Shown: positions 1-64,000 of the stretch, piece after piece
How positions within the stretch are numbered: position 1 is the stretch's first letter
How the letters are laid out: each line of letters starts with the position of its first letter
Assembly (NCBI GenBank): GCA_965649825.1
Contig: OZ287694.1
Coordinates: 1,885,192 to 1,949,191, forward strand
Length of the DNA stretch: 64,000 nt
DNA from: Penicillus capitatus
Lineage: Eukaryota > Plantae > Chlorophyta
Direction of reading: 5' to 3'
The notes under the pieces: model-generated
Database searches by the model: none
The model's input: only the letters and a program-made list of their open reading frames with translations
What the model was told of the DNA's origin: nothing
Translations under genes and position numbers: made by a program

Positions 1-184
1 GTTAGACGCTGGATTCGGAGTGTCTAAGGCGTGTTGCGAGGCATCACTCAGGTGGCGCTGATGACCTCCACACCTGGCTCCGAACTTTGCGCTCCGCCGC
101 ACGCTTAAGACATACGGCTCCACTGCGCTAATGCCACGCCGCCTTCGGGTGACGCGTCACTGGTTCAGTGGGGAGGGTGGGCTT

Positions 185-285
185 GGGGTTATCCTAGCCA
201 ATCCGGATCTTTCCGGATCGCGTCGAGGGTTTTGGTGCTTCGACGTGAAGGGGTCTGACGAGACGGGTGGCTCCGTCGAAACCCT
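185..285 (+). ncRNA. Hammerhead ribozyme A (type III topology, branched stem I), copy 1
   Basis: GGGGUU/AUCCU (185-195) ... GGGGU-CUGACGA-G-ACGG-GUGGCU-CCGU-C-GAAA-CCC. Stem III is ACCC:GGGU and stem I is AUCCU:GGGGU, enclosing two hairpins. AGCCA after stem I is complementary to loop-2 UGGCU. Predicted cut 190/191. Confidence 0.7.
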
Positions 286-464
286 TAGGTCTTCTGTTGA
301 CGTGTCGTCCGTACCGCGCGCGCTCGAATTACGCGTTCAATTCTCGCTCTCCGTGTTGGATCTCGGCCGATGTCCAGCGCACGGGTAGATCTGCCGACAT
401 CGTCCGCGGGTCTTTTTCCTCCGCCGATTCGATGTCGCGTTCGTTCGCGCTGCGGCGCGGGAAA

Positions 465-535
465 GGGGTCTGATGAGACGGATGGCGCCGTCGAAACCGC
501 AGAGTGCTTCGTTGCATTCGGCGGTCACCCCAGCC
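465..535 (+). ncRNA. Hammerhead ribozyme B (type I), copy 1
   Basis: GGGGU-CUGAUGA-G-ACGG-AUGGCG-CCGU-C-GAAA-CCGC-a-GAGUGC-uucguu-GCAUUC-g-GCGG-UC/ACCCC-AGCC. All core nucleotides and three helices present. Predicted cut 526/527. Confidence 0.92.
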
Positions 536-3444
536 AGTCGTTTTTTTCTTTCTGTCTCTTTTTCGCCTATCTATATCTATGTTTCTGCCTACGTGCGTTA
601 ACACTAACTGACCTTTACAGCCGATGGCAAGGCGATCTGCATGTATGTATGTATGTACACATGCTCCCCGCTCGGCTTTAAAGAAGAATTCTTCGCGCTG
701 TGTCTCTCACTCGTTCGTCCTCCTGCCGTTAAGTGATCTGACCCTAGTTTGTTCAACGTGATGGTAGACTTGGAGGCGACGCATTTTTTTGGTATTGGAA
801 AGTGGACCTTTGTACCTACCTAGACCAGAGTGGCAGAGCAGCAGTCCTCTGGATTTCTGATGAGTGGTTCTTAACAGCACATCAACCTTGTCGATCATCA
901 GGACGCCGACGTTGTGCGACACCGCCGTTGCAACGTATAGCGAGCCCGTGAAGCTTTCGAGTGACCTCATTCTCACAACGTGAACCGGCGATTCTCAAGC
1001 TTGCCGTTGCAACGGCGGACTCCATCGCCCGACCGCTTCATTCGCTCTTGCATCAAGAGAATATCACTCCTCAGCGCTGTCGCCGTCTCCACGTCAAACT
1101 ACGTTTTAAACGGAGCGTTCCGTTCTCCTTCAGGTGGGTGGGTGGGTGTCCTGCAAACAGACGTTGGCTATACACAGTGAGTGACCAGAAGCCCGAGCAA
1201 ATGCAAGACGGCCCTTGGCCTGTCAAATCAGAAGCGCGCTGTTCTCTCTTTGCTTTCCAGTCGTCACACCACAACAGACAGAACCGGTGGCCATGCTGAG
1301 ACTGTCCTGTTTTAACATCCCATCTTCTAGGCGAGACGTTGCGGACCGGAATCGAACTTCTAGGTGCTCTCCCCTGAGCACTGCTGCATTAGGAGTGAAG
1401 ATCACCGGGAGTGTCGCGATATAAACCTATGACATGCATTACCGTTTTGGAGTCCCCGATTCAAGGGACATTGATCGCATCAGAACGCGCCGAAGGACTG
1501 AAGGAAGGTGTTTGTCGACGAACGCATAACACAGCTTTCTGGTGCAAGATCCGACGAGATCGCAGCTGCATGGGTTTATGTCCCACGAGATTCGAAAGGC
1601 CGACACACTCGGTGTGAAGCTAGCCGCCGCCAATCGAGAACAACGAATTCAAGAACTTCGATTCCTCACTTCCAACGAAACCTCTTTCTTCCCGCCGCCG
1701 ACCCTCTTCTGAAGTGTTCCACACTTGGTCGTCGCTCACCGGATTGTTTATTCATATGCCGGCGCTTTCAGATGGAGCAAGATCTGTCACAGCTTCGTGC
1801 GACTGTTGTCCTCGTTCCCGCAGATCATCCCAGTGCGCGTCGTCGCCAGTCATGGTCGCATGGATGCGCCAAACGTGCGAAGTCTACAAGAAGACAAATG
1901 AATGAATGACTCGGCACGCCGTCGGAATACACGACGTTTAAGTAAGTAACAGGCGAGAACAGTTCATTATCTACGAGAAAAGCTACGCGGAGCGAGCGAC
2001 TAGTGCTTTCCCAACTCCGTGCATCGATCGCCCTCAGCAACGTCGTCGCGCCAATGTCCTTTCAGATCGTCCACGTAGCGCCGGTGACACACTAGACGAC
2101 AGCAACTCACCATGTCCGACGAGCCAGACAGAGACTATAAAAATTTACTCCTCTGATGACGATACGAGCAGCTAGCTGGATTCAGACAAGTGAGATTAGA
2201 AAACTCCGTCGCCGCAAAAACACAGACAGATGTTGTGTCAACGTTTCCGATTAGGCAAGGAAGCTTTTGGATGCGCTCGTATCGTGGAAGTAGCAGTTGT
2301 GTGTGCCCTGACGACGATAAGACAGACAGACAGACTTTGGTAGATGCGACCTGAACTTATGCCAAGTGTGGCAGCTTCTGGTTGCGTAAGATTGTCTGTT
2401 TCTCGTGACTGAAGCGTCAGTCAGGTCGTAACAAGGAAGCCTGTCGCGCGGAGTATGAGGCGGTTTTTGATGGAATACAAAGGTTACACAATTGACAACT
2501 TTTCAATGAACAAAACGGAGCGAAAAGGTTACTTACAATCAACTTGTACAGCAAACAGAAATAAAGTAACTCGTAAGCAAAGAAGCAGAACAATTCTAAT
2601 CTAATCTTCTTCTTCCCCTTTTACTTAACCCTTCAGGTGCGACAGCTCGGACCGTCGTCTAAGCCGCCGTGCGTGGTCGGTCTTGAAGTGAGAGGTGAAC
2701 GGGAGAGCCGGTGCGTCATAGGTGTTCTCTGAAAGACTTATGCCAGAATGGATAGAGACATTCACGAAGAGGTCACAGTACTCGGCCAGTCTTCCGAACC
2801 CCCCCAAATGCGTTCGGTAGTTTCTCAAATCTCTCTCCGCGCCTGCTCGAAGAGAACGAACAGCTCTCTAGCCGGTGAGGCAGAGGGAGAGGGGGTTCCA
2901 CTGTTAGTTATGACTCTCCCATCCAGTGGGTTTGAAGAGTGGGAGAGAGGACCACTGGCCGAAGAGGAGTCCAGTGGGATCATCGGATAAACGCTGCTGC
3001 GTTCTTTTGCACATTTGCTGTGATTGTTCTGTCGTAAACCGCTCGTTCGGTGACGACTGTTGCCATTGTAGGCTGCTTTCGCATGTTTACACTTTGACAG
3101 TTTTCACGCTGGTAGATCTGTTCCGTCACCTCCGTTAATGCCCGTCACATTCTCCCCGACACGTGTATGTACGGATAAAAAACCGATCGATAAACGCGCG
3201 CGCAAAGCACGAAGCTATGAAGAACATAGAGTACTATTACATACCATTGTTTCGGTTCGACTCATAAGGATCGAACTCAACTTGACAGTGAAACAACCAG
3301 AGCAGTGAATGCGAATGGAGACGGCCGGTTCGACTTATGGCTGTCGAACCCGTCTTGCCAGAGAAACAGCCAGAGCAGTGAATGCGAATGAAGACAGCCG
3401 GTTCGACTTATGGCTGTCGAACCCATCTTGCCAGAGAAACAGCC

Positions 3445-4116
3445 AGGGTCAGCCCCGGCGGAAAAACAGCCGGTTCGACTTATAGAGAGGTCGAACTCTT
3501 GTTGCTCAGACGATGCGTGTGCTTGCCAGAAAAACAGGCCAGGGTCAGCCCCGGCGGAAAAACAGCCGGTTCGACTTATAGAGAGGTCGAACTCTTGTTG
3601 CTCAGACGATGCGTGTGCTTGCCAGAAAAACATGCCAGGGTCAGCCCCGGCGGAAAAACAGCCGGTTCGACTTATAGAGAGGTCGAACTCTTGTTGCTCA
3701 GACGATGCGTGTGCTTGCCAGAAAAACAGGCCAGGGTCAGCCCCGGCGGAAAAACAGCCGGTTCGACTTATAGAGAGGTCGAACTCTTGTTGCTCAGACG
3801 ATGCGTGTGCTTGCCAGAAAAACAGGCCAGGGTCAGCCCCGGCGGAAAAACAGCCGGTTCGACTTATAGAGAGGTCGAACTCTTGTTGCTCAGACGATGC
3901 GTGTGCTTGCCAGAAAAACATGCCAGGGTCAGCCCCGGCGGAAAAACAGCCGGTTCGACTTATAGAGAGGTCGAACTCTTGTTGCTCAGACGATGCGTGT
4001 GCTTGCCAGAAAAACATGCCAGGGTCAGCCCCGGCGGAAAAACAGCCGGTTCGACTTATAGAGAGGTCGAACTCTTGTTGCTCAGACGATGCGTGTGCTT
4101 GCCAGAAAAACAGGCC
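3445..4116. repeat. 96-bp tandem repeat, 7 units, each with two hairpins
   Basis: AGGGTC recurs at 3445, 3541, 3637 ... 4021. Each unit contains CCGGC-n9-GCCGG and GTTCGAC-n10-GTCGAAC. Confidence 0.95.
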
Positions 4117-4222
4117 AAGGACAGGACAGAGGACACCGCGCCCATGCAACCAAGGACAGGACAGAGGACACCGCGCCCATGCAACCAAGGACAGGACAGA
4201 GGACACCGCGCCCATGCAACCA
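4117..4222. repeat. Short array of GGACAGAGGACACCGCGCCCATGCAACC units (about 3)
   Basis: Direct repeats; the same motif is expanded to 20 units at 44611-45210. Confidence 0.9.
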
Positions 4223-5092
4223 ATCAGTGTAATAGTATACCTTCTCTTCCGTTGCCCACGACGATCAGAACAATCGAAACCTTGCCTCAATGGGCGCTTT
4301 CCAGTTTCTTCGACATCCCAAAGCAAACGAGACAAACCTGTTCCCTTGGCGATCTAACCGTCCGATCACGCTACCTTTCCCGCATCCCCTACACCAATTC
4401 CCAGCGCCTCCGCACTATACCTACCGCCGCATGCAAACCCCGTGGAGCGAAATAACATACCGTCTAGTCTACCACTCTCCCTTGTGGGCACCAACGTCTT
4501 CCTCAAGCTGACGACGAAGCAGAGCTTCGTGGCGAAACCGACGCAAGAGATTCACGAACCACGGCTCTTGAGAAAAGAATCCACGCAGAACACCCGAAGC
4601 GTGCTCGCAGTGGCAACGGAAAAACAGAAAAGAAAAAACAACAAGCCTACGACACACACCGACAACGGAAAGACAGCGCTGGCGCGGGAAAGAAAAAACC
4701 ACGTTTCCTACGAAGACACTCAAGGAAAGAGAAAAACGCGCGTCGAGCCATAGAGATCGCAGAACTCAAGGTCAGCATGCAGTCAACCGAGGTACGTGGC
4801 CCCACGGCAATCCTCGTTCCCAAGCCGTCATCGCCCCACGCTCTCCACTATTCGCACACCTAGGTCGTCGTGCTTTGGCCTCACCGCATACTCGCCATCC
4901 ATTTTCTCTCCTTCATCACATATCACCGGTAAACGCATTAGATCGCCAATTCCTTATCCTCTCATGTTGACCCTTGACGTTATCTTCTCTCCTCACCCGC
5001 CTGTCTCGACAAGATTCCGCCTTCCATATAAAAATGCCCGATACAACCGCTGACGAAACCTAATCCGCACACCGGACCGCTTTAACGGTCAT

Positions 5093-6046
5093 CTACCTTC
5101 TCGACCTCTTCCGGGAGCCCCCCAGTGAACCCCCTGTCCCCCCGGCAACCTTCCGTTTCGAATCGTTTTCTTTCAACATCTCCATCCGTTCTCTTCGAAC
5201 CCGCGTGTCCCGAAGATTGTAGCGGCGCTTTGCATTTCTCTCCCTTGTTAATTCTTCTTCGTACGACGTGTCCCGACGGCGGCGTCTAGAACCGCTGCCC
5301 TCAGACTCCTCTTTCGTTTCCATGACAACGTCGGGCTGCGCCTCCGGCACCGCGTCCCCTTCTTCGTCCGTGACAACGTCGGGCTGCGCCTCCGGCACCG
5401 CGTTCCCTTCTTCGTCCGCGACAACGTCGGGCTGCGCCTCCGGCACCGCGTCCCCTTCTTCGTCCGCGACAACGTCGGGCTGCGCCTCCGGCACCGCGTC
5501 CCCTTCTTCGTCAATGTCGAGTTCCACGACAACTTCCTCCACCTCCACGCCCACGATATTGTCTTCTCCGTACGTAAGTTCAGTGAGGACGAACAGCATC
5601 ATGTCCTTTGCCAATTCGTTCTGTCTTTGGCGAACCTCTGTCGGAGGGGCGCTGAGCTGTGACCTTAGATGTCTTACAAACATGGCAACCCTGAAGAACA
5701 TAAATTCATCGTCGTGGTTGCCAAGTTGAGTTGCCAAAGCATTTCCCAGAACGTTCGCAACGTCAGCCCATGTGCGAATATGCCCTTCTTCGCCTTCATT
5801 GGTATTCCCGACCAGGAACCGCACCCCCATTTGGCACAAAACGGTCCGAACGGCGGCGAATGCACCCGGTGTCCACGTGTGTAGTGGCCCCACGTCTGCC
5901 CCGAAGATGTCGGCCGCGACCATAAGTCCAAAATGGCTAGAGACCGCTGCGTGAAAAATGTTGTATTGTTCACGCTGAACATCTTGCTGCAAACCGCATA
6001 AGACGTGGTTTGTGAGAACCTGTACTGCCAACGTAAACGAACCCAT
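5093..6046 (-). CDS. Orphan intronless protein (317 aa): predicted helical N-terminal domain, acidic 16-aa repeat x4, basic C-terminus with KRRYNLR
   Basis: ATG at 6046 (MGSFTLAV) aligns with MGSFAPAV of paralog 46129-47148. Conserved blocks include RTWAxVAxVLxNALA and FRVAMFVRxLRxQL. A TATA-like and a CCAAT element lie upstream. Confidence 0.8.
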   Translation of the reverse strand: MGSFTLAVQVLTNHVLCGLQQDVQREQYNIFHAAVSSHFGLMVAADIFGADVGPLHTWTPGAFAAVRTVLCQMGVRFLVGNTNEGEEGHIRTWADVANVLGNALATQLGNHDDEFMFFRVAMFVRHLRSQLSAPPTEVRQRQNELAKDMMLFVLTELTYGEDNIVGVEVEEVVVELDIDEEGDAVPEAQPDVVADEEGDAVPEAQPDVVADEEGNAVPEAQPDVVTDEEGDAVPEAQPDVVMETKEESEGSGSRRRRRDTSYEEELTRERNAKRRYNLRDTRVRRERMEMLKENDSKRKVAGGTGGSLGGSRKRSRR

Positions 6047-6179
6047 CACCGTTACTTTTGAGGCAATATGAAAACCGAACACCAATATTTTTCGTGCAAA
6101 GTGGCAAGAAGCACAAAGTCCGTAAGAACACCAGAGAACCTTGAAACAACAAAACAACCTTCACCGTACTGCGCTCGTA

Positions 6180-6262
6180 ATCATATATATACAAGCGTAA
6201 TGAATTAATGGAAAATTAAGTCAACCTATGGTTAGGTTTCCGAACTCGCATCGCCATTGGTT
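6180..6262 (-). promoter_or_regulatory. Putative Pol II promoter of the orphan ORF
   Basis: Minus-strand TATATATA at about 6184-6191 and CCAAT at about 6256-6260. A homologous region with CCAAT lies upstream of paralog 46129-47148, and part of it is tandemly duplicated at 6310-6350. Confidence 0.5.
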
Positions 6263-6849
6263 AGATCGACGAATCGTTCAAGCTGATTAATTAATGCAAA
6301 GAATAGCTAAATCTACGGTTAGGTTTCCGAACTCGCATCGCGATTGGCTGACTCGATGAGGGAGGCGACACCACGGCGGACGGCACAAATGAAGCAAACA
6401 AAACGTTTGGAGTGCATACCAAGTTTAAGGGAGTGTGGCTACTTGTTGATTGAGTCGATTTGTGACCCGACACCCCTGACAACTTACACGTAATGTCCTT
6501 GAATCTCTAACAATTTTGACCTGTGTTCAATACCGAACGTCAACAAGATCCTTCATACTAGCTCCTGAACTTAACAGTTCTGTCACGCAATCGTTTTAAA
6601 GGGATTGCATAGCTGCCCATGGGGTCCTCAAGTCAAAGAAAGTGGTTCAATCTTCTGACTTTGTAACCGATCTTCAAGGGAAATCATAGTTATGTTGTTG
6701 TCCGGTCCTGCTTTTTCAGATATAAATAATGATTGTGCAACAAAGGGTCATCCATAATACAAAGGAAGAAAAAATGCACCAGACCCAAAGAATTTGAACT
6801 GGTATCATGTAAGGCAGCGCCGCCGACAACCAAGAAGTCGACAGACTCG

Positions 6850-7810
6850 TAAATTTCTCAGTTTCCTTAGTCGGTCGGACGTTGAGTGATAGCCAGTCTC
6901 TCCTCCATCTGCCTCTGAAGAGATGCCATCATCGTCTCATTCCTGGTCGCCATTGTTTTAATCTGATCTTCCATTCTCTGCTGTGGCGCGCTGAACTTTT
7001 TCCAGACCTCGTCTATTCTTCCTGTCACGTAATGCCCTTCCTGGAGGCCTGGTCACCATCGTGGCGTCTGGGGGTCCGGGGGAAGGAATGTCCTCTGGAA
7101 GCGGCGCTACTAGGTCGACACTGGCGTCTTCAGAGCTTCGCTGCGAGCCGTAGATTTCCGCGTTGTCGATGATCCGCTCTGCCCCTCGCTGTTGCAAATC
7201 GGAGGTCTCCGCCTGACGAAATCTGTTAAGGCGGTCTTCGAAGTTAGGGTAGAGAGGCGCGTAGAGAATAGTCGCGCGTTGAACGTTGTGCTCCGCGTCG
7301 TGATCCGCCAGGATGCAGCGAAACAAGAAGTCTTACAACAATCGTAAAGGCAAAAGTCCGTGCATACCCCCCTTTTATACCGCCCTGGTGATGCGACTCC
7401 ACGAAGAAGTGAGTCATCGCGCCACCTGAGCCAGAGAAGATCGTCCCAAGACACAGTCGACAAGACATGCAGCGCCCCTGCGCACAGCTGACCCCCACAG
7501 AACAAGACAACGTCACATCGCTCGGCGACACTTCCTTCCCTGTTCCTGCACAACAAGTGTCACTACGGATCTTCTGCTCTTCGAGGGCTCACAGTTTTCT
7601 GTCGATTCTGTAGTAGAGGGAATTCCGTGTGACAACGATGTTGGCTCGTGCCTTGATTTGCGTTCATTCGCCGTCATCTGTACGCGCTCGTAATCATCGG
7701 ACAACTCGTCACCATCAGATTGAAGATCACGATCATAGGAACGAAAAGGAACACGATGTACAACAGAGATTGCCACACAGACAGGAATTTGTCTTCCGAA
7801 TAGAAAGCTT
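6850..7810 (-). pseudogene. TRP-channel C-terminal fragment (S6 + coiled coil), frameshifted and interrupted by a solo LTR
   Basis: Reads WQSLLYIVFLFVPMIVIFNLMV / LSDDYERVQ (S6-like, one frameshift). Beyond the LTR it reads RIDEVWKKFSAPQQRMEDQIKTM...LQRQMEERL. Resembles the S6 and C-terminal exons of the three TRP genes. Confidence 0.6.
7023..7530 (-). mobile_element. Solo LTR (508 bp), TGTCGCC family
   Basis: Minus strand starts TGTCGCCGAGCGATGTGACG and ends CGTGACA. 5-bp TSD CTTCC at 7018-7022 and 7531-7535. Homologous to 47731-48251. Confidence 0.9.
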
Positions 7811-8279
7811 GTGAAGCAAAGAGCAACTCAGTAGGGGAGACACACAGGAGATGCTTACGTCGGCTTCACTGTTCCCAATGGTCGAGAAGAACAGGGCTTC
7901 TGCGATACGTATGGTGGAATGACAGCCGTGTAGATCCTGGGGAATGTCGTCCAGTTTCCTAAAAAAAGAGTACGGAAGGCCATCGAAAACCAGATGTGGT
8001 TGTCAAGAGCAGAAGTGTGAACGGCACAATGCTGTCTAAGAGATTCGCCATAGGAATGATCAGAGGCCCGAACAACTCAAAGGGTTGGCAGTACTGCAAC
8101 ATCTCGGTAGTAAAAGGTCAACCCATCGGCACAGTAGAAACAAAAGCTGAAACGGTCTTAACTCGTCCACGCCTTAAAAGGCGTTCGTCGAGCTCGCGCC
8201 GAGTCTTGTGCCGCGTCATCTGAAGAACGTTCAGACAATGATGTTCTGTTTCTTGCGTCTGACAGCGACGGCGCATCAC

Positions 8280-8560
8280 GGTATCCATCGCCGCGAAGGG
8301 CCCTGCCGATGAGCGAGATGGCGCGTCGATCTCCGAGTCTATACGCTAGAGCATAAACGCCAGGTATGTTGTGACGACAGCTGCAGACCGACCGAGCACG
8401 CTGCCTTGGAGCTGGTCGTTGAGGAGGTCGTCTTTGGAGCGTTCGACAAGCCGGTCCTCGATCTACGGTTTGTACGCTTGTGAAGATACGGTCGGAGAAT
8501 GGGACCGACTGTACGTGTTTGGGTTTGAAGAGAGGGGTGGATGAGAGGGTTTGAGCGTGA
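8280..8560 (+). repeat. Dispersed ~290-bp repeat, possible shared 5' exon/intron module (copy 1)
   Basis: Clearly homologous but diverged relative to 18300-18595. Contains CAG/GTATGT and ends TGACAG/GTGTTG, which would splice into the HEAT exon. Confidence 0.6.
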
Positions 8561-9127
8561 CAGGTGTTGTCGGAGATTCGGAAAGCTTGTGGCGACAAAG
8601 ACTCTGACGTGCGCAAGAGCGCGATGTTAGCCATCTGCAGAACCGTTGAGGCAGCACCGGACCTCTCGGACGAGTTGCTGCCAACGCTTCAGAAGGGGTT
8701 CTGCGACAAACACTCCGACGTGCGCTCCAGTGCGATGGAGGCCTTTGGCAGTATCGCAAAATCGAGGCCGCATATCGCAGGCGAATTACTGCCGGTGCTT
8801 CAAGAAGGTTGCGTCGACGAACACTCCAACGTGCGCTGGAGGGCTAGGAAAATCCTAAACGGCATTGACGTTGATCAGATTATGCATTCGACTATCCCTC
8901 TTACTTCTGCGTATAGATGGGGCCTATTGCTAATTCTTACAAGGAATATATTTACTCTCGACTATCCTTCCAAGTCCAAAAAAGTTTCTCTTCTATCGCA
9001 TAGAATTTCTTCCGAAAGAATCGGAGTGTTCGACAGGGAAGACATTAACAATTTCCTTATGTATTTGAGAAAAGAACTCGATGAAAGGTTTTCCGGATTG
9101 TCTGATTATCTGAAAACAAAAGATTAA
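8553..9127 (+). CDS. HEAT/ARM-type repeat protein, terminal exon or fragment
   Basis: Three ~38-aa repeats: DKDSDVRKSA, DKHSDVRSSA, DEHSNVRWRA. No ATG of its own; upstream exons not resolved. Confidence 0.7.
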
Positions 9128-11026
9128 CGCAGATGAATGGCGTTCACGTTGAAAATCTACAACTGAAATCCTATTAGGATGGTGTACTTATCGCATCTTG
9201 GTGTCATACGTAACTTTGCTTTATTGTTGCGGCTAGTTTCCTTTTTTACTAGTCTTTGGAATAGAACGAGCATCTATCTCAGTAATCTCGATTCCGTATA
9301 CTCAAATTAATTGGGATGGCTTGTTTGGTGTGTTGCAACATGAATTACGTGCTTTAGCAGACCGATTTGTTTACTCAAAGGACTCTGCTGTTTGTTCTTA
9401 TTCGTACCGATTTTGTCGGAGTTGGCAAAATCATCTGACATTGGAAACTATCGCCGAGTTTCCGACTAAATCACCAACACATCTCAGGAATTGGAAAAGA
9501 GCGTACGTATTCTTGTGCTTTTTGTGAACTGTGCGTCGACATTAATTTCACACTCTGACAAACCTTCGTTCAAAAAACTCAACACGATGATCGACCCATG
9601 TAATTGCTGACTCTGACGATTTCATTATGTTCGAGGACTCATTGCTCAAATTGGTCGTGCCTTGGTCACGCTTCTATCCCACCCTAATCGCCGATCATCG
9701 CGGCTGATTCCTCCACGTGTAGAATTCGTTAATCGAGTTTGCATGGTGTAGACTAGCGTTACGGTTCGTCCATTCTCGGCGACGGTCATAGAGAAACCAC
9801 TACTCGAAAATCTCTCAAGGTTAATCGGTCGATGCTATCGACCCGGTGATGAAAGTATACATGTGTGCCCCCAGATGTCTTGAGGCGATCGTTACAGATC
9901 AAATTATGAGTCCTTAAACTCCATGGCCCAGAAAGCCCGAAATGACCTGGTCCAGACGGTCTTCTGCACATGCCGTACCTTCATGCAGATCTGCCTCGTT
10001 TCATTTGCATAGAAGAAGCACGACGTGCATAGGAGAAGGGTGGACTCGACGAGACGTTCATTCGCGACACTGACAACACGAGAAACCGTGCCGTCATGCA
10101 GCTCAGAGTGTGTTGGTTCAGATAACGGCATCATAGACCGGATGGGTATATAGCTGCGCCGGCTGCCAACGGACATTTCGCGAATGTCGTGCCGGATTCT
10201 GAAGACCAGGCAGCCCGTTGCACGAGAACAGCGGTAAATGAGACATCGAGGAGGGCGTTCTGTGTGCTGTCTGTCCATCAGCCTTCTGGACGGGGAAGTG
10301 GTTTGCTGACGCCGCATCGTTCGTCGAGGATGCGCCCGTCGCCAGAGGAACAGCTGTCATGGACAAGGCAAGAAGCGTCCATTTCCGCCTCCTCGTGACC
10401 TTGAATGTTGCGCAGGCGACGTGTTCATTTTGACGAAGTCGATCACCTGCAACTACGGGGTTCTATTCTCGCAGAGATCTTTCACTGGTTGCCGTGGACA
10501 AAGCAAACGCGAGTCCCTCCTTTCTCGCATACGAGACATTCTCCGTTGCCGAATGTAGGTCGTAGCATAAGCGAGAAATGGAACCGAGCGACGGCATCTT
10601 CGCGCCCGGGCGGCCGACTTAAACCTTGCGAAGAAAAGGTTGCGTCCATCCCGCTTATGCAGTGACCGTACAAAGCGGTGGACTGCGTTTCATCTCTCAG
10701 AGAGACAGCCTCGCTGCGTGCTGTGAAGCACCCTCCAAGGCAGTCACATCGTGTCGAATGCGTGCACGAGAATCATCAGCAAGTTTTTCATGCAACGCCA
10801 GCTGTCGAGTGGCAGGCAATGGATACGATCGAGTTGGACAATGTGTTCGTCAGCAAACGAGGCAGTGCCGAATCCGGACACGTCGCTTCGAGTTTGCTGT
10901 CTGGATTGAGAACGTGAATTCCAGCTGCATGGTATAAATTCGACCATACCTCCGGACCACTGCCATTTCCCTTTACGCGCTGTACCATCTATCTCTTCGA
11001 GGTTCTTTTCACTCCGTTTAAACATC

Positions 11027-11505
11027 ATGACTGCCAAAGCGGCTGTGTTCGTCGTCGTCGTCGCTCTTCTCTGCCTCCACGCCGCAAGATTCCTTCCTTC
11101 GCAGCATCCCTCGATGGTGACTGCCTGGTGTTCTCGCAGGCGTATGCTTACCGCCTTACCACAGAGTCGGTCGTCGACGAGAACGGACGCGTCGTCGGCA
11201 AACTGTTCTTGACAGAAAGGCTCGCCAATGAAGATGGTATGGCTGTGTGGCAAAATCATTTGTTCACGGTAGCTGTGGAGGAACATTTCGGGATGAAACA
11301 TACACAGGTACTCCTGAAATCATCACGACGGAAAAAGATTGGGAGGAATGCGAAACTCATATGTGCACAAAAGGTTCGTTACCGGATGCATTCGGCGAGT
11401 GTCGAATAGAGATGGCTGTATCTAGGCTATGAAGCATGGGACTATTACGAGAAGGATCTTCGATGCAGGGGGTTCACTTACGTGCCTTCCTACATTGACG
11501 AAGCT
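11027..11505 (+). CDS. Possible spliced gene for a small secreted protein
   Basis: MTAKAAVFVVVVALLCLHA looks like a signal peptide and is followed by coding-like segments in different frames, ending at a GTGAGC donor-like site. Exon structure unresolved; no family recognised. Confidence 0.3.
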
Positions 11506-12084
11506 GGTTGGGTGAGCGGCGTATGCTGGACACCCTCAGCCTAACAAGCGACAAGCCGATCGCATTCTCCCCTGCATAAGTTCTAGGGATTTTGCATGAC
11601 TCTCTAGATCCATTCATTTGACTGACAGTGTTCGATTTAATGAACATCTTCAGCCGTTATTGAAGTCTCTCTCACGATGCGCGTCTGCGCCGGCGAACAT
11701 GTAAAGTGAACGAAGATGTCTTTGTGGCCATGATCGCCACTAGACGGTTTACCGTCTGCCATTTGTAAAACGGCAATGGCTGGCTCTGCATTTCTTCTAA
11801 GGCCGTCTATTGCTCCTTGCAGAACAACAAATGCGAACACGCCACTCTCGGCAAAGGAACACAGGATCATCTTTTTTGCTAAACTTTTGCTCTTATCTGC
11901 GTGTTCTCTGTGTCCTTGGTTATGGTGCAGTGCAATGGAACCCAGACATTCCAACTCAGAATGTTAATTCGCAAGGGAGATACGCAGGACTCGCGAAGAA
12001 GGACGGACTATGGCGTTGCCGAAGCCTGTCCAGCAGACAAAACTATGGGTACTCAGTCGACTTCAAGAATCCTGTTCAACGTGA

Positions 12085-12500
12085 GCCGCAGAAGGCTTGG
12101 ATGCTGCGCTCTTACACAGTTCTGACCGAGACGTGCGGTTCTCGCAATCGCTGACATATCTAGCAGACTTTCTCTCCAGGCACTTGTCGAAAGATGCTAC
12201 AAGATGGAGACATGTTTACATGCAAGCGTCGACAGGTTGCAGACAAGGCAAACTTCTGAAGGATGACAAAGGAAACAGATAAGCTTCAAACGATTGGATG
12301 CGGTAGGGCATTAGGAAAGAACACTGGATGGTGACCATCTGTTTAGGTTATCGTGTACATCTCAGGCGGCGCCTCCTCAGCCACTCCTTCAGCACCTTCT
12401 GAAATGCACCTGAGATAACCCGTAAACATAGCCAACGTCTTACCTAGTCAAATTGACATCTGCAGGACTCAAAGGCCTATCTCTGCACGCATGGGATACC
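12085..12500 (-). pseudogene. Diverged relic of the 3' end and downstream flank of the fascin/aerolysin-like gene
   Basis: Aligns by eye with about 37050-37450 (e.g. GGATGCTGCGCTCTTACACAGTT and CTGTTTAGGT..ATCG.GTACAT). Confidence 0.7.
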
Positions 12501-13266
12501 TTCCCGTGGACCGTTTTCCTCCAACCGAAGCACACAAACGCATCATCATAGGCGAGATCTACCAGCTCGTCTGGGCCATGACATGTGGTTCATGACAGAA
12601 CCTACAGAACTCGTTTTGACGGTCAAAGTGAGTGCGAGTGTCCGTGACGAACGAGGGCAGTGCTCGTTAAGGAAAATTTTATTCGAAAACGTATCTCATC
12701 GAAAATGATTTCTTGATTACAATCAAATCACGTGTCCGCCGAGCTGCGACCGTTTCTAAGCGATATCGGCAACCAGGTTGCTGCTTTTGCCGCCATTCTT
12801 TTCGCCATGGAAACAGTGTGTACCTCTGTCAGCAAAACCACACGATCGCTCCGATTTCTCCTCCTTGTTTGGGAGCTCTGTGCAGGAAAACGATTCGGAC
12901 GTGACGATTGACCATTCTTCCTACTTAAATGGCATCTTCCGCAAAACGTTGCTTTTTGACAGGCGTTCGTCTTTAAGCTCATACATAGGTCTGCTCGAAC
13001 AAACGACGTCGTACGTTCGATTCTCTCTTCGGTCGCTAGCGCAACTAAGATCCTTACCTCGAGGTTCCAAACAATGCTCCAAAGTCGAATCGCATTCTTA
13101 TGTCTGGTAAAACGACTTCGCCGAGAGAGTGCTGCTGTTCAGCGTGCATTTTCCGCAGGCCGTGTGTTGTTTCCACGGCGTTCTTTCATCTCACACAGGT
13201 CTTTTCCTTGAGGCGAAGGAATCAATGCGCAAAGGTTGTGTGTACTAAGGTGAAGATGGAAGAAAA

Positions 13267-13797
13267 ATGAGAAGAAACGTGAATGAGCTTCTTGAAGATG
13301 GGCGGTCCCTCAAGGAGATGGAAACGACGCATCAGCGTTCAGTGCTGCAGAGTGAGGGACTTCTGCCTGAGATGACAGCTGCCAACTCCCTTAACAATGT
13401 CGAAGGGTCTGTGAAGACAAGCGAGAGTGAGGGCAACTCCAAAACGGAGATACCAGTACTTACGGCAGAATCCGTGAGTGAGGATGATATCACAGCAGGT
13501 GTGGTTGGAAGAGCGAAATCTGGTCGTTCGCTTCAAAAATCCTCGGCCGCACCTGCGACGGCGACTCCCGGTCATAGAAAACCAAAGCAGCAAGTTCCAT
13601 TTCCCGCTCCTCATCAGAATACAATGGAGGCGTTTTCGATAGACCATAATGGAGAGTCCTTCGTCATCTCAACCAAAAAAAATCGTGAAACTCCCTTGAA
13701 GATGGCGGCGGACTCAGGGGTTTGGCAGAGAACCATAAGCAGTTGGATAGAAAACAATGGTTTAGAAGCACATCTGTTTCTTACTATATGGAACTAG
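13267..13797 (+). CDS. Hypothetical low-complexity protein or exon (176 aa)
   Basis: ATG-initiated ORF rich in S/E/T; no domain recognised. Confidence 0.3.
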   Translation: MRRNVNELLEDGRSLKEMETTHQRSVLQSEGLLPEMTAANSLNNVEGSVKTSESEGNSKTEIPVLTAESVSEDDITAGVVGRAKSGRSLQKSSAAPATATPGHRKPKQQVPFPAPHQNTMEAFSIDHNGESFVISTKKNRETPLKMAADSGVWQRTISSWIENNGLEAHLFLTIWN

Positions 13798-14219
13798 TTG
13801 TCAGCAGGTATCATCATGAACAAGGCTCGTATGTAATGTTCAAGCTGTGTTTGTGTTTTTCGCGTTTTTTTGTCATTCGAGGTGAAGCAGAACTCTAAAT
13901 GTCCACGTCAGCCAAAGAGCAACATGAATATCCGAAAACCACCAAGGGATCTCTGATGTTGGTGGAATTCCTCCAGACGTAACCTCCGTTAGATTTCATG
14001 ATGTTCATTCAACGAAAAGAAGAGTGCGCGGTGTGACGCTTTCAGGGCAGCAGGACACCGGATCTAACACCTAATAATGACTCTGAATGATGCTCGTTTG
14101 GAAGACAGCAGACAATGCAAGCCATCTGCAGGGGGCTACGCCAAAGTATGACAGACAGGTTTCAATGGACCCAGCCTAGGTACAGGACCGAAACGCGATG
14201 TGTTTAGTTAATTACCTTG

Positions 14220-15458
14220 GCCTCGTGCACGCACATAGTCCTTGGGAAGTCAGCAGTCCATCAGACCGACTACGAACCAATGCCTCGTGGCAAAACCGAC
14301 GCAAGAAAGCCACGGACCACGGCTCTAAAAGAAGAAAACCATGCAAAACACCCAAAGCGTGTTTGCAATGGCAACGAAAAACAATAAAGAAAAAACAATG
14401 AACGCGCGTCGAGCCATGGTGATCGCGGAACTCTGGGTCGGCACGCCGCAGTCAAGCAAGGAACTTGGCCCACTGCAACCCTCATCATTCATTCCCCTAC
14501 CATTATCGCCCCACGCTCTCCACTCATCGCCCTCCTTGGTCGTCGTGCTTTGGCCTCACAGCATACTCGATATCCGTTTTCTCTCCGTTATCACACATCG
14601 CCGATAAACGCATCAGATCGCCAACTCCCTATCCTTCCACGTCGACCCATGACGTTATCTTCTTTCCTCGCCTGCCCATCTCGACATCGTTCCGCCATCA
14701 ACACGAATACTCCCGAAACGACCTCCGACGAAACCTAATCTGCAGGCCAGACCGCCTAAACCATCATCTGTCTTTTTGACTTCTTCCGCGGGCCTTTAAG
14801 CGAACTCCCCGCGCCGTCGTCGCCCTTCCGTTTTGCGTCATTTTTTAACCTCTCCAACCGTTTTCTTCTCGCACCCGCGCACTCCGAAGATTGTAGCGGC
14901 GCTTTGCCTCCCTCGCAAAAGATCTGCTTGCAGATGTGTCGGCGGCAGCAAAAAGAGAGTTAGAGGCCGCCGAGAGTATTTCCGTCTCCGTAAAGGAGGC
15001 AACTGCGTGCATTGATTGTAAGTTATCTCTCATTAGACGACTGATAAAGTCCCGCGAACAGTGTCGCCCTTGTCAAATCTTCCTCATACGACAATTCCCG
15101 ATTGGGGCGTTTAGAACCGCGGCCCTCGGACTCCCTCCCGTTTCCGTGACAACATCTCCGTCTTCGTCCGGCACCACATCCGAGTCGGGCTAGTTCACAT
15201 CGTCGGGAAGGACGAATTCCATTTGGAGTTCTTCCACCTCCAAACCCGCGAAGTGGTCGTCCTCCAACGTGGCTTCGTTGACCACGAATTGTATGATGTC
15301 CCTGGCCAATGCGTTTTGCCGTTGGCGAACCTCTATCGCCGGGGCGGTGAGTTGCGACCGTAGTCGTCTCACGAACATCGCGACCCTGAAGTGTGCAAAA
15401 TCGTCGAGGTGCACGCCACGTTGAACCGCCAAAGCGTTTCCCAGAACGCTTGACAACG
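14220..15458 (-). pseudogene. Third, 5'-truncated copy of the orphan ORF plus its downstream flank
   Basis: VLGNALAVQRGVHLDDFAHFRVAMFVRRLRSQL and KRRYNLRS match the paralogs. In-frame stop at 15190 and a ~145-bp insertion at about 14920-15065. 14220-14760 matches 4480-5090. Confidence 0.8.
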
Positions 15459-15459
15459 G

Positions 15460-15844
15460 ATTTATCTGCGAAATCGTAGTCGAGAAGCTCAATCAGTGCG
15501 TCCACGTTTTGGAGAAATTCCCCGTGATACTCGACGACACCATTGACGAGACAAAGTCGGAGGTTCGTGACTTTGACCACATCTGAATCCATTCGACTTC
15601 GAGAGAGCTTCGTCGACCACACAATTCTGATGGGCGAACGCATCGAAAGTCTGACACGTTTGAAGACCTCATTCGATCCATGAAACGCTTTGTTGTCGGC
15701 CTCTGCTCCACACATAACTCTCTCTGACTCCTTTCTTACGTAATGCACAGCGGCCCGGAAAAAAATATCACACCGGTCCCGCCACATGAACCGGCTCGAC
15801 AGTTCGGCCGGATTGGAGTCGGCGTTTTCTTCAGGTGCGGCCAT
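15460..15844 (-). CDS. N-terminal ~130 codons of an unidentified gene, joined out of frame to the orphan-ORF relic
   Basis: ATG at 15844, open to the junction (…VVEYHGEFLQNVDALIELLDYDF). Head-to-head with the PIG-O relic. Confidence 0.3.
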
Positions 15845-15967
15845 TGAGCAGATCAGAATCGGGCAGAAGTCAAAGCGAATGGAGCAGAAGCCGAAGCGAA
15901 TTCATCCGCGTTCCTGATGAAACGCTGAACTGCTAACCGCTGCACCACGGAGGCGTTCTCTGATTCC

Positions 15968-17683
15968 ATGCTGTCGCGCTTTCCTCTTATGCAGAGGATA
16001 TCTCTTAACGCGATCGAGTTGACGCAGCACAGCCAGTGTCGGGTCCCGAGTCCCATTGCGCGGTCAAGGGCGTCGTCGGCTTGTTGGAAGGAATCGACCA
16101 CGATCGCGTAGTCGTCTCTGTCGTTGACACGCTTCGTTTCGATTTGGTGGTCGACGGAGAGTGTCAATGACCAGAAACGCCGTTCGATTTTCGAGGCTTC
16201 TGGATCTTCTGCGAAGAAATTGGGAAAAGTGCGAGCACATGTATGAGAAGGGCACGCGGAGCACGTAGAGTTAAACTTCATTGGTTTTTAAGTTCATCGC
16301 CGATACACCAACGGGGACTATGCACCCACTCAAAGGAATGCTTACCGTAATCGCACACGTTTCCCATCGCAGGCCATCGTCCACTGTTTGCTGCTCAAGG
16401 GCAGTCTTCCTACGCTAATGAATGTGAGCGATAGTTTCTCTGAAAAGCAGGCCACGGAAGACACTCTCTTGAAACAGCTAAAGCAACGGGGACAGAGGCT
16501 TGTGTGGCAAACCCATTTCGGACGTCTGTGATGCACCCGAGTCGTTTTCTAGGCTTCCCTCGGGGACGACACGTGGGATGCGCTCTTCCATGACGTGCTG
16601 GACGTCTCAATACCTTACGCTTCCTTCATCATCGAAGATCTGCACACCGTCACCAACGCTGTCCGCACGGTCTGCGTTCTGCAAGGGGTTGGGAGATCCG
16701 TGTCTGGGAGGCTTCTGTGGACAGGAATTCTATCCGCCCCTGCCGAACAGATCAGATTTGTGGAATTTTGGGGCTGGACATCACGTTGGACTCGATCACG
16801 CCGGGCACATGTTTTATTGTCGAGAGTCCAGGGGTCGCAGAAAACTCGATCAGATGGACACCGAGATCTCAGGCTTTCTGATCCAGCTCATCGATCACCC
16901 ACATCTCGGCCATGAGAAGACGCTTCTCCTCCGGTTTGGCGATCGTGGAATGACACTGGATGGGGACACATGGAAGTGGAAGTCGGGAAGAAGCCGAGTC
17001 GGTGCTACCGGCCGTCGACGTTGCGAGACTCGAAGACGAAATGCGTCCTCGCGAACGACATCTCTGCCGTCCAGCTGTGTCGAGCATCTGCGGATCGCGA
17101 GATGGAACAGATCGACCTGCCGCCAACGTTGGCTCTCTTATTGGACGTTCCTGTCCCGTACGGAAGCGCCAGTAAACCATCTCTCCAACTCCTGAATCTG
17201 GGACGGCGAGCAGACGATCCCCGTGATCTGCTATCCTTCCTTCGGATAAATGCTTGGCAGGTGGATCATTACTTTAACGCATGTGCCAAGGCTGCCAAGG
17301 GGTCCTTTCCGAAACGTATTCGGGAATTCAACGATCTCTGTGCGCAAGCTGTCGGACAGACGGACAGCGCAACGTAGGATGGGATTTCAGAGTGACGGAT
17401 CTCTCTTCGATCCATCCATTGCAGGCTGTATGTGGAGTACCTGGATGCTACTGTTGCCTTCTCTCGAACGCAGTACACACAGTTCGATTGCGTTTCCAGT
17501 CTGTTTGGAGTAGCCCTGTTCACTACGGCACTCTGTGTCCAGACAAAGGACATCAGGCGAGGCATCGAGTATCTGTTTCTCACACTCAGACTCCGTCTCG
17601 GCGGTTGTGGAGGGGAGCATCCAGAGCAGCTCACACCCTTGTCACTCTATTGTTGCTGCATGGCTTCACCTACTCTTGAATAG
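15968..17683 (+). pseudogene. PIGO: GPI ethanolamine phosphate transferase 3 (PIG-O/GPI13-like), degenerate
   Basis: Motifs in PIG-O order across shifting frames: IELTQHSQC, VVVSVVDTLRFD, KFIADTPTGTMHPLKGMLT/GSLPT (intron), EDTLLKQL, GDDTWDALF, SFIIEDLHTVTN, GLDHAGH, KLDQMDTEI, LLLRFGDRGMTLDG/HGSGSREE. Has stops and frameshifts; GDH has become GDR. Confidence 0.85.
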
Positions 17684-18299
17684 GTTCATCACAGGAGGGT
17701 CGCGTCGCCGGTGCAGTTGTGCCTTGTGATGATTTGCGTGCATTGAACGACAGTGGATCTGTAGGAATGTTGCAGAGGATTCCCTGTCGTACAGCAAAAA
17801 TCGCTGATTTACTTGAATGGCAAATTAAACAGTCGTCTCCGTACATTGATGGTCGACACATCCGCCGTGACAACTTGTGCAGGCCCTTGTCAGCAACCAT
17901 ACATTAGGTGAAGAGTGGCCTATACTCGTTCGCGGCCGTGAAACATGTGCCCATCGCGTATCCTTACTTTGGACACTCATCATAAGGTGCATCACGTCGG
18001 AGAGGAGGTATCTGTCGACGGCGATTGTGTACAGAAGACCATTTCCTTCGTCTTTCATTTCGGATTCGGTGATCACCAGAGTGACGTGTCAGGCGCCAGA
18101 TATCATGAGTATTAGTAGCTGTCGTGCAGTGGACAATAGAGACCAAGCTATCGCTTCATGCGGAGAAGGAAGCACTGTCCAACGTCGCCAAAAAAAACAG
18201 AAGATCTTAACAATGCTGAAGACACGAAGGAATGAGAGAAACAACAAACGAAGGTGCGTTTGGCTTTATATCCTCTCGCAACCCGTCCTCCAACGTCAC

Positions 18300-18595
18300 A
18301 TCGCGGTATATATCGCTGTGAAGGGCCTTGCCGATTAGCGAGATGACGGAGTGATCTCCTTCGAGTCTAAACGCCAGAGCATAAACGGCAGGTGTGTTGT
18401 GACGACAGCTGTAGACCGACAGACCGCGCTGCCATGGGGCAGGTCGTTGAGGAGGTCAGCTTCGGAACGCTTGACGAGCCAGACTTCGATCTATGGCGTG
18501 TACGCTCGTAGAAATACGGAAGGCAAATGGGACGACTGTGCGTGTTGTGGTTTGAAGTGTGGGGTGGATGATAGGATCGGTGAGTCGAAGGTATT
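18300..18595 (+). repeat. Dispersed ~290-bp repeat, copy 2
   Basis: Homologous to 8280-8560; begins near a TATATA sequence. Confidence 0.6.
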
Positions 18596-21500
18596 GTTGG
18601 TAAGCGATCTACTGGACGCCTGTCGCGTCAATAAGCACAGAGGAGCCTGTTGGAATGCTGGGAGAAGACGATGGGTGCCGAGAAACGCCTCGACAGAACG
18701 CCGCATGGCGTCGACACAGGCGTGTCACATCAACGCGTCCGTTGTCGACTGGAAGGTGACGCTTCGGCGAACAAGGCGTCAACGTCTCGACGATAGCATG
18801 GATTCAACGTTCTGTACGAAAGGGATCGAATGAGAGACGTCGCGTGGCTTCTGGCATTTCGCCAAACCAAGTGTTAAGGTTTGGCGGCAATTACTCTACG
18901 ACCACTCGCTCTTCTTCACACCTTCTGTGTTTGCAGGATACTCTCAGTTAGTATAGTGGACTGAGTCTCCATCTCCTCCCGAGTCATTCTTGCCATCAAC
19001 GGCTGCGGTGCAGGCCATGTAAGAGATTCTCTGGAAGACGCTGACCATCGTCGCAGCTTCAACGATACTCTATCTGTTATGTGTTGTTGTAGACGGCGTC
19101 AGTCTGGACAGCATCTAGTGTGAGGCGTCTCATATCTGTTTGCTGCACCAAGTATTGCAAGGCAAGACAAGACAAGACCGTGACTTGTCGACGTACGGCA
19201 CGTAGCGACAACGAGAAATATACTCCGTCAAGAGTCCCCTTCCTAACAGACTCAGTCGTGGTGCAAAAAGAAGATTCGTTCGCTCTCTTCTCGGATGTAG
19301 AATTAATTGTCAATCGGCAATCTATTGCACGAAGACACGTTCGATCTCCGCTCCGCGAAATTGTACCATTAGCCTCATGCTTTTCATTGTCCACTTCTAT
19401 CATTGACCAAGACAACTGAAGATGAATACGAACGAAGCATACGTATCTGTTCGTAAGTATACAACATTAGAAAGGTCTAGCACCGTTTTGTTTCTGACAG
19501 TTGCATACGGCGAGTTAAGATGAATCAGTCCGTTTCAAAACCGACACGTTCGAACGTACTGACCAATCTAGTAATAACAGTCCGCGAAGCTAAAGGTATA
19601 GAAGAAGACACGCTCACCCCGCGCGGACATCGCCTTCACGCCACATGGAGGGTGTTTTGTCGTGGAGATCGAAGAAGTCCACAGGCGATACTTGAGGCCT
19701 AGAGTTGTCAATCTCCACTCAAGTTTTTGAATACAGTACAGCTCACATATCCACCAGTTAAACCAGTGTTCGATTCCTTTTTTGATAGGCAGTCGCTGTT
19801 TAAGCCAAATGCGATCGGTTCACATCCACATCGAAAATTCTGGAAAAATGGACAAACGATGGCAAAGAGCAACGATAAAACACATCGCGTTTGAAGCCGA
19901 CCATACTGCCTACCTTCACGGCAGATTTTCTGAAACATGCACGTCATGATTGCAAGACAGACAATCAATTAACGACGGCAATGCAATGGAAGTAGAATCC
20001 TTTGGGATGCTCTTTTTATACTCCTAGATGACAGACCACGAAATATGAAACAGGAACATCTAAGGACCTGCTGCTCAACTTCTGGTCTTGTGTAACTTCC
20101 CATGTCTTTCATGAATACTTCTTGTTCTTCTAAGGCCCTTCGTTTAGTGAATCACCTTCTTCTCAGCTACCTAGGGTTGTCATCGTCGCTATGCTCAACT
20201 AAAATCTTGTCAGTCTTGTTCCCGCAAGACCGATCTCCAGCGTCTAATAGAAATAAATGACGATCATTCTCTCTACTGATTCATTGTCTACATAGCGCTC
20301 GTCTTCATCTGTTCGAATGATGTTTCTCGTTTTTCTCAAACAAATCGATCGTTTTAGAGATTCTTTGTGCGCTCAAGCCGATTGACTTTTCCTGGAAGCT
20401 AAAGTTCATAGGAACTCGGAAAGAAGTATCGTTTGGCCGCGAAACAATAGTTCATCCCCATTCTTCTCTACGTATCCTTCCTACTGCGTTCACAAAAATG
20501 CGGAGTTCAGGTTTCGCAAGCAGGAACGTTACACACCATACGGATCCCCGCCATCCGTTTCCTCTACCCAGTTTTTGTTTATCTGCCGTGATGAATCGCG
20601 TGGTAAAGTACGTACTAGGAAAATACATCAGAAAGAAGGAGGAAGCTCTTCAGAGTGATCCAAAGCAAGTGACGAGACATTGACGAGTCACTTGTCGACG
20701 AGGTTTTCTTGTGCATTCCCAGCAGAGACTATCTGCAGTCTAGTCAACTGATCGGTCGAAGGCGGTGATGCTGTCGAGCAGCGCTCTTAGGAGACATCAA
20801 GACCGGACTGGTATTCCTAGGGCTTCGACAACGGAACAGTATATAGCTGACCAAATGTCTTCCAAGCAAACGGCGTCAGTACAACCCGTGTCCACTAACA
20901 TGACGAAGATGACGTCTGCGTCAATCACAAGTCGACTGTCAAGAACACATCGATGCTCATCACGTTTGAAATCGCCTGTGAGCACAAGGAAACGAAGAGA
21001 GAATCTCAACGCAGCGTCTCACGCGCCAATCAATGCCTGGGTGACAAAAAATGATGATGACGATGGTCTTGATACGTGGTCTGGACGAAGCGACAGAACT
21101 GCTGACACTGCTTGCAAGCGAATCTGGAGAAGCTAGGGTGGGACAAGACCCAGATGATGGAGTTCTGATCAACGTGCTGCTCACGACTGTCGACATCGCA
21201 TGCAGAAACGGCATCAAGTGTGCGATGGTGTTATCCCTTGGGTCTCTTTGTTTCTCTGTTCAACGATATCCCCCTGTTGGCAGTAGCTCTGAACTGCTGG
21301 TGTGTGATCTGTCTCACTAGAGACGGCGGTTATGTTTTTTTTTGTGCATCGGTGTTTTGGCTGCCGTATTTCGAAATTCTGCCTGTATTGGGAATTTCTG
21401 TCTCTTTAGCTGTATCATGGGCTCAATGTACGATGAAGAGTTCGTGTGATTTTGTATAAAGGTTCACTCACCATCCCCTCAACGATGCATGCACCCGTGT

Positions 21501-22672
21501 ATTGTTTTTCGTTTCTCAAAGGTTTCGAAAACTGTGTGATGGTTTGTGTGGGAACGATTCGAATGTCTGCTAGAGAGGTCATTGTTTCTGGAACGCTGTA
21601 TGAATCTCGTTCGTCGTTTCTGACCCATTGTCTGGCAGTGTCTCATGACACAAACGTTGCGTATTCTCTTCCGTGTCATCAGAAGGTGTCGTTCAGTCGC
21701 ACAGAACAACGGAGACCCAGAGATACACTCAATCACTCATGGGGAGGGGTTCGATGAAGCATGACATCGCGAAGCCGCATATGCGTGCATCTCATTCACT
21801 TTCAGAACGACGAGATTTGCTGTCTGTCTTACAGGAGCTGGATTGCAGTGACTGGACGACACATAGGAGTCCATATCTGTTCATAGGATCGATGGCCCGA
21901 TTCCACTTGAAGATGCAGTCATGATGTGACTGGCTGACCCCAGGATGCTTCTTCTTTTGACTTCTATTACTGGAGTGCTTCCTCTTCTCGACAGATCCCG
22001 CAATGCCATTGGATCGGAACGTCGTTCTTTGCTTGACTGGGCATCGAACCAGGCGCAGATGTGTGACTTCTGTCTCTGTTGAGCTCAGTAACGATGGGTG
22101 ATTTTCTTCGACGTACTAGATAGAGCCTTCGGATCTTCATTCGCGCCTACTTCATAATGAGCTGCAAGACAGTTTACGTACTCCAAGATCGGCCTGAGCT
22201 GTGTGACACTTGGCATGGAACTAGCAATCAGTCTTGTCGTTACCAATACTCGATCCATTTTGAGAGCATTTAGACGTAACGTTGATGCTGCATTAAATGG
22301 CAATGGCGCAGCCGCGTGACGAAGTGCGTGGTCGGTTCCCGAAAACAGTGATAGTGTGTCCGTAGACACATTTTCAACCTATCTTAAGCACCATTTGAGC
22401 TTCTTTTTTTCGCGACCGTTTTGCGACGAGTTCAGGATTTTCAACCGCTGAAAACGCTTTAAGCGAAAGAAACAACGAGCTGCTGCTGCCTTCGTCGTCG
22501 CAGTTGTTCGGACCGAGTCGGGGGATGATGCCGCTGCAGACAACGCAAGCTGCAACCGCAGGTGCATTAAACCCACTCATGACTTCTTTGTCTTTCGACC
22601 GAAGAATGGACGACGACGCGTTGCTCTAGGACAAAGTAGCGGTTCGTCAAACGACCCTCGGCGATGCGTTAT

Positions 22673-25600
22673 TGTTGGGAATCGAATGTAAGAGTGGTTC
22701 AGACGATAGTCGAGTCCTTGCGCGTTGAGACGACGGAAACGCAATCAGATTTGATGCGATACGAACAGGAGTGTTTACAGGGTGAAATGTCGACCTTATA
22801 TACCCAGGGTGGTTATGGACTTCCTAACCTTACGTCCTAACAGCTGCGAACTCCTAGTGCATGCAGCATAACCACACCCCTTACGTTATGGGGAAGTTAG
22901 GTCGAGAGCCGACATCCGTCGCGACCGATGGTCGGCGCGCCTGGATGGTTATGTGACGGCTCCACCGCTTCCGGTGGTTACACAGATGACAGTTAAGGGT
23001 TCATTTCCTACAGTGACTCCTCCTCACTTAACACGTCACGTCCCGACGTTTAAGTGACAGAATGAACGAAAACACACAAGTCAGGTAAGAGGTAGAACCA
23101 TTGAGCGTCATGAGAACTTTATTGAGGAGCGATCCACGGCTTCACGCAGAACTGCGGTACTCTCTTCATGCGGCCATCGACCAGAACTCTGCAAGCTCCT
23201 TGATTACCCCACCACGTCACGACACCTTTCTCGAACGCTGCTTCGAGTTTCCCGTGGTCTTCAAGTCGATAGACGCGGACCTCTTTCCCAAGCTCGATGC
23301 GTGGGATCGCGGCTTCTGCAGTCCAGGACTCGCGGATCTTCTTCGCAGAGTCACGAAAACGCTCGCGACAAAGCGCAAGATCGGTCAGACGGTCTGCAAG
23401 GGCGGTCTGCAAGGGCTCTGCATCCCCTTTGCTCTCGCCGGCTAACAGATTCACTTCAGTGCGGCTTTTCGGCACGACCCCTGTGAGAAGTTCGAGTGGC
23501 GACAGGAACTTGCCTCGTCGTGCGTTCACAGCAAACGTCGCAGCCGGGAGGTTCTCGTCCCAGCTTCTCGGATTCTGGCACTTCCTCAGGCGGTCAAGGA
23601 CGAGGCGCTGTACGTTCTCGACTTTGCCATGGCTGCGGGGGTATCGTGGCGTCGACCATCGATGCTCGATCCCGAGATTCTTCACCGTCTCACTAAAAAC
23701 ACCTTGGAACTCCGTCCCGTTGTCCGTCAGGATTCTCTGCGGCACGCCCCAAGCGCAAACGACTTTATTGATAAGGAACTTGAGGGTCTTCGCAGCTCCC
23801 AAGGACGTCAATGCATCTGTTATTACGAATCCTGTGAAGCAGTCGATCGCCGTGACGAATCCTACTGCCTTCCTCGGCGTCGCCGGCAAGCCGACGACCG
23901 TGTCCAACTCGACCAGCTCCCATGGTTCTTCGATGGCAATGGGGATAGTGCTACGGATGGGGGGCTTGGAACCGAATAACTGGCAGGTTTGGCAGGTCTT
24001 CACGAGATCTTGTACTTGCTTGCGCATCTGCGGAAACCAATATCTTTGCCTTACTCGTTGTAACGTTATTTCGGCAGAAAAGTGTCCGACGCAGTGTTCT
24101 TCACCGACGACTGCGCGGACTTGGTTCGGCAGCAGACAAATCTTGCGCCGTCCATCTAAGTCTTCAAAGAAAAGATTGCGCTCACCCCACCGAAATCGAC
24201 TGTCCTGTTCGTTGACCGAGGGGAGGATTTCTGCGTACTCGCGGTAGGCTTGGAAAGCGGAAGCAACGTCTTCGGCCACGAGCGCTGGACATTCATCGCA
24301 TTCTTCTTCTTTATTGACTGGTCGAGGTTCCGAATCTTCATCGACCAGGCGACTCAGTCCATCAGCGTTGCGATGTCTCTCTCCGGGCCTCGTCACATAA
24401 TGGACGTCGTACTCGGACAAGATGAGCTTCCAACGGGCAATACGACCCGTCAGGTCTGTTTTGCGCAGCATATGTGACAATGCTGCATGGTCGGTTCGAG
24501 CGACCACCTTGCGTCCTAAGACATAGACGCGAAATTTCTTGAGCCCGGCAACCAATGCCAATCCTTCTCGCTCGGTGGCTGAGTATCGTGTCTCAGCATC
24601 CTTTAGGAGTCTGGAGTAGAAGTAGATCGGACGCTCTTCACCGTCTTGCTCCTGTGACAAAACGGCCCCGATTCCGTAAGAGCTGGCATCCGTGTCGACG
24701 AGAAAGGGCAGGTCTTCGTTGACCGCCGCCAAAACCGCTCCGTCGACAAGGAGCTTCTTCAACTCCTCCAGTGCCTTCTGGGCGTCGGGAGTCCACAAGA
24801 AGTCTCGTCGTGTCGAAAGGAGACTTGACATCGGCGCACTTACGCCCGCGAAGTTCTTCAGGAAGCGGCGATAATAGGAGAACATGCCGTAAAGAGATTG
24901 CAGTTGTTTTCTGTCCGTCGGCGAGGGCATCCTTGCGATTTTCTCAACTTTCGCTTCATCCATTCTCATCCCTTCTGGGCACAGCCGGTGGCCAAGGAAG
25001 TCGACTTCTCGATAGCCAATAAAGCACTTCTTCGGTTTCAGGCGGAGCCCTCCATTGCGACAGCGCTGAAACACACGCCGCAAGTCTTCAATGATCCCGG
25101 TTTCGTCTTGGTGTGCACAACAGACGTCGTCGATGAAGACGCCGACTCGGTCCAATCCGCCATAGACTTGCTCGACCAAGCGCGAGTAGGCAGCCGGACC
25201 GTTCGTCACTCCAAAGGGGAGGACAAGCCAGCAATAGACACCGAAGCTTGTGGCGAAGGCCGTCTTTAGTACGGATTCAGGATGCAGACCAAGGGAATAA
25301 TATCCACTGAATCCGTCGAGGGCCGAGTACCACGCGTGACCCATGACGCGGTCCAGCAGGTCGTCCGCCCGTGGCAGCACGAACTTGTCTGGAATGGTGG
25401 CGTCGTTGAGGCGCTGGTACGCACAACAGAATCGAAAGGTACCGTCTTTCTTTGGGGCGATGGTGATCGGCGACAACCAACGATCCTTGCGTTTTGGGCA
25501 ACCATATTTTCTCGCGGCCTCTTCCCACGGGATGATTAGCTTGGCTTCAAGCAGCTCGTCGATTTGTGCCTTGACGAACTCAGTTTCTTTTGGCGCCAGG

Positions 25601-27943
25601 CGTCGCGTCCGGCCACAGCGCTTCGCGACTTCTCCTTGACGCAACTCGATTTCAAATTGCATGAGCGGTGTTCTGACCATGTCTTGAAAGGTTAGTGCAA
25701 AGCAGTCTACGTATTCACTGACGAGAGAGCGGATATCCGAAAGCACCTCAGGCTTCAATTTCGGGTTGACGTGCAATTCGCCAAGCACTTGGTCACTCAG
25801 TGCAAGGAAGCATTCGTCCTCGTCCTCACTCTCGCTATCGCTGGCGAGGGCTTGCATTTGCTCGATCAACTCCTCCAGTGCAGCGGCCATATCGGATTCG
25901 CTGCTGGCATCGGAGGTATCGTCTTCAACAGCTGCGGGTTGCTTTTTCGCGAAAAACAGTTTGCGCCACTTCGGCACGACCGTAATGCGCTTCTTCACTC
26001 CGAAGGTATATGTTCCTTCTTCGAAGTCGGCTCGGCTGCGGACGGTGCGCAGCCAGTCCGTACCGAGAAGAATGTCATATGAATTCTTCGTCGGCAGGAC
26101 ACTGAAAGCTTGATGTATCCAAACACCGCCCACTTCGACGCGAACTTCGTCAGTGCGTCCTAGCGGCTTCTGGACAGAACCATCCGCAAGCAGTAACGTT
26201 CCTTGGCTGGGCGTAGTGTGCCTGATGCGGAATTGACGGGCGAATTCCGCATCCATTATGGAGTTCGAGGAGCCAGGGTCTACAATCACCTTGGGCACGA
26301 ACTGCCCTGCGACGAATACCTTGCATCGCTCGAGCCAGTCCCTGCCGCCTCGTTTCTGTGCGAGGGTGGCTTGGTACGGCTGCGGTCCTTGCGGTTGTTG
26401 AGCTGCCGGTTCCATATATACGTCGGTCTGCTGCGGTGGTGCTGAGGCAGAAGGCTCATCCTCGCCCTTCTTCTTTTTAGGCTTTGGAGTGAAACCGAAC
26501 GCGTCTCTTAGCGCCAGTATCACTTGGGAGTAGACTTCACGTTTGCTGCGTCCTTTCAGGAAACGCAGCGGAATGGCCCATGCTTGAGCAGCGTAATCCG
26601 CCCACTCACGGTCGAGCTCGGGCTTCTTACGCGGTTTCCGCGCTTTTTTCCCAGCCGCACCTCGGCGTCGCTTACTGGGTTGCTGCTCATCTTCATCCGC
26701 CATTCTGGCGGTTGCTTCAGCCCTCTCGTTGTCTTCACCCTCGGACACAGACTCAACGAAGCGAGACGCGTTGCATTCCGCGCGTCTTGCGCGTCGCTTT
26801 TCCTGCCTCTTTGCAAGCAGGCCTGTCAGTCCGGAGATGAGTTGACGGAGTTCTTCGTCTTCGGAGTCATCCGCCGCCGGTTCCTCAGCCACGATGGTTG
26901 TGGTTCTTCGCCCTGTCTTCGCAAGGCGACGAGCTCCGTTCTCCTTGAGGACCGTCGGATGGTTACGATTTTCATGTTGGGGTTCAGGTTCGTCTTCCTC
27001 TTCGTCAGTCTCCTCGTACCCTCGGACATTCTTGCGCGCCTCCGTCGCGTACTTCGCATAGCGAACGGCATATTCGTAGGTTGGCGCGTTGTTGCTTGCA
27101 GCAAGTCGAGTGAATGCGTATTCTGCCGCGCGGTCATTCCGGAGGCCTCTCAGCCAGTACTTGTAGTAATCGTCTGGGTCGACAGCAGGCTGAGCTCTAG
27201 AACACATCAAGGCGAAGCGCTCAGCGTACGCGATCAAGGATTCTCGTCGCTTCTGGAAGATGTGTCTGAGCTGGTCTCTGGCGCGGTCAGGGTCCTGGTC
27301 GCGAACAAAACGGTCGATCACCAGCTGACTCCAATCGGCCCAGTCGATATTCAGATGGGCGTCGGCGTCATGGTGCAGTTCCGCCCAATCCGCGGCTGGT
27401 CCGTCAAGCAAGGTGACGGCGATTTCGGCTCGCGTCCCGGGCTGGTCCTCTATTTGCTGCAGGCGGAAGAGCGAGGTCATCTTGCTGACCCATCTCCTAG
27501 GGTCAGTGCGTCCATCGTAACGCGGGAAGGCAATCGACTCAATGCGCATGGCTTGTCAGAGATGATAGAAAACGCTCGACAGTTGCCCCGGAGGTCCACC
27601 AGATGTTGGGAATCGAATGTAAGAGTGGTTCAGACGATAGTCGAGTCCTTGCGCGTTGAGACGACGGAAACGCAATCAGATTTGATGCGATACGAACAGG
27701 AGTGTTTACAGGGTGAAATGTCGACCTTATATACCCAGGGTGGTTATGGACTTCCTAACCTTACGTCCTAACAGCTGCGAACTCCTAGTGCATGCAGCAT
27801 AACCACACCCCTTACGTTATGGGGAAGTTAGGTCGAGAGCCGACATCCGTCGCGACCGATGGTCGGCGCGCCTGGATGGTTATGTGACGGCTCCACCGCT
27901 TCCGGTGGTTACACAGATGACAGTTAAGGGTTCATTTCCTACA
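22673..27943 (-). mobile_element. Full-length Ty3/Gypsy LTR retrotransposon
   Basis: 340-bp LTRs at 22673-23012 and 27604-27943, TG...CA, identical by eye. TSD GTTAT at 22668-22672 and 27944-27948. Primer-binding site (PBS) TGGTGGACCTCCGGGG at 27601-27586; polypurine tract (PPT) AAGTGAGGAGGAG next to the 3' LTR. Confidence 0.97.
23119..27549 (-). CDS. Gag-Pol polyprotein (1476 aa; Gag-PR-RT-RNaseH-IN)
   Basis: Single ORF with PR VIVDPGSS, RT LDGFSGYY and FIDDV, RNase H DTDASSYGIGAVLSQ, IN H..GH...CQTC, ELDTV, TDNGTEF and KVEN. Domain order is Gypsy-type. Confidence 0.97.
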   Translation of the reverse strand: MRIESIAFPRYDGRTDPRRWVSKMTSLFRLQQIEDQPGTRAEIAVTLLDGPAADWAELHHDADAHLNIDWADWSQLVIDRFVRDQDPDRARDQLRHIFQKRRESLIAYAERFALMCSRAQPAVDPDDYYKYWLRGLRNDRAAEYAFTRLAASNNAPTYEYAVRYAKYATEARKNVRGYEETDEEEDEPEPQHENRNHPTVLKENGARRLAKTGRRTTTIVAEEPAADDSEDEELRQLISGLTGLLAKRQEKRRARRAECNASRFVESVSEGEDNERAEATARMADEDEQQPSKRRRGAAGKKARKPRKKPELDREWADYAAQAWAIPLRFLKGRSKREVYSQVILALRDAFGFTPKPKKKKGEDEPSASAPPQQTDVYMEPAAQQPQGPQPYQATLAQKRGGRDWLERCKVFVAGQFVPKVIVDPGSSNSIMDAEFARQFRIRHTTPSQGTLLLADGSVQKPLGRTDEVRVEVGGVWIHQAFSVLPTKNSYDILLGTDWLRTVRSRADFEEGTYTFGVKKRITVVPKWRKLFFAKKQPAAVEDDTSDASSESDMAAALEELIEQMQALASDSESEDEDECFLALSDQVLGELHVNPKLKPEVLSDIRSLVSEYVDCFALTFQDMVRTPLMQFEIELRQGEVAKRCGRTRRLAPKETEFVKAQIDELLEAKLIIPWEEAARKYGCPKRKDRWLSPITIAPKKDGTFRFCCAYQRLNDATIPDKFVLPRADDLLDRVMGHAWYSALDGFSGYYSLGLHPESVLKTAFATSFGVYCWLVLPFGVTNGPAAYSRLVEQVYGGLDRVGVFIDDVCCAHQDETGIIEDLRRVFQRCRNGGLRLKPKKCFIGYREVDFLGHRLCPEGMRMDEAKVEKIARMPSPTDRKQLQSLYGMFSYYRRFLKNFAGVSAPMSSLLSTRRDFLWTPDAQKALEELKKLLVDGAVLAAVNEDLPFLVDTDASSYGIGAVLSQEQDGEERPIYFYSRLLKDAETRYSATEREGLALVAGLKKFRVYVLGRKVVARTDHAALSHMLRKTDLTGRIARWKLILSEYDVHYVTRPGERHRNADGLSRLVDEDSEPRPVNKEEECDECPALVAEDVASAFQAYREYAEILPSVNEQDSRFRWGERNLFFEDLDGRRKICLLPNQVRAVVGEEHCVGHFSAEITLQRVRQRYWFPQMRKQVQDLVKTCQTCQLFGSKPPIRSTIPIAIEEPWELVELDTVVGLPATPRKAVGFVTAIDCFTGFVITDALTSLGAAKTLKFLINKVVCAWGVPQRILTDNGTEFQGVFSETVKNLGIEHRWSTPRYPRSHGKVENVQRLVLDRLRKCQNPRSWDENLPAATFAVNARRGKFLSPLELLTGVVPKSRTEVNLLAGESKGDAEPLQTALADRLTDLALCRERFRDSAKKIRESWTAEAAIPRIELGKEVRVYRLEDHGKLEAAFEKGVVTWWGNQGACRVLVDGRMKRVPQFCVKPWIAPQ

Positions 27944-30900
27944 GTTATTCAACCGCCGTTAGAATGGAAGCCGGAAGACGTAGACCGGTGAGCAGCATTG
28001 CGCGTTTCGACCTACCTTTCACTGCTCATTCTGATTAACGGACAGGTTCGTCTCCGAGCATGGAACCCGTGTTATTGATGCCAAGGACGAGTGCGGATTG
28101 CCTATTTACTGGGATGCCATTCTGAAAGGGCAATACGACTGCGCAAACATGCTGATCGGTTACGCAAAGAACAACGGAATTGCCGTGACATTTCGAGAAG
28201 AGGATGCAGATCTGCTGTTGTGGGCAATCGAGACAGATTTATACAACATTGTCAGATTCATTCTGGAAAAGCTCACGGAGAAATGCGCTTCTGTTGAAGA
28301 AACGAGCGATCTCCTAACGAGACATCTACTCACCATCGGCGAAAGATGTCCCGAAATGCTAGCTGATCTCCTCGAGAACGATAAGTTTACCATCGAGTAT
28401 GCCAGATTTCAAGTACCGAAGGCTGTTTTTGATAGCAACAGCAAGATTCCAAAAACCATGATCACAAGGACGATACCGGACAACTGGGCGGCGATGGATG
28501 GGGAACAGGGAAAGGGTTTATGGATCGAGCGCTGGAGACAAGAGGCTCATTCATTGGGCACCACTTCAGATGCGCAGATGTGGGTCGTTGCTAAGGTTTT
28601 CTGCATCAATTTTTCAGTACCTCGGAAAGAACAGAACGCATTGCTATCGTCTTTCCTGTGTATACTCGACCTCCCGAGCACCGAGGAGAAGCAGCGTCCT
28701 TGCGAATACCTCTACGATCTGCGCTTTCCAGTGGAAGTTTTCGAATCTGAAACGATGGTGAATTTCATTGACCACTGGTTTCGAGTTTATCTCCCCATCT
28801 ACCAAATCATCATCATCCTGGATAGCGTAGCCACTTTAGCCTTTACAATCTTCTCCTTGACATTTGGACATCCAGACGAAATCGGAAATACAAGTTTTAG
28901 ACTTTTGATGTGCCTGATATTCACTCCCACCATTCTAAAATCTTTTGGAGCGTATTACATCCGGTCTTTTCGAAGGTCAGCAACCACTCGCATGCTTCTT
29001 CTTCCGGCTATTTCTGAGATAGATGGGTGCAGGTTCAGTAGCTGGATGATTGACTTTACGTTGATGCTGCTAGCCCTTTACACTCACGAACATGATCATC
29101 TCATCAAACCTTGCGCCTTTCTGATGTCCCTCATGTGCATCCTTCAATGGATCTCGGTATTTACCAAATCAATTCTGCCTTCACTTAGTTTGTTCACGCA
29201 CTCTAGATGTTTTTCTTGTTGCAGCCGTTTGAACAAATCGGGACGTTCGTCTCAATGATGACTTCAGCCGTCTTGAACTCCTGGCGTTTTTTGTTGTTAA
29301 TTACTCTGTTCATTGTCGGGTATTCGTCAGCATTTGTGGCACTCTATAATAATGTGTCCATTGGAGATGACGAAGGAAACTTCGATTCTCTTTGGCATGC
29401 AATCCAAACCTTCATCTTCGCATGTCTTGGGAACTTCGAAGTAGAAGTACGTTCTCATTAACTTCCCCTGCTATGTCTTTGATGTTAAATCTGATGCTCA
29501 TGTAGATGTTTCGTTCCTCAAACAGCTTTTTTGCGATTTGGGCCACTCTGCTGTTTGTTTCATTCGTCTACATTTTGCCGATCATACTGATCAGTGTGCT
29601 GATCGCCATTGTGCAAGATATCTACGACAGAGTTCGATCGAAGGAGAAAGCAGAGCTGCGAAGACTCCGTCTACAGATTGTCTCCGGATTTCAATGTCTG
29701 AGTTTTGACAAAGAACACACATGGTAAGTCTTCGAAGCATCGTCGGAATCTAAAGCTCACTGTCATGTTTGATGGCGCTGCAGCAACCTTATTGCGCTTT
29801 TCCTTCGCTTTTTGTCAGGCCGTTTACGTCGACTCTTTCGCCCACTGCAACATACAAGGACGGCTGATGAAGTTATCGAGAATGAATTGAATGGACATTA
29901 CTTCCACTTTCTGGTTCCTGAAGTCAATGGACTAGAATCACATCACGACGAATGGCAGGGCAAACTGGTGGCAATGGAAAGAACCATAAAGTCAGAGGTC
30001 CAAAAGAATGAGAGAAGTTTGAAGGAGAAACTCGAACTACTGGAACGCAAGATAGATAAACTGACAACAATGTTTGAGGCTTGACAAGGAAACTACAGAA
30101 GACGACAACCTCCAGGAGGAAAGCTTGAAGGTGTTATGCCAAAGGGAGAATGGACAAATGGAAACTGTAGTGGATTGAATCCTTCACAAATTGGATGCGA
30201 TTGATCTATCTTCCAATTGAACAGTATCGTGGCACATTTAAACGCACAGTGTTTAGCGTAAAGCTCCTTCAGGAGACTTCCATTTCTTAATTGCATAGAG
30301 CAAACGTCGATTGCCATTTACTCTGAGCATTTTAGGAGTATCTTTTGTTGACACCACCAACCGCATCAGGTTTTTCTAAATGTGCGTGTGACGATGACCT
30401 ATGTGTTGCCAATGAGTTTGATGAACGACAGAAATTGCTGTTGAACAATCAAATGTTTACAAGTCCATTGTTAATCGTCGAGAATGGGACAAATCTGTAA
30501 GCATTGGAGCACTTTGAGATTCGCTTTCTGGTTCTCCCATATAAGCTGACAGGCATGCTTGTTCCGATAGGCTGTAGGCCGGGTTGCCATACACCTCCAA
30601 AGGACGGCTGGCGATATACTTTACCCGAGGGCGACGGCTGACTGGGAAAAAGATTTAGGTATCAATCCGTGCAGAGAGATATTCCGTTCTGTCGTTCGGC
30701 TGGAAATATCGGCGGCCGTGAGGTGGTCAACTACTAAGTTTCGTCCATACCTCTCGATCGCTGATCTTTGCATCGTATTCACTTTATGTCTTACGGGATC
30801 CTGCTTTCCTCGGCAATGGGCTCTCTGTTGTTCGATTTTCTTTCTTCTTCCGTGTCAGGAAAGGACTGTCCTTTCCTAGCTTCTGTGCACAACACGATGC

Positions 30901-32974
30901 ACCGAGCGCACGTACACTGACTGCTAAGTTGTAGAGTGATATGCCTTGCGTCACTCGGTTCTTCATTTCTCGTTCTAGAACGAGAAATGAAGAACAGGGT
31001 ACAGTTAATTACACTTACGACTAAATAACTGTTTTGGGAGCTGCTGGATCTGACACTCATCTTACTTCTTTGCTTGGCAATAGTACTTACCGCCAGACTG
31101 ATCTACTATGTTGGGAATTCGGGACGACATGCACAGTTGGATATCCCTATCGTGCTTAAAAGAGTGTTGCCTTCTTGGGTAATGCTTAGTCGGATGACAA
31201 ATCACAGCAGCTTCCTTCCTGTCCAATTGATAGTCGGCCACCGATGCTTCCTCTGTTAATGTCGCAGATGTCTTTACGTCGGCGATGGCAGAAGACACTG
31301 CCCGGTCTCATAATCAGTATCGCTGTTCAAGTCATGATTTCAATAGGGAGCCCGGTCGATGGCATCTGTTATCTTCGACATTTGGCTACGTGTCTCACCT
31401 GTAAGAAGACAGTATTTTGTTTGGTTCTGTGAGTCTGCATCTCCACGTTAGCCAGGCCAGCCGATCTCAATGGCCGATAAGAGGTCTGGATGTGAACGTA
31501 ATCTTAGATAGCCATTGAAGACTTAATCATGGTCTTCAAAACCATTTGTTAATTTGGGTTAGAGACTAAGGGTCTGTGGCTACAAAGTCTGTCTCCCTTC
31601 AATCTCGAAGTAATCATGTCGCACAATAGATAGGCTGTCTAGTTCGAAAAATAATATCAAAGGTATTGACACATCGGAGCGATAGGACGACACAGAGATT
31701 GGCTGTCTTAAGTTCAAGGTCGGTAGAGCGCGACACGGGAACAGCAGAAAACAAGTTCCTCTCGCACCTTGTTTTCCAAAGCGCATCCATCTCTAAACGT
31801 TCTGTTTGCCTGTCTACGATAACAGGTTCAAGATAATCTAGGGTTCGACAATACAGGTATGTATGAAGAGACAAAGTATAGTGTGCGCTTTCCAATACTT
31901 TATCCTCGTTATCTCGGAACATCAACGCCGCTGCCTTCGCTGCCACTTTCTTCAGAAGGATGTGTCGGAGTGTCAAAGCAAGGATAGATTACCTGCCGAT
32001 CCGAAGCCTGTTGTTCAGAGATGCATCGGATCTCGATTCCGTGTCCAATCCCATCCATCGAAGAATCTCACCCTTCTAATTCTCCGTGTATCGACATACA
32101 CTGACTGCTCAGGCGGCCGTGACACTTCTCCATTTGGGGTACGATCTTTCGACACCTCCCACGTCAGAACGCAACTCTCTCGGTCAAAATCTAAACCTGA
32201 ATACTCGATGCGAGCGGATGCCGATTGCGGTTTGCAGAACACTGAGACGCTTGAAGTGACCGCTGTCATAACAGCTTGATGACGGGAAGGAAAAGAGACA
32301 AAGACGACATCACACGACAACGAAAGGATAAGAGATCGCATCTCTCTAAAGAGAGTTTTACGGCAATCGTTCATTGCTCCGTCGAGATTCCCATAAGACA
32401 ACAAGTGCGACGATCATGCGAGAAGAGAGGATGATGAGATGACGAATCCTTCAAACAGTTTGGATCTACACATCAGTCAAAACGGTTGTCTCCTTAAATA
32501 CCTGTGTTGCTTGATGTTCTAGTTAAGTATAACAGACTCCTCTAATACTCAAGGCCGCGAGATCTTTACTCTCTCCATCTGAAGCGCAATAGCTCGTAGA
32601 GTCTTGATCAGCCAAAGGAAGATGGAGTTGTCGCGGCGGCATCGCAGGGATACACTTTTCAGACTCCCATCACATTACATACACTACCAATTAAGAATTC
32701 ACGTCGTTCTTTCGTTTCATTCCCGAGTAACTAGTGGAAATCTATGCGTTGTTTGAACAATGATGCATTCAGAAAGCGATGAAATGAATGGTTACTAGAA
32801 ATCCCATTGGGAAGCGCTTCTGCAGCCATCGACAACAGAGAAAGGAGTGCAAAAATATCATCGGACATGTCAGCAGCAGCTTCCCGTTAAACAGGCCTCT
32901 TGGTAAAGGGCAACATAGCGAGAGGGAAGATGTCGTTGCAAAGCAGATTAGTGTGTATGCTTAGCAGCAATCGC

Positions 32975-35562
32975 TTACGTCAAAGAAGGCTCAGGACTGG
33001 CGAGCTTTTGAAGGATCTGGTCGATAGCGGTTTTCATATCACTCATAGTCTCATCCATCTTGCGCATCTCACCCATGGTCTCCTCCATCTTGCGCAGTCT
33101 GTCGAACACTGCGATCAACTCGTTCTTCGTATTTTGACGAATCTCTGAATAAAGCATCGTCGACTGAGAAACAAAGACTATAGTCTCGGGTACTGGGCTA
33201 ACCGCCAAGAGCTTTGTTGTTCTTTCCAGCTTCGAACCTGATTGTTTTTTTGATTGCGGCAAGTTTGCCATGCCATTCCTCGTTCAAAGATCCTTCTTCA
33301 ACGCCTTCAGGAACGAGGAAATGAAAGTACGTGCCCTCGATCTTGTCAAGTTCCGTGTTCTTGCGACGTATCACCCACAGTACAGTCTTGTATATCCATG
33401 GGGTGCAGAATTCGCCACAGATTTCCGACTCTACACACCTAAATATCAAAACAAACCCAAATCTGTGAGGCATTTTAATCGTCTGAGTGGTTTTACCACT
33501 TAACAAACCATCCAACCATGGCACAGTCGAATACCGCTTGCAGTCGGTACATCGTCTGTTCACCTATCTCTTTTGACCGAACTCTGTCGTGGGTGTCGGT
33601 CAGGATGGAAATCAGCAAACTCATGAGTGCGATAGGCCCGATGTAGACGAAAGAATTGAAGAGCAAAGCCCTCCAGACTGTAAGAAAGTCACTGGACGGG
33701 CGAAGCATCTGCATCAGGTAATCTCAGTCAGAGAGGCCAAGAAATGCTGTCTGCTGACAGAGCTCACCTCGGGTTCAAAGTTCCCGAGCCCTGTGTGGAA
33801 CAGTGTCTCTAGCGCATGTGGAAAGGTATTGAAGTTTTCTCCATCGCCATCGCCATCGCCCATGTTAAAAAGAACCATGAAAGCTGCAGAATACCCAATC
33901 GTCAGTAACAAGCCCATCATCGCGAACGGCAGCGAGTCGTTCATTGCATAGCCCACCATCGAAACGAAGGGTCCAAATCGACCGAAAGGTCGAAGGGTCC
34001 GGAAGAACTGATCAACAACCATCGCACGACGACAGCGCAGGAGAAGGATCTTTAGGAGAAACTTACCACGACCCAGCAGAGGATGCATCCAACAGATGTT
34101 GTGAAGGCAGCAAAGGTGGTGCAATGGTAAGTGTTGTATGTGTGTGCAAAGAGCACGACGTCGATGATGAGCATAACGACCCTAGGTACAAACGTCAAGG
34201 ATGTATGAATTGGGGATACTTGCTTAACTGCCTTACCTTAGCAGTGAAAAGGAACAAAGAATTCCCAGTAGATTCGCAAAGCATGACACCGCTATGAGTG
34301 TTATGACAGTTCCACGACTGACTGGCTCGGCATCGGCATCGTCTTTATGGCTGTATAGGATGGCGAAGACCGTGAATGCCACGGCAACCACGACATCCAG
34401 CAGGACACCCATCAAGTAGAAGTTGCGATAGAAGCCATAGAACCAGTCAACAAGGGCTCGTGCTGTCTCCGACGTAGAGATTTTCGCTCCTTCTGTCGCG
34501 CCGAGAAGATGATACTTCACGATATTGAAACCCGATCCTCTACGCAAAAGCACTCGATTCAGCTGAACAGCATCAGGAACATACTCCGTTTCTAATAGCG
34601 CCCAGAAATCGTCATTAGCGATGCAATTGAATTTTGCAACTGCTTTGATCTGCTCGCCTTCGGTGTCTGACAATCTCTGCCCGTATTTGCTTTTCTGGAT
34701 CCAGAGGTCCTTTGCCGCACGGTTATCCATTGTCCAGCTTTCCAGATGATGATCCGTAGACATCGCAATTGGTGTTCTTGCATTTCTGCCGAACAGAGTT
34801 TTCGGCACTTTGAACCTGGCGTACTCGATTGCGAATCTGTCTTTCTTAATGTAGTCGTATGTAATCTCATGGACGTCGGACATGAGAGAAATATAATGAT
34901 GCTGTAGGAGTTTGACTGTCTCTACCAGTGTCGCATATTTTCCTGCGAGCATGTCCAGAACGAACCTGACATGGACGTCAGATCCGTTGTCGATGGCTCT
35001 GCTCAAAAGATCTCCGCTTTCGCATTCGAACGTCACAGGAATCCCATTGCTCTTCGCATAATCGAGGAGTGAACTCGCGCAGTCAAGTCGGCCGCTCTTC
35101 ACGGCATCGTAGAAAATTGGATCGCCTTCTGCGTCAACGGCATCGACAATGCGAGTCCCGTGTTCGGAAATGAGTCTATCCAGTTCACAAGACCGTTAAC
35201 GAACCATACAGAGCACGAAGCGATGCTTACTGTCTGGTGTCCTCCAACGTCCACTCCGACGGAGGCTCGAGGAACCACTCTCTCCTCTCGCCGGAGGCCG
35301 AGTCGCCGCCATCTGCAGTAGCACGCAACCGTCACCTCCGTGACGGAGATTAGAAAGCGGGACGGGAAGTCCACGCACCGTTTGCCGTCTCCTCTTTCGG
35401 CTGTTTTCTACTGTCTTCAGTGCTCGTCGAGAGTTTCGGCTCTTGACGTGGTGCACCATTCTGCTGAAGTTGAGATGAAGACGCTTCCTTTGAGGAATTC
35501 ATGTGCTCGACTGGTAATAAGCTTTCCATTTCTTCGGCAATCTCTTGAGGGGCTGAAGACAT
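32975..35562 (-). CDS. Ankyrin-TRP-type cation channel gene 2 (multi-exon, apparently intact)
   Basis: ATG at 35562. Spliced model gives DGGDSASGERREWFLEPPSEWTLEDTRQLISEHGTRIVDAVDAEGDPIFYDAVKSG, then TM helices, pore HALETLFHTGLGNFEPE, S6 MSLLISILTDTHDRVRSKE and a coiled coil ending EPSLT*. Confidence 0.8.
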
Positions 35563-37304
35563 TTTGCTTTCTCGTCTGTCGGTCTGTCTGAGAAAACGTG
35601 TCGTCAAGTGCGAGAAAAGACGAACAATGAACGCGTTCCGTCGATGAGTCTGACGGACGACGCGGCATCCGTTTATTCGCCATCATCTCATGTGTACGGC
35701 CATTACTTCATGTGCCAAGATCACTTTGCTTGCTAGTTATTCTCTTGTTACGCTAACGGAATCTCCCTGCGTCTGAATCTTTAGAAAGTCGTTCGCCGAG
35801 CAACCACGCCGCGCGAGACTGTTCCGCTGTGTCTCGCGTGCGATCTTCGCTCGTCAAGGAGCACAACGCGTTGCCTTTGTGCGAGGTAATGCCCTCCTAC
35901 TGTGTCTAACGTCTTGAGGGATGTCAGAAGGCCGCGACGGTCGTAGCCAATGCTACAACAGCTGATTCCCTGCGTCTCTGTCTGCCACATATCTCCTGGC
36001 CGATGGTCCTGGCCATGCGGCTGTGTGCGGTGACCAACCTCTCCCTGAGGACTCTGCTCTCCGTTTACTAAACTGACAGCAGTTCCGCTGCCGTCGTCTT
36101 GCAGAGGCGGGAGACGAATGCAGCCTCTTAGACCAAGGCGTGGGGAAGACATCGAAAAGTGCGGCGCTCTGTCCTACAAACACCTTCTCGTAAGCGACGT
36201 GCAAAAAGGAGGTGGTCTACGTAGGTCTCGACGATGAGAAGAAGCGACTGCTCTTCTTCCATAAAGGTCGAGCCACTGCGAAGAGTCTGAAGATTCCTGG
36301 CAGCACGTTGGAGAATCGTTTTCGAATCCAAACTATTGCGGAATAGTGTAATGTCGGGATCTACGCTCATTCGAAGAAGTCTACCATCCCCATCCATCCC
36401 TGTGGACACGATTGATCTGGCACTCCAGAAAGGTACTGTCTTTGTTTTATGGAGAAACCATCATGCACTAATATTTCCATCCACCTGCCTCCTCATCTTG
36501 TCAGGCTATGTCTCTTCGTATCCATCTCTCTTTTGAATTCCAGCGGCTTCGGCGAATCGCTGACATACACGGTACACGATATTGGCGTATGATCGAAACA
36601 GGCTGTTCTCTGTGCACACGGCATTTCCAACTGTCGAAAGAGAACAAGTCACCTGACAGCAGTGATCATCACACGTTGGGGGTGTCGCTGTCAGATGCGA
36701 TTCCACTGTCTTGACATCCAGGAACCGTCCAGCCGGTGACAGGTAAACGCTGCAAGGTCCAGGTTGTCAGAAGGTCTTTCCTCTGCCCTGGAATCTTCTT
36801 TGTCGTCACGTCTTCGACGCTGTTCAGTCGATGGTGCCGATGTGGATGTTCAAACAACACAAGTGGCTGTTTCTGTGAGATTAGGAAGAATCAGATCTCT
36901 ATGTGATGGATCGTCTGTGGATGTACAAAGTGAGAATGTGTGGAACTAGTGTCTACATCCAAGATCTGACATATGTGAAATGGCTCGATCTTACCCCGGC
37001 TTTATAGCTGGGCCAATCCATCTTCACATAACTAACTCTCTACGAAGTGCAGAAGACATGGATGCTGCGCTCTTACACAGTTCGGAGACCGACATGTGCA
37101 ATTCTCGCAATCGCTGCCGTATCTGGCAGACTTCTTCGCTCTTTAAGCACTTGCCATAAAGATGGAAACATCTTAACATGGAAGCATCGACAGGTTACTG
37201 ACAAGACAAACTGCTACAGGTCCAAAAGAGAAGCAGGTAAGTTTCAAATGCCCGGATGCTGTCCGTCATGGATCAGGAAGGACGACTCGGTGGTGAAGAC
37301 CTGT

Positions 37305-38351
37305 TTAGGTCATCGGGTACATATCGGACGCCTTCTCATCCACTACTTCATCGTCTGCTTCTGAAGTGTACTTGAGATGACCGGAGAAGATTGTAATCGG
37401 ACCATACTTCCCAACAGCTTCCTGGACTTTAAAATGCGAGCCCGGATAGACGTCGACCTTTACTCTTTCCGAACGACTCTGATGAAACGCGCTTCGTTCC
37501 ACCGTCGACCAATCGAAATGAATACTGCTGCTGATCTTGAGCTGAAAAATTCTTCCGAAACCTGCTGACGCACTTACAGACGTAGAGAAAGACCCCGCTC
37601 TCGTCGACTCTCTTTCCAGATTCGTGCCTCTTGCGTATTCCAATTCGACTCCTATTATCGATTTGCCAGCCTTGTTGTCAAACTCCGTGATGGTGACCCA
37701 CTTATCAGACGCTTCCCATTCTTTGTCGCCTTCTTTCCACCCGACAAATCGATTGCGGCCTTGAGTCTTTGATTTCCAGCTACCGCAGTAGAGCACACTG
37801 TTGGTCCAAAGGAAAATAAAATGGTACGGCGCCCTGGCTCTGCGAATCATGAGATTGTCGTTATTCTCGTCGAGATAAAGATGGAAACGTTCCCAGGTGT
37901 GGATCTCTCCCCTTCCTTCGACATCGCCTTCGTCTTCGCAACACAACCATTGCTGAGTTTTGGTGTTTTTGATAGCAAAGACTCCATCGTCGACTATATA
38001 AAGTTCAAATCGATGCGCCTCTTCACAATTCTCTCCGTCGGCGCGGAACCTTCCGCTTCCCGAACGCGCATCGTGACGCACAAACTTCAAGTTTGTGCCG
38101 AGGAGGGCGATGTACCGCGTTCCGACACTGACGCCGTCATTTCCCGGCCCCACTTGAAAACGCCACAGCTGGTCGGTGTTCGTCACTCGGACGGTAGAAG
38201 GATTCTTAACGCTTCGCGTCGGACGCCGTAGCTGGTTGGGGTTCGTCGCTTGGACGGTAGAAGTATTCTTGACACTTCTTGCAGAACGGACCTCGGTTGC
38301 GACTGCCGTTTCAGTAAACAGCAGCAACAATGCGACAGATGTGAAGGACAT
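37305..38351 (-). CDS. Secreted protein (348 aa): fascin-like beta-trefoil plus aerolysin/ETX-MTX2-like pore-forming domain
   Basis: True start MSFTSVALLLLFTETAVA (signal peptide) at 38351, then two 21-aa repeats. Fascin-like motifs (FAIKNTKTQQWLCCEDEGDVEGRGEIHTWERFHL). Alternating Ser/Thr-rich hairpin TRAGSFSTSVSASAGFGRIFQLKISSSIHFDWST flanked by beta strands. Intronless. Domain calls are by pattern recognition only. Confidence 0.65.
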   Translation of the reverse strand: MSFTSVALLLLFTETAVATEVRSARSVKNTSTVQATNPNQLRRPTRSVKNPSTVRVTNTDQLWRFQVGPGNDGVSVGTRYIALLGTNLKFVRHDARSGSGRFRADGENCEEAHRFELYIVDDGVFAIKNTKTQQWLCCEDEGDVEGRGEIHTWERFHLYLDENNDNLMIRRARAPYHFIFLWTNSVLYCGSWKSKTQGRNRFVGWKEGDKEWEASDKWVTITEFDNKAGKSIIGVELEYARGTNLERESTRAGSFSTSVSASAGFGRIFQLKISSSIHFDWSTVERSAFHQSRSERVKVDVYPGSHFKVQEAVGKYGPITIFSGHLKYTSEADDEVVDEKASDMYPMT

Positions 38352-38848
38352 CTCCGAAGCGGGCGGCAGGAAATCAAGGGCCTGCACAAGACAGTCACAT
38401 CGCCATGGAAATCTTGGCGACAAACAGTGACAGTTGAATCAGGATTCATGCCTTCTGTCGTGCGAAAGACACGGCGAGTCGAACTAACGCGCGTAGTGGA
38501 AACGAAACAAAACGGAAACACGCAAAGAATCGATTAAATTACACAGCCCGGCCGTTTCCCGGGATGCTGTCGCCCGTCACTTTAAACAATGAACGAACGC
38601 GCAAGGCGCGTCAGAGAATCTTACTTCTTCGGTGTGTCGAGACTCGTATGGCGTAGAACGTCCTTCGTCTTCCGTCCTCGCGTTGGTATGGAGATCGTCG
38701 CAGAGTCTTCTCACGTCTCCTCGAGTCCATCCCGTCCACTGTAGCTGGTTCACGCGAAAAAAAAACAAAAAAGGCAAAAGGCAAAAGGTAGAGAAAGATG
38801 ATGAATGGATGAAGCAACCGACGCAGCCTTCTGCGTCAGCAGCTTTAG

Positions 38849-38915
38849 GGCTAGGGTGACTGCTCAGTCGAGTGACCGAACAGTTTCGACGGCGCCACCC
38901 GTCTCATCAGACCCC
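38849..38915 (-). ncRNA. Hammerhead ribozyme C (type I), copy 1
   Basis: Minus strand: GGGGU-CUGAUGA-G-ACGG-GUGGCG-CCGU-C-GAA-ACUGUUCGGUC-acuc-GACUGAGCAGU-C/ACCCU-AGCC. 11-bp stem III, 5-bp stem I. Predicted cut between 38858 and 38857. Confidence 0.93.
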
Positions 38916-39016
38916 TTAAGAGTTTTTGCCGATTTAGCGCTATCCAGTCCCGCCACGAGGAGGCACGGCTCGACGTTGCGTTGGCAAACGCACCGCCGTT
39001 GGGACCACATTTTTGT

Positions 39017-39424
39017 GGGGTAATCAATCACGAAATGAAATGCCATTCTTTTGGGGGGTAATCACGAAATGAAATGCCATTCTTTTGGGGGGTAATCACG
39101 AAATGAAATGCCATTCTTTTGGGGGGTAATCACGAAATGAAATGCCATTCTTTTGGGGGGTAATCACGAAATGAAATGCCATTCTTTTGGGGGGTAATCA
39201 CGAAATGAAATGCCATTCTTTTGGGGGGTAATCACGAAATGAAATGCCATTCTTTGGTAATCACGAAATGAAATGCCATTCTTTGGTAATCACGAAATGA
39301 AATGCCATTCTTTGGTAATCACGAAATGAAATGCCATTCTTTGGTAATCACGAAATGAAATGCCATTCTTTGGTAATCACGAAAGTGCCTTGGGTAATCA
39401 CGAAAGTGCCTTGGGTAATCACGA
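39017..39424. repeat. 29/34-bp satellite GGTAATCACGAAATGAAATGCCATTCTTT, 11 units plus 2 degenerate
   Basis: Six 34-bp units (extra TGGGG) followed by five 29-bp units; no spacers. Confidence 0.95.
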
Positions 39425-39998
39425 GGATGTCCTTCCTTCCGGGATTCCTCAACCAGGTCGAAGGGAAGGCCCGCCTACGGGAGGCGGCCTCCCACTTCGC
39501 CTTCGGGACTAACGGGTGGGCCCGACGCCGTAGAAGCCGTTCAACAGTCCGCGCCACAACGGTCGCACGATTGCCGCCATCGACGGCAGCGTCTCATGCG
39601 CTGTGTGAAAGGATCTTTTTCGACGGACAACCGAACGACGAGTTCGACGTAGTGGGACCGGAGCTGCGCAACTGTGGGGGAGTATCTCCCGGAAAGAAGG
39701 GCCATCCGAGGATGTCCCCCCGATCCGAGATTCCTCAACCAGGTCAAAGCAAAGGCCGCCTACAGGAGACGACCCTTACCCCGCCTTCGGGACTAACGGG
39801 TGGGCCCGACGCCGCAGAAGCCGCTCAACGGCCCCCGCCACAACCGCCGCACGATTGCCGCCGTTCTCGGCAGCGTCTCATGCGCTGTGTGAAGGTCTTC
39901 GATACTGCAAAACTTCAATATGACGGACAATCGAACGACGCGTTCGACGCATCCGGACTGGAACTGCGCAACTACGGGGGAGTATCTCACGGAAAGAA
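39422..39998. repeat. Diverged tandem dimer of a 285-bp GC-rich hairpin-rich module
   Basis: CGAGGATGTCC starts at 39422 and 39707. Both units keep CC-TTCG-GG, GCAGCG/CGCTGT and GGGAG/CTC(C/A)C inverted repeats. Also at 59641-60217. Confidence 0.85.
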
Positions 39999-40023
39999 AG
40001 ACGAAAAATGGTGCGCGTCATCA

Positions 40024-40337
40024 CTTATATACCCCTTCAGATGATGTGACAGCGTCACATCGTTTTGTCGCGCAATCAGCCAATCACGACGCGAGTTCAG
40101 AGTACCAACCGTCGGAAGAAGAAGCAGGGAGGAAGGCGTCGATGCAGCCGATAGCCAATCACGTTCCGGTTTGGGAATATTCCATCTGTCACATCAGAAT
40201 ATTCCATCTGTCACATCAGAATATTCCATCTCCGTCGTCGGTTTTTCGTCGATTCGGCCACTCAGCGCGCATCTATGGCAGTCTAACCGTCCTCAAGGTG
40301 ACGTTGACAGGGTCGCGTCAACATCCAAGTATTTAAG
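40024..40337. promoter_or_regulatory. Putative bidirectional Pol II promoter
   Basis: TATATAAG on the minus strand (40031-40024) and TATTTAAG on the plus strand (40330-40337). CCAAT at 40080 and 40155, palindrome GATGTGAC-agc-GTCACATC, and 22-bp repeats x2.5. Second copy at 60243-60556. Confidence 0.5.
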
Positions 40338-40440
40338 GGGCACCGCGACGCGCATTTCGTCTTTTGTCGTTTGGGCGGTTCTACTGGTGGCGTTCTCGCT
40401 CGCGGGTTTCGGCTCGGAACTTAAACGCTTTCCGGGGTCA

Positions 40441-40745
40441 GTGCTGCCACATGCTGTAAGCCGACCAACACGATGCGTGGGCTGCGGAGAGGCACCCCTC
40501 GTGAGCGGGGGAAAGCCGACGATCTTCAGTCACCGCACCGTAGTTGGCGCCTGCGAAGGTCGTTAGACGCTGTATTCGGAACTCAGAACGCCTACCGGGC
40601 TAGTGCTGCCACATGCTGTAAGTCGACCAACACGGTGCCGTTAGCTATGGGGAGGCACCCCCTCGGGGGCGGGGGGAAACCGAGGATCTATAACCACCGC
40701 ACCGTATTGGCGCCTGCGAAGGTCGTTAGACGCTGGACTCGGAGT
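40441..40745 (+). repeat. Diverged tandem dimer of a 162-bp structured module
   Basis: GTGCTGCCACATGCTGTAAG starts at 40441 and 40603. Long stems CCAACACG.TGC / GCACCGTA.TTGG in both units. Also at 60660-60964; its tail is visible at 1-20. Confidence 0.85.
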
Positions 40746-40908
40746 GTCTAAGGCGCGTTGCGAGGCTTCCCTTCGGGGAAGCTGATGACCTCCACACCTG
40801 GCTCCGAACTTTGCGCTCCGCCGCACGCTTAAGACATACGGCTCCACTGCGCTAGTGCCACGCCACCTTCGGGTGACGCGTCGCTGGTTCAGTGGGGAGG
40901 GTGGGCTT

Positions 40909-41009
40909 GGGGTCATCCTAGCCGTTCCGGATCTTTCCGGACCGCGTCGAGGGTTTTCGTGCCTCGACGCGAAGGGGTCTGACGAGACGGGTGGCGCCGT
41001 CGAAACCCT
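40909..41009 (+). ncRNA. Hammerhead ribozyme A (type III topology), copy 2
   Basis: GGGGUC/AUCCU-AGCC ... hairpin CGCGUCGAGG:CCUCGACGCG ... GGGGU-CUGACGAG-ACGG-GUGGCG-CCGU-CGAAACCC. Canonical GUC site; predicted cut 40914/40915. Confidence 0.78.
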
Positions 41010-41191
41010 AACTAAGTCTTCCGTTTACGTGTCGTCCGTACCGCGCGCGCTCGAATTACGCGTTTTGTTCTCGCTCTCCGTGTCGGAGCTCGGTCGATGT
41101 CCAGCGCACGGGTAGATCTGCCGACATCGTCCGCGGGTCTTCTTCCTCCGCCGATTCGATGTCGCGTTCGTTCGCGCTGCGACGCGGGAAA

Positions 41192-41262
41192 GGGGTCTGA
41201 TGAGACGGGTGGCGCCGTCGAAACCGCAGAGTGCTTCGTTGCATTCGGCGGTCACCTCAGCC
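41192..41262 (+). ncRNA. Hammerhead ribozyme B (type I), copy 2
   Basis: Same fold as 465-535. Stem I 3' strand is ACCUC (C-G changed to U.G, pairing kept). Predicted cut 41253/41254. Confidence 0.92.
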
Positions 41263-44058
41263 AGTCGTTTTTTTTTCTTTCTGTCTCTTTATCGCCTATT
41301 TGTATCCATGTTTCTGCCTACGTGCGTTAACACTAACTGACCTTCACAACCGATGGCAAGGCGATCTGCATATGTGTGTATGTGTGTACACATGCTCCCC
41401 GCTCGGCTTTAAAGAAGAATTCTTCGCGCTGTGTCTCTCACTCGTTCGTCCTCCTGCCGTTAAGTGATCTGACCCTAGTTTGTTCAACGTGATGGTAGAC
41501 TTGGAGGCGACGCATTTTTTTGGTATTGGAAAGTGGACCTTTGTACCTGCCTAGACCAGAGTGGCAGATCAGCAGTCCTCTGGATTTCTGACGAGTGGTT
41601 CTTAACAGCACATCAACCTTGGCGATCATCAGGACGCCGACGTTGTGCGACACCGTCGTTGCAACGGATAGCGAGCCCGTGAAGCTTTCGAGTGACCTCA
41701 TTCTCACAACGTGAACCGGCGATTCTCAAGCTTGCCGTTGCAACGGCGGACTCCATCGCCCGACCGCTTCATTCGCTCTTGCATCAAGAGAATATCACTC
41801 CTCAGCGCTGTCGCCGTCTCCACGTCAAACTACGTTTTAACGGAGCGTTCCGTTCTCCTTCAGGTGGGTGGGTGTCCTGCAAACAGACGCTGGCTATACA
41901 CAGTGAGTGACCAGAAGCCCGAGCAAATGCAAGACGGCCCTTGGCCTGTCAAATCAGAAGCGCGCTGATCTCTCTTTGCTTTCCAGTCGTCACACCACAA
42001 CAGACAGAACCGGTGGCCATGCTGAGACTGTCCTTTTTTAACATCCCGTCTTCTAGTCGAGACGTTGCGGACCGGAATCGAACTTCTAGGTGCTCTCCCC
42101 TGAGCACTGCTGCATTAGGAGTGAAGATCACCGGGAGTGTCGCGATATAAACCTATGACATGCATTACCGTTTTGGAGTCCCCGATTCAAGGGACATTGA
42201 TCGCATCAGAACGCACCGAAGGACCGAAGGAAGGTGTTTGTCGACGAACGCATAACACAGCTTTCTGGTGCAAGATCCGACCGAGATCGCAGCTGCATGG
42301 GTTTATGTCCCACGAGATTCGAAAGGCCGACACACTCGGTGTGAAGCTAGCCGCCGCCAATCGAGAACAACGAATTCAAGAACTTCGATTCCTCACTTCC
42401 AACGAAACCTCTTTCTTCCCGCCGCCGACCCTCTTCTGAAGTGTTCCACACTTGGTCGTCGCTCACCGGACTGTTTATTCATATGCCGGCGCTTTCAGAT
42501 GGAGCAAGATCTGTCACAGCTTCGTGCGACTGTTGTCCTCGTTCCCGCAGATCATCCCAGTGCGCGTCATCGGTCATGGTCGCATGGATGCGCCAAACGT
42601 GCGAAGTCTACAAGAAGACAAATGAATGAATGACTCGGCACGTCGTCGGAATACACGACGTTTAAGTAAGTAACAGGCGAGAACAGTTCATTATCTACGA
42701 GAAAGGCTACGCGGAGCGAGCGACTAGTGCTTTCCCAACTCCGTGCTTCGATCGCCCTCAGCAACGTCGTCGCGCCAATGTCCTTTCAGATCGTCCACAT
42801 TTTAGCGCCGGTGACAGACACACTAGACGACAGCAACTCACCATGTCCGACGAGCCAGACAGAGACTATAGAAATTTACTCCTCTGATGACGATACGAGC
42901 AGCTAGCTGGATTCAGACAAGTGAGATAAGAAAACTTCGTCGCTGCAAAAAACACAGACAGATGTTGTGTCAACGTTTCAGATTTGGCAAGGAAGCTTTT
43001 GGATGCGCTCGTATCGTGGAAGTAGCAGTTGTGTGTGCCCTGACGACGATAAGACAGACAGACGTCGGTAGATGCGACCTGGACTTATGCCAAGTGTGGC
43101 AGCTTCTGGTTGCGTAAGATTGTCTGCTTCTCGTGACTGAAGCGTCAGTCAGGTCGTAACAAGGAAGCCTGTCGCGCGGAGTATGAGGCGGTTTTTGATG
43201 GAATACAGAGGTTACACAATCAACAACTTTTCAAAGGACAAAACGGAGTGAAAAGGTTGCTTACAATCAACTTGTACAGCAAACAGAAAGAAAGTAACTC
43301 GTAAGCAAAGAAGCAGAACAATTCTAATCCAATCTTCTTCTTCCCCCTTTTGCTTAACCCTTCAGGTGCAGACAGCTCGGACAGTCGTCTAAGCCGCCGT
43401 GCGTGGTCGGTCTTGAAGTGAGAGGTGAACGGGAGAGCCGGTGTGTCATAGGTGTTCTCTGAAAGACTTATGCCAGAATGGATAGAGACATTCACGAAGA
43501 GGTCACAGTACTCAGCCAGTCTTCCGAACCCCCCCCAAATGCGTTCGGTAGTTTCTCAAATTTCTCTCCGCGCCTGCTCGAAGAGAACGAACAGCTCTCT
43601 AGCCGGTGAGGGAGAGGGAGAGGGAGAGGGGGTTCCACTGTTAGTTATGACTCTCCCATCCAGTGGGTTTGAAGAGTGGGAGAGAGGACCACTGGCCGAA
43701 GAGGAGTCCAGTGGGATCATCGGATAAACGCTGCTGCGTTCTTTTGCACATTTGCTGTGATTGTTCTGTCGTAAACCGCTCGTTCGGTGACAACTGTTGC
43801 CATTGTAGGCTGCTTTCGCATCTTTACACTTCGACAGTTTTCACGCTGGTAGATCTGTTCCGTCACCTCCGTTAATGCCCGTCACATTCTACCCGACACG
43901 TGTATGTACGGATAAAAAACCGTTCGATAAACGCGCGCGCAAAGCACGAAGCTATGAAGAACATAGAGTACTATTACATACCATTGTTTCGGTTCGACTC
44001 ATAAGGATCGAACTCAACTTGACAGTGAAACAGCCAGAGCAATGAATCTGAATGGAAA

Positions 44059-44612
44059 CAGCCAGTTCGACTTATAGAGAGGTCGAACTCATGTTGCAGA
44101 GACGATGCGTGCGCTTGCCAGAAAAACAGGCCAGGGTCAGCCCCGGCGGACAAACAGCCGGTTCGACTTATAGAGAGGTCGAACTCTTGTTGCTCAGACG
44201 ATGCATGTGCTTGCCAGAAAAACAGGCCAGGGTCAGCCCCGGCGGAAAAACAGCCGGTTCGACTTATAGAGAGGTCGAACTCTTGTTGCAGAGACGATGC
44301 GTGTGCTTGCCAGAAAAACAGGCCAGGGTCAGCCCCGGCGGAAAAACAGCCGGTTCGACTTATAGAGAGGTCGAACTCTTGTTGCTCAGACGATGCATGT
44401 GCTTGCCAGAAAAACAGGCCAGGGTCAGCCCCGGCGGAAAAACAGCCGGTTCGACTTATAGAGAGGTCGAACTCTTGTTGCTCAGACGATGCGTGTGCTT
44501 GCCAGAAAAACAGGCCAGGGTCAGCCCCGGCGGACAAACAGCCGGTTCGACTTGTAGAGAGGTCGAACTCTTGTTGCTCAGACGATGCGTGTGCTTGCCA
44601 GAAAAACAGGCC
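44059..44612. repeat. 96-bp hairpin tandem repeat, about 5.5 units
   Basis: Same unit as 3445-4116. Confidence 0.95.
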
Positions 44613-45210
44613 AGGGACAGAGGACACCGCGCCCATGCAACCAGGGACAGAGGACACCGCGCCCATGCAACCAGGGACAGAGGACACCGCGCCCATGCAA
44701 CCAGGGACAGAGGACACCGCGCCCATGCAACCAGGGACAGAGGACACCGCGCCCATGCAACCAGGGACAGAGGACACCGCGCCCATGCAACCAGGGACAG
44801 AGGACACCGCGCCCATGCAACCAGGGACAGAGGACACCGCGCCCATGCAACCAGGGACAGAGGACACCGCGCCCATGCAACCAGGGACAGAGGACACCGC
44901 GCCCATGCAACCAGGGACAGAGGACACCGCGCCCATGCAACCAGGGACAGAGGACACCGCGCCCATGCAACCAGGGACAGAGGACACCGCGCCCATGCAA
45001 CCAGGGACAGAGGACACCGCGCCCATGCAACCAGGGACAGAGGACACCGCGCCCATGCAACCAGGGACAGAGGACACCGCGCCCATGCAACCAGGGACAG
45101 AGGACACCGCGCCCATGCAACCAGGGACAGAGGACACCGCGCCCATGCAACCAGGGACAGAGGACACCGCGCCCATGCAACCAGGGACAGAGGACACCGC
45201 GCCCATGCAA
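44611..45210. repeat. Perfect 30-bp minisatellite CCAGGGACAGAGGACACCGCGCCCATGCAA x20
   Basis: Read directly; 600 bp. Confidence 0.97.
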
Positions 45211-46128
45211 CCAAGGACAGACAACCAAGGACAGGACAGAGGACACCGCGTCCATGCAACCAATCAGTGTAATAGTATACCTTCTCTTCCGTTGCCCACG
45301 ACGATCAGAACAATCGAAACCTTGCCTCAATGGGCGCTTTCCAGTTTCTTCGACGTCCCAAAGCAAACGAGACAAACCTGTTCCCTTGGCGATCTAACCG
45401 TCCGATCACGCTACCTTTCCCGCATCCCCTACACCAATTCCCAGCGCCTCCGCACTAGACCTACCGCCGCATGCAAACCCCGTGGAGCGAAATAACATAC
45501 CGTCTAGTCTACCACTCTCCCTTGTGGGCACCAACGTCTTCCTCAAGCTGACGACGAAGCAGAGCTTCGTGGAGAAACCGACGCAAGAGATCCACGAACC
45601 ACGGCTCTTGAGAAAAGAATCCACGCAGAACACCCGAAGCGTGCTTGCAGTGGCAACGGAAAAACAGAAAAGAAAAAACAACAAGCCTACGACACACACC
45701 GACAACGGAAAGACAGCTCTGGCGCGGGAAAGAAAAAACCACGTTTCCTACGAAGACACTCAAGGAAAGAAAAAAACGCGCGTCGAGCCATAGAGATCGC
45801 AGAACTCAAGGTCAGCATGCAGTCAACCGAAGTACGTGGCCCCACGGCAATCCTCGTTCCCAAGCCGTCATCGCCCCACGCTCTCCACTATTCGCACACC
45901 TAGGTCGTCGTGCTTTGGCCTCACCGCGTAGTCGCCATCCATGTTCTCCCCTTCATCACGCGTCACCAATTTACGCATTAGATCGCCAACTCATCCCCTT
46001 TTGTCGACCCTTGACATTTCTTCTCTCCTCGCTCGACCATCTCGACAAGGTTCCGCCATCCACAACAGAAGGTCCGATACAACCTCCGACGAAGCCTAAT
46101 CCTCACTCCATACCGCTTAAGAAGTCTC

Positions 46129-47148
46129 CTATCTTCTTGACCTCTTCCGAGAGTCTTTGGATGAACCCTCCGCCTCACCGTCTACCTTACGCTTTGCCTT
46201 GTCGGCCTTCCTCAACTTTCTCAACCATTCTTTCCTAGCCGCCGTGTCGCGAAGGCCGTGTTCCTCCTTTGCCCTCTTTGCCCTCTTCACCTCATCTTCG
46301 TGAGTCACGGCGTAAGAACCGCGGCGTTTCGAACCGCGGCGTTTCGAACCGCGGCTCCTAGGCGCCACCTCCTCCGTGTCCATAACCGTATCTCCATCTT
46401 CATCTACCTCCGGCTCCAGCTGTGGCTCCTCCTCGACCGGCTCCTCCTCGACCGGCTCCTCCTCGACCGGCTCCTCCTCGACCGGCTCCTCCTCGACCGG
46501 CTCCTCGGCGACCGGCTGCAGCTGTGGCTGCTCGGCGACCGGCTGCATCTGTGGCTGCTCGGCGACCGGCTGCATCTGTGGCTGCTCGGCGACCGGCTGC
46601 GGCACATTATCGGGAAGAATGAATTCCATTTGAAGTTCATCCACTTCCAAACCCGCGAAGTGGTCGTCCTCCAACGTGACCTCGTTGACCACGAATTGTA
46701 TTACGTCCCTGGCCAGTGCGTTTTGCCGTTGGCGAACCTCTGCCACCGGGACGGTGACCTGTGCCCTTAGTCGCCTCACGAACATGGCGACCCTGAAGTG
46801 TTCGAAGTTGTCAAGGTGCACGCCACGTTGAATCGCCAAAGCGTTCGCCAGAACGGTTGCAACGTGGGCCCACGTGCGATTATGCTGCCCTTGTCCGCCT
46901 TCGTTCCCAAGCACGGTCATCACATTCATTCGGAGCAAAACGCACCGAACGGCTTCGCATGCACCCGGTGGCCACGTGCTTAGCGTCCCAACAGTTGGTG
47001 TGAACAAGTTTGCCGCAATCATAATGCCAAAGTTGGCACAGATGGCTGCGTCGAAAATGGTGTATCGTTCACGTGGAACGACGTCTCGGTGCAGATCGCT
47101 CAAGACGTGGTTTGTGAGAGCACGCACTGCCGGGGCAAAAGAACCCAT
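46129..47148 (-). CDS. Orphan intronless protein, paralog 2 (339 aa)
   Basis: Aligns with 5093-6046. The acidic linker is built from different repeats (PVAEQPQM x3, PVEEE x5). Basic C-terminus ends RKRSRR in both paralogs. Confidence 0.8.
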   Translation of the reverse strand: MGSFAPAVRALTNHVLSDLHRDVVPRERYTIFDAAICANFGIMIAANLFTPTVGTLSTWPPGACEAVRCVLLRMNVMTVLGNEGGQGQHNRTWAHVATVLANALAIQRGVHLDNFEHFRVAMFVRRLRAQVTVPVAEVRQRQNALARDVIQFVVNEVTLEDDHFAGLEVDELQMEFILPDNVPQPVAEQPQMQPVAEQPQMQPVAEQPQLQPVAEEPVEEEPVEEEPVEEEPVEEEPVEEEPQLEPEVDEDGDTVMDTEEVAPRSRGSKRRGSKRRGSYAVTHEDEVKRAKRAKEEHGLRDTAARKEWLRKLRKADKAKRKVDGEAEGSSKDSRKRSRR

Positions 47149-47447
47149 CGCGGTTATGTTTGAGGAAGTCTGAAAACCAAACGCCAGTAGTTTTCGTGTA
47201 AAGTGGCAGAAAACGCAAAGTCCGTAAAACCCTAACCAACAACAGTCCGTACTGCGCTCGTAATTAATTTATACAAGCTTAATGAATTAATGGAAAAATT
47301 AGCTCAATCTACGGTTAGGTTTCCGAACTCGCGTCGCCATTGGCTGGATATCGACAAGTCGTTCAAACTAATTAAGTAATTACCCCAGTTTTTACGACGC
47401 TTCATTCACGTCACGTTGACGTCGTTAACGACAGCACGGGACGTCAT

Positions 47448-47716
47448 TGTCGCCGGTCAGGCGAGCAGAAAACGATTCACAGCGGAAGACTTCTTACAAG
47501 TGATCGGAGCAAGGTCCTGACCGGCTCAAATCGCCGATTAAGTATGTGCATGTTGACAAGACTTCCCTAGGCAGATGACTAATCCTGCTGCCAGAACCAC
47601 AGAACAAGACCTCAAACACACTTAAACCTCAACTGACAAGACATTCAACGCCCCCTGTGCGCATGACCCCCTCCGCAGCAAGACAGTCACATCGCCAAAG
47701 GAAAATCTTGGCGACA
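47448..47716 (-). mobile_element. Short LTR (269 bp), TGTCGCC family
   Basis: Minus strand TGTCGCCAAGATTTTCCTTTGGCGATGTGAC ... GAAGTCTTCCGCTGTGAATCGTTTTC...GGCGACA. The 3' end matches the LTR end at 55225-55272. No clean TSD. Confidence 0.75.
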
Positions 47717-47718
47717 GT

Positions 47719-48911
47719 TGTCGCCAGGATTGTCGCCAAGCGATGTGACGTTGTCTTGTTTCGTGGGGGTCAGCTGTGCGCAGGGGCGCTGCATGTCTTG
47801 TCGACTGTGTCTTGGGACGAGTTTATCTGGTTCACGTGGCGCGATGACTCACTCTTTCGTGGAGTCGCATCACCAGGGCCGCATAAAGGGGGAAGAATGG
47901 ACGGACTTTTGTTCTTACGCTCTTACGTTTCTTGTTGTAAGACCTTCTGTTTCTTTTGCATCCTGGCCGATCACAACGCGGAGCATAACGTGCAGCGCGC
48001 GACCATCCTCTACGCGCCTCTCTACCCCACCTTCGAAGACCGCCTTAACCGGTTTCGCCAAGCAGAAACCTCCGACTTGGAACAGCGAGGAGCTGAGCGA
48101 GTCATCAACAACGCCGAGATATACGGTTCGCAGCGGAGCTCAGAAGACGCTAGTGTTGATTTAGTAGCTCCGCGCCCAGAAGATATACCATCCCCCGGAC
48201 CCTCAGAAGCCACGATGGTGACCAGATCTCCAGGACTGATAATACGCGACAAGGATCGCCCACGATTATGGCAAAGATGACTGTTTTGATCGTGGCGAGG
48301 TGACTGCCTCGTTTGAAACGGGCTCACTTCGTCAAGGGACACTTGGGGTCTTGTCAGAGGGGACCTTGTGCCGCGAAAGGGTCCTTTTCTCTGGCTCTGG
48401 TGATCGGTAGAATCGTCTGCCTAGAAGGTCGCATCACTTGGACCGAATAAAAGGCTTAGAATTCGCCATTTGTCTGTCTCTCTTTGACTTTGTCTTTGTA
48501 ACACCTTTTGTTGACTACGCTGTCAGCCTTGTGTCCGTCACTCTGGCCGACGACGAACATAACGTTCGACGAGCGACGGTCCCGTACGCGCCACTTTATC
48601 CAACGTTCCATGAGTCCCTGGATAGCTTTCGCCGAGGCGAACACTCAGAGCTTATTCAGAGGGGTGCTGAACGCGTGGTTCACAACGTTGGAGTCTACGA
48701 CACTCGACGAAGCTCCGAAGACGGAAGCGTTAACCTAGTAGCCGTTCACCCAGCGAACATTCCCTCGGCAGGCCCTCAGGAGCAATCTCTAGACAACGAA
48801 GTCCGACCAAATCCCCCAGTCGGCCACGTAGGTCTATCGAATCAATCAGAAAGCAACATAAACAACCACGAATATCAGTGGAAAAACACTTTCCGACCAT
48901 TTGTTCACTAA
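47719..48911 (+). mobile_element. Diverged LTR-family remnant interrupted by a solo LTR; carries a third homolog of the LTR-encoded peptide
   Basis: Starts TGTCGCCAGGAT and resumes after the nested LTR with family motifs (GTGACTGCCTCGTTT, TTTTCTCTGG, TCGCATCAC). ORF LADDEHNVRRATVPYAPLYPTF...RSSEDGSVNLVA runs to a stop at 48911. Confidence 0.65.
47731..48251 (+). mobile_element. Solo LTR (521 bp), TGTCGCC family
   Basis: TGTCGCCAAGCGATGTGACG...CGCGACA with 5-bp TSD AGGAT at 47726-47730 and 48252-48256. Confidence 0.92.
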
Positions 48912-49986
48912 ACTACTTAAGCGGCAATTTGTTCGAGCGCATTCCGTTCTACCCAAAACTTCAAAGCCCACTGAGAAATTCTTCCACCGTCGATATCGCC
49001 TCGTCTGCCAAATGCAAGTCACCGGTGCGCTTCTTAAAAGGCTATTCGCTTTGCCGAGTGCAGTCAGCAGAGGGACGCAGTGCTGACAATGGCGTACCGT
49101 ACTCCTACGTCTTGAACACGTATCAGTGGTACGCGACCTATTAAGTATAGAAACAACGAAGCAAATTCTCCGCGTCGGAACGTAAATCTCTCGTGCGAGA
49201 TAGAAGCCGAATCATTCATGCGGGCAAATGCCGACTGCGCTTAGCTGAACTCCGAGACGCCTGACGGTGCCATTTTAGCTTGATAACGGGAAGGAGAAAG
49301 ACACAAAAATGACCTCGCACGACAGCGAAAAGATAAGAGATCGCATCTCCCTGAGAGAACTTTTCGGCGATTGTTCATTGGCTGTCGAGCTTCTCACGAG
49401 GCATTGAGTACTGCCCACTATCGTGTGAAAGGAAATGAGAATGAGATGACGAGTCCTTTAAGCAGCTGAGTTCTGAAGACCAAGCAACCAAATCTGTTGT
49501 CTCCTGGATATACCTGTGTCGCCTATTGTCTTAGTCGAGTATAACAGACTCCTTTAGTACTTAAGGGCGGCTAGATCTTCTATTCTCTCTCCATCTGAAG
49601 CGCATGAGCTCGCAGAGGTCTTGGTTAGCAAAAGGAAGATGGGCGGCATCACAGAGACACACTTTTCAGACTACTCTTCCTTTACACACACTACCAATTA
49701 AGAATGCGCGTCGTTCTTTCGTTTCATTCCCAGGAAACTAGTGGAATTCAATGTGTTGTTGGATTCTCTGATAATGATGAATTCAGAAAGCAATGAAATG
49801 AATGGTTATTAGAAGTCCCACCGGAAAGCTCTTCTGCAGCCATCATCGTCCGGGCAAGCAGTGCAAAAATGCCATCGGACATGTCAGCAGCAACCTCCCG
49901 TCAAACACGCCTCTTGGTAAAGAAAAACAAAACGAGAGGGAAAGATGTTATTGCAAAGCAGATTGATCTGCATCCTTGGCAATCGC

Positions 49987-52593
49987 TTACGTCAAAGAAG
50001 GCTCAAGTCTGGCGAGTTTCTGAAGGACCTGGTCAACGGCGGTCTTCATCTGACTCATAGTCTCTTCCATTTTGTGCATTTTGTCGAAGACTGCACCCAT
50101 GTCGTCCTTCGACTTCCGACGGATCTCTGAACAAAGCATCATCGACTGCGAAACCCTTTGTGTCAGATACTGGACTGACCTTCAAAAGCTCTGTTGCTCT
50201 TTCCTGCCTCAGACTTGATGGTTCTTTCGAGTGTGGCAAGTTTTCCATGCCATTCCTTGTCTGAAGATTCGTCTTCAAGGTCTTCAGGAATCAGATAATG
50301 AAAATGCGTGTCTTCGAAGCTATAGAACTCTGCGTTTTTGCTACTTATGACCCACAGTAAATATTCTTTTATCCACCAAGTGCACAGCTCGCCGCATTCG
50401 TCGCCAGGTTCGTTGTATGGATGGGCCCTGAAAAGCAAAAGAAATCCGAAGATCCTTTCACAGCAGCTCTGTCAATATCCAGTAGCCTTACGCGTCAACG
50501 AACGCTCCGATCATATTACAGTTGGATACCGCTTGCAGTCGGTGCATCGTCCGTTCGCTTATCTCTTTTGACCGAACTCTGTCGTGAGTATCGGTCAAGA
50601 TCGAAACCAGCAGACTCATGAGCACAATAGGCCCGACGTAGACGAAAGAATTGAAGAGCAAAGCCCTCCAGACTGTAAGAAAGTCAGCGGAAGGGCGAAG
50701 CATCTGCACCAGGAAAACATCAGTCAGAGAGGCCAAGAAATGCTGTCTGCTGACAGAGCTCACCTCGGGTTCAAAGTTCCCGAGCCCTGTGTGGAACAGT
50801 GTCTCTAGCGCATGTGGAAAGGTATCGAAGTAGTCTCTGTCGCCATCGGCTATATCGAAAAGAATCATGAATGCTGCGGAATATCCAATCATCAGTAACA
50901 AGCCCATCATTGCGAACGGAAGAGAGTCGATTACTGCATAGCCCACCATCGAAACGAAGGGTCCCAATCGACCGAAAGGTCGAAGGGTTCGAAAGAACTG
51001 AATCCACAAACACACATCGCATTGCGACAGAATGCAGGAAAAGGACTTTAGGAATCTTACCAGGACCCAGCAGAGGATGCATCCAACAGATGCTGTGAAA
51101 GCAGAGAAGGTGGTGTGATGATCTGTGATGCAGGCGTGGATAAACAACACAAGGTCGAAGATGAACATCACGATCCTGTATGCAAACAGCATAGACAGAT
51201 GAGTTATGATCACTAGATTGTGCCTCACCTCAGCAGTGAAAAGGAACAGAGACTTCCGAGTAGATTCGCAAGGCATGGCAGCGTAATGAGTGCTATTACC
51301 ATTCCACCGTGGTTCGAATGGCTGTACAGGATGGCAAAGCTCGTGAATGTCACAGCGACAACGACATCCAGCAGAACGCTCATCAAGTAAACGTTGCGAT
51401 AGATGCTAAACATCCAGTCAGCGTAGACTCTGATTGTCATCGATTCAAAAAGCTCTGAAAACTCTGTTCCGCCGAAAAGGTGTGCCGTCATTATACCAGG
51501 CTTACTAAGTAGAAGCACTTAGTTTCGAACAACGACATAACATGATGCATACTCTCTGTCATGATTGGTGAGAGCTTCCGTAAGAATGACGCAAGAGAAC
51601 TTAGCGACGACTTTAGTCAGCTGGCATCCGACTTCTGACACTCTCTCGCCATACGTGCTGTGTTGAACCCAGAGCTGCTCTGCCGCCTCATTGTCCATAC
51701 TCCAGTCTTCTGGATGTTGTCGAGTGGACATCCCGATCGGTGTCTTTCCGTTAAGACCGAACAGCGCCTTCGGTGCGTAAAACCTGGCGTACTCGATCGT
51801 GAACTTCTCTTCTTTCAAGTAACTGACGACAAGTTTAGGAAAATGATAGACGAAATTACCGATATGTAACTCTAAGAGCTCGACCGTCTCTGCCAGTGTC
51901 GCATACTTGCCCATGAGTTTGTCCAGAATGAAGTCGGCATGGTCGGCATGGTCGGCAGATCTGTTTTCGATGATCCAGAACACAAGATTGTACTGGGAAT
52001 TGTAAGGATAATCGTGCAGACAAGTGATCGGATGATGAACCTTTTCCCTTTCCCTTATGAACTTCACATGAATCCCATTGCCCTTCGCATAATCGAGGAG
52101 TGCGCTTGCGCAGTCAAGTTGGTCTCTCTTCACGGCATCCCAGAAGATGGGATTCCCTTCTGCGTCAACTGCATCGACAATGCGAGTCCCGTGTTCGGAA
52201 ATGAGTCTGTCCAGTTCACAAGACCGTTAACGAACCATACAGAGCACGAAGAGATGCTTACTGTCTGGTGTCCTCCAACGTCCACTCCGACGGAGGCTCG
52301 AGGAACCACTCTCTCCTCTCGCCGGAGGCCGAGTCGCCGCCATCTGCAGTAGCACGCAACCGTCACCTCCGTGACGGAGATTAGAAAGCGGGACGGGAAG
52401 TCCACGCACCGTTTGCCGTCTCCTCTTTCGGCTGTTTTCTACTGTCTTCAGTGCTCGTCGAGAGTTTCGGCTCTTGACGTGGTGCACCATTCTGCTGAAG
52501 TTGAGATGAAGACGCTTCCTTTGAGGAATTCATGTGCTCGACTGGTAATAAGCTTTCCATTTCTTCGGCAATCTCTTGAGGGGCTGAAGACAT
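49987..52593 (-). CDS. Ankyrin-TRP-type cation channel gene 3 (multi-exon, apparently intact)
   Basis: Exons 1-2 are near-identical to gene 2; later exons are diverged. Pore HALETLFHTGLGNFEPE, S6 MSLLVSILTDTHDRVRSKE, C-terminus ...DQVLQKLARLEPSLT*. Confidence 0.8.
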
Positions 52594-55428
52594 TTTGCTT
52601 TCTCGTCTGTCGGTCTGTCTGAGAAAACGTGTCGTCAAGTGCGAGAAAAGACGAACAATGAACGCGTTCCGTCGATGAGTCTGACGGACGACGCGGCATC
52701 CGTTTATTCGCCATCATCTCATGTGTACGGCCATTACTTCATGTGCCAAGATCACTTTGCTTGCTAGTTATTCTCTTGTTACGCTAACGGAATCTCCCTG
52801 CGTCTGAATCTTTAGAAAGTCGTTCGCCGAGCAACCACGCCGCGCGAGACTGTTCCGCTGTGTCTCGCGTGCGATCTTCGCTCGTCAAGGAGCACAACGC
52901 GTTGCCTTTGTGCGAGGTAATGCCCTCCTACTGTGTCTAACGTCTTGAGGGATGTCAGAAGGCCGCGACGGTCGTAGCCAATGCTACAATAGCCGATTCC
53001 CTGCGTCTCTGTCTGCCACACATCTCCTGGCCGATGGTCCTGGCCATGCGGCCGTGTGCGGTGACCAACCTCTCCCTGAGGACTCTGCTCTCCGTTTACT
53101 AAACTGACAGCAGTTCCGCTGCCGTCGTCTTGCAGAGGCGGGAGACGAGTGCAGCCTTCTAGACCAAGGCGTGGGGAAGACATCGAAAAGTGCGGCGCTC
53201 TGTCCTACAAACACCTTCTCGTAAGCGACGTGCAAAAAGGAGGTGGTCTACGTAGGTCTCGACGATGAGAAGAAGCGACTGCTCTTCTTCCATAAAGGTC
53301 GAGCCACTGCGAAGAGTCTGAAGATTCCTGGCAGCACGTTGGAGAATCGTTTTCGAATCCAAACTATTGCGGAATAGTGTAATGTCGGGATCTACGCTCA
53401 TTCGAAGAAGTCTACCATCCCCATCCATCCCTGTGGACACGATTGATCTGGCACTCCAGAAAGGTACTGTCTTTGTTTTATGGAGAAACCATCATGCACT
53501 AATATTTCCATCCACCTGCCTCCTCATCTTGTCAGGCTATGTCTCTTCGTATCCATCTCTCTTTTGAATTCCAGCGGCTTCGGCGAATCGCTGACATACA
53601 CGGTACACGATATTGGCGTATGATCGAAACAGGCTGTTCTCTGTGCACACGGCATTTCCAACTGTCGAAAGAGAACAAGTCACCTGACAGCAGTGATCAT
53701 CACACGTTGGGGGGTGTCGCTGTCAGATGCGATTCCACTGTCTTGACATCCAGGAACCGTCCAGCCGGTGACAGGTAAACGCTGCAAGGTCCAGGTTGTC
53801 AGAAGGTCTTTCCTCTGCCCTGGAATCTTCTTTGTCGTCACGTCTTCGACGCTGTTCAGTCGATGGTGCCGATGTGGATGTTCAAACAACACAAGTGGCT
53901 GTTTCTGTGAGATTAGGAAGAATCAGATCTCTATGTGATGGATCGTCTGTGGATGCACAAAGTGAGAATGTGTGGAACTAGTGTCTACATCCAAGATCTG
54001 ACATATGTGAAATGGCTCGATCTTACCCCGGCTTTGGTGCTGGGCCAATCCATCTTCACATAACTAACTCTCTACGAAGCGCAGAAGACATGGATGCTGC
54101 GCTCTTACACAGTTCTGAGACCGACATGTGCGGCTCTCGCAATCGCTGCCGTATCTGGCAGACTTCTTCGCTCTTTAAGCACTTGCCATAAAGATGGAAA
54201 CATCTTAACATGGAAGCATAGACAGGTTACTGACAAGACAAACTGCTACAGGTCCAAAAGAGAAGCAGGTAAGTTTCAAATGCCCGGATGCTGTCCGTCA
54301 TGGATCAGGAAGGACGACTCGGTGGTGAAGACCTGTTTAGGTCATCGGGTACATATCGGACGCCTTCTCATCCACTACTTCATCGTCTGCTTCTGAAGTG
54401 TACTTGAGATGACCGGAGAAGATTGTAATTGGACCATACTTCTTAACAGCTTCCTGAACTTTAAAATGCGAGCCCGGATAGACGTCGACCTTTACTCTTT
54501 CCGAACGACTCTGATGAAACGCGCTTCGTTCCACCGTCGACCAATCGAAATGAATACTGCTGCTGATCTTGAGCTGAAAAATTCTTCCGAAACCTGCTGA
54601 CGCACCTACAGACGTAGAGAAAGACCCCGCTCTCGTCGACTCTCTTTCCAGATTCGTGCCTCTTGCGTATTCCAATTCGACTCCTATTATCGATTTGCCA
54701 GCCTTGTTGTCAAACTCCGTGATGGTGACCCACTTATCAGACGCTTCCCATTCCTTGTCGCCTTCTTTCCACCCGACAAATCGATTGCGGCCTTGAGTCT
54801 TTGATTTCCAGCTACCGCAGTAGAGCACACTGTTGGTCCAAAGGAAAATAAAATGGTACGGCGCCCTGGCTCTGCGAATCATGAGATTGTCGTTATTCTC
54901 GTCGAGATAAAGATGGAAACGTTCCCAGGTGTGGATCTCTCCCCCTTCCTTCGACATCGCCTTCGTCTTCGCAACACAACCATTGCTGAGTTTTGGTGTT
55001 TTTGATAGCAAAGACTCCATCGTCGACTATATAAAGTGTCGCCGAGCGATGTGACGCTGCCTCGTTTCTGAGAAGGCCACATCCTGGGGGGGTCTTGGTT
55101 GAATCACCCAAGGCCATTTTCTCTGGTTTTGAGGCTAGGGTGATTCACCTGCCTCGTCGAGTCGCATCACCATGCGAGTATATAACGCGCAGTTAGAACC
55201 ACTGAACGCCTTGCTCTGTAACTTGTGAAGTCTTCCGCTGTTATCGTTTTCGTTCGGCGCCTCCGCGCGACATGGTTTCGGAGCTGAGACAACGCTCCTT
55301 CGTTTGATCTCCGTCTTGGTGACGTTGCGCGTGTGCTGTGTGCACTAAAGCGCCTTACTTTGTGGAAGCTGAGTCCTGTCTAGATACTTTCTAGACATAT
55401 CGAGGAATTTCAAGAGTCAGTAGCAAGG

Positions 55429-57422
55429 ATGAGTCGAGGGCGACGAGAAAGAAGAACGGAGCAAGGTCAAAGGGGGGAATGGTTCACCGGGTATTACGGC
55501 ACCATGGCATACGGACCGAGCTTGCTCGGCATTCTTGGGGAAGACAAGGGATTATACCCTGGTGCGCTATCTTATCATAAGGCGTGGACGTGGGTTAACG
55601 TGGGCGACCAGCGCCTTGAAAGTTTTTTGTTTGACGCGGCCGAACTGGTTGCTTTCATCAGCTACGTTTGTCCGAGGCTGCAAGAAAGACGTGAACTGCA
55701 GAGGACGACAGAACGGTTGCGTGAGGAAAGAGAGAGGCTACGCCAGCAGGTGGCGACCCTCGAAGCAGAAAAGGAAGGATTACGAGCGACGCTCAAGATG
55801 TCTGAGGCAAGTGCTCTTGCAAGGGGAGTGTCGGTCGGGGTCTTACAGCAAGAGGTAGCCGAGGCGACAGCAGAAAGCGAGCGGCTGTTGTCGTGTTCGT
55901 CAACGGACGGGTTAACGACGAAGGCGTAAAAGATTACAAAGACTGTTCTGGCAATCAGTGTTCGGTCTTTATACGCGTCGATGTGACATTTGACGCGTCC
56001 CGTGTCAGCTGCACGAAGGTGGACAGCTGTCCACTGACATGTGCCCACCCCCTTTCCGTTGTGCAGACTCCGAATAATGTGAACGGAACACATTTCACGA
56101 CAGTCGGGATGTCATCAGGCTGGCCAGGAGTCGAGCCAGGGCCATCGTCACGTGGCTTCTCCCTCTACGGCCCATTCGCCGCAGCTTTGTAGCTCTTACG
56201 TCTCTGAGACTTTAACGCCGACTCTGGAAATTCGAACCGTACTTCACAGCGACAACACGTCCGTGGTGACCCAGATAGAAAACGTAAACACGGACAAAGT
56301 AACAACGAACGTAAACACAACAATGCGCAACAGCACGCTTATCGCAGCGTGAAACTGAAACGCAGCAACTCGGACGGTGGAACTGAAAGGCAGCAACTCG
56401 GACGGTGGAACTGAAAGGCAGCAACTCGGACGGTGGAACTGAAACGCAGCAACTCGGACGGTGGAACTGAAACGCAGCAGCTCGGACGGTGGAACTGAAA
56501 CGCAGCAGCTCGGACGGTGGAACTGAAACGCAGCAGCTCGGACGGTGGAACGAACTACAGACTGCAGGTGGTAGGTAAAACGCTGTCACCACGGTCGTGT
56601 CTTGGAAAGTCTTCAGTCTTCGATGACGGGATTCTATCGCCGGAATCTTTGTCGCTCCGAAACCATGTCGTGTTCGTCAACGGACGGGTTAACGACGAAG
56701 GCGTAAAAGATTACAAAGACTGTTCTGGCAATCAGTGTTCGGTCTTTATACGCGTCGATGTGACATTTGACGCGTCCCGTGTCAGCTGCACGAAGGTGGA
56801 CAGCTGTCCACTGACACTGTCAGGGCTTAACACGGGGCTGCGGCGAGGCATCGTCGAGGCGCAACAAGGCGCAAGCGAGGCACGTGAAGAAGCCTCCTCT
56901 CTACAGAAGAAACTTGAAGAGACTGAGACGGCCTTTACAGAGGCTAAAGAACATTTGATTTCGGCACCTGATTTGGTGTCTAGTCTTCGGTCGCTGACCG
57001 ACGCGGTGAAGGCAGTGCATGACGAAGTTCGGACGAGCAGTGAGAGGACAGTTGAGGCGGTGGCGAGAAGACCACCAGATGGACGAAGAAGCATGAAGAC
57101 GCTGCAGCAGATGAGGCGTGTGCTGCACGATATCAAGCGGTATCCGCGACGACAACGAAGAGGAAGGGCAGCCGGCGCAGCTGACGATGGCGGGGGTGCC
57201 ACGAAGCGCGGCCGAATCTGCTATATCTGCCGGTGCAAAGGGCACATGGCTAAGGACTGTCCGCGAGTGCGGACTACAGATACGGTTGCGTCAGCGGATC
57301 CGACGGTATCGGATACGCAGCCGAGATCCGACGTCGCAGAAGAGTTGAATGCGGCATCAGCGTACTCAGGGCTCAACATCTTGTCCTTTTTCCGGCGCAA
57401 TTTCACCTCAGGGATCGACTGA
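55429..57422 (+). CDS. Coiled-coil + CCHC zinc-knuckle (Gag-like) ORF, 353 aa once the nested TRIM is removed
   Basis: Joining 55429-55888 to 56821-57422 gives one frame (…AESERL-SGLNTGLRRG…). Long heptad-like region and CYICRCKGHMAKDC. Confidence 0.85.
55889..56816 (-). mobile_element. TRIM-like mini LTR element (928 bp) nested in the pol-less element
   Basis: 151-bp direct repeats at 55889-56039 and 56666-56816, identical by eye, TG...CA. 4-bp TSD CTGT. Minus-strand PBS TGGTTTCGGAGC (56665-56654) and PPT GGAAAGGGGGTGGG (about 56057-56044). No coding capacity evident. Confidence 0.92.
56351..56550. repeat. 28-bp tandem repeat x7 inside the TRIM
   Basis: GGAACTGAAA(C/G)GCAGCA(A/G)CTCGGACGGT with period 28. 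Confidence 0.95.
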
Positions 57423-58578
57423 ATGTTAGTGATTGTTTTCGTGGGGGCTTCTTAACTGTTTTCGGAGTTGGCGGGAAGCGTGGTGTCGCCGAGCGATGTG
57501 ACGCTGCCTCGTTTCTGAGAAGGCCACATCCTGGGGGGGGTCTTGGTTGAATCACCCAAGGCCATTTTCTCTGGTTTTGAGGCTAGGGTGATTCACCTGC
57601 CTCGTCGAGTCGCATCACCATGCGAGTATATAACGCGCAGTTAGAACCACTGAACGCCTTGCTCTGTAACTTGTGAAGTCTTCCGCTGTTATCGTTTTCG
57701 TTCGGCGCCTCCGCGCGACATAAAGTTCAAATCGATGCGCCTCTTCACAATTCTCTCCGTCGGCGCGGAACCTTCCGCTTCCCGAACGCGCATCGTGACG
57801 CACAAACTTCAAGTTTGTGCCGAGGAGGGCGATGTACCGCGTTCCGACACTGACGCCGTCATTTCCCGGCCCCACTTGAAAACGCCACAGCTGGTCGGTG
57901 TTCGTCACTCGGACGGTAGAAGGATTCTTAACGCTTCGCGTCGGACGCCATAGCTGGTTGGGGTTCGTCGCTTGGACGGTAGAAGTATTCTTGACACTTC
58001 TTGCAGAACGGACCTCGGTTGCGACTGCCGTTTCAGTAAACAGCAGCAACAATGCGACAGATGTGAAGGACATCTCCGAAGCGGGCGGCAGGAAATCAAG
58101 GGCCTGCACAAGACAGTCACATCGCCGTGGAAATCTTGGCGACAAACAGTGACAGTTGAATCAGGATTCATGCCTTCTGTCGTGCGAAAGACACGGCGAG
58201 TCGAACTAACGCGCGTAGTGGAAACGAAACAAAACGGAAACACGCAAAGAATTGATTAAATTACACAGCCCGGCCGTTTCCCGGGATGCTGTCGCCCGTC
58301 ACTTTAAACAATGAACGAACGCGCAAGGCGCGTCAGAGAATCTTACTTCTTCGGTGTGTCGAGACTCGTATGGCGTAGAACGTCCTTCGTCTTCCGTCCT
58401 CGCGTTGGTATGGAGATCGTCGCAGAGTCTTCTCACGTCTCCTCGAGTCCATCCCGTCCACTGTAGCTGGTTCACGCGAAAAAAAAAACAAAAAAGGCAA
58501 AAGGCAAAAGGCAAAAGGTAGAGAAAGATGATGAATGGATGAAGCAACCGACGCAGCCTTCTGCGTCAGCAGCTTTAG

Positions 58579-58645
58579 GGCTAGGGTGACTGCTCAGTCG
58601 AGTGACCGAACAGTTTCGACGGCGCCACCCGTCTCATCAGACCCC
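58579..58645 (-). ncRNA. Hammerhead ribozyme C (type I), copy 2
   Basis: Identical by eye to 38849-38915. Confidence 0.93.
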
Positions 58646-58746
58646 TTAAGAGTTTTTGCCGATTTAGCGCTATCCAGTCCCGCCACGAGGAGGCACGGCT
58701 CGACGATGCGTTGGCAAACGCACCGCCGTTGGGACCACATTTTTGT

Positions 58747-59643
58747 GGGGTAATCACGAAATGAAATGAAATGCCATTCTTTTGGGGGGTAATCACGAAA
58801 TGAAATGCCATTCTTTGGTAATCACGAAATGAAATGCCATTCTTTGGTAATCACGAAATGAAATGCCATTCCTTGGTAATCACGAAATGAAATGCCATTC
58901 CTTGGTAATCACGAAATGAAATGCCATTCTTTGGTAATCACGAAATGAAATGCCATTCTTTGGTAATCACGAAATGAAATGCCATTCTTTTGGGGGGTAA
59001 TCACGAAATGAAATGCCATTCTTTTGGGGGGTAATCACGAAATGAAATGCCATTCTTTTGTAATCACGAAATGAAATGCCATTCTTTTGGGGGGTAATCA
59101 CGAAATGAAATGCCATTCTTTTGGGGGGTAATCACGAAATGAAATGCCATTCTTTGGTAATCACGAAATGAAATGCCATTCTTTGGTAATCACGAAATGA
59201 AATGCCATTCTTTGGTAATCACGAAATGAAATGCCATTCTTTGGTAATCACGAAATGAAATGCCATTCTTTGGTAATCACGAAATGAAATGCCATTCTTT
59301 GGTAATCACGAAATGAAATGCCATTCTTTGGTAATCACGAAATGAAATGCCATTCTTTGGTAATCACGAAATGAAATGCCATTCTTTGGTAATCACGAAA
59401 TGAAATGCCATTCTTTGGTAATCACGAAATGAAATGCCATTCTTTGGTAATCACGAAATGAAATGCCATTCTTTGGTAATCACGAAATGAAATGCCATTC
59501 TTTGGTAATCACGAAATGAAATGCCATTCTTTGGTAATCACGAAATGAAATGCCATTCTTTGGTAATCACGAAATGAAATGCCATTCTTTGGTAATCACG
59601 AAAGTGCCTTGGGTAATCACGAAAGTGCCTTGGGTAATCACGA
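58747..59643. repeat. 29/34-bp satellite, expanded copy (roughly 28 units)
   Basis: Same unit as 39017-39424, about twice as long, mostly 29-bp units. Confidence 0.95.
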
Positions 59644-61127
59644 GGATGTCCTTCCTTCCGGGATTCCTCAACCAGGTCGAAGGGAAGGCCCGCCTACGGG
59701 AGGCGGCCTCCCACTTCGCCTTCGGGACTAACGGGTGGGCCCGACGCCGTAGAAGCCGTTCAACAGTCCGCGCCACAACGGTCGCACGATTGCCGCCATC
59801 GACGGCAGCGTCTCATGCGCTGTGTGAAAGGATCTTTTTCGACGGACAACCGAACGACGAGTTCGACGTAGTGGGACCGGAGCTGCGCAACTGTGGGGGA
59901 GTATCTCCCGGAAAGAAGGGCCATCCGAGGATGTCCCCCCGATCCGAGATTCCTCAACCAGGTCGAAGCAAAGGCCGCCTACAGGAGACGACCCTTACCC
60001 CGCCTTCGGGACTAACGGGTGGGCCCGACGCCGCAGAAGCCGCTCAACGGCCCCCGCCACAACCGCCGCACGATTGCCGCCGTTCTCGGCAGCGTCTCAT
60101 GCGCTGTGGTAAGGTCTTCGATAGTACAAAACTTCAATATGACGGACAATCGAACGACGCGTTCGACGCATCCGGACTGGAACTGCGCAACTACGGGGGA
60201 GTATCTCCCGGAAAGAAAGACGAAAAATGGTGCGCGTCATCACTTATATACCCCTTCAGATGATGTGACAGCGTCACATCGTTTTGTCGCGCAATCAGCC
60301 AATCACGACGCGAGTTCAGAGTACCAACCGTCGGAAGAAGAAGCAGGGAGGAAGGCGTCGATGCAGCCGATAGCCAATCACGTTCCGGTTTGGGAATATT
60401 CCATCTGTCACATCAGAATATTCCATCTGTCACATCAGAATATTCCATCTCCGTCGTCGGTTTTTCGTCGATTCGGCCACTCAGCGCGCATCTATGGCAG
60501 TCTAACCGTCCTCAAGGTGACGTTGACAGGGTCGCGTCAACATCCAAGTATTTAAGGGGCACCGCGACGCGCATTTCGTCTTTTGTCGTTTGGGCGGTTC
60601 TACTGGTGGCGTTCTCGCTCGCGGGTTTCGGCTCGGAACTTAAACGCTTTCCGGGGTCAGTGCTGCCACATGCTGTAAGTCGACCAACACGATGCGTTGG
60701 CTGCGGGGAGGCACCCCTCGTGAGCGGGGGAAAGCCGACGATCTTCAGTCACCGCACCGTAGTTGGCGCCTGCGAAGGTCGTTAGACGCTGTATTCGGAA
60801 CTCAGAACGCCTACCGGGCTAGTGCTGCCACATGCTGTAAGTCGACCAACACGGTGCCGTTAGCTATGGGGAGGCACCCCCTCGGGGGCGGGGGGAAACC
60901 GAGGATCTATAACCACCGCACCGTATTGGCGCCTGCGAAGGTCGTTAGACGCTGGACTCGGAGTGTCTAAGGCGCGTTGCGAGGCTTCCCTTCGGGGAAG
61001 CTGATGACCTCCGCACCTGGCTCCGAACTTTGCGCTCCGCCGCACGCTTAAGACATACGGCTCCACTGCGCTAGTGCCACGCCACCTTCGGGTGACGCGT
61101 CGCTGGTTCAGTGGGGAGGGTGGGCTT

Positions 61128-61228
61128 GGGGTCATCCTAGCCGTTCCGGATCTTTCCGGACCGCGTCGAGGGTTTTCGTGCCTCGACGCGAAGGGGTCTG
61201 ACGAGACGGGTGGCGCCGTCGAAACCCT
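61128..61228 (+). ncRNA. Hammerhead ribozyme A (type III topology), copy 3
   Basis: Identical by eye to 40909-41009. Confidence 0.78.
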
Positions 61229-61410
61229 AACTAAGTCTTCCGTTTACGTGTCGTCCGTACCGCGCGCGCTCGAATTACGCGTTTTGTTCTCGCTCTCCGT
61301 GTCGGAGCTCGGTCGATGTCCAGCGCACGGGTAGATCTGCCGACATCGTCCGCGGGTCTTCTTCCTCCGCCGATTCGATGTCGCGTTCGTTCGCGCTGCG
61401 ACGCGGGAAA

Positions 61411-61481
61411 GGGGTCTGATGAGACGGGTGGCGCCGTCGAAACCGCAGAGTGCTTCGTTGCATTCGGCGGTCACCTCAGCC
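61411..61481 (+). ncRNA. Hammerhead ribozyme B (type I), copy 3
   Basis: Identical by eye to 41192-41262. Predicted cut 61472/61473. Confidence 0.92.
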
Positions 61482-64000
61482 AGTCGTTTTTTTTTTCTTT
61501 CTGTCTCTTTATCGCCTATTTGTATCCATGTTTCTGCCTACGTGCGTTAACACTAACTGACCTTCACAACCGATGGCAAGGCGATCTGCATATGTGTGTA
61601 TGTGTGTACACATGCTCCCCGCTCGGCTTTAAAGAAGAATTCTTCGCGCTGTGTCTCTCACTCGTTCGTCCTCCTGCCGTTAAGTGATCTGACCCTAGTT
61701 TGTTCAACGTGATGGTAGACTTGGAGGCGACGCATTTTTTTGGTATTGGAAAGTGGACCTTTGTACCTGCCTAGACCAGAGTGGCAGATCAGCAGTCCTC
61801 TGGATTTCTGACGAGTGGTTCTTAACAGCACATCAACCTTGGCGATCATCAGGACGCCGACGTTGTGCGACACCGTCGTTGCAACGGATAGCGAGCCCGT
61901 GAAGCTTTCGAGTGACCTCATTCTCACAACGTGAACCGGCGATTCTCAAGCTTGCCGTTGCAACGGCGGACTCCATCGCCCGACCGCTTCATTCGCTCTT
62001 GCATCAAGAGAATATCACTCCTCAGCGCTGTCGCCGTCTCCACGTCAAACTACGTTTTAACGGAGCGTTCCGTTCTCCTTCAGGTGGGTGGGTGTCCTGC
62101 AAACAGACGCTGGCTATACACAGTGAGTGACCAGAAGCCCGAGCAAATGCAAGACGGCCCTTGGCCTGTCAAATCAGAAGCGCGCTGATCTCTCTTTGCT
62201 TTCCAGTCGTCACACCACAACAGACAGAACCGGTGGCCATGCTGAGACTGTCCTTTTTTAACATCCCGTCTTCTAGTCGAGACGTTGCGGACCGGAATCG
62301 AACTTCTAGGTGCTCTCCCCTGAGCACTGCTGCATTAGGAGTGAAGATCACCGGGAGTGTCGCGATATAAACCTATGACATGCATTACCGTTTTGGAGTC
62401 CCCGATTCAAGGGACATTGATCGCATCAGAACGCACCGAAGGACCGAAGGAAGGTGTTTGTCGACGAACGCATAACACAGCTTTCTGGTGCAAGATCCGA
62501 CCGAGATCGCAGCTGCATGGGTTTATGTCCCACGAGATTCGAAAGGCCGACACACTCGGTGTGAAGCTAGCCGGCGCCAATCGAGAACAACGAATTCAAG
62601 AACTTCGATTCCTCACTTCCAACGAAACCTCTTTCTTCCCCGCCGCCGACCCTCTTCTGAAGTGTTCCACACTTGGTCGTCGCTCACCGGACTGTTTATT
62701 CATCTGCCAGCGCTTTCAGATGGAGCAGGATCTGTCACGGCTTCGTGCGACTGTTGTCCTCGTTCCCGCAGATCATCCCAGTGCGCGTCGTCGGTCATGG
62801 TCGCATGGATGCGCCAAACGTGCGAAGTCTACAAGAAGACAAATGAATGAATGACTCGGCACGTCGTCGGAATACACGACGTTTAAGTAAGTAACAGGCG
62901 AGAACAGTTCATTATCTACGAGAAAGGCTACGCGGAGCGAGCGACTAGTGCTTTCCCAACTCCGTGCTTCGTTCGCCCTCAGCAACGTCGTCGCGCCAAT
63001 GTCCTTTCAGATCGTCCACGTTTTAGCGCCGGTAACACACTAGACGACAGCAACTCATCATGTCCGACGAGCCAGACAGAGACTATAAAAATTTACTCCT
63101 CTGATGACGATACGAGCAGCTAGCTGGATTCAGACAAGTGAGATAAGAAAACTTCGACGAGCCACACAAAGACTATAGAAATTTACTCCTCTGATGACGA
63201 TACGAGCAGCTAGCTGGATTCAGACAAGTGAGATTAGAAAACTCCGTCGCCGCAAAAACACAGACAGATGTTGTGTCGACGTTTCCGATTTGGCAAGGAA
63301 GCTTTTGGATGCGCTCGTATCGTGGAAGTAGCAGTTGTGTGTGCCCTGACGACGATAAGACAAACAGACAGACGTCGGTAGATGCGACCTGAACATCTGC
63401 CAAGTGTGGCAGCTTCTGGTTGCGTAAGATTGTCTGTTTCTCGTGACTGAAGCGTCAGTCAGGTCGTAACAAGGAAGCCTGTCGCGCGGAGTATGAGGCG
63501 GTTTTTGATGGAATACAAAGGTTACACAATCAACAACTTTTCAAAGGACAAAACGGAGTGAAAAGGTTGCTTACAATCAACTTGTACAGCAAACAGAAAG
63601 AAAGTAACTCGTAAGCAAAGAAGCAGAACAATTCTAATCTAATCTTCTTCTTCCCCCTTTTACTTAACCCTTCAGGTGCGACAGCTCGGACAGTCGTCTA
63701 AGCCGCCGTGCGTGGTCGGTCTTGAAGTGAGAGGTGAACGGGAGAGCCGGTGCGTCATAGGTGTTCTCTGAAAGACTTATGCCAGAATGGATAGAGACAT
63801 TCACGAAGAGGTCACAGTACTCGGCCAGTCTTCCGAACCCCCCCCAAATGCGTTCGGTAGTTTCTCAATCTCTCTCCGCGCCTGCTCGAAGAGAACGAAC
63901 AGCTCTCTAGCCGGTGAGGCAGAGGGAGAGGGGGTTCCACTGTTAGTTATGACTCTCCCATCCAGTGGGTTTGAAGAGTGGGAGAGAGGACCACTGGCCG

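Follow-up and report, generated by a model that had tools for sequence, protein, structure and literature searches.

A multi-copy family of paired type III and type I hammerhead ribozymes predicted to release small structured RNAs

Two kinds of genome-encoded hammerhead pairs are known to make circular RNAs, the LTR retrozymes of plants and the tandem retrozymes of animals, and there is precedent among retrozymes both for ribozyme pairs making small circles and for joining of the ends by tRNA ligase (PMC7229834, PMC5680766). The plant elements (Cervera et al. 2016, PMC4918200) have LTRs of ~300–400 bp, each with a type III hammerhead, as well as a primer-binding site (PBS) and a polypurine tract (PPT). 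Metazoan non-LTR retrozymes (Cervera & de la Pena 2020, PMC7229834) are tandem identical monomers, each with a type I hammerhead. The pseudo-LTRs (pLTRs) of Penelope-like elements, which occur in the green lineage, carry both hammerheads and the transcription start (PMC8557442). Ribozyme pairs are also known from totivirus-like RNA genomes, and hammerheads from the 5′-UTRs of mycoviruses (10.1101/2024.05.16.594327).

Here we describe hammerhead pairs in a window of 64,000 nucleotides, the whole stretch of DNA that was analysed. With metazoan retrozymes these pairs share their DNA-encoded nature, the absence of LTR, PBS and PPT, a same-strand arrangement ~170–400 nt apart that would delimit a small structured RNA with ligatable ends, and the inclusion of type I motifs. 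With plant LTR retrozymes they have in common a type III hammerhead, a promoter (here promoter-like) within the repeated unit, 5′-OH and 2′,3′-cyclic phosphate ends (here predicted) of the sort used by tRNA ligase, and a G+C content of ~61%. In a layout that recalls Penelope-like pLTRs, hammerhead-bearing repeats stand in direct and inverted (head-to-head) orientation, with a putative transcription start inside the repeat. The totivirus-like pairs (186–399 nt apart) and the mycovirus motifs resemble them in spacing and in the combination of type I topology with a long helix III.

Hammerheads A and B in the window

The window is eukaryotic, has ~51% G+C and is made of large segmental duplications, in which positions 1–5117 correspond to 40725–46153 and 60944–64000, and positions 35028–42939 to 52059–63156. 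The three copies of the hammerhead pair are therefore paralogous segments, not independent insertions. Ty3/gypsy elements lie nearby and could supply reverse transcriptase. The features of the pairs are as follows.

179–285, plus strand: hammerhead A, copy 1, type III topology
179–189, plus: A copy 1, helix III 5′ strand GGGCUUGGGGU; U17 at 190, predicted cut 190/191
191–195 with 250–254, plus: A copy 1, helix I, enclosing hairpins 202–217 and 219–247
196–199, plus: A copy 1, AGCC; core CUGACGA at 255–261
262–277, plus: A copy 1, helix II; GAA at 278–280, helix III 3′ strand at 281–285
191–526, plus: predicted excised RNA, copy 1, 336 nt, with 5′-OH and 2′,3′-cyclic phosphate ends
301–459, plus: structured spacer, copy 1; helices 301–335 with 422–459
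351–384 and 391–409, plus: hairpins enclosed in the spacer, copy 1
465–535, plus: hammerhead B, copy 1, type I
465–469, plus: B copy 1, helix I 3′ strand; core CUGAUGA at 470–476, helix II at 477–492
493–495, plus: B copy 1, GAA; helix III hairpin at 496–525, C17 at 526, predicted cut 526/527
527–531, plus: B copy 1, helix I 5′ strand; AGCC at 532–535
40903–41009, plus: hammerhead A, copy 2; predicted cut 40914/40915
40915–41253, plus: predicted excised RNA, copy 2, 339 nt
41028–41062 with 41149–41186, plus: spacer helices, copy 2
41192–41262, plus: hammerhead B, copy 2; predicted cut 41253/41254
61122–61228, plus: hammerhead A, copy 3; predicted cut 61133/61134
61134–61472, plus: predicted excised RNA, copy 3, 339 nt
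61411–61481, plus: hammerhead B, copy 3; predicted cut 61472/61473

Sequence inspection and a descriptor of our own agree that complete same-strand hammerheads A and B are present in all three copies, as the first-pass annotation had proposed; the cut positions and fragment lengths (336, 339 and 339 nt) that it had given were reproduced on recomputation. The cores are canonical, with CUGANGA, a 5-bp helix II (GACGG/CCGUC), GAAA and the A15.1–U16.1 pair, and H17 is U or C in both motifs (179–285 and 465–535; likewise within 40903–41262 and 61122–61481). Motif B reads, in order, GGGGU, CUGAUGA, helix II as GACGG-AUGGCG-CCGUC, GAA and helix III; the latter consists of A-CCGC...GCGG-U and a second 6-bp stack and is followed by C17 and by ACCCC, which pairs with GGGGU. 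The minimum free energy (MFE) fold of B is the hammerhead junction. In copy 1 of A, the cassette of B recurs at 250–285 with N7 = C. The cleavage site of A, GGGGU-U↓AUCCU (the arrow marks the cut, 190/191), lies 65 nt upstream of its own core, which implies that helix III is open (type III topology), and helix I (AUCCU/GGGGU) is closed by two inserted hairpins. In a related locus, L005, the MFE structures of both A (z = −3.0) and B are hammerhead folds.

The descriptor combined the core with the A15.1–U16.1 pair, helices I, II and III of at least 4 bp each, and UH (H17). It returned eight hammerheads in the window, namely the six A and B motifs and two on the minus strand, against a chance expectation of 0.005 per window (mean of 200 dinucleotide shuffles). 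Core positions C3-U4-G5-A6-N7-G8-A9 and G12-A13-A14 are exact in all eight, each of the three helices has at least 5 bp, and H17 is C, U or A across motifs. Between 97 and 98% of helix cells are paired, versus 25–52% when the partners are slid. A further core candidate at 4508–4538 was rejected as not canonical, owing to extra bases between helix II and GAAA.

The two cut sites share the context GU(C/U)↓A(U/C)C(C/U)(U/C)AGCC, as previously noted, and A, B and a third hammerhead (C, see below) all continue into A-Y-C-Y-Y-AGCC. Loop II occurs as GUGGCG, GUGGCU, GUGGCA, AUGGCG or GCGGCG, with GGC kept in all. No copy departs from this GGC or from the GCC that follows helix I, and the two are complementary throughout; alifold on the excised RNA joins the 5′-terminal AGCC to loop II of B. 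Many hammerheads have pseudoknots that link helix I to helix II (PMC3088659), and in the present ones loop II and the tail behind helix I probably meet in a 3-bp GGC:GCC pairing, the tertiary contact on which such ribozymes depend; since GGC and GCC never vary, covariation lends it no support.

The Rfam search suggested in the first-pass annotation gave no match at the gathering threshold over the whole window. In E-value mode, A and B had no hammerhead match, and five sub-regions yielded nothing usable. The best signal was that of hammerhead C against RAGATH-1-hammerhead (RF03152), sub-threshold at 21.1 bits versus a gathering score of 56.3 (E = 0.08) and aligned in the correct register. The Rfam misses reflect the models, not class membership, among other reasons because helix I of A is branched and the helix III loops are long. 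We regard it as almost certain that A and B are real hammerheads, and hold self-cleavage in vivo to be likely.

A dispersed family with its own promoter-like blocks

Since spurious ORFs are annotated across these regions, related loci were sought via hammerhead translations. A phmmer search with the window ORF 41097–41327 against 1.84 billion representatives found three more ORFs, which led to loci L006, L007 and L008, and L005 was found by a padded profile search. In JGI metagenomes, scanning with a DNA pattern turned up a single decayed copy (L004), and an exact-pattern scan of IMG/VR gave no copies. Altogether, five further A–B pairs are present on the four contigs L005–L008, from two ENA metagenome assemblies (ERZ25074695 and ERZ26696514), L006 coming from a different assembly than the other loci. 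According to the descriptor, L005 has one A–B pair; L007 has one, together with a copy of C inactivated by U4→C and a decayed core at 1088–1130; L008 has C and one A–B pair; and L006 contains, within 3.6 kb, A–B (minus), A–B (plus), C (minus) and a further A–B (plus). This is a multi-copy, dispersed family that includes live and dead members.

The mixed type III plus type I pairing, already remarked on in the first-pass annotation, is kept in eight of eight units, and the predicted excised lengths are 336, 339, 339, 341, 353, 353, 355 and 371 nt. All 16 ribozymes have exact, invariant cores, with 98% of helix cells paired. Mean pairwise identity among the eight units is 88% (A block), 85% (B), 61% (spacer) and 46% (downstream DNA), and when the window lineage is set against L006 the same four regions give 85, 82, 49 and 39%. 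Window and L005 are ~85% identical overall. Between them, only two of the 79 structurally constrained positions of A and B have changed, both as Y↔Y exchanges opposite G in helix I, versus 38 changes in 270 positions of the remaining A–B interval and 86 in 922 in the surrounding 40350–41350. As judged from these sequences, the ribozymes and their pairing are what selection keeps.

These comparisons bear on the notion that the motifs are chance look-alikes or inactive fossils. The lack of any Rfam match at threshold would agree with it, as would the decayed members (L004, L007 1088–1130, the U4→C copy of C in L007 and a relic at 39580). Nevertheless, eight motifs were found where 0.005 were expected per window, the cores of 16 ribozymes are invariant while spacers fall to ~50% identity, and all helix changes preserve pairing. 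We consider this explanation extremely improbable.

Upstream of the A–B pair the following features were recognized.

40158–40352, plus strand: promoter-like block, assigned by motif resemblance; unit b copy at ~60377–60571
40353–40914, plus: leader that A would remove, ~560 nt; holds a 163-nt module 2.5 times
~60572–61133, plus: leader, unit b copy
1–190, plus: leader, copy 1, clipped by the window start

The promoter-like block comprises a CCAATCA box and three 22-nt repeats containing GGAATATTCC and GTCACATCA (40175–40240), followed by TATTTAA at 40330–40336 and an initiator-like CATTT motif at 40353. From these motifs, the block upstream of the leader would be a TATA-type promoter. A start-site block GTCACATCA...TATTTAAGGGG...CATTTCG is kept in every unit (L006 has two such blocks back to back), and in the most diverged copies homology ends directly 3′ of the AGCC of B. 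It follows that the unit consists of promoter block, leader, A, a spacer of ~220 nt and B; at 40158–41262 in the window, for instance, the A–B pair occupies the 3′ part of a longer unit headed by a promoter-like block, a context missing from the first-pass annotation. Leader length is 200–560 nt across units, and ~200–260 nt in L006 and L007. The label viroid-like, used in the first-pass annotation, does not suit these units: replicons of the Avsunviroidae type carry ribozymes in both polarities of one small RNA and have no DNA template, whereas the A–B interval has no minus-strand ribozyme and the units are encoded in nuclear-type DNA behind a promoter-like block.

Transcription by Pol III, read from a T-run after B, is unlikely, as this run is not conserved; in L006, moreover, a T6 run just after the start site speaks against it. 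A coding gene downstream of B was ruled out by substitution and indel patterns: in comparison with a diverged copy, substitutions in the DNA 3′ of B follow no period of three bases, and indel lengths are not divisible by three. The leader is not a specially stable RNA (z = 0.03), and no compensatory pairs were found in its 163-nt modules. Between the window and L005, however, the leader is better conserved than the spacer and is the best conserved part, for which reason it may be a product as well.

Units often stand head-to-head with another unit or with C (in the window, L006 and L008), and the head-to-head junctions hold conserved promoter blocks. Hammerhead C, absent from the first-pass annotation, is a third hammerhead, of type I, on the minus strand ~2 kb upstream and facing the opposite way. 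C and the associated relics are located as follows.

38849–39000, minus strand: hammerhead C unit; motif 38915–38849, predicted cut 38858/38857
39000–38918, minus: conserved ~85-nt domain of the C unit, followed by a 35-nt B-type cassette at 38917–38883
38857–38849, minus: sequence after the C cut, ACCCUAGCC
58579–58730, minus: second copy of the C unit; motif 58645–58579, predicted cut 58588/58587
39580–39596, minus: decayed hammerhead-like relic TGAGACGCTGCCGTCGA, with mutated core positions, inside a 290-nt repeat
59799–59815: second copy of the relic

The 35-nt cassette of C, AAGGGGUCUGAUGAGACGGGUGGCGCCGUCGAAAC, is 100% identical to that of B. Helix III of C differs from that of B in sequence, is 10–11 bp long and is still paired, and the flanks are unrelated. 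Alignment of C with three B variants leaves 96.7% of helix cells paired, versus 25–52% with slid partners, and shows two pairs of helix III with both bases changed. C is a paralogous hammerhead in a separate, divergently oriented small unit, whose transcript it would trim as A and B would trim theirs. Conservation falls off ~9 nt after the cuts of both C and B. A relic such as that at 39580–39596 has a chance expectation of 0.07; apart from this short relic, hammerhead monomers are homologous to the neighbouring 290-nt and 163-nt repeats only at the core. Searches for telomere repeat arrays, in view of the CCCTAAA after the C cut, and for tRNAs found none.

C is situated 507 nt upstream of the ATG of a gene for a 348-aa secreted protein (37305–38351, minus strand) with weak β-trefoil similarity, and lies on the same strand. 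This position suggests that the ribozymes might be processing signals for host transcripts, serving leader removal, gene control, cap-independent translation or formation of a leader-RNA 3′ end, with C acting on the 348-aa gene. The whole sequence preceding the coding region belongs to the window locus alone, as it is missing from the paralogous loci L001 and L002, and in the comparison of the window with L005 the leader is, as mentioned above, better conserved than any other part. Furthermore, RNA viruses of fungi and plants are known in which type I hammerheads of the 5′-UTR drive translation without a cap (10.1101/2024.05.16.594327). However, no coding sequence follows B, and in L006 C precedes another ribozyme unit instead of a gene; the 348-aa gene adjoining L006 is unrelated to that of the window. 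The interval from the C cut to the ATG of the window gene contains several upstream ATGs, conservation collapses ~9 nt past the C and B cuts, C is absent from the paralogous loci L001 and L002, and the leader combines a z of 0.03 with a length that varies from 200 to 560 nt. On balance, a role of this type is quite unlikely.

The relatives of the 348-aa gene were confined to a single ENA metagenome assembly. In that assembly, contig L001, which is paralogous to the window region, carries a nitrate reductase gene whose product is 61% identical to that of Caulerpa lentillifera over 60% of its length, 54–55% to those of Ostreobium and Bryopsis and ~53–54% to those of Volvocales. As the closest enzymes are those of Caulerpa, Ostreobium and Bryopsis, we tentatively suggest that the host, an uncultured eukaryote, is probably a siphonous (Bryopsidales-like) green alga.

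The predicted excised RNA and how it might be made

RNAalifold on the eight units pairs the 5′ half of the spacer (41028–41062; 301–335 in copy 1) with its 3′ half (41149–41186; 422–459), with two hairpins between the paired halves. In the 41 spacer pairs, 91.7% of cells are paired versus 27–50% with slid partners, and 10 pairs (17 cells) are changed on both sides, values reached in 2/500 and 0/500 shuffles; because the same eight related sequences served both to derive the structure and to count its pairs, these figures are supportive and not proof. Treated as a circle, the excised fragment has a consensus MFE of −81.9 kcal/mol, compared with −48.7 ± 4.9 for column-shuffled alignments (z = −6.7). 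The hairpin-rich spacer described in the first-pass annotation thus stands for the family consensus but not for single sequences, whose fragment folds are no stabler than shuffles (z = −1.1 and 0.0). As modelled, the excised RNA is structured, and its fold is conserved while its sequence drifts. The consensus fold also pairs ACCCU, the helix III 3′ strand of A, with GGGGU, the helix I 3′ strand of B.

The reading that we favour, with moderate confidence, is that the units form a multi-copy gene family for small non-coding RNAs which process themselves in the manner of retrozymes. Transcription would start near 40353, a position placed by motif resemblance. Hammerhead A would fold during transcription and cut, removing the capped leader, and B would fold next and cut after GUC, so that the two cuts would release an RNA of 336–371 nt with 5′-OH and 2′,3′-cyclic phosphate ends. 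Freed by cleavage, ACCCU of A and GGGGU of B could pair, closing the spacer into a stable, branched fold that would switch both cores off; the cores may be locked inactive after both cuts because these two partnerless strands can pair together. That the excised RNA is the actual product seems somewhat more likely than not.

As the first-pass annotation had pointed out, the joined ends (junction GGCGGUC followed by AUCCUAGCC) would rebuild hammerhead B, with AUCCU as the helix I strand. A tRNA-ligase or RtcB-type enzyme may carry out this joining, and a circle that rebuilds B is plausible because 5′-OH and cyclic-phosphate ends are the substrate of such enzymes. By analogy with the retrozymes, the excised RNA might become a circle, although we lean slightly against this step. 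A Zeta-like or endless-ORF reading of such a circle was discarded, as the best frame has one stop per turn and lengths are not always multiples of three.

It is tempting to go further and to propose that the units are cellular genes, not transposons, in which a type III plus type I pair makes an abundant, structured ~340-nt circular RNA that has a host function in siphonous green algae and carries a refolding switch to silence both ribozymes after excision. In this complete form the proposal is speculative, and we hold it to be rather unlikely.

Alternatively, the units could be non-autonomous retroelements, either strict retrozymes or derivatives of Penelope-like terminal repeats, in which the hammerheads process a transposition intermediate before its reverse transcription and re-insertion. 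A family that is multi-copy, dispersed and composed of live and dead copies would be expected in this case. The head-to-head layout resembles inverted 5′-truncated copies and the inverted pLTRs of Penelope-like elements, from which animal retrozymes have been proposed to descend (10.64898/2026.07.22.740005); green algae have been mentioned as carrying putative retrozyme sequences with tandem hammerheads (PMC5680766); and the nearby Ty3/gypsy elements might provide reverse transcriptase. Against this, the units are without LTRs, the direct repeat around A and B extends over only 36–44 nt, and in or near the unit no PBS fits either tRNA-Met or the resident Ty3 element, whose own PBS occurs only at 27588. 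Nor are there tandem monomers, the segment upstream of A being unrelated to the A–B interval. No Penelope-type reverse transcriptase (RT) or GIY-YIG domain was found in the Pfam-scanned window ORFs of at least 200 aa or in the called genes of L005, the pol ORFs in both being of the Ty3/gypsy type only, and the precomputed Pfam tags of other loci include neither RT nor GIY-YIG. The long helix III is unlike the minimal dimeric hammerheads of Penelope-like elements. Finally, the promoter block and the stretch preceding the A cut are retained in all copies. Promoter, leader and the helix III 5′ strand all lie outside the excised RNA, which argues against reverse transcription of a circle as the origin of the copies. 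We therefore think a retroelement origin unlikely and retain the reading as self-processing RNA genes.

Comparison with known ribozyme systems

The units would work in a retrozyme-like way but lack the defining features of either retrozyme kind. Their size of 336–371 nt falls in the range of metazoan retrozyme monomers (170–400 nt), but whereas the latter are tandem and identical with a type I hammerhead each, the algal units combine type III and type I and are not tandem. In addition, the hammerheads of each algal unit are preceded by a promoter block and leader belonging to that unit, and their long helix III makes dimeric action unneeded, unlike in metazoan retrozymes. The host, too, differs, being probably a green alga, and there is no sign that the algal copies arise from excised RNA. 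Compared with plant LTR retrozymes, the algal units have no LTRs, PBS or PPT, their second ribozyme is of type I, and their product would measure 336–371 nt instead of 600–1000 nt; the earlier remark that the plant retrozyme layout does not apply is borne out by the 36–44-nt direct repeat and the type I second motif.

Penelope-like elements possess an RT ORF, with or without GIY-YIG, whereas no such ORF is near the algal units among the ORFs and Pfam tags covered, and the algal hammerheads have stable helices III; a microsatellite target or tail, as found with Penelope-like elements, was not seen at the algal units. The totivirus-like and mycovirus hammerheads belong to RNA virus genomes, in contrast to the cellular DNA in which the algal units reside. 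The Rfam families RF00163, RF00008, RF02275-7 and RF03152 have the same catalytic core and three-helix junction, and no gathering score was reached with any of them. That the curated models miss this family at threshold implies further, similar families still to be counted.

The general kind is already known, putative tandem hammerheads in algae having been mentioned earlier (PMC5680766). To the extent of our literature searches, novelty lies in the architecture, in the spacer fold and its conservation, in C as an antisense partner and in the lineage, and no literature linking hammerheads to Bryopsidales-like algae was found. Beside the known genome-encoded circle-making pairs, the family stands apart by its mixed hammerhead types, its own conserved promoter block, its dispersed or head-to-head arrangement and a spacer that drifts while keeping its fold. 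With ~450 nt of DNA, it offers a compact system for asking whether ribozyme-made RNAs can be host genes and not parasites, and is equally suited to testing leftover complementary strands as a post-cleavage off-switch. If the proposal of cellular genes were true, these units would represent a third, gene-like architecture for ribozyme-made circular RNAs, beside the LTR and the tandem retrozymes.

LTR elements, a secreted-protein gene and related loci

The following positions are occupied by LTR elements and by copies of a gene for a secreted protein:
22673-27903, minus strand: Ty3/gypsy LTR retrotransposon, apparently intact, with paired LTRs and a single gag-pol ORF
37305-38351, minus strand: gene for a 348-aa secreted protein with a signal peptide
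around 54337-55020 and 57720-58100: second copy of this gene, split
55036-57721: gag-only LTR element of 2.7 kb, with identical LTRs and a zf-CCHC ORF

The Ty3/gypsy ORF (23119-27549; 1476 aa) encodes gag, protease, RT, RNaseH and integrase in a single frame, and the PBS, TGGTGGACCTCCGG, lies at 27588-27601. The two LTRs, of 300 nt each, are 100% identical. The structure of the element suggests a recent insertion. The gag-only element (LTRs of 238 nt; ORF at 56517-57422; PBS-like TGGTTTCGGAGC at 55273) contains an internal 28-nt array and is inserted in the 348-aa gene copy of duplicated segment unit b, whereas its counterpart, unit a, is uninterrupted at 37998-38004. The 348-aa protein, which bears a short repeat as well as the signal peptide at its N-terminus, has no match in Pfam and resembles beta-trefoil proteins only weakly (Symfoil and FGF1, with E of about 0.07-0.9). 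Only three relatives were found among 5.8 billion proteins, all from one assembly.

Two contigs of metagenome assembly ERZ25074695, L001 and L002, share about 75% DNA identity with two parts of the window, 36864-38227 (the gene) and 27948-30026, in a simpler order, without any hammerhead, and with an adjoining nitrate reductase gene. Relative to these loci, the window arrangement looks derived through insertions and duplications. The 33-nt hammerhead cassette also occurs in an unrelated metagenome (L004; JGI Ga0099817_1511750, 357-430), beside an apparent final exon of a trypsin-like protease. In this copy the helix I partner ACCC is shifted by 8 nt, which probably leaves the ribozyme inactive.

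Repeats around the ribozyme unit

3368-4243, 43960-45360, 39000-39420 and 58768-59725: long minisatellite arrays
40175-40240: three tandem 22-nt repeats, also in related metagenome locus L005 (9077-9140)

Minisatellites of 96-nt and 30-nt units lie 3' of the ribozyme unit, while 34/29-nt units separate its promoter block from the minus-strand hammerhead C; array lengths are unequal among the duplicated units. Each 22-nt repeat contains the palindrome GGAATATTCC, which resembles a heat-shock element (GAAnnTTC), and GTCACATCA; the latter is found again in related locus L006, some 12 nt 5' of the TATA box. This motif may have a regulatory role in the ribozyme-unit family.

Surroundings of hammerhead C

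38918-39000, minus strand: conserved domain of ~85 nt upstream of hammerhead C, also in L006 (4190-4275), L007 and L008

This domain, which folds as an irregular hairpin and has no match in Rfam, is almost invariant across four loci from two assemblies and more conserved than anything else nearby. On the other side of the cut, the predicted RNA (38857-38843, minus strand) begins ACCCUAGCCCUAAAG and includes a single copy of CCCUAAA, which is complementary to the plant-type telomere repeat. The motif is not retained in L006 or L007, and the 64-kb window contains no telomere arrays. Hammerheads are combined with telomere-repeat-like tracts in EN-minus Penelope-like elements.

Follow-up and report, generated by a model that had tools for sequence, protein, structure and literature searches.

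The glyco-Gag protein of MLV (gPr80gag) is initiated at a CUG codon located upstream of, and in frame with, the AUG of Gag; it carries about 88 additional N-terminal residues and is produced from the same unspliced RNA (PMC3423011). This long form is a type II membrane protein whose unique residues are cytosolic (PMC3423011). In MLV, the leader sequence that follows the primer-binding site (PBS) codes for the extension, and the extension itself supplies the signal-anchor. FGF2 and MYC also have a CUG in a strong context, positioned upstream of and in frame with an AUG, and leaky scanning results in two isoforms. In Ty1 of Saccharomyces cerevisiae, which belongs to the Ty1/copia elements, GAG starts inside the 5′ long terminal repeat (LTR), and the PBS is within the GAG frame. 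Ty1 GAG uses an AUG and has about a dozen codons in the LTR. The Ty1 palindromes PAL1 and PAL2 belong to the 5′ UTR, whereas PAL3 falls within the reading frame of Gag (PMC6844567). MMTV sag and primate lentivirus nef, which overlaps U3, are accessory open reading frames of the 3′ LTR that have their own AUG and end inside the LTR.

The 64,000-nucleotide stretch of Penicillus capitatus DNA analyzed here (the window) contains solo LTRs of a retrotransposon family whose LTRs encode a peptide of about 100 amino acids that is under purifying selection at the protein level (Table 1). The selection is demonstrated by the sequence, whereas the translation of the peptide is inferred. As in Ty1, the Gag frame of the family starts within the 5′ LTR and continues beyond its end through the PBS. 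Unlike Ty1, the family has about 100 LTR codons without an AUG, and its gene order is RT-RNase H-integrase, whereas the integrase of Ty1 precedes the RT. The family shares with sag and nef the presence of protein-coding sequence inside the LTR; however, its coding part is downstream of the promoter, forms the N-terminus of Gag, and exits the LTR. FGF2 and MYC differ in being host genes rather than parts of a mobile element, without the constraints of an LTR and PBS.

Table 1 Features of the coding-LTR family and its short-LTR relative in the window. TSD, target-site duplication.
Feature	Position	Strand	Details
TSD of A, CTTCC	7018-7022		right-hand copy in element orientation
Solo LTR A	7023-7530	minus	508 nt; termini TGTCGCC...CGTGACA; coding-LTR family
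LTR-encoded reading frame	7024-7311	minus	96 codons; N-terminal extension of the family's Gag-protease
First ATG downstream of TATA region	7057-7059	minus	in frame, 12 codons before LTR end; context ACG-ATG-G
Invariant CTG, proposed non-AUG initiation codon	7309-7311	minus	context ATC-CTG-G (A at -3, G at +4)
TATA-like box TATAAAA	7373-7379	minus	LTR positions 152-158; same place in six copies
Conserved non-coding 5′ part of U3	7381-7530	minus	about 150 nt
TSD of A, CTTCC	7531-7535		left-hand copy in element orientation
Empty target site TAAAG of short-LTR element	38000-38004		in paralogous duplicated unit
Empty target site ATGCT for B-like solo LTR of L003 9888-10397	38564-38568; 58286-58290		second position is a second empty copy
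Solo LTR of short-LTR sister lineage	47448-47716	minus	head-to-head with C
LTR C, 5′ piece	47719-47730	plus	begins TGTCGCC; severed from rest of C by insertion of B
TSD of B, AGGAT	47726-47730; 48252-48256		
Solo LTR B	47731-48251	plus	521 nt; nested 12 nt inside LTR C
B coding features	CTG 47963-47965; coding frame 47963-48250; in-frame ATG 48215-48217	plus	
LTR C, 3′ piece	48257-48907	plus	diverged family member
C coding features	CTG 48543-48545; homologous frame 48543 to stop 48909-48911	plus	context ACT-CTG-G
TSD of short-LTR element, TAAAG	55032-55036; 57722-57726		
Short-LTR non-autonomous relative	55037-57721	plus	2,685 bp
LTRs of short-LTR element	55037-55273; 57484-57721		237-238 nt; non-coding; 99.6% identical
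PBS of short-LTR element	starts 55274		TGGTTTCGGAGC
Polypurine tract of short-LTR element	57473-57483		GGGAAGCGTGG

All copies of the LTR have the termini TGTCGCC...(G/C)GCGACA or CGTGACA, which constitute a TG...CA short inverted repeat. The target-site duplications of A and B are perfect, and five independent solo insertions are flanked by 5-bp duplications, of which that of L2 matches in 4 of 5 bases and the other four (A, B, L1, and L3b) are exact. Duplications were looked for around LTRs C and D, and none were found. A repeat search paired A with B as inverted repeats of 308 nt at 82% and 162 nt at 92% identity. The third homolog (48540-48911) was detected by tblastn with an E-value of 1e-27 and has about 55% amino-acid identity. 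An orthologous copy of A, 97% identical, is located at positions 383-891 of the related contig L003, and a 95%-identical copy of B occurs at a different site of the same contig (9888-10397). The target of the latter insertion is unfilled in the window, and its filled counterpart is the paralogous contig L003. The search for an empty site of copy A was negative. The copies in the window are inert relics, and in the solo copies examined the frame enters arbitrary flanking DNA, which results in different tails.

The frames of A and B, considered from the codon preceding the CTG (7314-7024 and 47960-48250), can be aligned without gaps over 97 codons. The differences are distributed over the first, second, and third codon positions as 11, 4, and 34. 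According to the Nei-Gojobori method, there are 35.5 synonymous and 13.5 non-synonymous differences, with a dN/dS of 0.08. In six copies, A and B together with four from related contigs, the variable columns are distributed over the codon positions as 19, 8, and 65. The dN/dS within the clade of the window copies is 0.07-0.10 at a dS of about 0.6-1.3 (0.64-1.28), and the amino-acid sequence can be recognized even beyond the saturation of synonymous sites. Among the sister lineages L011, L012, and L014, the pN of the extension is 0.22-0.31 compared with 0.28-0.38 in the remaining Gag-protease; the extension is constrained as much as the rest of the protein. Homology begins in all copies at A-N-N-CTG-GCN-GAY. 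Base 7023, the last of LTR A, is the first base of a junction codon that is completed by the PBS in full-length elements. Every lineage maintains an open frame that is in phase with Gag, and offsets of 0-2 nt are compensated where the LTR meets the PBS. The selection recorded in the comparison of A and B acted on active element lineages before A and B were inserted, rather than on the resident solo LTRs.

A first-pass annotation of the window, based on sequence alone, had described the two solo LTRs flanked by target-site duplications, their indel-free last 97 codons with about 33 synonymous and 12 non-synonymous differences counted manually, the third homolog, the onset of homology at CTG-GC(C/G)-GA, and a frame running open off the LTR end. 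All these claims held, and the manual count is close to the computed values. The claim that there is no upstream ATG held with a qualification, since U3 ATGs exist but in no conserved frame. They are located at LTR positions 13, 63, 114, and about 166, and from approximately position 167 there is no ATG until the in-frame one at about position 472, which in A closes a stretch of 303 nt that is ATG-free in all frames. In some copies (B, L3b, and L2), the frame is by chance open far upstream, and B and L1 have an in-frame ATG adjacent to the TATA box. The TATA-like box is the presumed promoter of the LTR, as inferred from its sequence and position. In the absence of RNA data, the transcription start and poly(A) site, and hence the borders of R and U5, have not been mapped, and the layout of the LTR rests on sequence only.

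The 5′ part of U3 is conserved in a manner distinct from that of the coding part: its divergence between copies is 5-16% compared with 43-61% at synonymous sites. The differences in U3 are distributed over codon positions as 10, 15, and 11, without triplet periodicity, which rules out that U3 is coding. RNAalifold analysis of U3 as a structured RNA gave almost no covariation.

It could be argued that Gag is initiated exclusively at an AUG and that the 85-120 upstream "codons" are an untranslated leader maintained for R/U5 strand transfer, packaging, or dimerization. The R-U5 leaders of retroelements carry such signals (PMC6844567 for Ty1), and a depletion of AUG is expected of a plain 5′ leader too. 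However, the distribution of variable columns over codon positions, the low dN/dS, the amino-acid sequence that outlasts the saturation of synonymous sites, and the frame held open in phase with Gag in every lineage all contradict an untranslated leader. Furthermore, folding did not reveal excess structure near the start: there is no stable or conserved hairpin downstream of the CTG, with z-scores from -0.9 to +1.4. We consider this explanation very unlikely.

The CTG with A at -3 and G at +4 is present in 10 of 10 diverged lineages. By contrast, two other invariant leucines are encoded by four to five different codons, with CTG in 1 of 10 lineages at each position. The rule that A at -3 and G at +4 favor non-AUG starts is derived from animals, yeast, and plants and is extended to this family by analogy. 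None of the copies has an AUG at the start of the frame, and the starts assigned by gene callers are TTG or GTG, never ATG. One relative has GTG in place of CTG in the same context, and this position is occupied by I, V, F, or R in a few members of the family, which may or may not be decayed copies. The region is an AUG desert: 303-555 nt are free of ATG in any frame. One out-of-frame ATG occurs in 1,015 codons of the LTR frame, compared with 2.92 per 100 codons in the downstream gag-protease and pol. The desert is reflected in codon choice, as NAY codons preceding a G end in C or T in a ratio of 72:1, compared with 108:124 in the control (Fisher p = 8e-19), and the test is also significant in each lineage alone (P = 0.002-0.02).

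An alternative explanation is that the extension is translated, but from a near-cognate codon immediately upstream (AUC or UUG), by internal entry, or from the AUG of a spliced or trans-spliced leader. In its favor, most family members have T or I as the residue preceding the CTG, which could mean that the start is slightly upstream; the window's clade and L013 have AUC immediately before the CTG, and a TTG is located five to six codons upstream in A and L011. The conserved motif TGTAAG, 16-46 nt upstream of the CTG, includes an AG that could in principle serve as a splice acceptor, and the mRNA biology of the host is uncharacterized. However, CTG alone is common to all lineages, the preceding codon is ACT or ACC in half of them, neither of which is near-cognate, and in-frame stops are positioned 4-14 codons upstream of the CTG in intact elements (4 codons in intact L013). 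The distance from TGTAAG to the CTG is 24, 25, or 26 nt within the closest clade, and the upstream frames differ between copies; therefore, no AUG supplied from upstream could hold the frame. The AG is absent from C and D. Cis-splicing from an upstream ATG through the conserved GTAAG is rejected, given the variable spacing and the lack of an acceptor ahead of the conserved frame. The alternative as a whole, including internal entry and a leader-supplied AUG, is unlikely. The first-pass annotation had left a CUG start and splicing as alternatives; the data favor the CUG, with translation as such being inferred.

The family has so far been seen only in two unannotated ENA assemblies (ERZ25074695 and ERZ26696514). 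Related ENA contigs contain seven full-length elements with two such LTRs. One of them, L018, has the LTR type of the window copies, 86% identical to A, and its two LTRs are 99.4% identical to each other. The other six (L011, L012, L013, L014, L016, and L017) have LTRs of sister types, and the LTR pairs are 100% identical. Target-site duplications of full-length elements are GTCCC in L011 and GATAT in L013. The PBS TGGTTTCGGAGCGAGG is adjacent to the 5′ LTR, and the polypurine tract GGGAAGCGTGG precedes the 3′ LTR. The priming tRNA could not be identified, as no tRNA gene is present in the loci and Rfam and tRNA scans of the window and loci were empty. The LTR frame runs past the LTR end into the PBS, whose codons spell (M/V)VSERG, and continues into a Gag-protease of 663-737 residues; in L018, it can be followed from the CTG through the PBS into a membrane anchor. 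The extension, the first part of the Gag-protease polyprotein, is 83-121 residues long across the family. These elements bear out the proposal of the first-pass annotation that the 3′ half of the LTR codes for a protein N-terminus reading through the PBS; the annotation had suggested looking for full-length elements with this LTR as a check. The annotation's interpretation would have been refuted if no element had two such LTRs, which is not the case.

The part downstream of the PBS encodes two hydrophobic segments on either side of a coiled coil, the first being the membrane anchor, and then a zinc knuckle and an aspartic protease. Pol, comprising RT, RNase H, and integrase, follows in the -1 frame, with the shift at an A-AAA-AAC heptamer. 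Pfam searches identified Asp_protease_2 in the protein P0022, and RVT_1, RT_RNaseH, Integrase_H2C2, and rve in pol, which fits the domain order protease, RT, RNase H, integrase of Ty3/gypsy elements (Metaviridae). A capsid-type Gag domain such as Retrotrans_gag was not detected, as P0011 and P0022 matched no Pfam Gag family and no PDB sequence. The Gag contains one CX2CX4HX4C knuckle, identified by pattern, and two hydrophobic segments, and the label "Gag" rests only on position, zinc knuckle, and protease. The most similar sequences to pol in the database searched, apart from those of six ENA clusters, are at most 28% identical. The elements represent a deeply divergent family of LTR retrotransposons with Ty3/gypsy gene order, whose placement is deep and lacks the resolution that a tree would give.

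An exhaustive profile search over 1.84 billion proteins with the peptide returned this family only. A first, word-indexed protein search had found three solo-LTR read-throughs only. The peptide is carried by 46 clusters (at 50% identity), which are either short read-throughs of about 60-240 residues or N-termini of Gag-protease proteins; the latter are the sole long ones and contain the peptide at residues 6-94. Homologous N-termini are present in P0011, P0022, and P0048. The clusters examined (P0001-P0003, P0005, and P0016) all sit in LTRs. The database "proteins" P0001-P0003 and about 40 others are solo-LTR read-throughs. Neither Pfam nor PDB searches with the LTR peptide gave a match, including Pfam searches with the three window peptides. 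Scans of JGI metagenomes with a pattern of the peptide and an invariant 18-mer from U3 produced chance hits only. No account of such an element, or of the two ENA assemblies, was found in the literature searched.

The peptide could, in principle, be a recently captured exon of a host gene, which the first-pass annotation had named as a possible refutation, or the solo LTRs could have been domesticated to express a small protein serving the host. There is nothing specific in favor of either possibility beyond the lack of Pfam and PDB matches. Against these possibilities, all the homologous clusters are read-throughs or Gag-protease N-termini, no host-gene homolog was found, and the scans of JGI metagenomes yielded nothing else. 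Moreover, the lineages have diverged to a dS above 1 under selection inside LTRs at different insertion sites, and selection acted during the radiation of the LTR lineages. In the solo copies examined, the frames run into arbitrary flanks with differing tails. Both possibilities are all but excluded.

The window also contains an element with short non-coding LTRs, which the first-pass annotation had recognized as a sister lineage with the same termini. This held, and the PBS and polypurine tract of the short-LTR element are also identical to those of the full-length coding-LTR elements. It contains a 301-residue open reading frame with a weak zinc-knuckle match. Searches of the window by tblastn with Gag and Pol of the family matched the LTR peptides alone; therefore, the interior of the short-LTR element cannot be recognized as a deletion derivative. 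It resembles non-autonomous elements of the TRIM/LARD type in having short LTRs, a PBS, and a polypurine tract without pol, and in having the same termini, PBS, and polypurine tract as an autonomous family, a potential source of the enzymes. However, it differs from them in retaining the 301-residue open reading frame, and its LTR is without the coding part. The 6 kb between C and the short-LTR element (48912-55036) were ruled out as an element interior, since they contain an ion-transport gene on the other strand and the short-LTR element has its own target-site duplication and empty site. The full-length gypsy element at 22673-27945 was ruled out as the parent of the solo LTRs, because its LTR, termini, and PBS differ. 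The gypsy element does match Retrotrans_gag.

The extension is predicted to be mostly disordered and is probably a cytosolic tail. AlphaFold2 predictions of the peptide reached a pLDDT of 58 with a 6-row alignment and 66 with a 52-row alignment, with a single confident helix at residues 25-42 and no globular fold. The conserved motifs of the extension are PYxPLYP, RGAE, and RRSSED. A role of the tail in trafficking or the binding of host factors is speculation.

The reading that we favor, with a probability of roughly 0.7, is that initiation at the CUG combined with leaky scanning to a downstream AUG provides two isoforms of Gag; in the absence of RNA or protein data, this translation is inferred. 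The whole LTR downstream of the TATA-like box is protein-coding, as the sequence shows. According to this model, the invariant CUG, only a few tens of bases away from the cap, would be the place where ribosomes begin translation. Many ribosomes would pass the CUG and scan the AUG-free LTR to the first AUG, which in most lineages is formed by the last base of the LTR and the TG of the PBS, and in the window's clade is positioned 12 codons earlier. One RNA would thus give rise to a long and a short Gag, and the long isoform would have a disordered tail in front of the membrane anchor.

The proposed arrangement is similar to that of MLV glyco-Gag in its 83-121 upstream codons, invariant CUG, AUG-free leader, and membrane anchor adjoining the extension. 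By contrast with MLV, the extension of the family occupies all of the LTR beyond the TATA box and continues across the PBS, and the hydrophobic anchor follows the AUG, so that both isoforms would carry it. The family also differs from MLV in its Ty3/gypsy gene order, and its translation is inferred only. No sequence homology to the gammaretroviral glyco-Gag leader peptide was found in the profile search of 1.84 billion proteins, Pfam, or PDB, and the likeness, drawn by analogy, is one of mechanism, not of descent. A bolder interpretation, which we hold as likely to be wrong as right, is that the entire transcribed LTR has turned coding and is translated from the CUG to give two isoforms of a membrane-anchored Gag, as a convergent counterpart of gammaretroviral glyco-Gag. 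R, U5, and PBS would then serve both reverse transcription and the protein, and the tail, with its PPxY/YPxL-like and acidic-cluster motifs, may be a trafficking or budding module of a Gag that lacks a capsid domain.

LTRs are usually treated as non-coding and are masked by annotation pipelines. Here, about 300 nt of the LTR are under protein-level selection as strong as that on the remaining Gag, and the same bases must also act as the repeat and U5 for strand transfer and stay free of AUG, which is an unusually dense overlap of constraints. These proteins are overlooked or given a wrong start by gene callers that require an AUG, and solo LTRs can in consequence be taken for small genes. The family itself is flagged as deeply divergent, with a membrane-anchored Gag without a recognizable capsid domain. 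If the proposed mechanism is correct, the family would provide a clear example, outside vertebrates, of a Gag extension of the CUG type without an AUG, and it would suggest that dual-isoform Gag has arisen more than once.

The solo LTRs A and B, which have perfect 5-bp target-site duplications (TSDs), are homologous over their full length: a repeat search pairs them in inverted orientation over 308 nt at 82% and 162 nt at 92% identity, and blastn aligns them at 83% over 521 nt. Their last 97 codons align without gaps, with differences at codon positions 1/2/3 distributed 11/4/34. The Nei-Gojobori method gives 35.5 synonymous and 13.5 non-synonymous differences (dS 0.83, dN 0.06, dN/dS 0.08). 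The first-pass annotation had counted about 33 and 12 such codons by hand; this held, as did its TSDs, its gap-free alignment and its third, distant homolog of the coding part. In a protein search, three database "proteins" proved to be read-throughs of additional copies, located on contigs from ENA assembly ERZ25074695. Among six copies, the variable columns are distributed 19/8/65, and pairwise dN/dS is 0.07–0.10 at dS 0.64–1.28. Contig L003, which is closely paralogous or allelic to the window, holds the ortholog of A (L3a) and a B-like copy, the site of which is empty in the window (38564–38568 and 58286–58290). The TSD is perfect in four of five independent insertions and matches at four of five positions in the other. 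Because the copies occupy different sites, selection preceded insertion and acted while the element lineages were active; as solo LTRs, the copies are relics.

Searched exhaustively with a profile, 1.84 billion proteins yielded 46 clusters bearing the peptide, two of which are long (P0011, 724 aa; P0022, 670 aa) and contain it at residues 6–94. After the peptide come MVSERGW, two hydrophobic segments separated by a coiled coil, a CX2CX4HX4C knuckle and an aspartic protease. Both loci are full-length elements. In element L011, Gag-protease ends with QKN-stop on an A-AAA-AAC heptamer, and a 988-aa Pol in the -1 frame comprises reverse transcriptase (RT), RNase H and integrase. Outside the family, no match to Pol was found above 28% identity, and relatives occur in only two ENA assemblies. 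A full-length element with the window's LTR type was also found (L018); its frame runs from CTG through 96 LTR codons and the primer-binding site (PBS; MVSERG) into the hydrophobic segment. In this copy, gag-protease is interrupted by a single in-frame stop and pol by a single frameshift. In every element, the frame passes from the end of the LTR (its final base or bases) into the PBS without a change of phase; most lineages have an ATG at this junction, composed of the LTR's terminal A and the TG of the PBS. The LTR-encoded extension of about 100 residues is as constrained as the remaining Gag-protease in sister lineages L011, L012 and L014. It is very likely (probability about 0.95) that the LTR encodes the N-terminus of Gag and reads through the PBS, as had been proposed.

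Features of the window and related full-length elements (positions refer to the window)
Feature	Position	Strand	Length	LTRs	TSD	Remarks
Solo LTR A	7023-7530	minus			CTTCC	starts TGTCGCC, ends (C/T)GACA
Solo LTR B	47731-48251	plus			AGGAT	starts TGTCGCC, ends (C/T)GACA
Third homolog of coding part	48540-48911					~55% amino-acid identity, E = 1e-27
Short-LTR element	55037-57721		2,685 bp	237-238 nt, 99.6% identical	TAAAG	
Ty3/gypsy element, separate family	22668-27950	minus		22673-23014 and 27604-27945; 342 nt, 100% identical	ATAAC	single 1,476-aa ORF, 23119-27549
HEAT-repeat fragment	8564-9124					
Ion-transport gene	50488-51273	minus				
L011			5,883 bp	541 nt, 100% identical	GTCCC	PBS TGGTTTCGGAGCGAGG directly after 5' LTR; polypurine tract GGGAAGCGTGG ahead of 3' LTR
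L012, L014, L016, L017				545-623 nt, 100% identical		similar to L011
L013				386 nt		from ERZ25074695; extension more diverged
L018				521 nt, 99.4% identical to each other		from ERZ25074695; LTRs 86% identical to A

Every Gag-protease (P0011, P0022, P0048, P0049, P0050) ends in Q-K-N-stop, and pol is in the -1 frame in both elements checked (L011, L013); the heptamer (L011 region 12146–12175) is likely a programmed -1 frameshift site. About 40 short database "proteins" (among P0001–P0047) are gene-caller read-throughs of family solo LTRs, with arbitrary N- and C-terminal tails.

None of the elements opens the LTR frame with ATG, in agreement with the proposed start without ATG, and the gene caller starts at TTG or GTG. 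Protein conservation begins at CTG in all ten diverged lineages, each of which has A at -3 and G at +4; in one relative, GTG occupies this position in an identical context. By comparison, two other invariant leucines use four to five different codons each, CTG just once each. In-frame stops lie 4 (L013), 7 (A), 10 (L014) and 14 (L011) codons upstream; therefore, initiation must take place at or just before the CTG. The annotation had left CUG initiation and splicing as alternatives. An upstream AUG supplied by splicing is argued against by indels between copies and unconserved frames upstream of the CTG, and by variable spacing, within the closest clade, from a conserved TGTAAG motif to the CTG. 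CUG initiation is thus favored. A hairpin downstream of the CTG was not found.

From just past a TATA-like box to the first AUG, 303–555 nt are free of ATG in all frames. Summed over ten lineages, the LTR frame has one out-of-frame ATG in 1,015 codons, compared with 2.92 per 100 codons further downstream, in gag-protease and pol (four elements). For Asp, Asn, His and Tyr codons of the LTR frame that precede a codon starting with G, the third base is C in 72 cases and T in one, whereas the control ratio is 108:124 (Fisher p = 8e-19). Before codons with any other first base, T is not avoided (67:37). The effect is present in each lineage singly (P = 0.002–0.02). Met makes up about 2% of the remaining Gag but is missing from the extension, except for its last 12 codons in the window's clade.

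No Pfam or PDB relatives of the extension were found. AlphaFold2 with 52 sequences predicts one confident helix (residues 25–42) in an otherwise non-globular chain (pLDDT 66). Conserved motifs are R-A-x-(I/V)-P-Y-x-P-L-Y-P-x-F, F-R, Q-R-G-A-E, N, R-S-S-E-D and then G-P. Because the extension directly precedes the first hydrophobic segment, it is reasonable to read it as the cytosolic tail of a membrane-anchored Gag; this is possible but unproven. In the family "Gag" (P0011, P0022, P0048, P0050; L011–L014), about 190 residues separate two strongly hydrophobic segments of 19 residues each, and coiled coils and a stretch rich in Cys are also present; a capsid domain is not recognizable in P0011, P0022, P0048 or P0050.

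The short-LTR sister element has an empty site at 38000–38004 and matches the coding-LTR family in termini, as had been claimed, and also in U3 motifs, PBS and polypurine tract. Its LTR extends only about 80 nt past the TATA box and has no coding part, which also held. No pol was found in it, and no similarity to family Gag was detected (55429–57419). It contains a coiled-coil ORF (55429–55926), a 301-aa ORF with a weak zinc-knuckle match (56517–57419), a 151-bp internal duplication (55889–56039 and 56666–56816) and a 28-nt tandem array. The apparently intact, full-length Ty3/gypsy element encodes Gag, protease, RT, RNase H and integrase, and its PBS differs from that of the coding-LTR family. 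The window is made up of a segmental duplication of about 20 kb (1–7912, 32159–47450, 49170–64000; units 95–98% identical in parts, 72% elsewhere) and contains many tandem arrays with periods of 96, 48, 34, 30, 29, 28 and 15 nt.

New insertions lie at or beside termini of older LTRs (47719–47731, 38568, 58290). B is inserted 12 nt inside C, a diverged LTR; the B-like copy of L003 coincides with the first base of a TGTCGCC terminus; GCCGACA lies next to the copy in L002 (~9866–9872); and a short-LTR element abuts the 3' LTR of L018 (~7560). Target preference or nesting hot spots may be responsible. Thirteen of 14 differences between A and L3a (L003 383–891) are clustered in the coding part and are variants found in other family members, a pattern resembling a gene-conversion tract. 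C and its L003 counterpart D (window 47448–48911, L003 ~17077–17995) join a 97–98% identical right flank at the same base, but are only about 59% identical to each other and lack a TSD. On their left, the inverted short LTRs of the two loci likewise share just 65% identity. These patterns suggest that LTRs were replaced here through ectopic conversion or recombination. The first ~150 nt of U3 (window 7381–7530 and 47731–47880; counterparts in L001, L002, L003 and L018) differ by only 5–16% between copies, compared with 43–61% at synonymous sites of the same LTRs. Triplet periodicity was not found there, and RNAalifold detected almost no covariation. Strong promoter or integrase-site constraint and recombination or homogenization are both possible, and were not told apart.

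Ribosomes would start at the CUG of the LTR frame, without AUG, and part of them would scan past this weak start to the downstream AUG, resulting in two Gag isoforms. The isoforms are proposed by analogy with MLV glyco-Gag (PMC3423011), and because selection on the protein combined with AUG purging is the prediction of leaky scanning beyond such a start. Initiation at the CUG together with leaky scanning is likely; translation, transcription start and poly(A) site are inferred. The coding-LTR family probably represents a novel combination of known kinds, in which a Gag start within the LTR, as in Ty1, is joined to CUG initiation, as in MLV glyco-Gag.

Follow-up and report, generated by a model that had tools for sequence, protein, structure and literature searches.

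The window considered here, a stretch of 64,000 nucleotides of DNA from Penicillus capitatus, raises the question of what kind of genetic unit would carry hammerhead ribozyme motifs facing outwards near both of its edges and a promoter-like region between them. A preliminary description of the locus read it as a divergent cassette, in which a bidirectional promoter separates two structured transcription units, one ending leftwards in a hammerhead (C, minus strand) and the other rightwards in two (A and B, plus strand). The locus is a repeat unit of about 2.5 kb (window positions 38767-41279), non-coding and present in multiple copies. Its recurrence elsewhere shows the unit to be a defined genetic element, not something arranged by chance.

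Extent of the unit and its copies

The limits of the unit are seen in comparisons with two other loci: homology with both L005 and L008 begins at 38767, and homology with L005 stops at 41279. The left edge is marked by a T-rich tract of the minus strand (38756..38790, A-rich on the plus strand) and the right edge by a T-tract of the plus strand (41268..41279, with Ts at 41268-41277). The edges fall inside these T-rich tracts, and neither a target-site duplication nor sharp termini can be defined at them; some pairs of copies have flanks in common beyond the edges of the unit.

The copies of the unit are all from a single metagenome assembly, and a few of them may be alleles or strain variants of one another. 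Within the window there is a second full copy (58486..61500), with hammerhead C at 58640 (minus strand), A at 61198 (plus strand) and B at 61416 (plus strand). There is also a partial third copy (1..560, plus strand), cut by the start of the window and 93-96% identical to 40725-41290. It retains the right-arm tail, the T-tract and both rightward hammerheads, with the cores of A and B at 255 and 470 respectively. The duplicate that had been reported at 58579-61481 is a real copy but not the product of a separate event: it belongs to the next repeat of a segmental duplication of 17-20 kb, and because it lies within so large a duplication it provides no independent evidence.

The copies in the window and in L004, L006, L007 and L009 are related through large duplications that include flanking genes. 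The flanks of L005 and L008 are unrelated to those of the window. In L005 the unit sits among the housekeeping genes ESF1, uL13 and SF3A3, and a solo fragment of hammerhead B, inverted, lies at 11737-11675 of the same locus. L008 contains two adjacent cassettes, the shorter of which has neither the satellite nor most of the 285-bp dimer described below. The L006 copy has three tandem copies of a transposable element directly to its left, and the L007 copy is truncated after hammerhead A and has no hammerhead B. The region of the window is itself rich in transposable elements, including a gypsy element (whose polyprotein has no exact match on record), a gag-like element and a small inverted-repeat element.

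The best-conserved parts of the unit are the promoter-like centre and the domains of hammerheads A and C, while the internal repeats vary or are absent. Comparison of the window with L005 gives an identity of 92-100% for the centre and the domains of hammerheads C and A, but of only 20-80% for the tail of the right arm and the latter half of the A-B spacer. Loci at which the other parts of the unit have diverged to about 76% still have the same head-to-head pair of hammerheads and the same centre. Conservation this high could reflect gene conversion between copies rather than selection; mosaic monomers are seen. The two arms were said to be unrelated in sequence apart from the hammerhead core, and indeed a hammerhead block of 35-55 nt is all that they have in common. 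The parallel architecture claimed for them holds for the outward hammerheads and the centre but does not extend to the dimers and the satellite, which are inconstant.

Hammerheads A, B and C

A hammerhead ribozyme has three helices (I, II and III) that radiate from a core (C3 U4 G5 A6 N7 G8 A9 ... G12 A13 A14, with an A15.1-U16.1 pair and at H17 any nucleotide except G), and its self-cleavage produces a 5'-OH and a 2',3'-cyclic phosphate. The window has 8 occurrences of a 28-nt core, CTGAnGAGACGGGTGGCGCCGTCGAAAC, as against none in 100 shuffles. A strict descriptor, demanding the core together with a helix I of at least 4 bp, a helix II of at least 4 bp and a helix III of at least 5 bp, finds exactly the same 8 motifs, each with its three helices, and finds none in 100 dinucleotide shuffles. 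The scissile bonds that it predicts, 38858/38857 on the minus strand for C, 40914/40915 for A and 41253/41254 for B, are those predicted earlier, and the three hammerheads are real, face outward and are strongly conserved.

Hammerhead C (38853..38915, minus strand) is of type I, with a helix I of 5 bp, a helix II of 5 bp and a helix III of 11 bp. The cut is predicted after C38858, and in window-type copies the 3' product would begin with ACCCUAGCCCUAA. Hammerhead B (41192..41258, plus strand; predicted cut after C41253) is also of type I, with helices I and II of 5 bp each and a helix III of 5+6 bp. The canonical three-way junction appears in the minimum-energy structure of B and in the centroid structure of C. 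Hammerhead A (40907..41008, plus strand; predicted cut after C40914) is of type III, with a helix III of 5-7 bp, a helix II of 5 bp and a helix I of 5 bp that closes a branch with two conserved hairpins; it is 97-100% identical to its counterpart in L005.

Across 29 of 29 hammerhead copies (from the window, L001 and L004-L009) the core is invariant except at N7, which is U or C. The changes in the stems mostly keep pairing, and those in hammerhead B of L005, L006 and L008 all fall in loops or bulges or preserve pairing. The predicted cleavage triplet is GUC, or GUU in one copy of A.

The hammerhead models of Rfam (RF00163, RF00008 and RF02275-RF02277) give no match at the gathering score, nor at E<=10 over 4 kb or in the 106 nt around B, probably because the long helix III of B and C and the branched helix I of A lie outside the models. 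An exact-pattern scan for the core found nothing in viral contigs or in prokaryotic genomes and one match in the JGI metagenomes. This is L001, a lone hammerhead in an unrelated context and from a metagenome other than that of the unit copies. A search of the literature for the hammerhead sequence as a string found no match.

Two further candidates were set aside. The CUGAUGA at 40782 does not mark an additional hammerhead, having no GAAA/A15.1 arrangement and not being conserved in L005. The CCCUAAC inside hammerhead A brought to mind the template of a telomerase RNA, an idea ruled out by the lack of conservation of the motif between copies.

The promoter-like centre

Two TATA-like boxes face outward from the centre, TATATAAG to the left (40031-40024, minus strand) and TATTTAAG to the right (40330-40337, plus strand), and between them are two identical CCAAT boxes, AGCCAATCACG, at 40078 and 40153 (spanning 40078..40163, plus strand). 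These elements, found just where they had been described, are invariant in all five aligned copies, within a centre that is nearly invariant even in divergent copies. The left box, whose octamer is present also in both LTRs of the gypsy element of the window, is adjoined by a palindrome, GATGTGAC-N3-GTCACATC (40040..40062), and the right box is preceded by another, GTTGAC-N8-GTCAAC (palindrome and box together at 40303..40337, plus strand). A 22-bp sequence, GAATATTCCATCTGTCACATCA, repeated 2.6 times (40175..40231), carries a GAAnnTTC motif and a recurring TGTCACATCA motif. The sequence alone suggests that the centre is a bidirectional promoter and that transcription would start from it in both directions.

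The two arms

Leftwards from the centre lies a 285-bp dimer (39422..39998, minus strand), whose monomers are about 80% identical to each other and which is 95-100% identical to the dimer of L005. It is followed by a satellite (39003..39424) with units of 34, 29 and 21 bp (GGTAATCACGAAATGAAATGCCATTCTTT...), the 34/29-bp units occupying 39026-39371 and the 21-bp repeat 39368-39424; the number of satellite copies is different in every copy of the unit. A conserved stretch (38916..39002, minus strand; 95-97% identical to L005 and L006) comes just upstream of hammerhead C. Beyond C, 18 nt downstream of its predicted cleavage site, is a conserved hairpin of 8-9 bp (38818..38839, minus strand), in which the changes between copies are from U-G to C-G and from A-U to G-U, so that pairing is kept in the minus-strand RNA. 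Directly after the predicted cleavage site is CCCTAGCCCTAA, a dimer resembling the C strand of a telomere, which occurs nowhere else in the window. It is found in window-type copies and in L006, and its place is taken by CCACGA in L005 and L008.

Rightwards, a 162-bp dimer (40414..40743, plus strand; monomers 84% identical) leads to the right-arm tail (40744..40906, plus strand), with UUCG-capped hairpins near 40764-40781 and 40864-40875. The number of 162-bp units is two in the window, one in L006 and zero in L005, L007 and L008. The tail is the site of three compensatory base-pair changes between copies. Over the right arm of 5 copies, 98% of the cells pair in the structure made up of hammerheads and hairpins, compared to 34-51% when partners are slid, and one-sided changes of a pair proceed via G-U. 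Hammerheads A and B are 218 nt apart, separated by a spacer (41009..41191, plus strand) whose first half is conserved, whose second half is variable and whose length varies between copies. The sequence surrounding the two is not a repeated monomer, direct repeats around them amounting to only about 55 nt. The preliminary description had placed the dimer, satellite, hammerhead and T-tract of the left arm correctly to within a few bases, and the dimer, UUCG hairpins, hammerheads and T-tract of the right arm at or near their actual positions.

It had also supposed both transcription units to be structured, and in this regard the arms differ. The consensus of the 285-bp dimer folds at -102.7 kcal/mol on the minus strand versus -65.0 on the plus strand, and the first left-arm monomer has a z-score of -4.2 on the minus strand, in agreement with the claim. 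The 162-bp monomers of the right arm give no fold-energy signal, contrary to it, and the z-scores of the unit are mostly unremarkable. The RNA between the predicted cleavage sites of A and B (40915-41253) would measure 339 nt, and with a z-score of -0.3 it has no unusual stability. A run of T5 occurs in neither arm ahead of the terminal T-tract, as expected by chance at such a length, and a conserved T4 run lies inside hammerhead A; both bear on a reading of TATA box and T-tract as signals of Pol III.

Coding potential and neighbouring genes

Relatives of the only long ORF of the unit are confined to its own repeat family, amongst 1.84 billion representative proteins; the 237-aa ORF was used by itself as the protein bait. 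A bait made by concatenating 12 spurious ORFs of the cassette found no relative among the 8000 candidates listed. That 285 and 162 bp are multiples of 3 invited the thought that the two repeats might be coding. This was rejected: the differences between two monomers are evenly spread over the codon positions (12/18/15), without bias, and there are no outside relatives. By these signs the unit is unlikely to encode a protein. Nor was a reverse transcriptase, a GIY-YIG domain, any other mobilising gene or a coding partner for the unit found in the window or in the loci and flanks examined; a Pfam scan of 25 longer ORFs from the window, L005, L007 and L008 encountered reverse transcriptase only in the gypsy element.

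Hammerhead C had been noted to lie upstream of a toxin-like gene in the same orientation, with the suggestion that cleavage might insulate that gene from read-through. The arrangement is as described, the predicted site being 506 nt before the first ATG (38351) of a 348-aa ORF. The toxin-like label could not be confirmed: a sequence search of PDB turned up only beta-trefoil FGFs, at E of about 0.3, and the AlphaFold model of the protein has a mean pLDDT of 40, too poor for a fold search. The association of the unit with this gene is incidental, because the units of L005 and L008 have quite different neighbours and that of L006 adjoins transposable-element copies on its left. Paralogues of the gene in L002 and L003 are not accompanied by a hammerhead, and because gene order differs there, these loci cannot serve as empty sites.

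Comparison with known ribozyme-bearing repeats

Hammerheads in eukaryotic genomes are so far known from a few settings: in the terminal repeats of Penelope-like elements, in retrozymes, in satellites and in a few intronic or UTR motifs. A Penelope-like element encodes a reverse transcriptase resembling that of telomerase, in some cases together with a GIY-YIG endonuclease, and may be bounded by pseudo-LTRs, direct terminal repeats that arise from partial tandem insertion. Those deficient in the endonuclease have short reverse-complement telomeric repeats beside the hammerhead and a telomeric location. The hammerheads of fungal and protist elements have been described as type I ribozymes whose helix III is large and which lack loop-loop contacts (PMC4209133), and insertions often comprise an inverted truncated copy beside an upstream pseudo-LTR, with the hammerheads in terminal repeats (PMC8557442, PMC4209133). 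Hammerheads B and C resemble those of the endonuclease-deficient elements (PMC4209133; PMC8557442) in being of type I, with a helix III that is long and stable, a helix I that is short and open, and no obvious loop-loop contacts. By this analogy both should be active as monomers. Also alike are the position of the ribozyme near the end of a repeat and, in some copies of the unit, the C-strand telomere-like motif beside it. Unlike those elements, the unit has no reverse transcriptase ORF and no pseudo-LTRs (the two arms, like the surroundings of A and of B, have only the 35-55-nt hammerhead block in common), its ribozymes face outward from a central promoter-like region, one of them is of type III, the telomere-like motif is not kept in every copy and the locus lies away from the contig ends.

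In a plant LTR retrozyme a non-coding region of 600-1000 nt lies between two LTRs of about 350 bp that each contain a type III hammerhead, and there are also a primer-binding site, a polypurine tract and a 4-bp target duplication. The metazoan non-LTR retrozyme consists of tandem monomers of 170-400 bp, each with one type I hammerhead. As in retrozymes (PMC4918200; PMC7229834; bioRxiv 10.64898/2026.07.22.740005), the unit is non-coding and non-autonomous, carries hammerheads, contains a promoter-like region and has two ribozymes on the same strand, A and B, bounding an RNA of 339 nt that could circularise. It differs from the plant type in that it has no direct repeats of the size of those LTRs, that A and B are of different topologies (type III and type I), that no primer-binding site or polypurine tract was noticed and that no target duplication is visible at the edges of the L005 copy. 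It differs from the metazoan type in that no repeated monomer surrounds A and B, the unit not being a tandem array of hammerhead monomers. It is unlike both in having a second, divergent putative transcription unit with a hammerhead of its own and an A-B RNA of no unusual stability.

Newt satellite 2 and the Sm-alpha repeat of Schistosoma are likewise repeated non-coding DNA with RNA processed by a type I hammerhead, but their monomers, tandem or SINE-like, are short and have a single ribozyme, as opposed to a unit of 2.5 kb with a bidirectional promoter-like centre and three ribozymes. A functional analogy may be drawn to the ribozyme-flanked cassettes of the laboratory, in which the RNA made from a promoter has its end set by a hammerhead and not by polyadenylation, except that the unit is natural, two-sided and multi-copy. 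The layout of a two-way promoter-like centre with outward hammerheads has not been described for the known ribozyme-bearing repeats.

What the unit may be

Since its hammerheads match the kind, type I with a long helix III, that fungal and protist elements of the Penelope-like and retrozyme types are reported to have, the unit is most likely a non-autonomous relative or derivative of such elements. The fuller reading that I prefer, with slightly less than even confidence, is that of a non-autonomous repeat related to retrozymes or Penelope-like elements, whose central promoter gives rise to two divergent non-coding RNAs with 3' ends cut by hammerheads. The parts that remain constant are the TATA/CCAAT centre and the outward hammerheads close to the two edges, with a T-rich tract after them on either side. 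The centre would drive the two transcripts, of which the leftward would be cut by hammerhead C to leave, in the window copy, an RNA of about 1.1 kb, and the rightward by hammerhead A to leave one of about 0.55 kb. A second cut by hammerhead B, 339 nt beyond that of A, would release an RNA bounded by hammerheads, with a 5'-OH and a 2',3'-cyclic phosphate, which is the kind of RNA that can be circularised. Any transcript continuing beyond the unit would be cut off from the RNA that bears the cap. The motifs, their conservation and the dispersed copies are observations, whereas transcription, self-cleavage, circularisation and the mode of spread are what I infer.

A more radical proposal, which I hold doubtful, is that the unit represents a previously undescribed type of gene terminated by ribozymes: a compact bidirectional promoter module with a hammerhead at each outward edge, on one side a type III ribozyme whose conserved helix I is branched, on the other a type I ribozyme. 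It would produce divergent non-coding RNAs that owe their 3' ends to self-cleavage and, by severing read-through into its neighbours, be self-insulating and portable, either domesticated by the host or mobile without a poly(A) tail, an LTR or a terminal inverted repeat. It is unlikely, though conceivable, that the unit is instead an immobile family of host genes for non-coding RNA, spread by segmental duplication, in which a bidirectional and possibly stress-responsive promoter gives rise to two functional long non-coding RNAs with 3' ends formed by hammerhead cleavage instead of polyadenylation. A centre and hammerhead domains far better conserved than the rest, the GAAnnTTC motifs of the 22-bp repeat, the large duplications (flanking genes included) that link the copies of the window, L004, L006, L007 and L009, and the failure to find transposition machinery, a target-site duplication or a poly(A) tail would all suit such a family. 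Yet the RNA bodies are inconstant, in their 162-bp units (two, one or none), in satellite number and in the reduced L008 cassette, and a functional RNA body is therefore hard to reconcile with them. Furthermore, the truncated copies and solo hammerhead fragments resemble the decay of transposable elements, the flanks of L005 and L008 are unlike those of the window, and the same core appears in a different context in another metagenome (L001).

The arms, unrelated apart from the hammerhead block, might also be fragments of two or more unrelated hammerhead retroelements that met head to head by chance between genes, were copied passively and now undergo neither transcription nor cleavage, as the abundance of transposable elements in the region (gypsy, gag-like and small inverted-repeat), the instability of the internal repeats and the absence of a partner reverse transcriptase from what was searched might lead one to think. 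I consider this distinctly unlikely: the core is intact in 29 of 29 copies, with substitutions at N7, in loops or such as preserve pairing, the TATA and CCAAT boxes are invariant, and the head-to-head pair and its centre persist at loci where the rest of the unit has diverged. The preliminary description had offered a Penelope-like inverted terminal structure, in which the cassette would join an inverted, 5'-truncated copy to a forward one or else form the terminus of an endonuclease-deficient, telomere-associated element. Inverted truncated copies are frequent in Penelope-like insertions, whose terminal repeats have hammerheads (PMC8557442, PMC4209133), and CCCTAGCCCTAA, unique in the window, comes right after the predicted cleavage site of C. 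The proposal is not sustained in that form and seems to me very unlikely, in view of arms that are not inverted copies of one another, direct repeats of only about 55 nt around A and B, no pseudo-LTRs, the failure to find an ORF for a reverse transcriptase or GIY-YIG domain in the window and the loci examined, the replacement of the telomere-like motif by CCACGA in L005 and L008, and the position of the window-type array some 290 kb inside a contig of 1.84 Mb. Hammerheads on both strands of one 2.5-kb unit also recall viroid-like or ambivirus-like circular RNAs with ribozymes in both polarities, but descent from a DNA copy of one is scarcely credible for a unit with a DNA-type promoter centre of TATA and CCAAT boxes, variable tandem repeats, mostly unremarkable fold-energy z-scores, hammerheads near the edges that face outward, unlike those of a permuted monomer, and no RdRp-like ORF or ORF with relatives outside.

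Whether as the non-autonomous repeat that I prefer or otherwise, the unit combines a constant centre and outward ribozymes of two topologies with RNA bodies that vary freely between them. The conserved, branched helix I of hammerhead A would be of interest to those who study the structure of ribozymes. If transcription and cleavage are confirmed, ribozymes would define both ends of a divergent transcription unit. The unit would then provide a natural example of 3'-end formation and insulation based on ribozymes, and a tractable case in which to learn how hammerhead repeats spread without enzymes of their own.

Hammerhead Motifs and Their Conservation

All the elements listed in the preliminary description of a divergent self-cleaving RNA cassette are present (window 38400-41700 and 58300-61600 inspected). 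The 28-nt block CTGAnGAGACGGGTGGCGCCGTCGAAAC occurs eight times within the window, against a shuffle expectation of none, with starts at 255, 470, 40979, 41197, 61198 and 61416 on the plus strand and at 38910 and 58640 on the minus strand. A strict hammerhead descriptor was applied, calling for a complete catalytic core, a minimum of 4 bp in each of helices I and II, a minimum of 5 bp in helix III with A15.1-U16.1 among them, and any base but G at position 17. It matched these eight motifs and no others, and it had no hits in 100 dinucleotide-preserving shuffles of the 64-kb sequence. It bore out the scissile bonds proposed earlier, after 40914 (hammerhead A), after 41253 (B) and, on the minus strand, after 38858 (C). 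Hammerheads B and C belong to type I, helix I being open and helix III long. In hammerhead A, of type III, UUGGGGU (40907-40913) pairs with ACCCUAA (41002-41008) to make helix III, and helix I closes a branch that bears two hairpins. ViennaRNA gave the canonical three-way junction in the minimum-energy structure of B and in the centroid structure of C. Neither the gathering score nor a cutoff of E ≤ 10 on 4 kb brought up any Rfam hammerhead family, and the 106 nt around B gave none either; the assignment is therefore supported by the descriptor and by conservation and not by any curated model.

N7 is the only free position of the hammerhead core. Among the 29 hammerhead copies collected, every catalytic core position is unchanged save N7, which is U or C. 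In the copy at locus L005, helix III of hammerhead B carries five changes, two in bulges, two in the loop and one from U-A to U-G; in the L006 copy, the loop of that helix has a 3-nt insertion, and the change of A1.1 to G still pairs with U2.1. The helix I variants (ACCUC, ACCCC and ACCCU) each pair with GGGGU. Changes in hammerhead C are confined to the helix III loop and N7, and a hairpin 18 nt downstream of its cleavage site keeps its pairing through U-G to C-G and A-U to G-U replacements. For the right arm (the plus-strand RNA), a five-copy alignment was compared with a hand-drawn structure consisting of two upstream hairpins and hammerheads A and B: 98% of cells were paired, as against 34-51% when partners were slid by 1-3 columns. 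Shuffle controls were exceeded only moderately, the observed values being reached by 14-53 of 500 shuffles. Compensatory changes appear at three pairs, all within the upstream hairpins; covariation proper is weak because most hammerhead pairs never vary.

Copies of the Unit and Its Limits

The second cassette in the window, offered earlier as evidence, is not independent of the first. Self-comparison makes 32159-47380 and 49170-64000 two units of a 17-20 kb segmental duplication, with 1-7530 a repeat of 40725-48250, and the cassette is duplicated together with the toxin-like ORF and with genes for an ion channel and a repeat protein. The channel gene is TRP/YVC1-like (Pfam Ion_trans; 50488-52133 and 33500-35100, and 3414-5059 in locus L007).

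The toxin-like ORF has only three relatives among 5.8 billion proteins, all in the ENA metagenome assembly ERZ25074695; one of their loci, L004, repeats the window unit at 95-99% identity together with its cassette, and no hammerhead was found in L002 and L003, the loci of toxin-like paralogues. The bait for further copies was a spurious 237-aa ORF running through the left-arm dimer, whose only matches in a set of 1.84 billion representative proteins are itself and two more, P0005 and P0006. More members came from cluster look-up, and the contigs of these relatives led to five further loci. L007 (286-307 kb in a 1.84-Mb contig, truncated directly after hammerhead A) and L009 are window-type units, and L006 is a diverged paralogous unit of 82-88% identity. 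L008 holds two adjacent cassettes, the second a short form that lacks the satellite and retains only a minor part of the 285-bp dimer; near them lies a 1458-aa ORF (L008 1261-5637) of parallel beta-helix-like 'GG...N.T.N.A' repeats with no Pfam match. L005 sits in a 1.17-Mb contig with flanks unrelated to the window's, among housekeeping genes (GDP-mannose pyrophosphorylase-like, FAA hydrolase, ESF1, uL13, SF3A3), and has an inverted 64-nt fragment of hammerhead B about 440 bp past its right edge. Its uL13 protein, compared with PDB chains, scores best with plant, then animal, then fungal. A eukaryotic-type assimilatory nitrate reductase gene, which speaks against an animal source, adjoins the toxin-like paralogues, two of them in tandem in L003. 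The source is taken to be a non-metazoan eukaryote with a G+C content of about 50%. Finally, a JGI metagenome contig (L001, Ga0099817_1511750) has a lone hammerhead core, identical in 32 of 33 aligned bases, beside a trypsin-like exon. This hammerhead (355-450) has helix II and its loop as in the window but for one base, and lies about 170 nt upstream of an ORF whose end resembles a trypsin-type protease; with helix I and helix III both poor, this is possibly a decayed copy from a related organism.

Homology between the window and L005 runs from 38767 to 41279, with a T-rich tract at either end. The interval first described, 38849-41262, lies inside this unit, leaving out some 80 bp of it at the left end and 17 bp at the right. 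The boundaries of the unit are blurred: homology with the window reaches 41403 (L006) and 41499 (L008) on the right and 38458 (L006) on the left, L005 and L008 have in common 527 bp past their own left edge, and no target-site duplication was identified at the edges of the unit.

Identity between the window and L005, compared in sliding windows, is very uneven. Values of 92-100% are seen in hammerhead A together with the hairpins of its helix I, in the promoter-like centre, in the 285-bp dimer, and in hammerhead C along with 140 nt on its upstream side. They drop to just 20-80% in the tail of the right arm and in the latter half of the spacer between A and B. Two copies of the 162-bp unit stand in the window, L004 and L009, one in L006 and none in L005, L007 and L008, and the copy number of the satellite differs in each copy of the unit. 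Because these repeats vary in number while the centre and hammerheads are conserved, the constant core of the family is hammerhead C, the centre and hammerhead A (plus B), with the repeats in between as variable cargo.

The Promoter-Like Centre and the Arms

The outward-facing TATA boxes, TATATAAG (40031-40024, minus) and TATTTAAG (40330-40337, plus), are where they had been placed, with two identical CCAAT boxes, AGCCAATCACG, in between. Each TATA box has an adjoining palindrome, and the middle of the centre is a 22-bp repeat present 2.6 times. Alignment of five copies shows no change in either TATA box, in either CCAAT box or in most of the 22-bp repeat, and the two palindromes hardly vary. 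TATAWAAG occurs only five times in 64 kb: in two gypsy LTRs, one small element and both cassettes. Since the gypsy LTRs are among the five sites, the octamer is used in at least one bona fide promoter context. A motif, TGTCACATCA, recurs within the centre in both orientations (40175-40231 and 40040-40062), and the 22-bp repeat bears GAATATTC (GAAnnTTC), resembling a heat-shock element; both, largely conserved in the five copies, are candidate factor-binding sites. The 34/29/21-bp satellite (39003-39424; unit GGTAATCACGAAATG...) and the two CCAAT boxes (GCCAATCACGA/T; 40078-40163) have AATCACGA in common; rather than being an RNA element, the satellite could consist of arrayed near-copies of a promoter motif.

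The arms are indeed unrelated, a hammerhead block of 35-55 nt being the only sequence common to both. The consensus of the left-arm 285-bp dimer (39422-39998) folds at -102.7 kcal/mol as minus-strand RNA, against -65.0 for the plus strand, with minus-strand z values of -4.2 (monomer 1) and -1.8 (monomer 2). Nearly all predicted pairs hold in eight left-arm monomers, and only one covaries; the monomers are mosaics, which suggests that they went through gene conversion. There is no fold-energy signal for the 162-bp monomers (dimer at 40414-40743) or for the 339-nt A-B RNA, and the right-arm tail folds better on the wrong strand. The term "structured" thus suits the left arm and the local hairpins but not the unit as a whole. 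A coding reading of the repeats was rejected: differences between the two 285-bp monomers are spread evenly by codon position (12, 18 and 15, with 27 gap columns), the multiples of three are a coincidence, and the 237-aa ORF has no relative beyond its own repeat family in the representative protein set.

Neighboring Genes and Elements

Hammerhead C is upstream of and co-oriented with the toxin-like ORF (37305-38351, minus), as had been noted, with 506 nt to its ATG. The association is local, since other copies of the unit have other neighbors. The 348-aa product looks secreted, with a signal-peptide-like N-terminus and a beta-rich body; it has no match in Pfam and no family assignment, only marginal similarity to beta-trefoil FGFs, and a predicted model of low confidence (pLDDT 40). 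The label "toxin-like" is putative.

An apparently intact Ty3/gypsy retrotransposon occupies 22673-27943, with a 1476-aa gag-protease-RT-RNase H-integrase ORF (23119-27549, minus) and two LTRs, 100% identical over the 300 nt aligned, that both contain a TATATAAG box; this family also has a solo LTR fragment directly left of the L005 cassette (L005 7990-8328). A 2.7-kb insertion (55037-57720) with a gag-like zf-CCHC ORF (56517-57422) splits the toxin-like ORF of the third unit, and the 7-bp overlap of its flanking alignments (37998-38004) suggests a target duplication. Three tandem copies of this element, with a 1450-bp period, are directly left of the L006 cassette (L006 4251-8836). An element of about 500 bp, in inverted orientation at 7023-7530 and 47731-48251, looks like a small mobile element; in L004 (9310-9819) a copy sits between the toxin-like ORF and hammerhead C, where the window has an empty site. 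Downstream of the right arm are long arrays of 96-bp and 30-bp tandem repeats (3368-4243 and 43960-45360). They show a strong excess of A over T, are open in more than one frame and weakly match the Pfam 'Decapeptide' repeat; they may represent a gene for a repeat protein that shares the right arm's direction of transcription.

Interpretation

Starting from the presence and conservation of the motifs, which are observed, I infer each later step. The centre would fire both ways; the leftward RNA would be cut by C and the rightward RNA by A, then by B; the T-rich tracts just beyond the cut sites may aid termination; and the A-B piece is a candidate circular RNA. Among the readings considered I rate this mechanism, taken whole, as the most likely, though tentatively, at slightly less than an even chance. 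That the unit is instead a host non-coding RNA gene family seems unlikely. Dead transposable-element debris, to be set beside catalytic cores unchanged in 29 copies, is a doubtful reading, a true junction of a Penelope-like element (PLE) is improbable, and an endogenised circular RNA is scarcely credible.

The hammerheads of fungal and protist PLEs are type I, with a large helix III, active as monomers and without recognisable loop-loop contacts (PMC4209133), a description that the predicted hammerheads of the unit fit. In endonuclease-deficient PLEs, the hammerhead is paired with short reverse-complement telomeric repeats (PMC8557442). Directly after the C cleavage site stands CCCTAGCCCTAA, found nowhere else within the window; L005 and L008 have CCACGA there, so it is not a defining feature. 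Among the 25 longer ORFs of the window, L005, L007 and L008 that were scanned against Pfam, the gypsy element alone yielded a reverse transcriptase, and there is no tRNA gene within the window. Retrozymes are the other obvious relatives (PMC4918200, PMC7229834, bioRxiv 10.64898/2026.07.22.740005). Since the unit, unlike them, has neither LTRs nor tandem hammerhead monomers, I place it outside the named families and file it as a new variant among hammerhead-bearing non-autonomous repeats.
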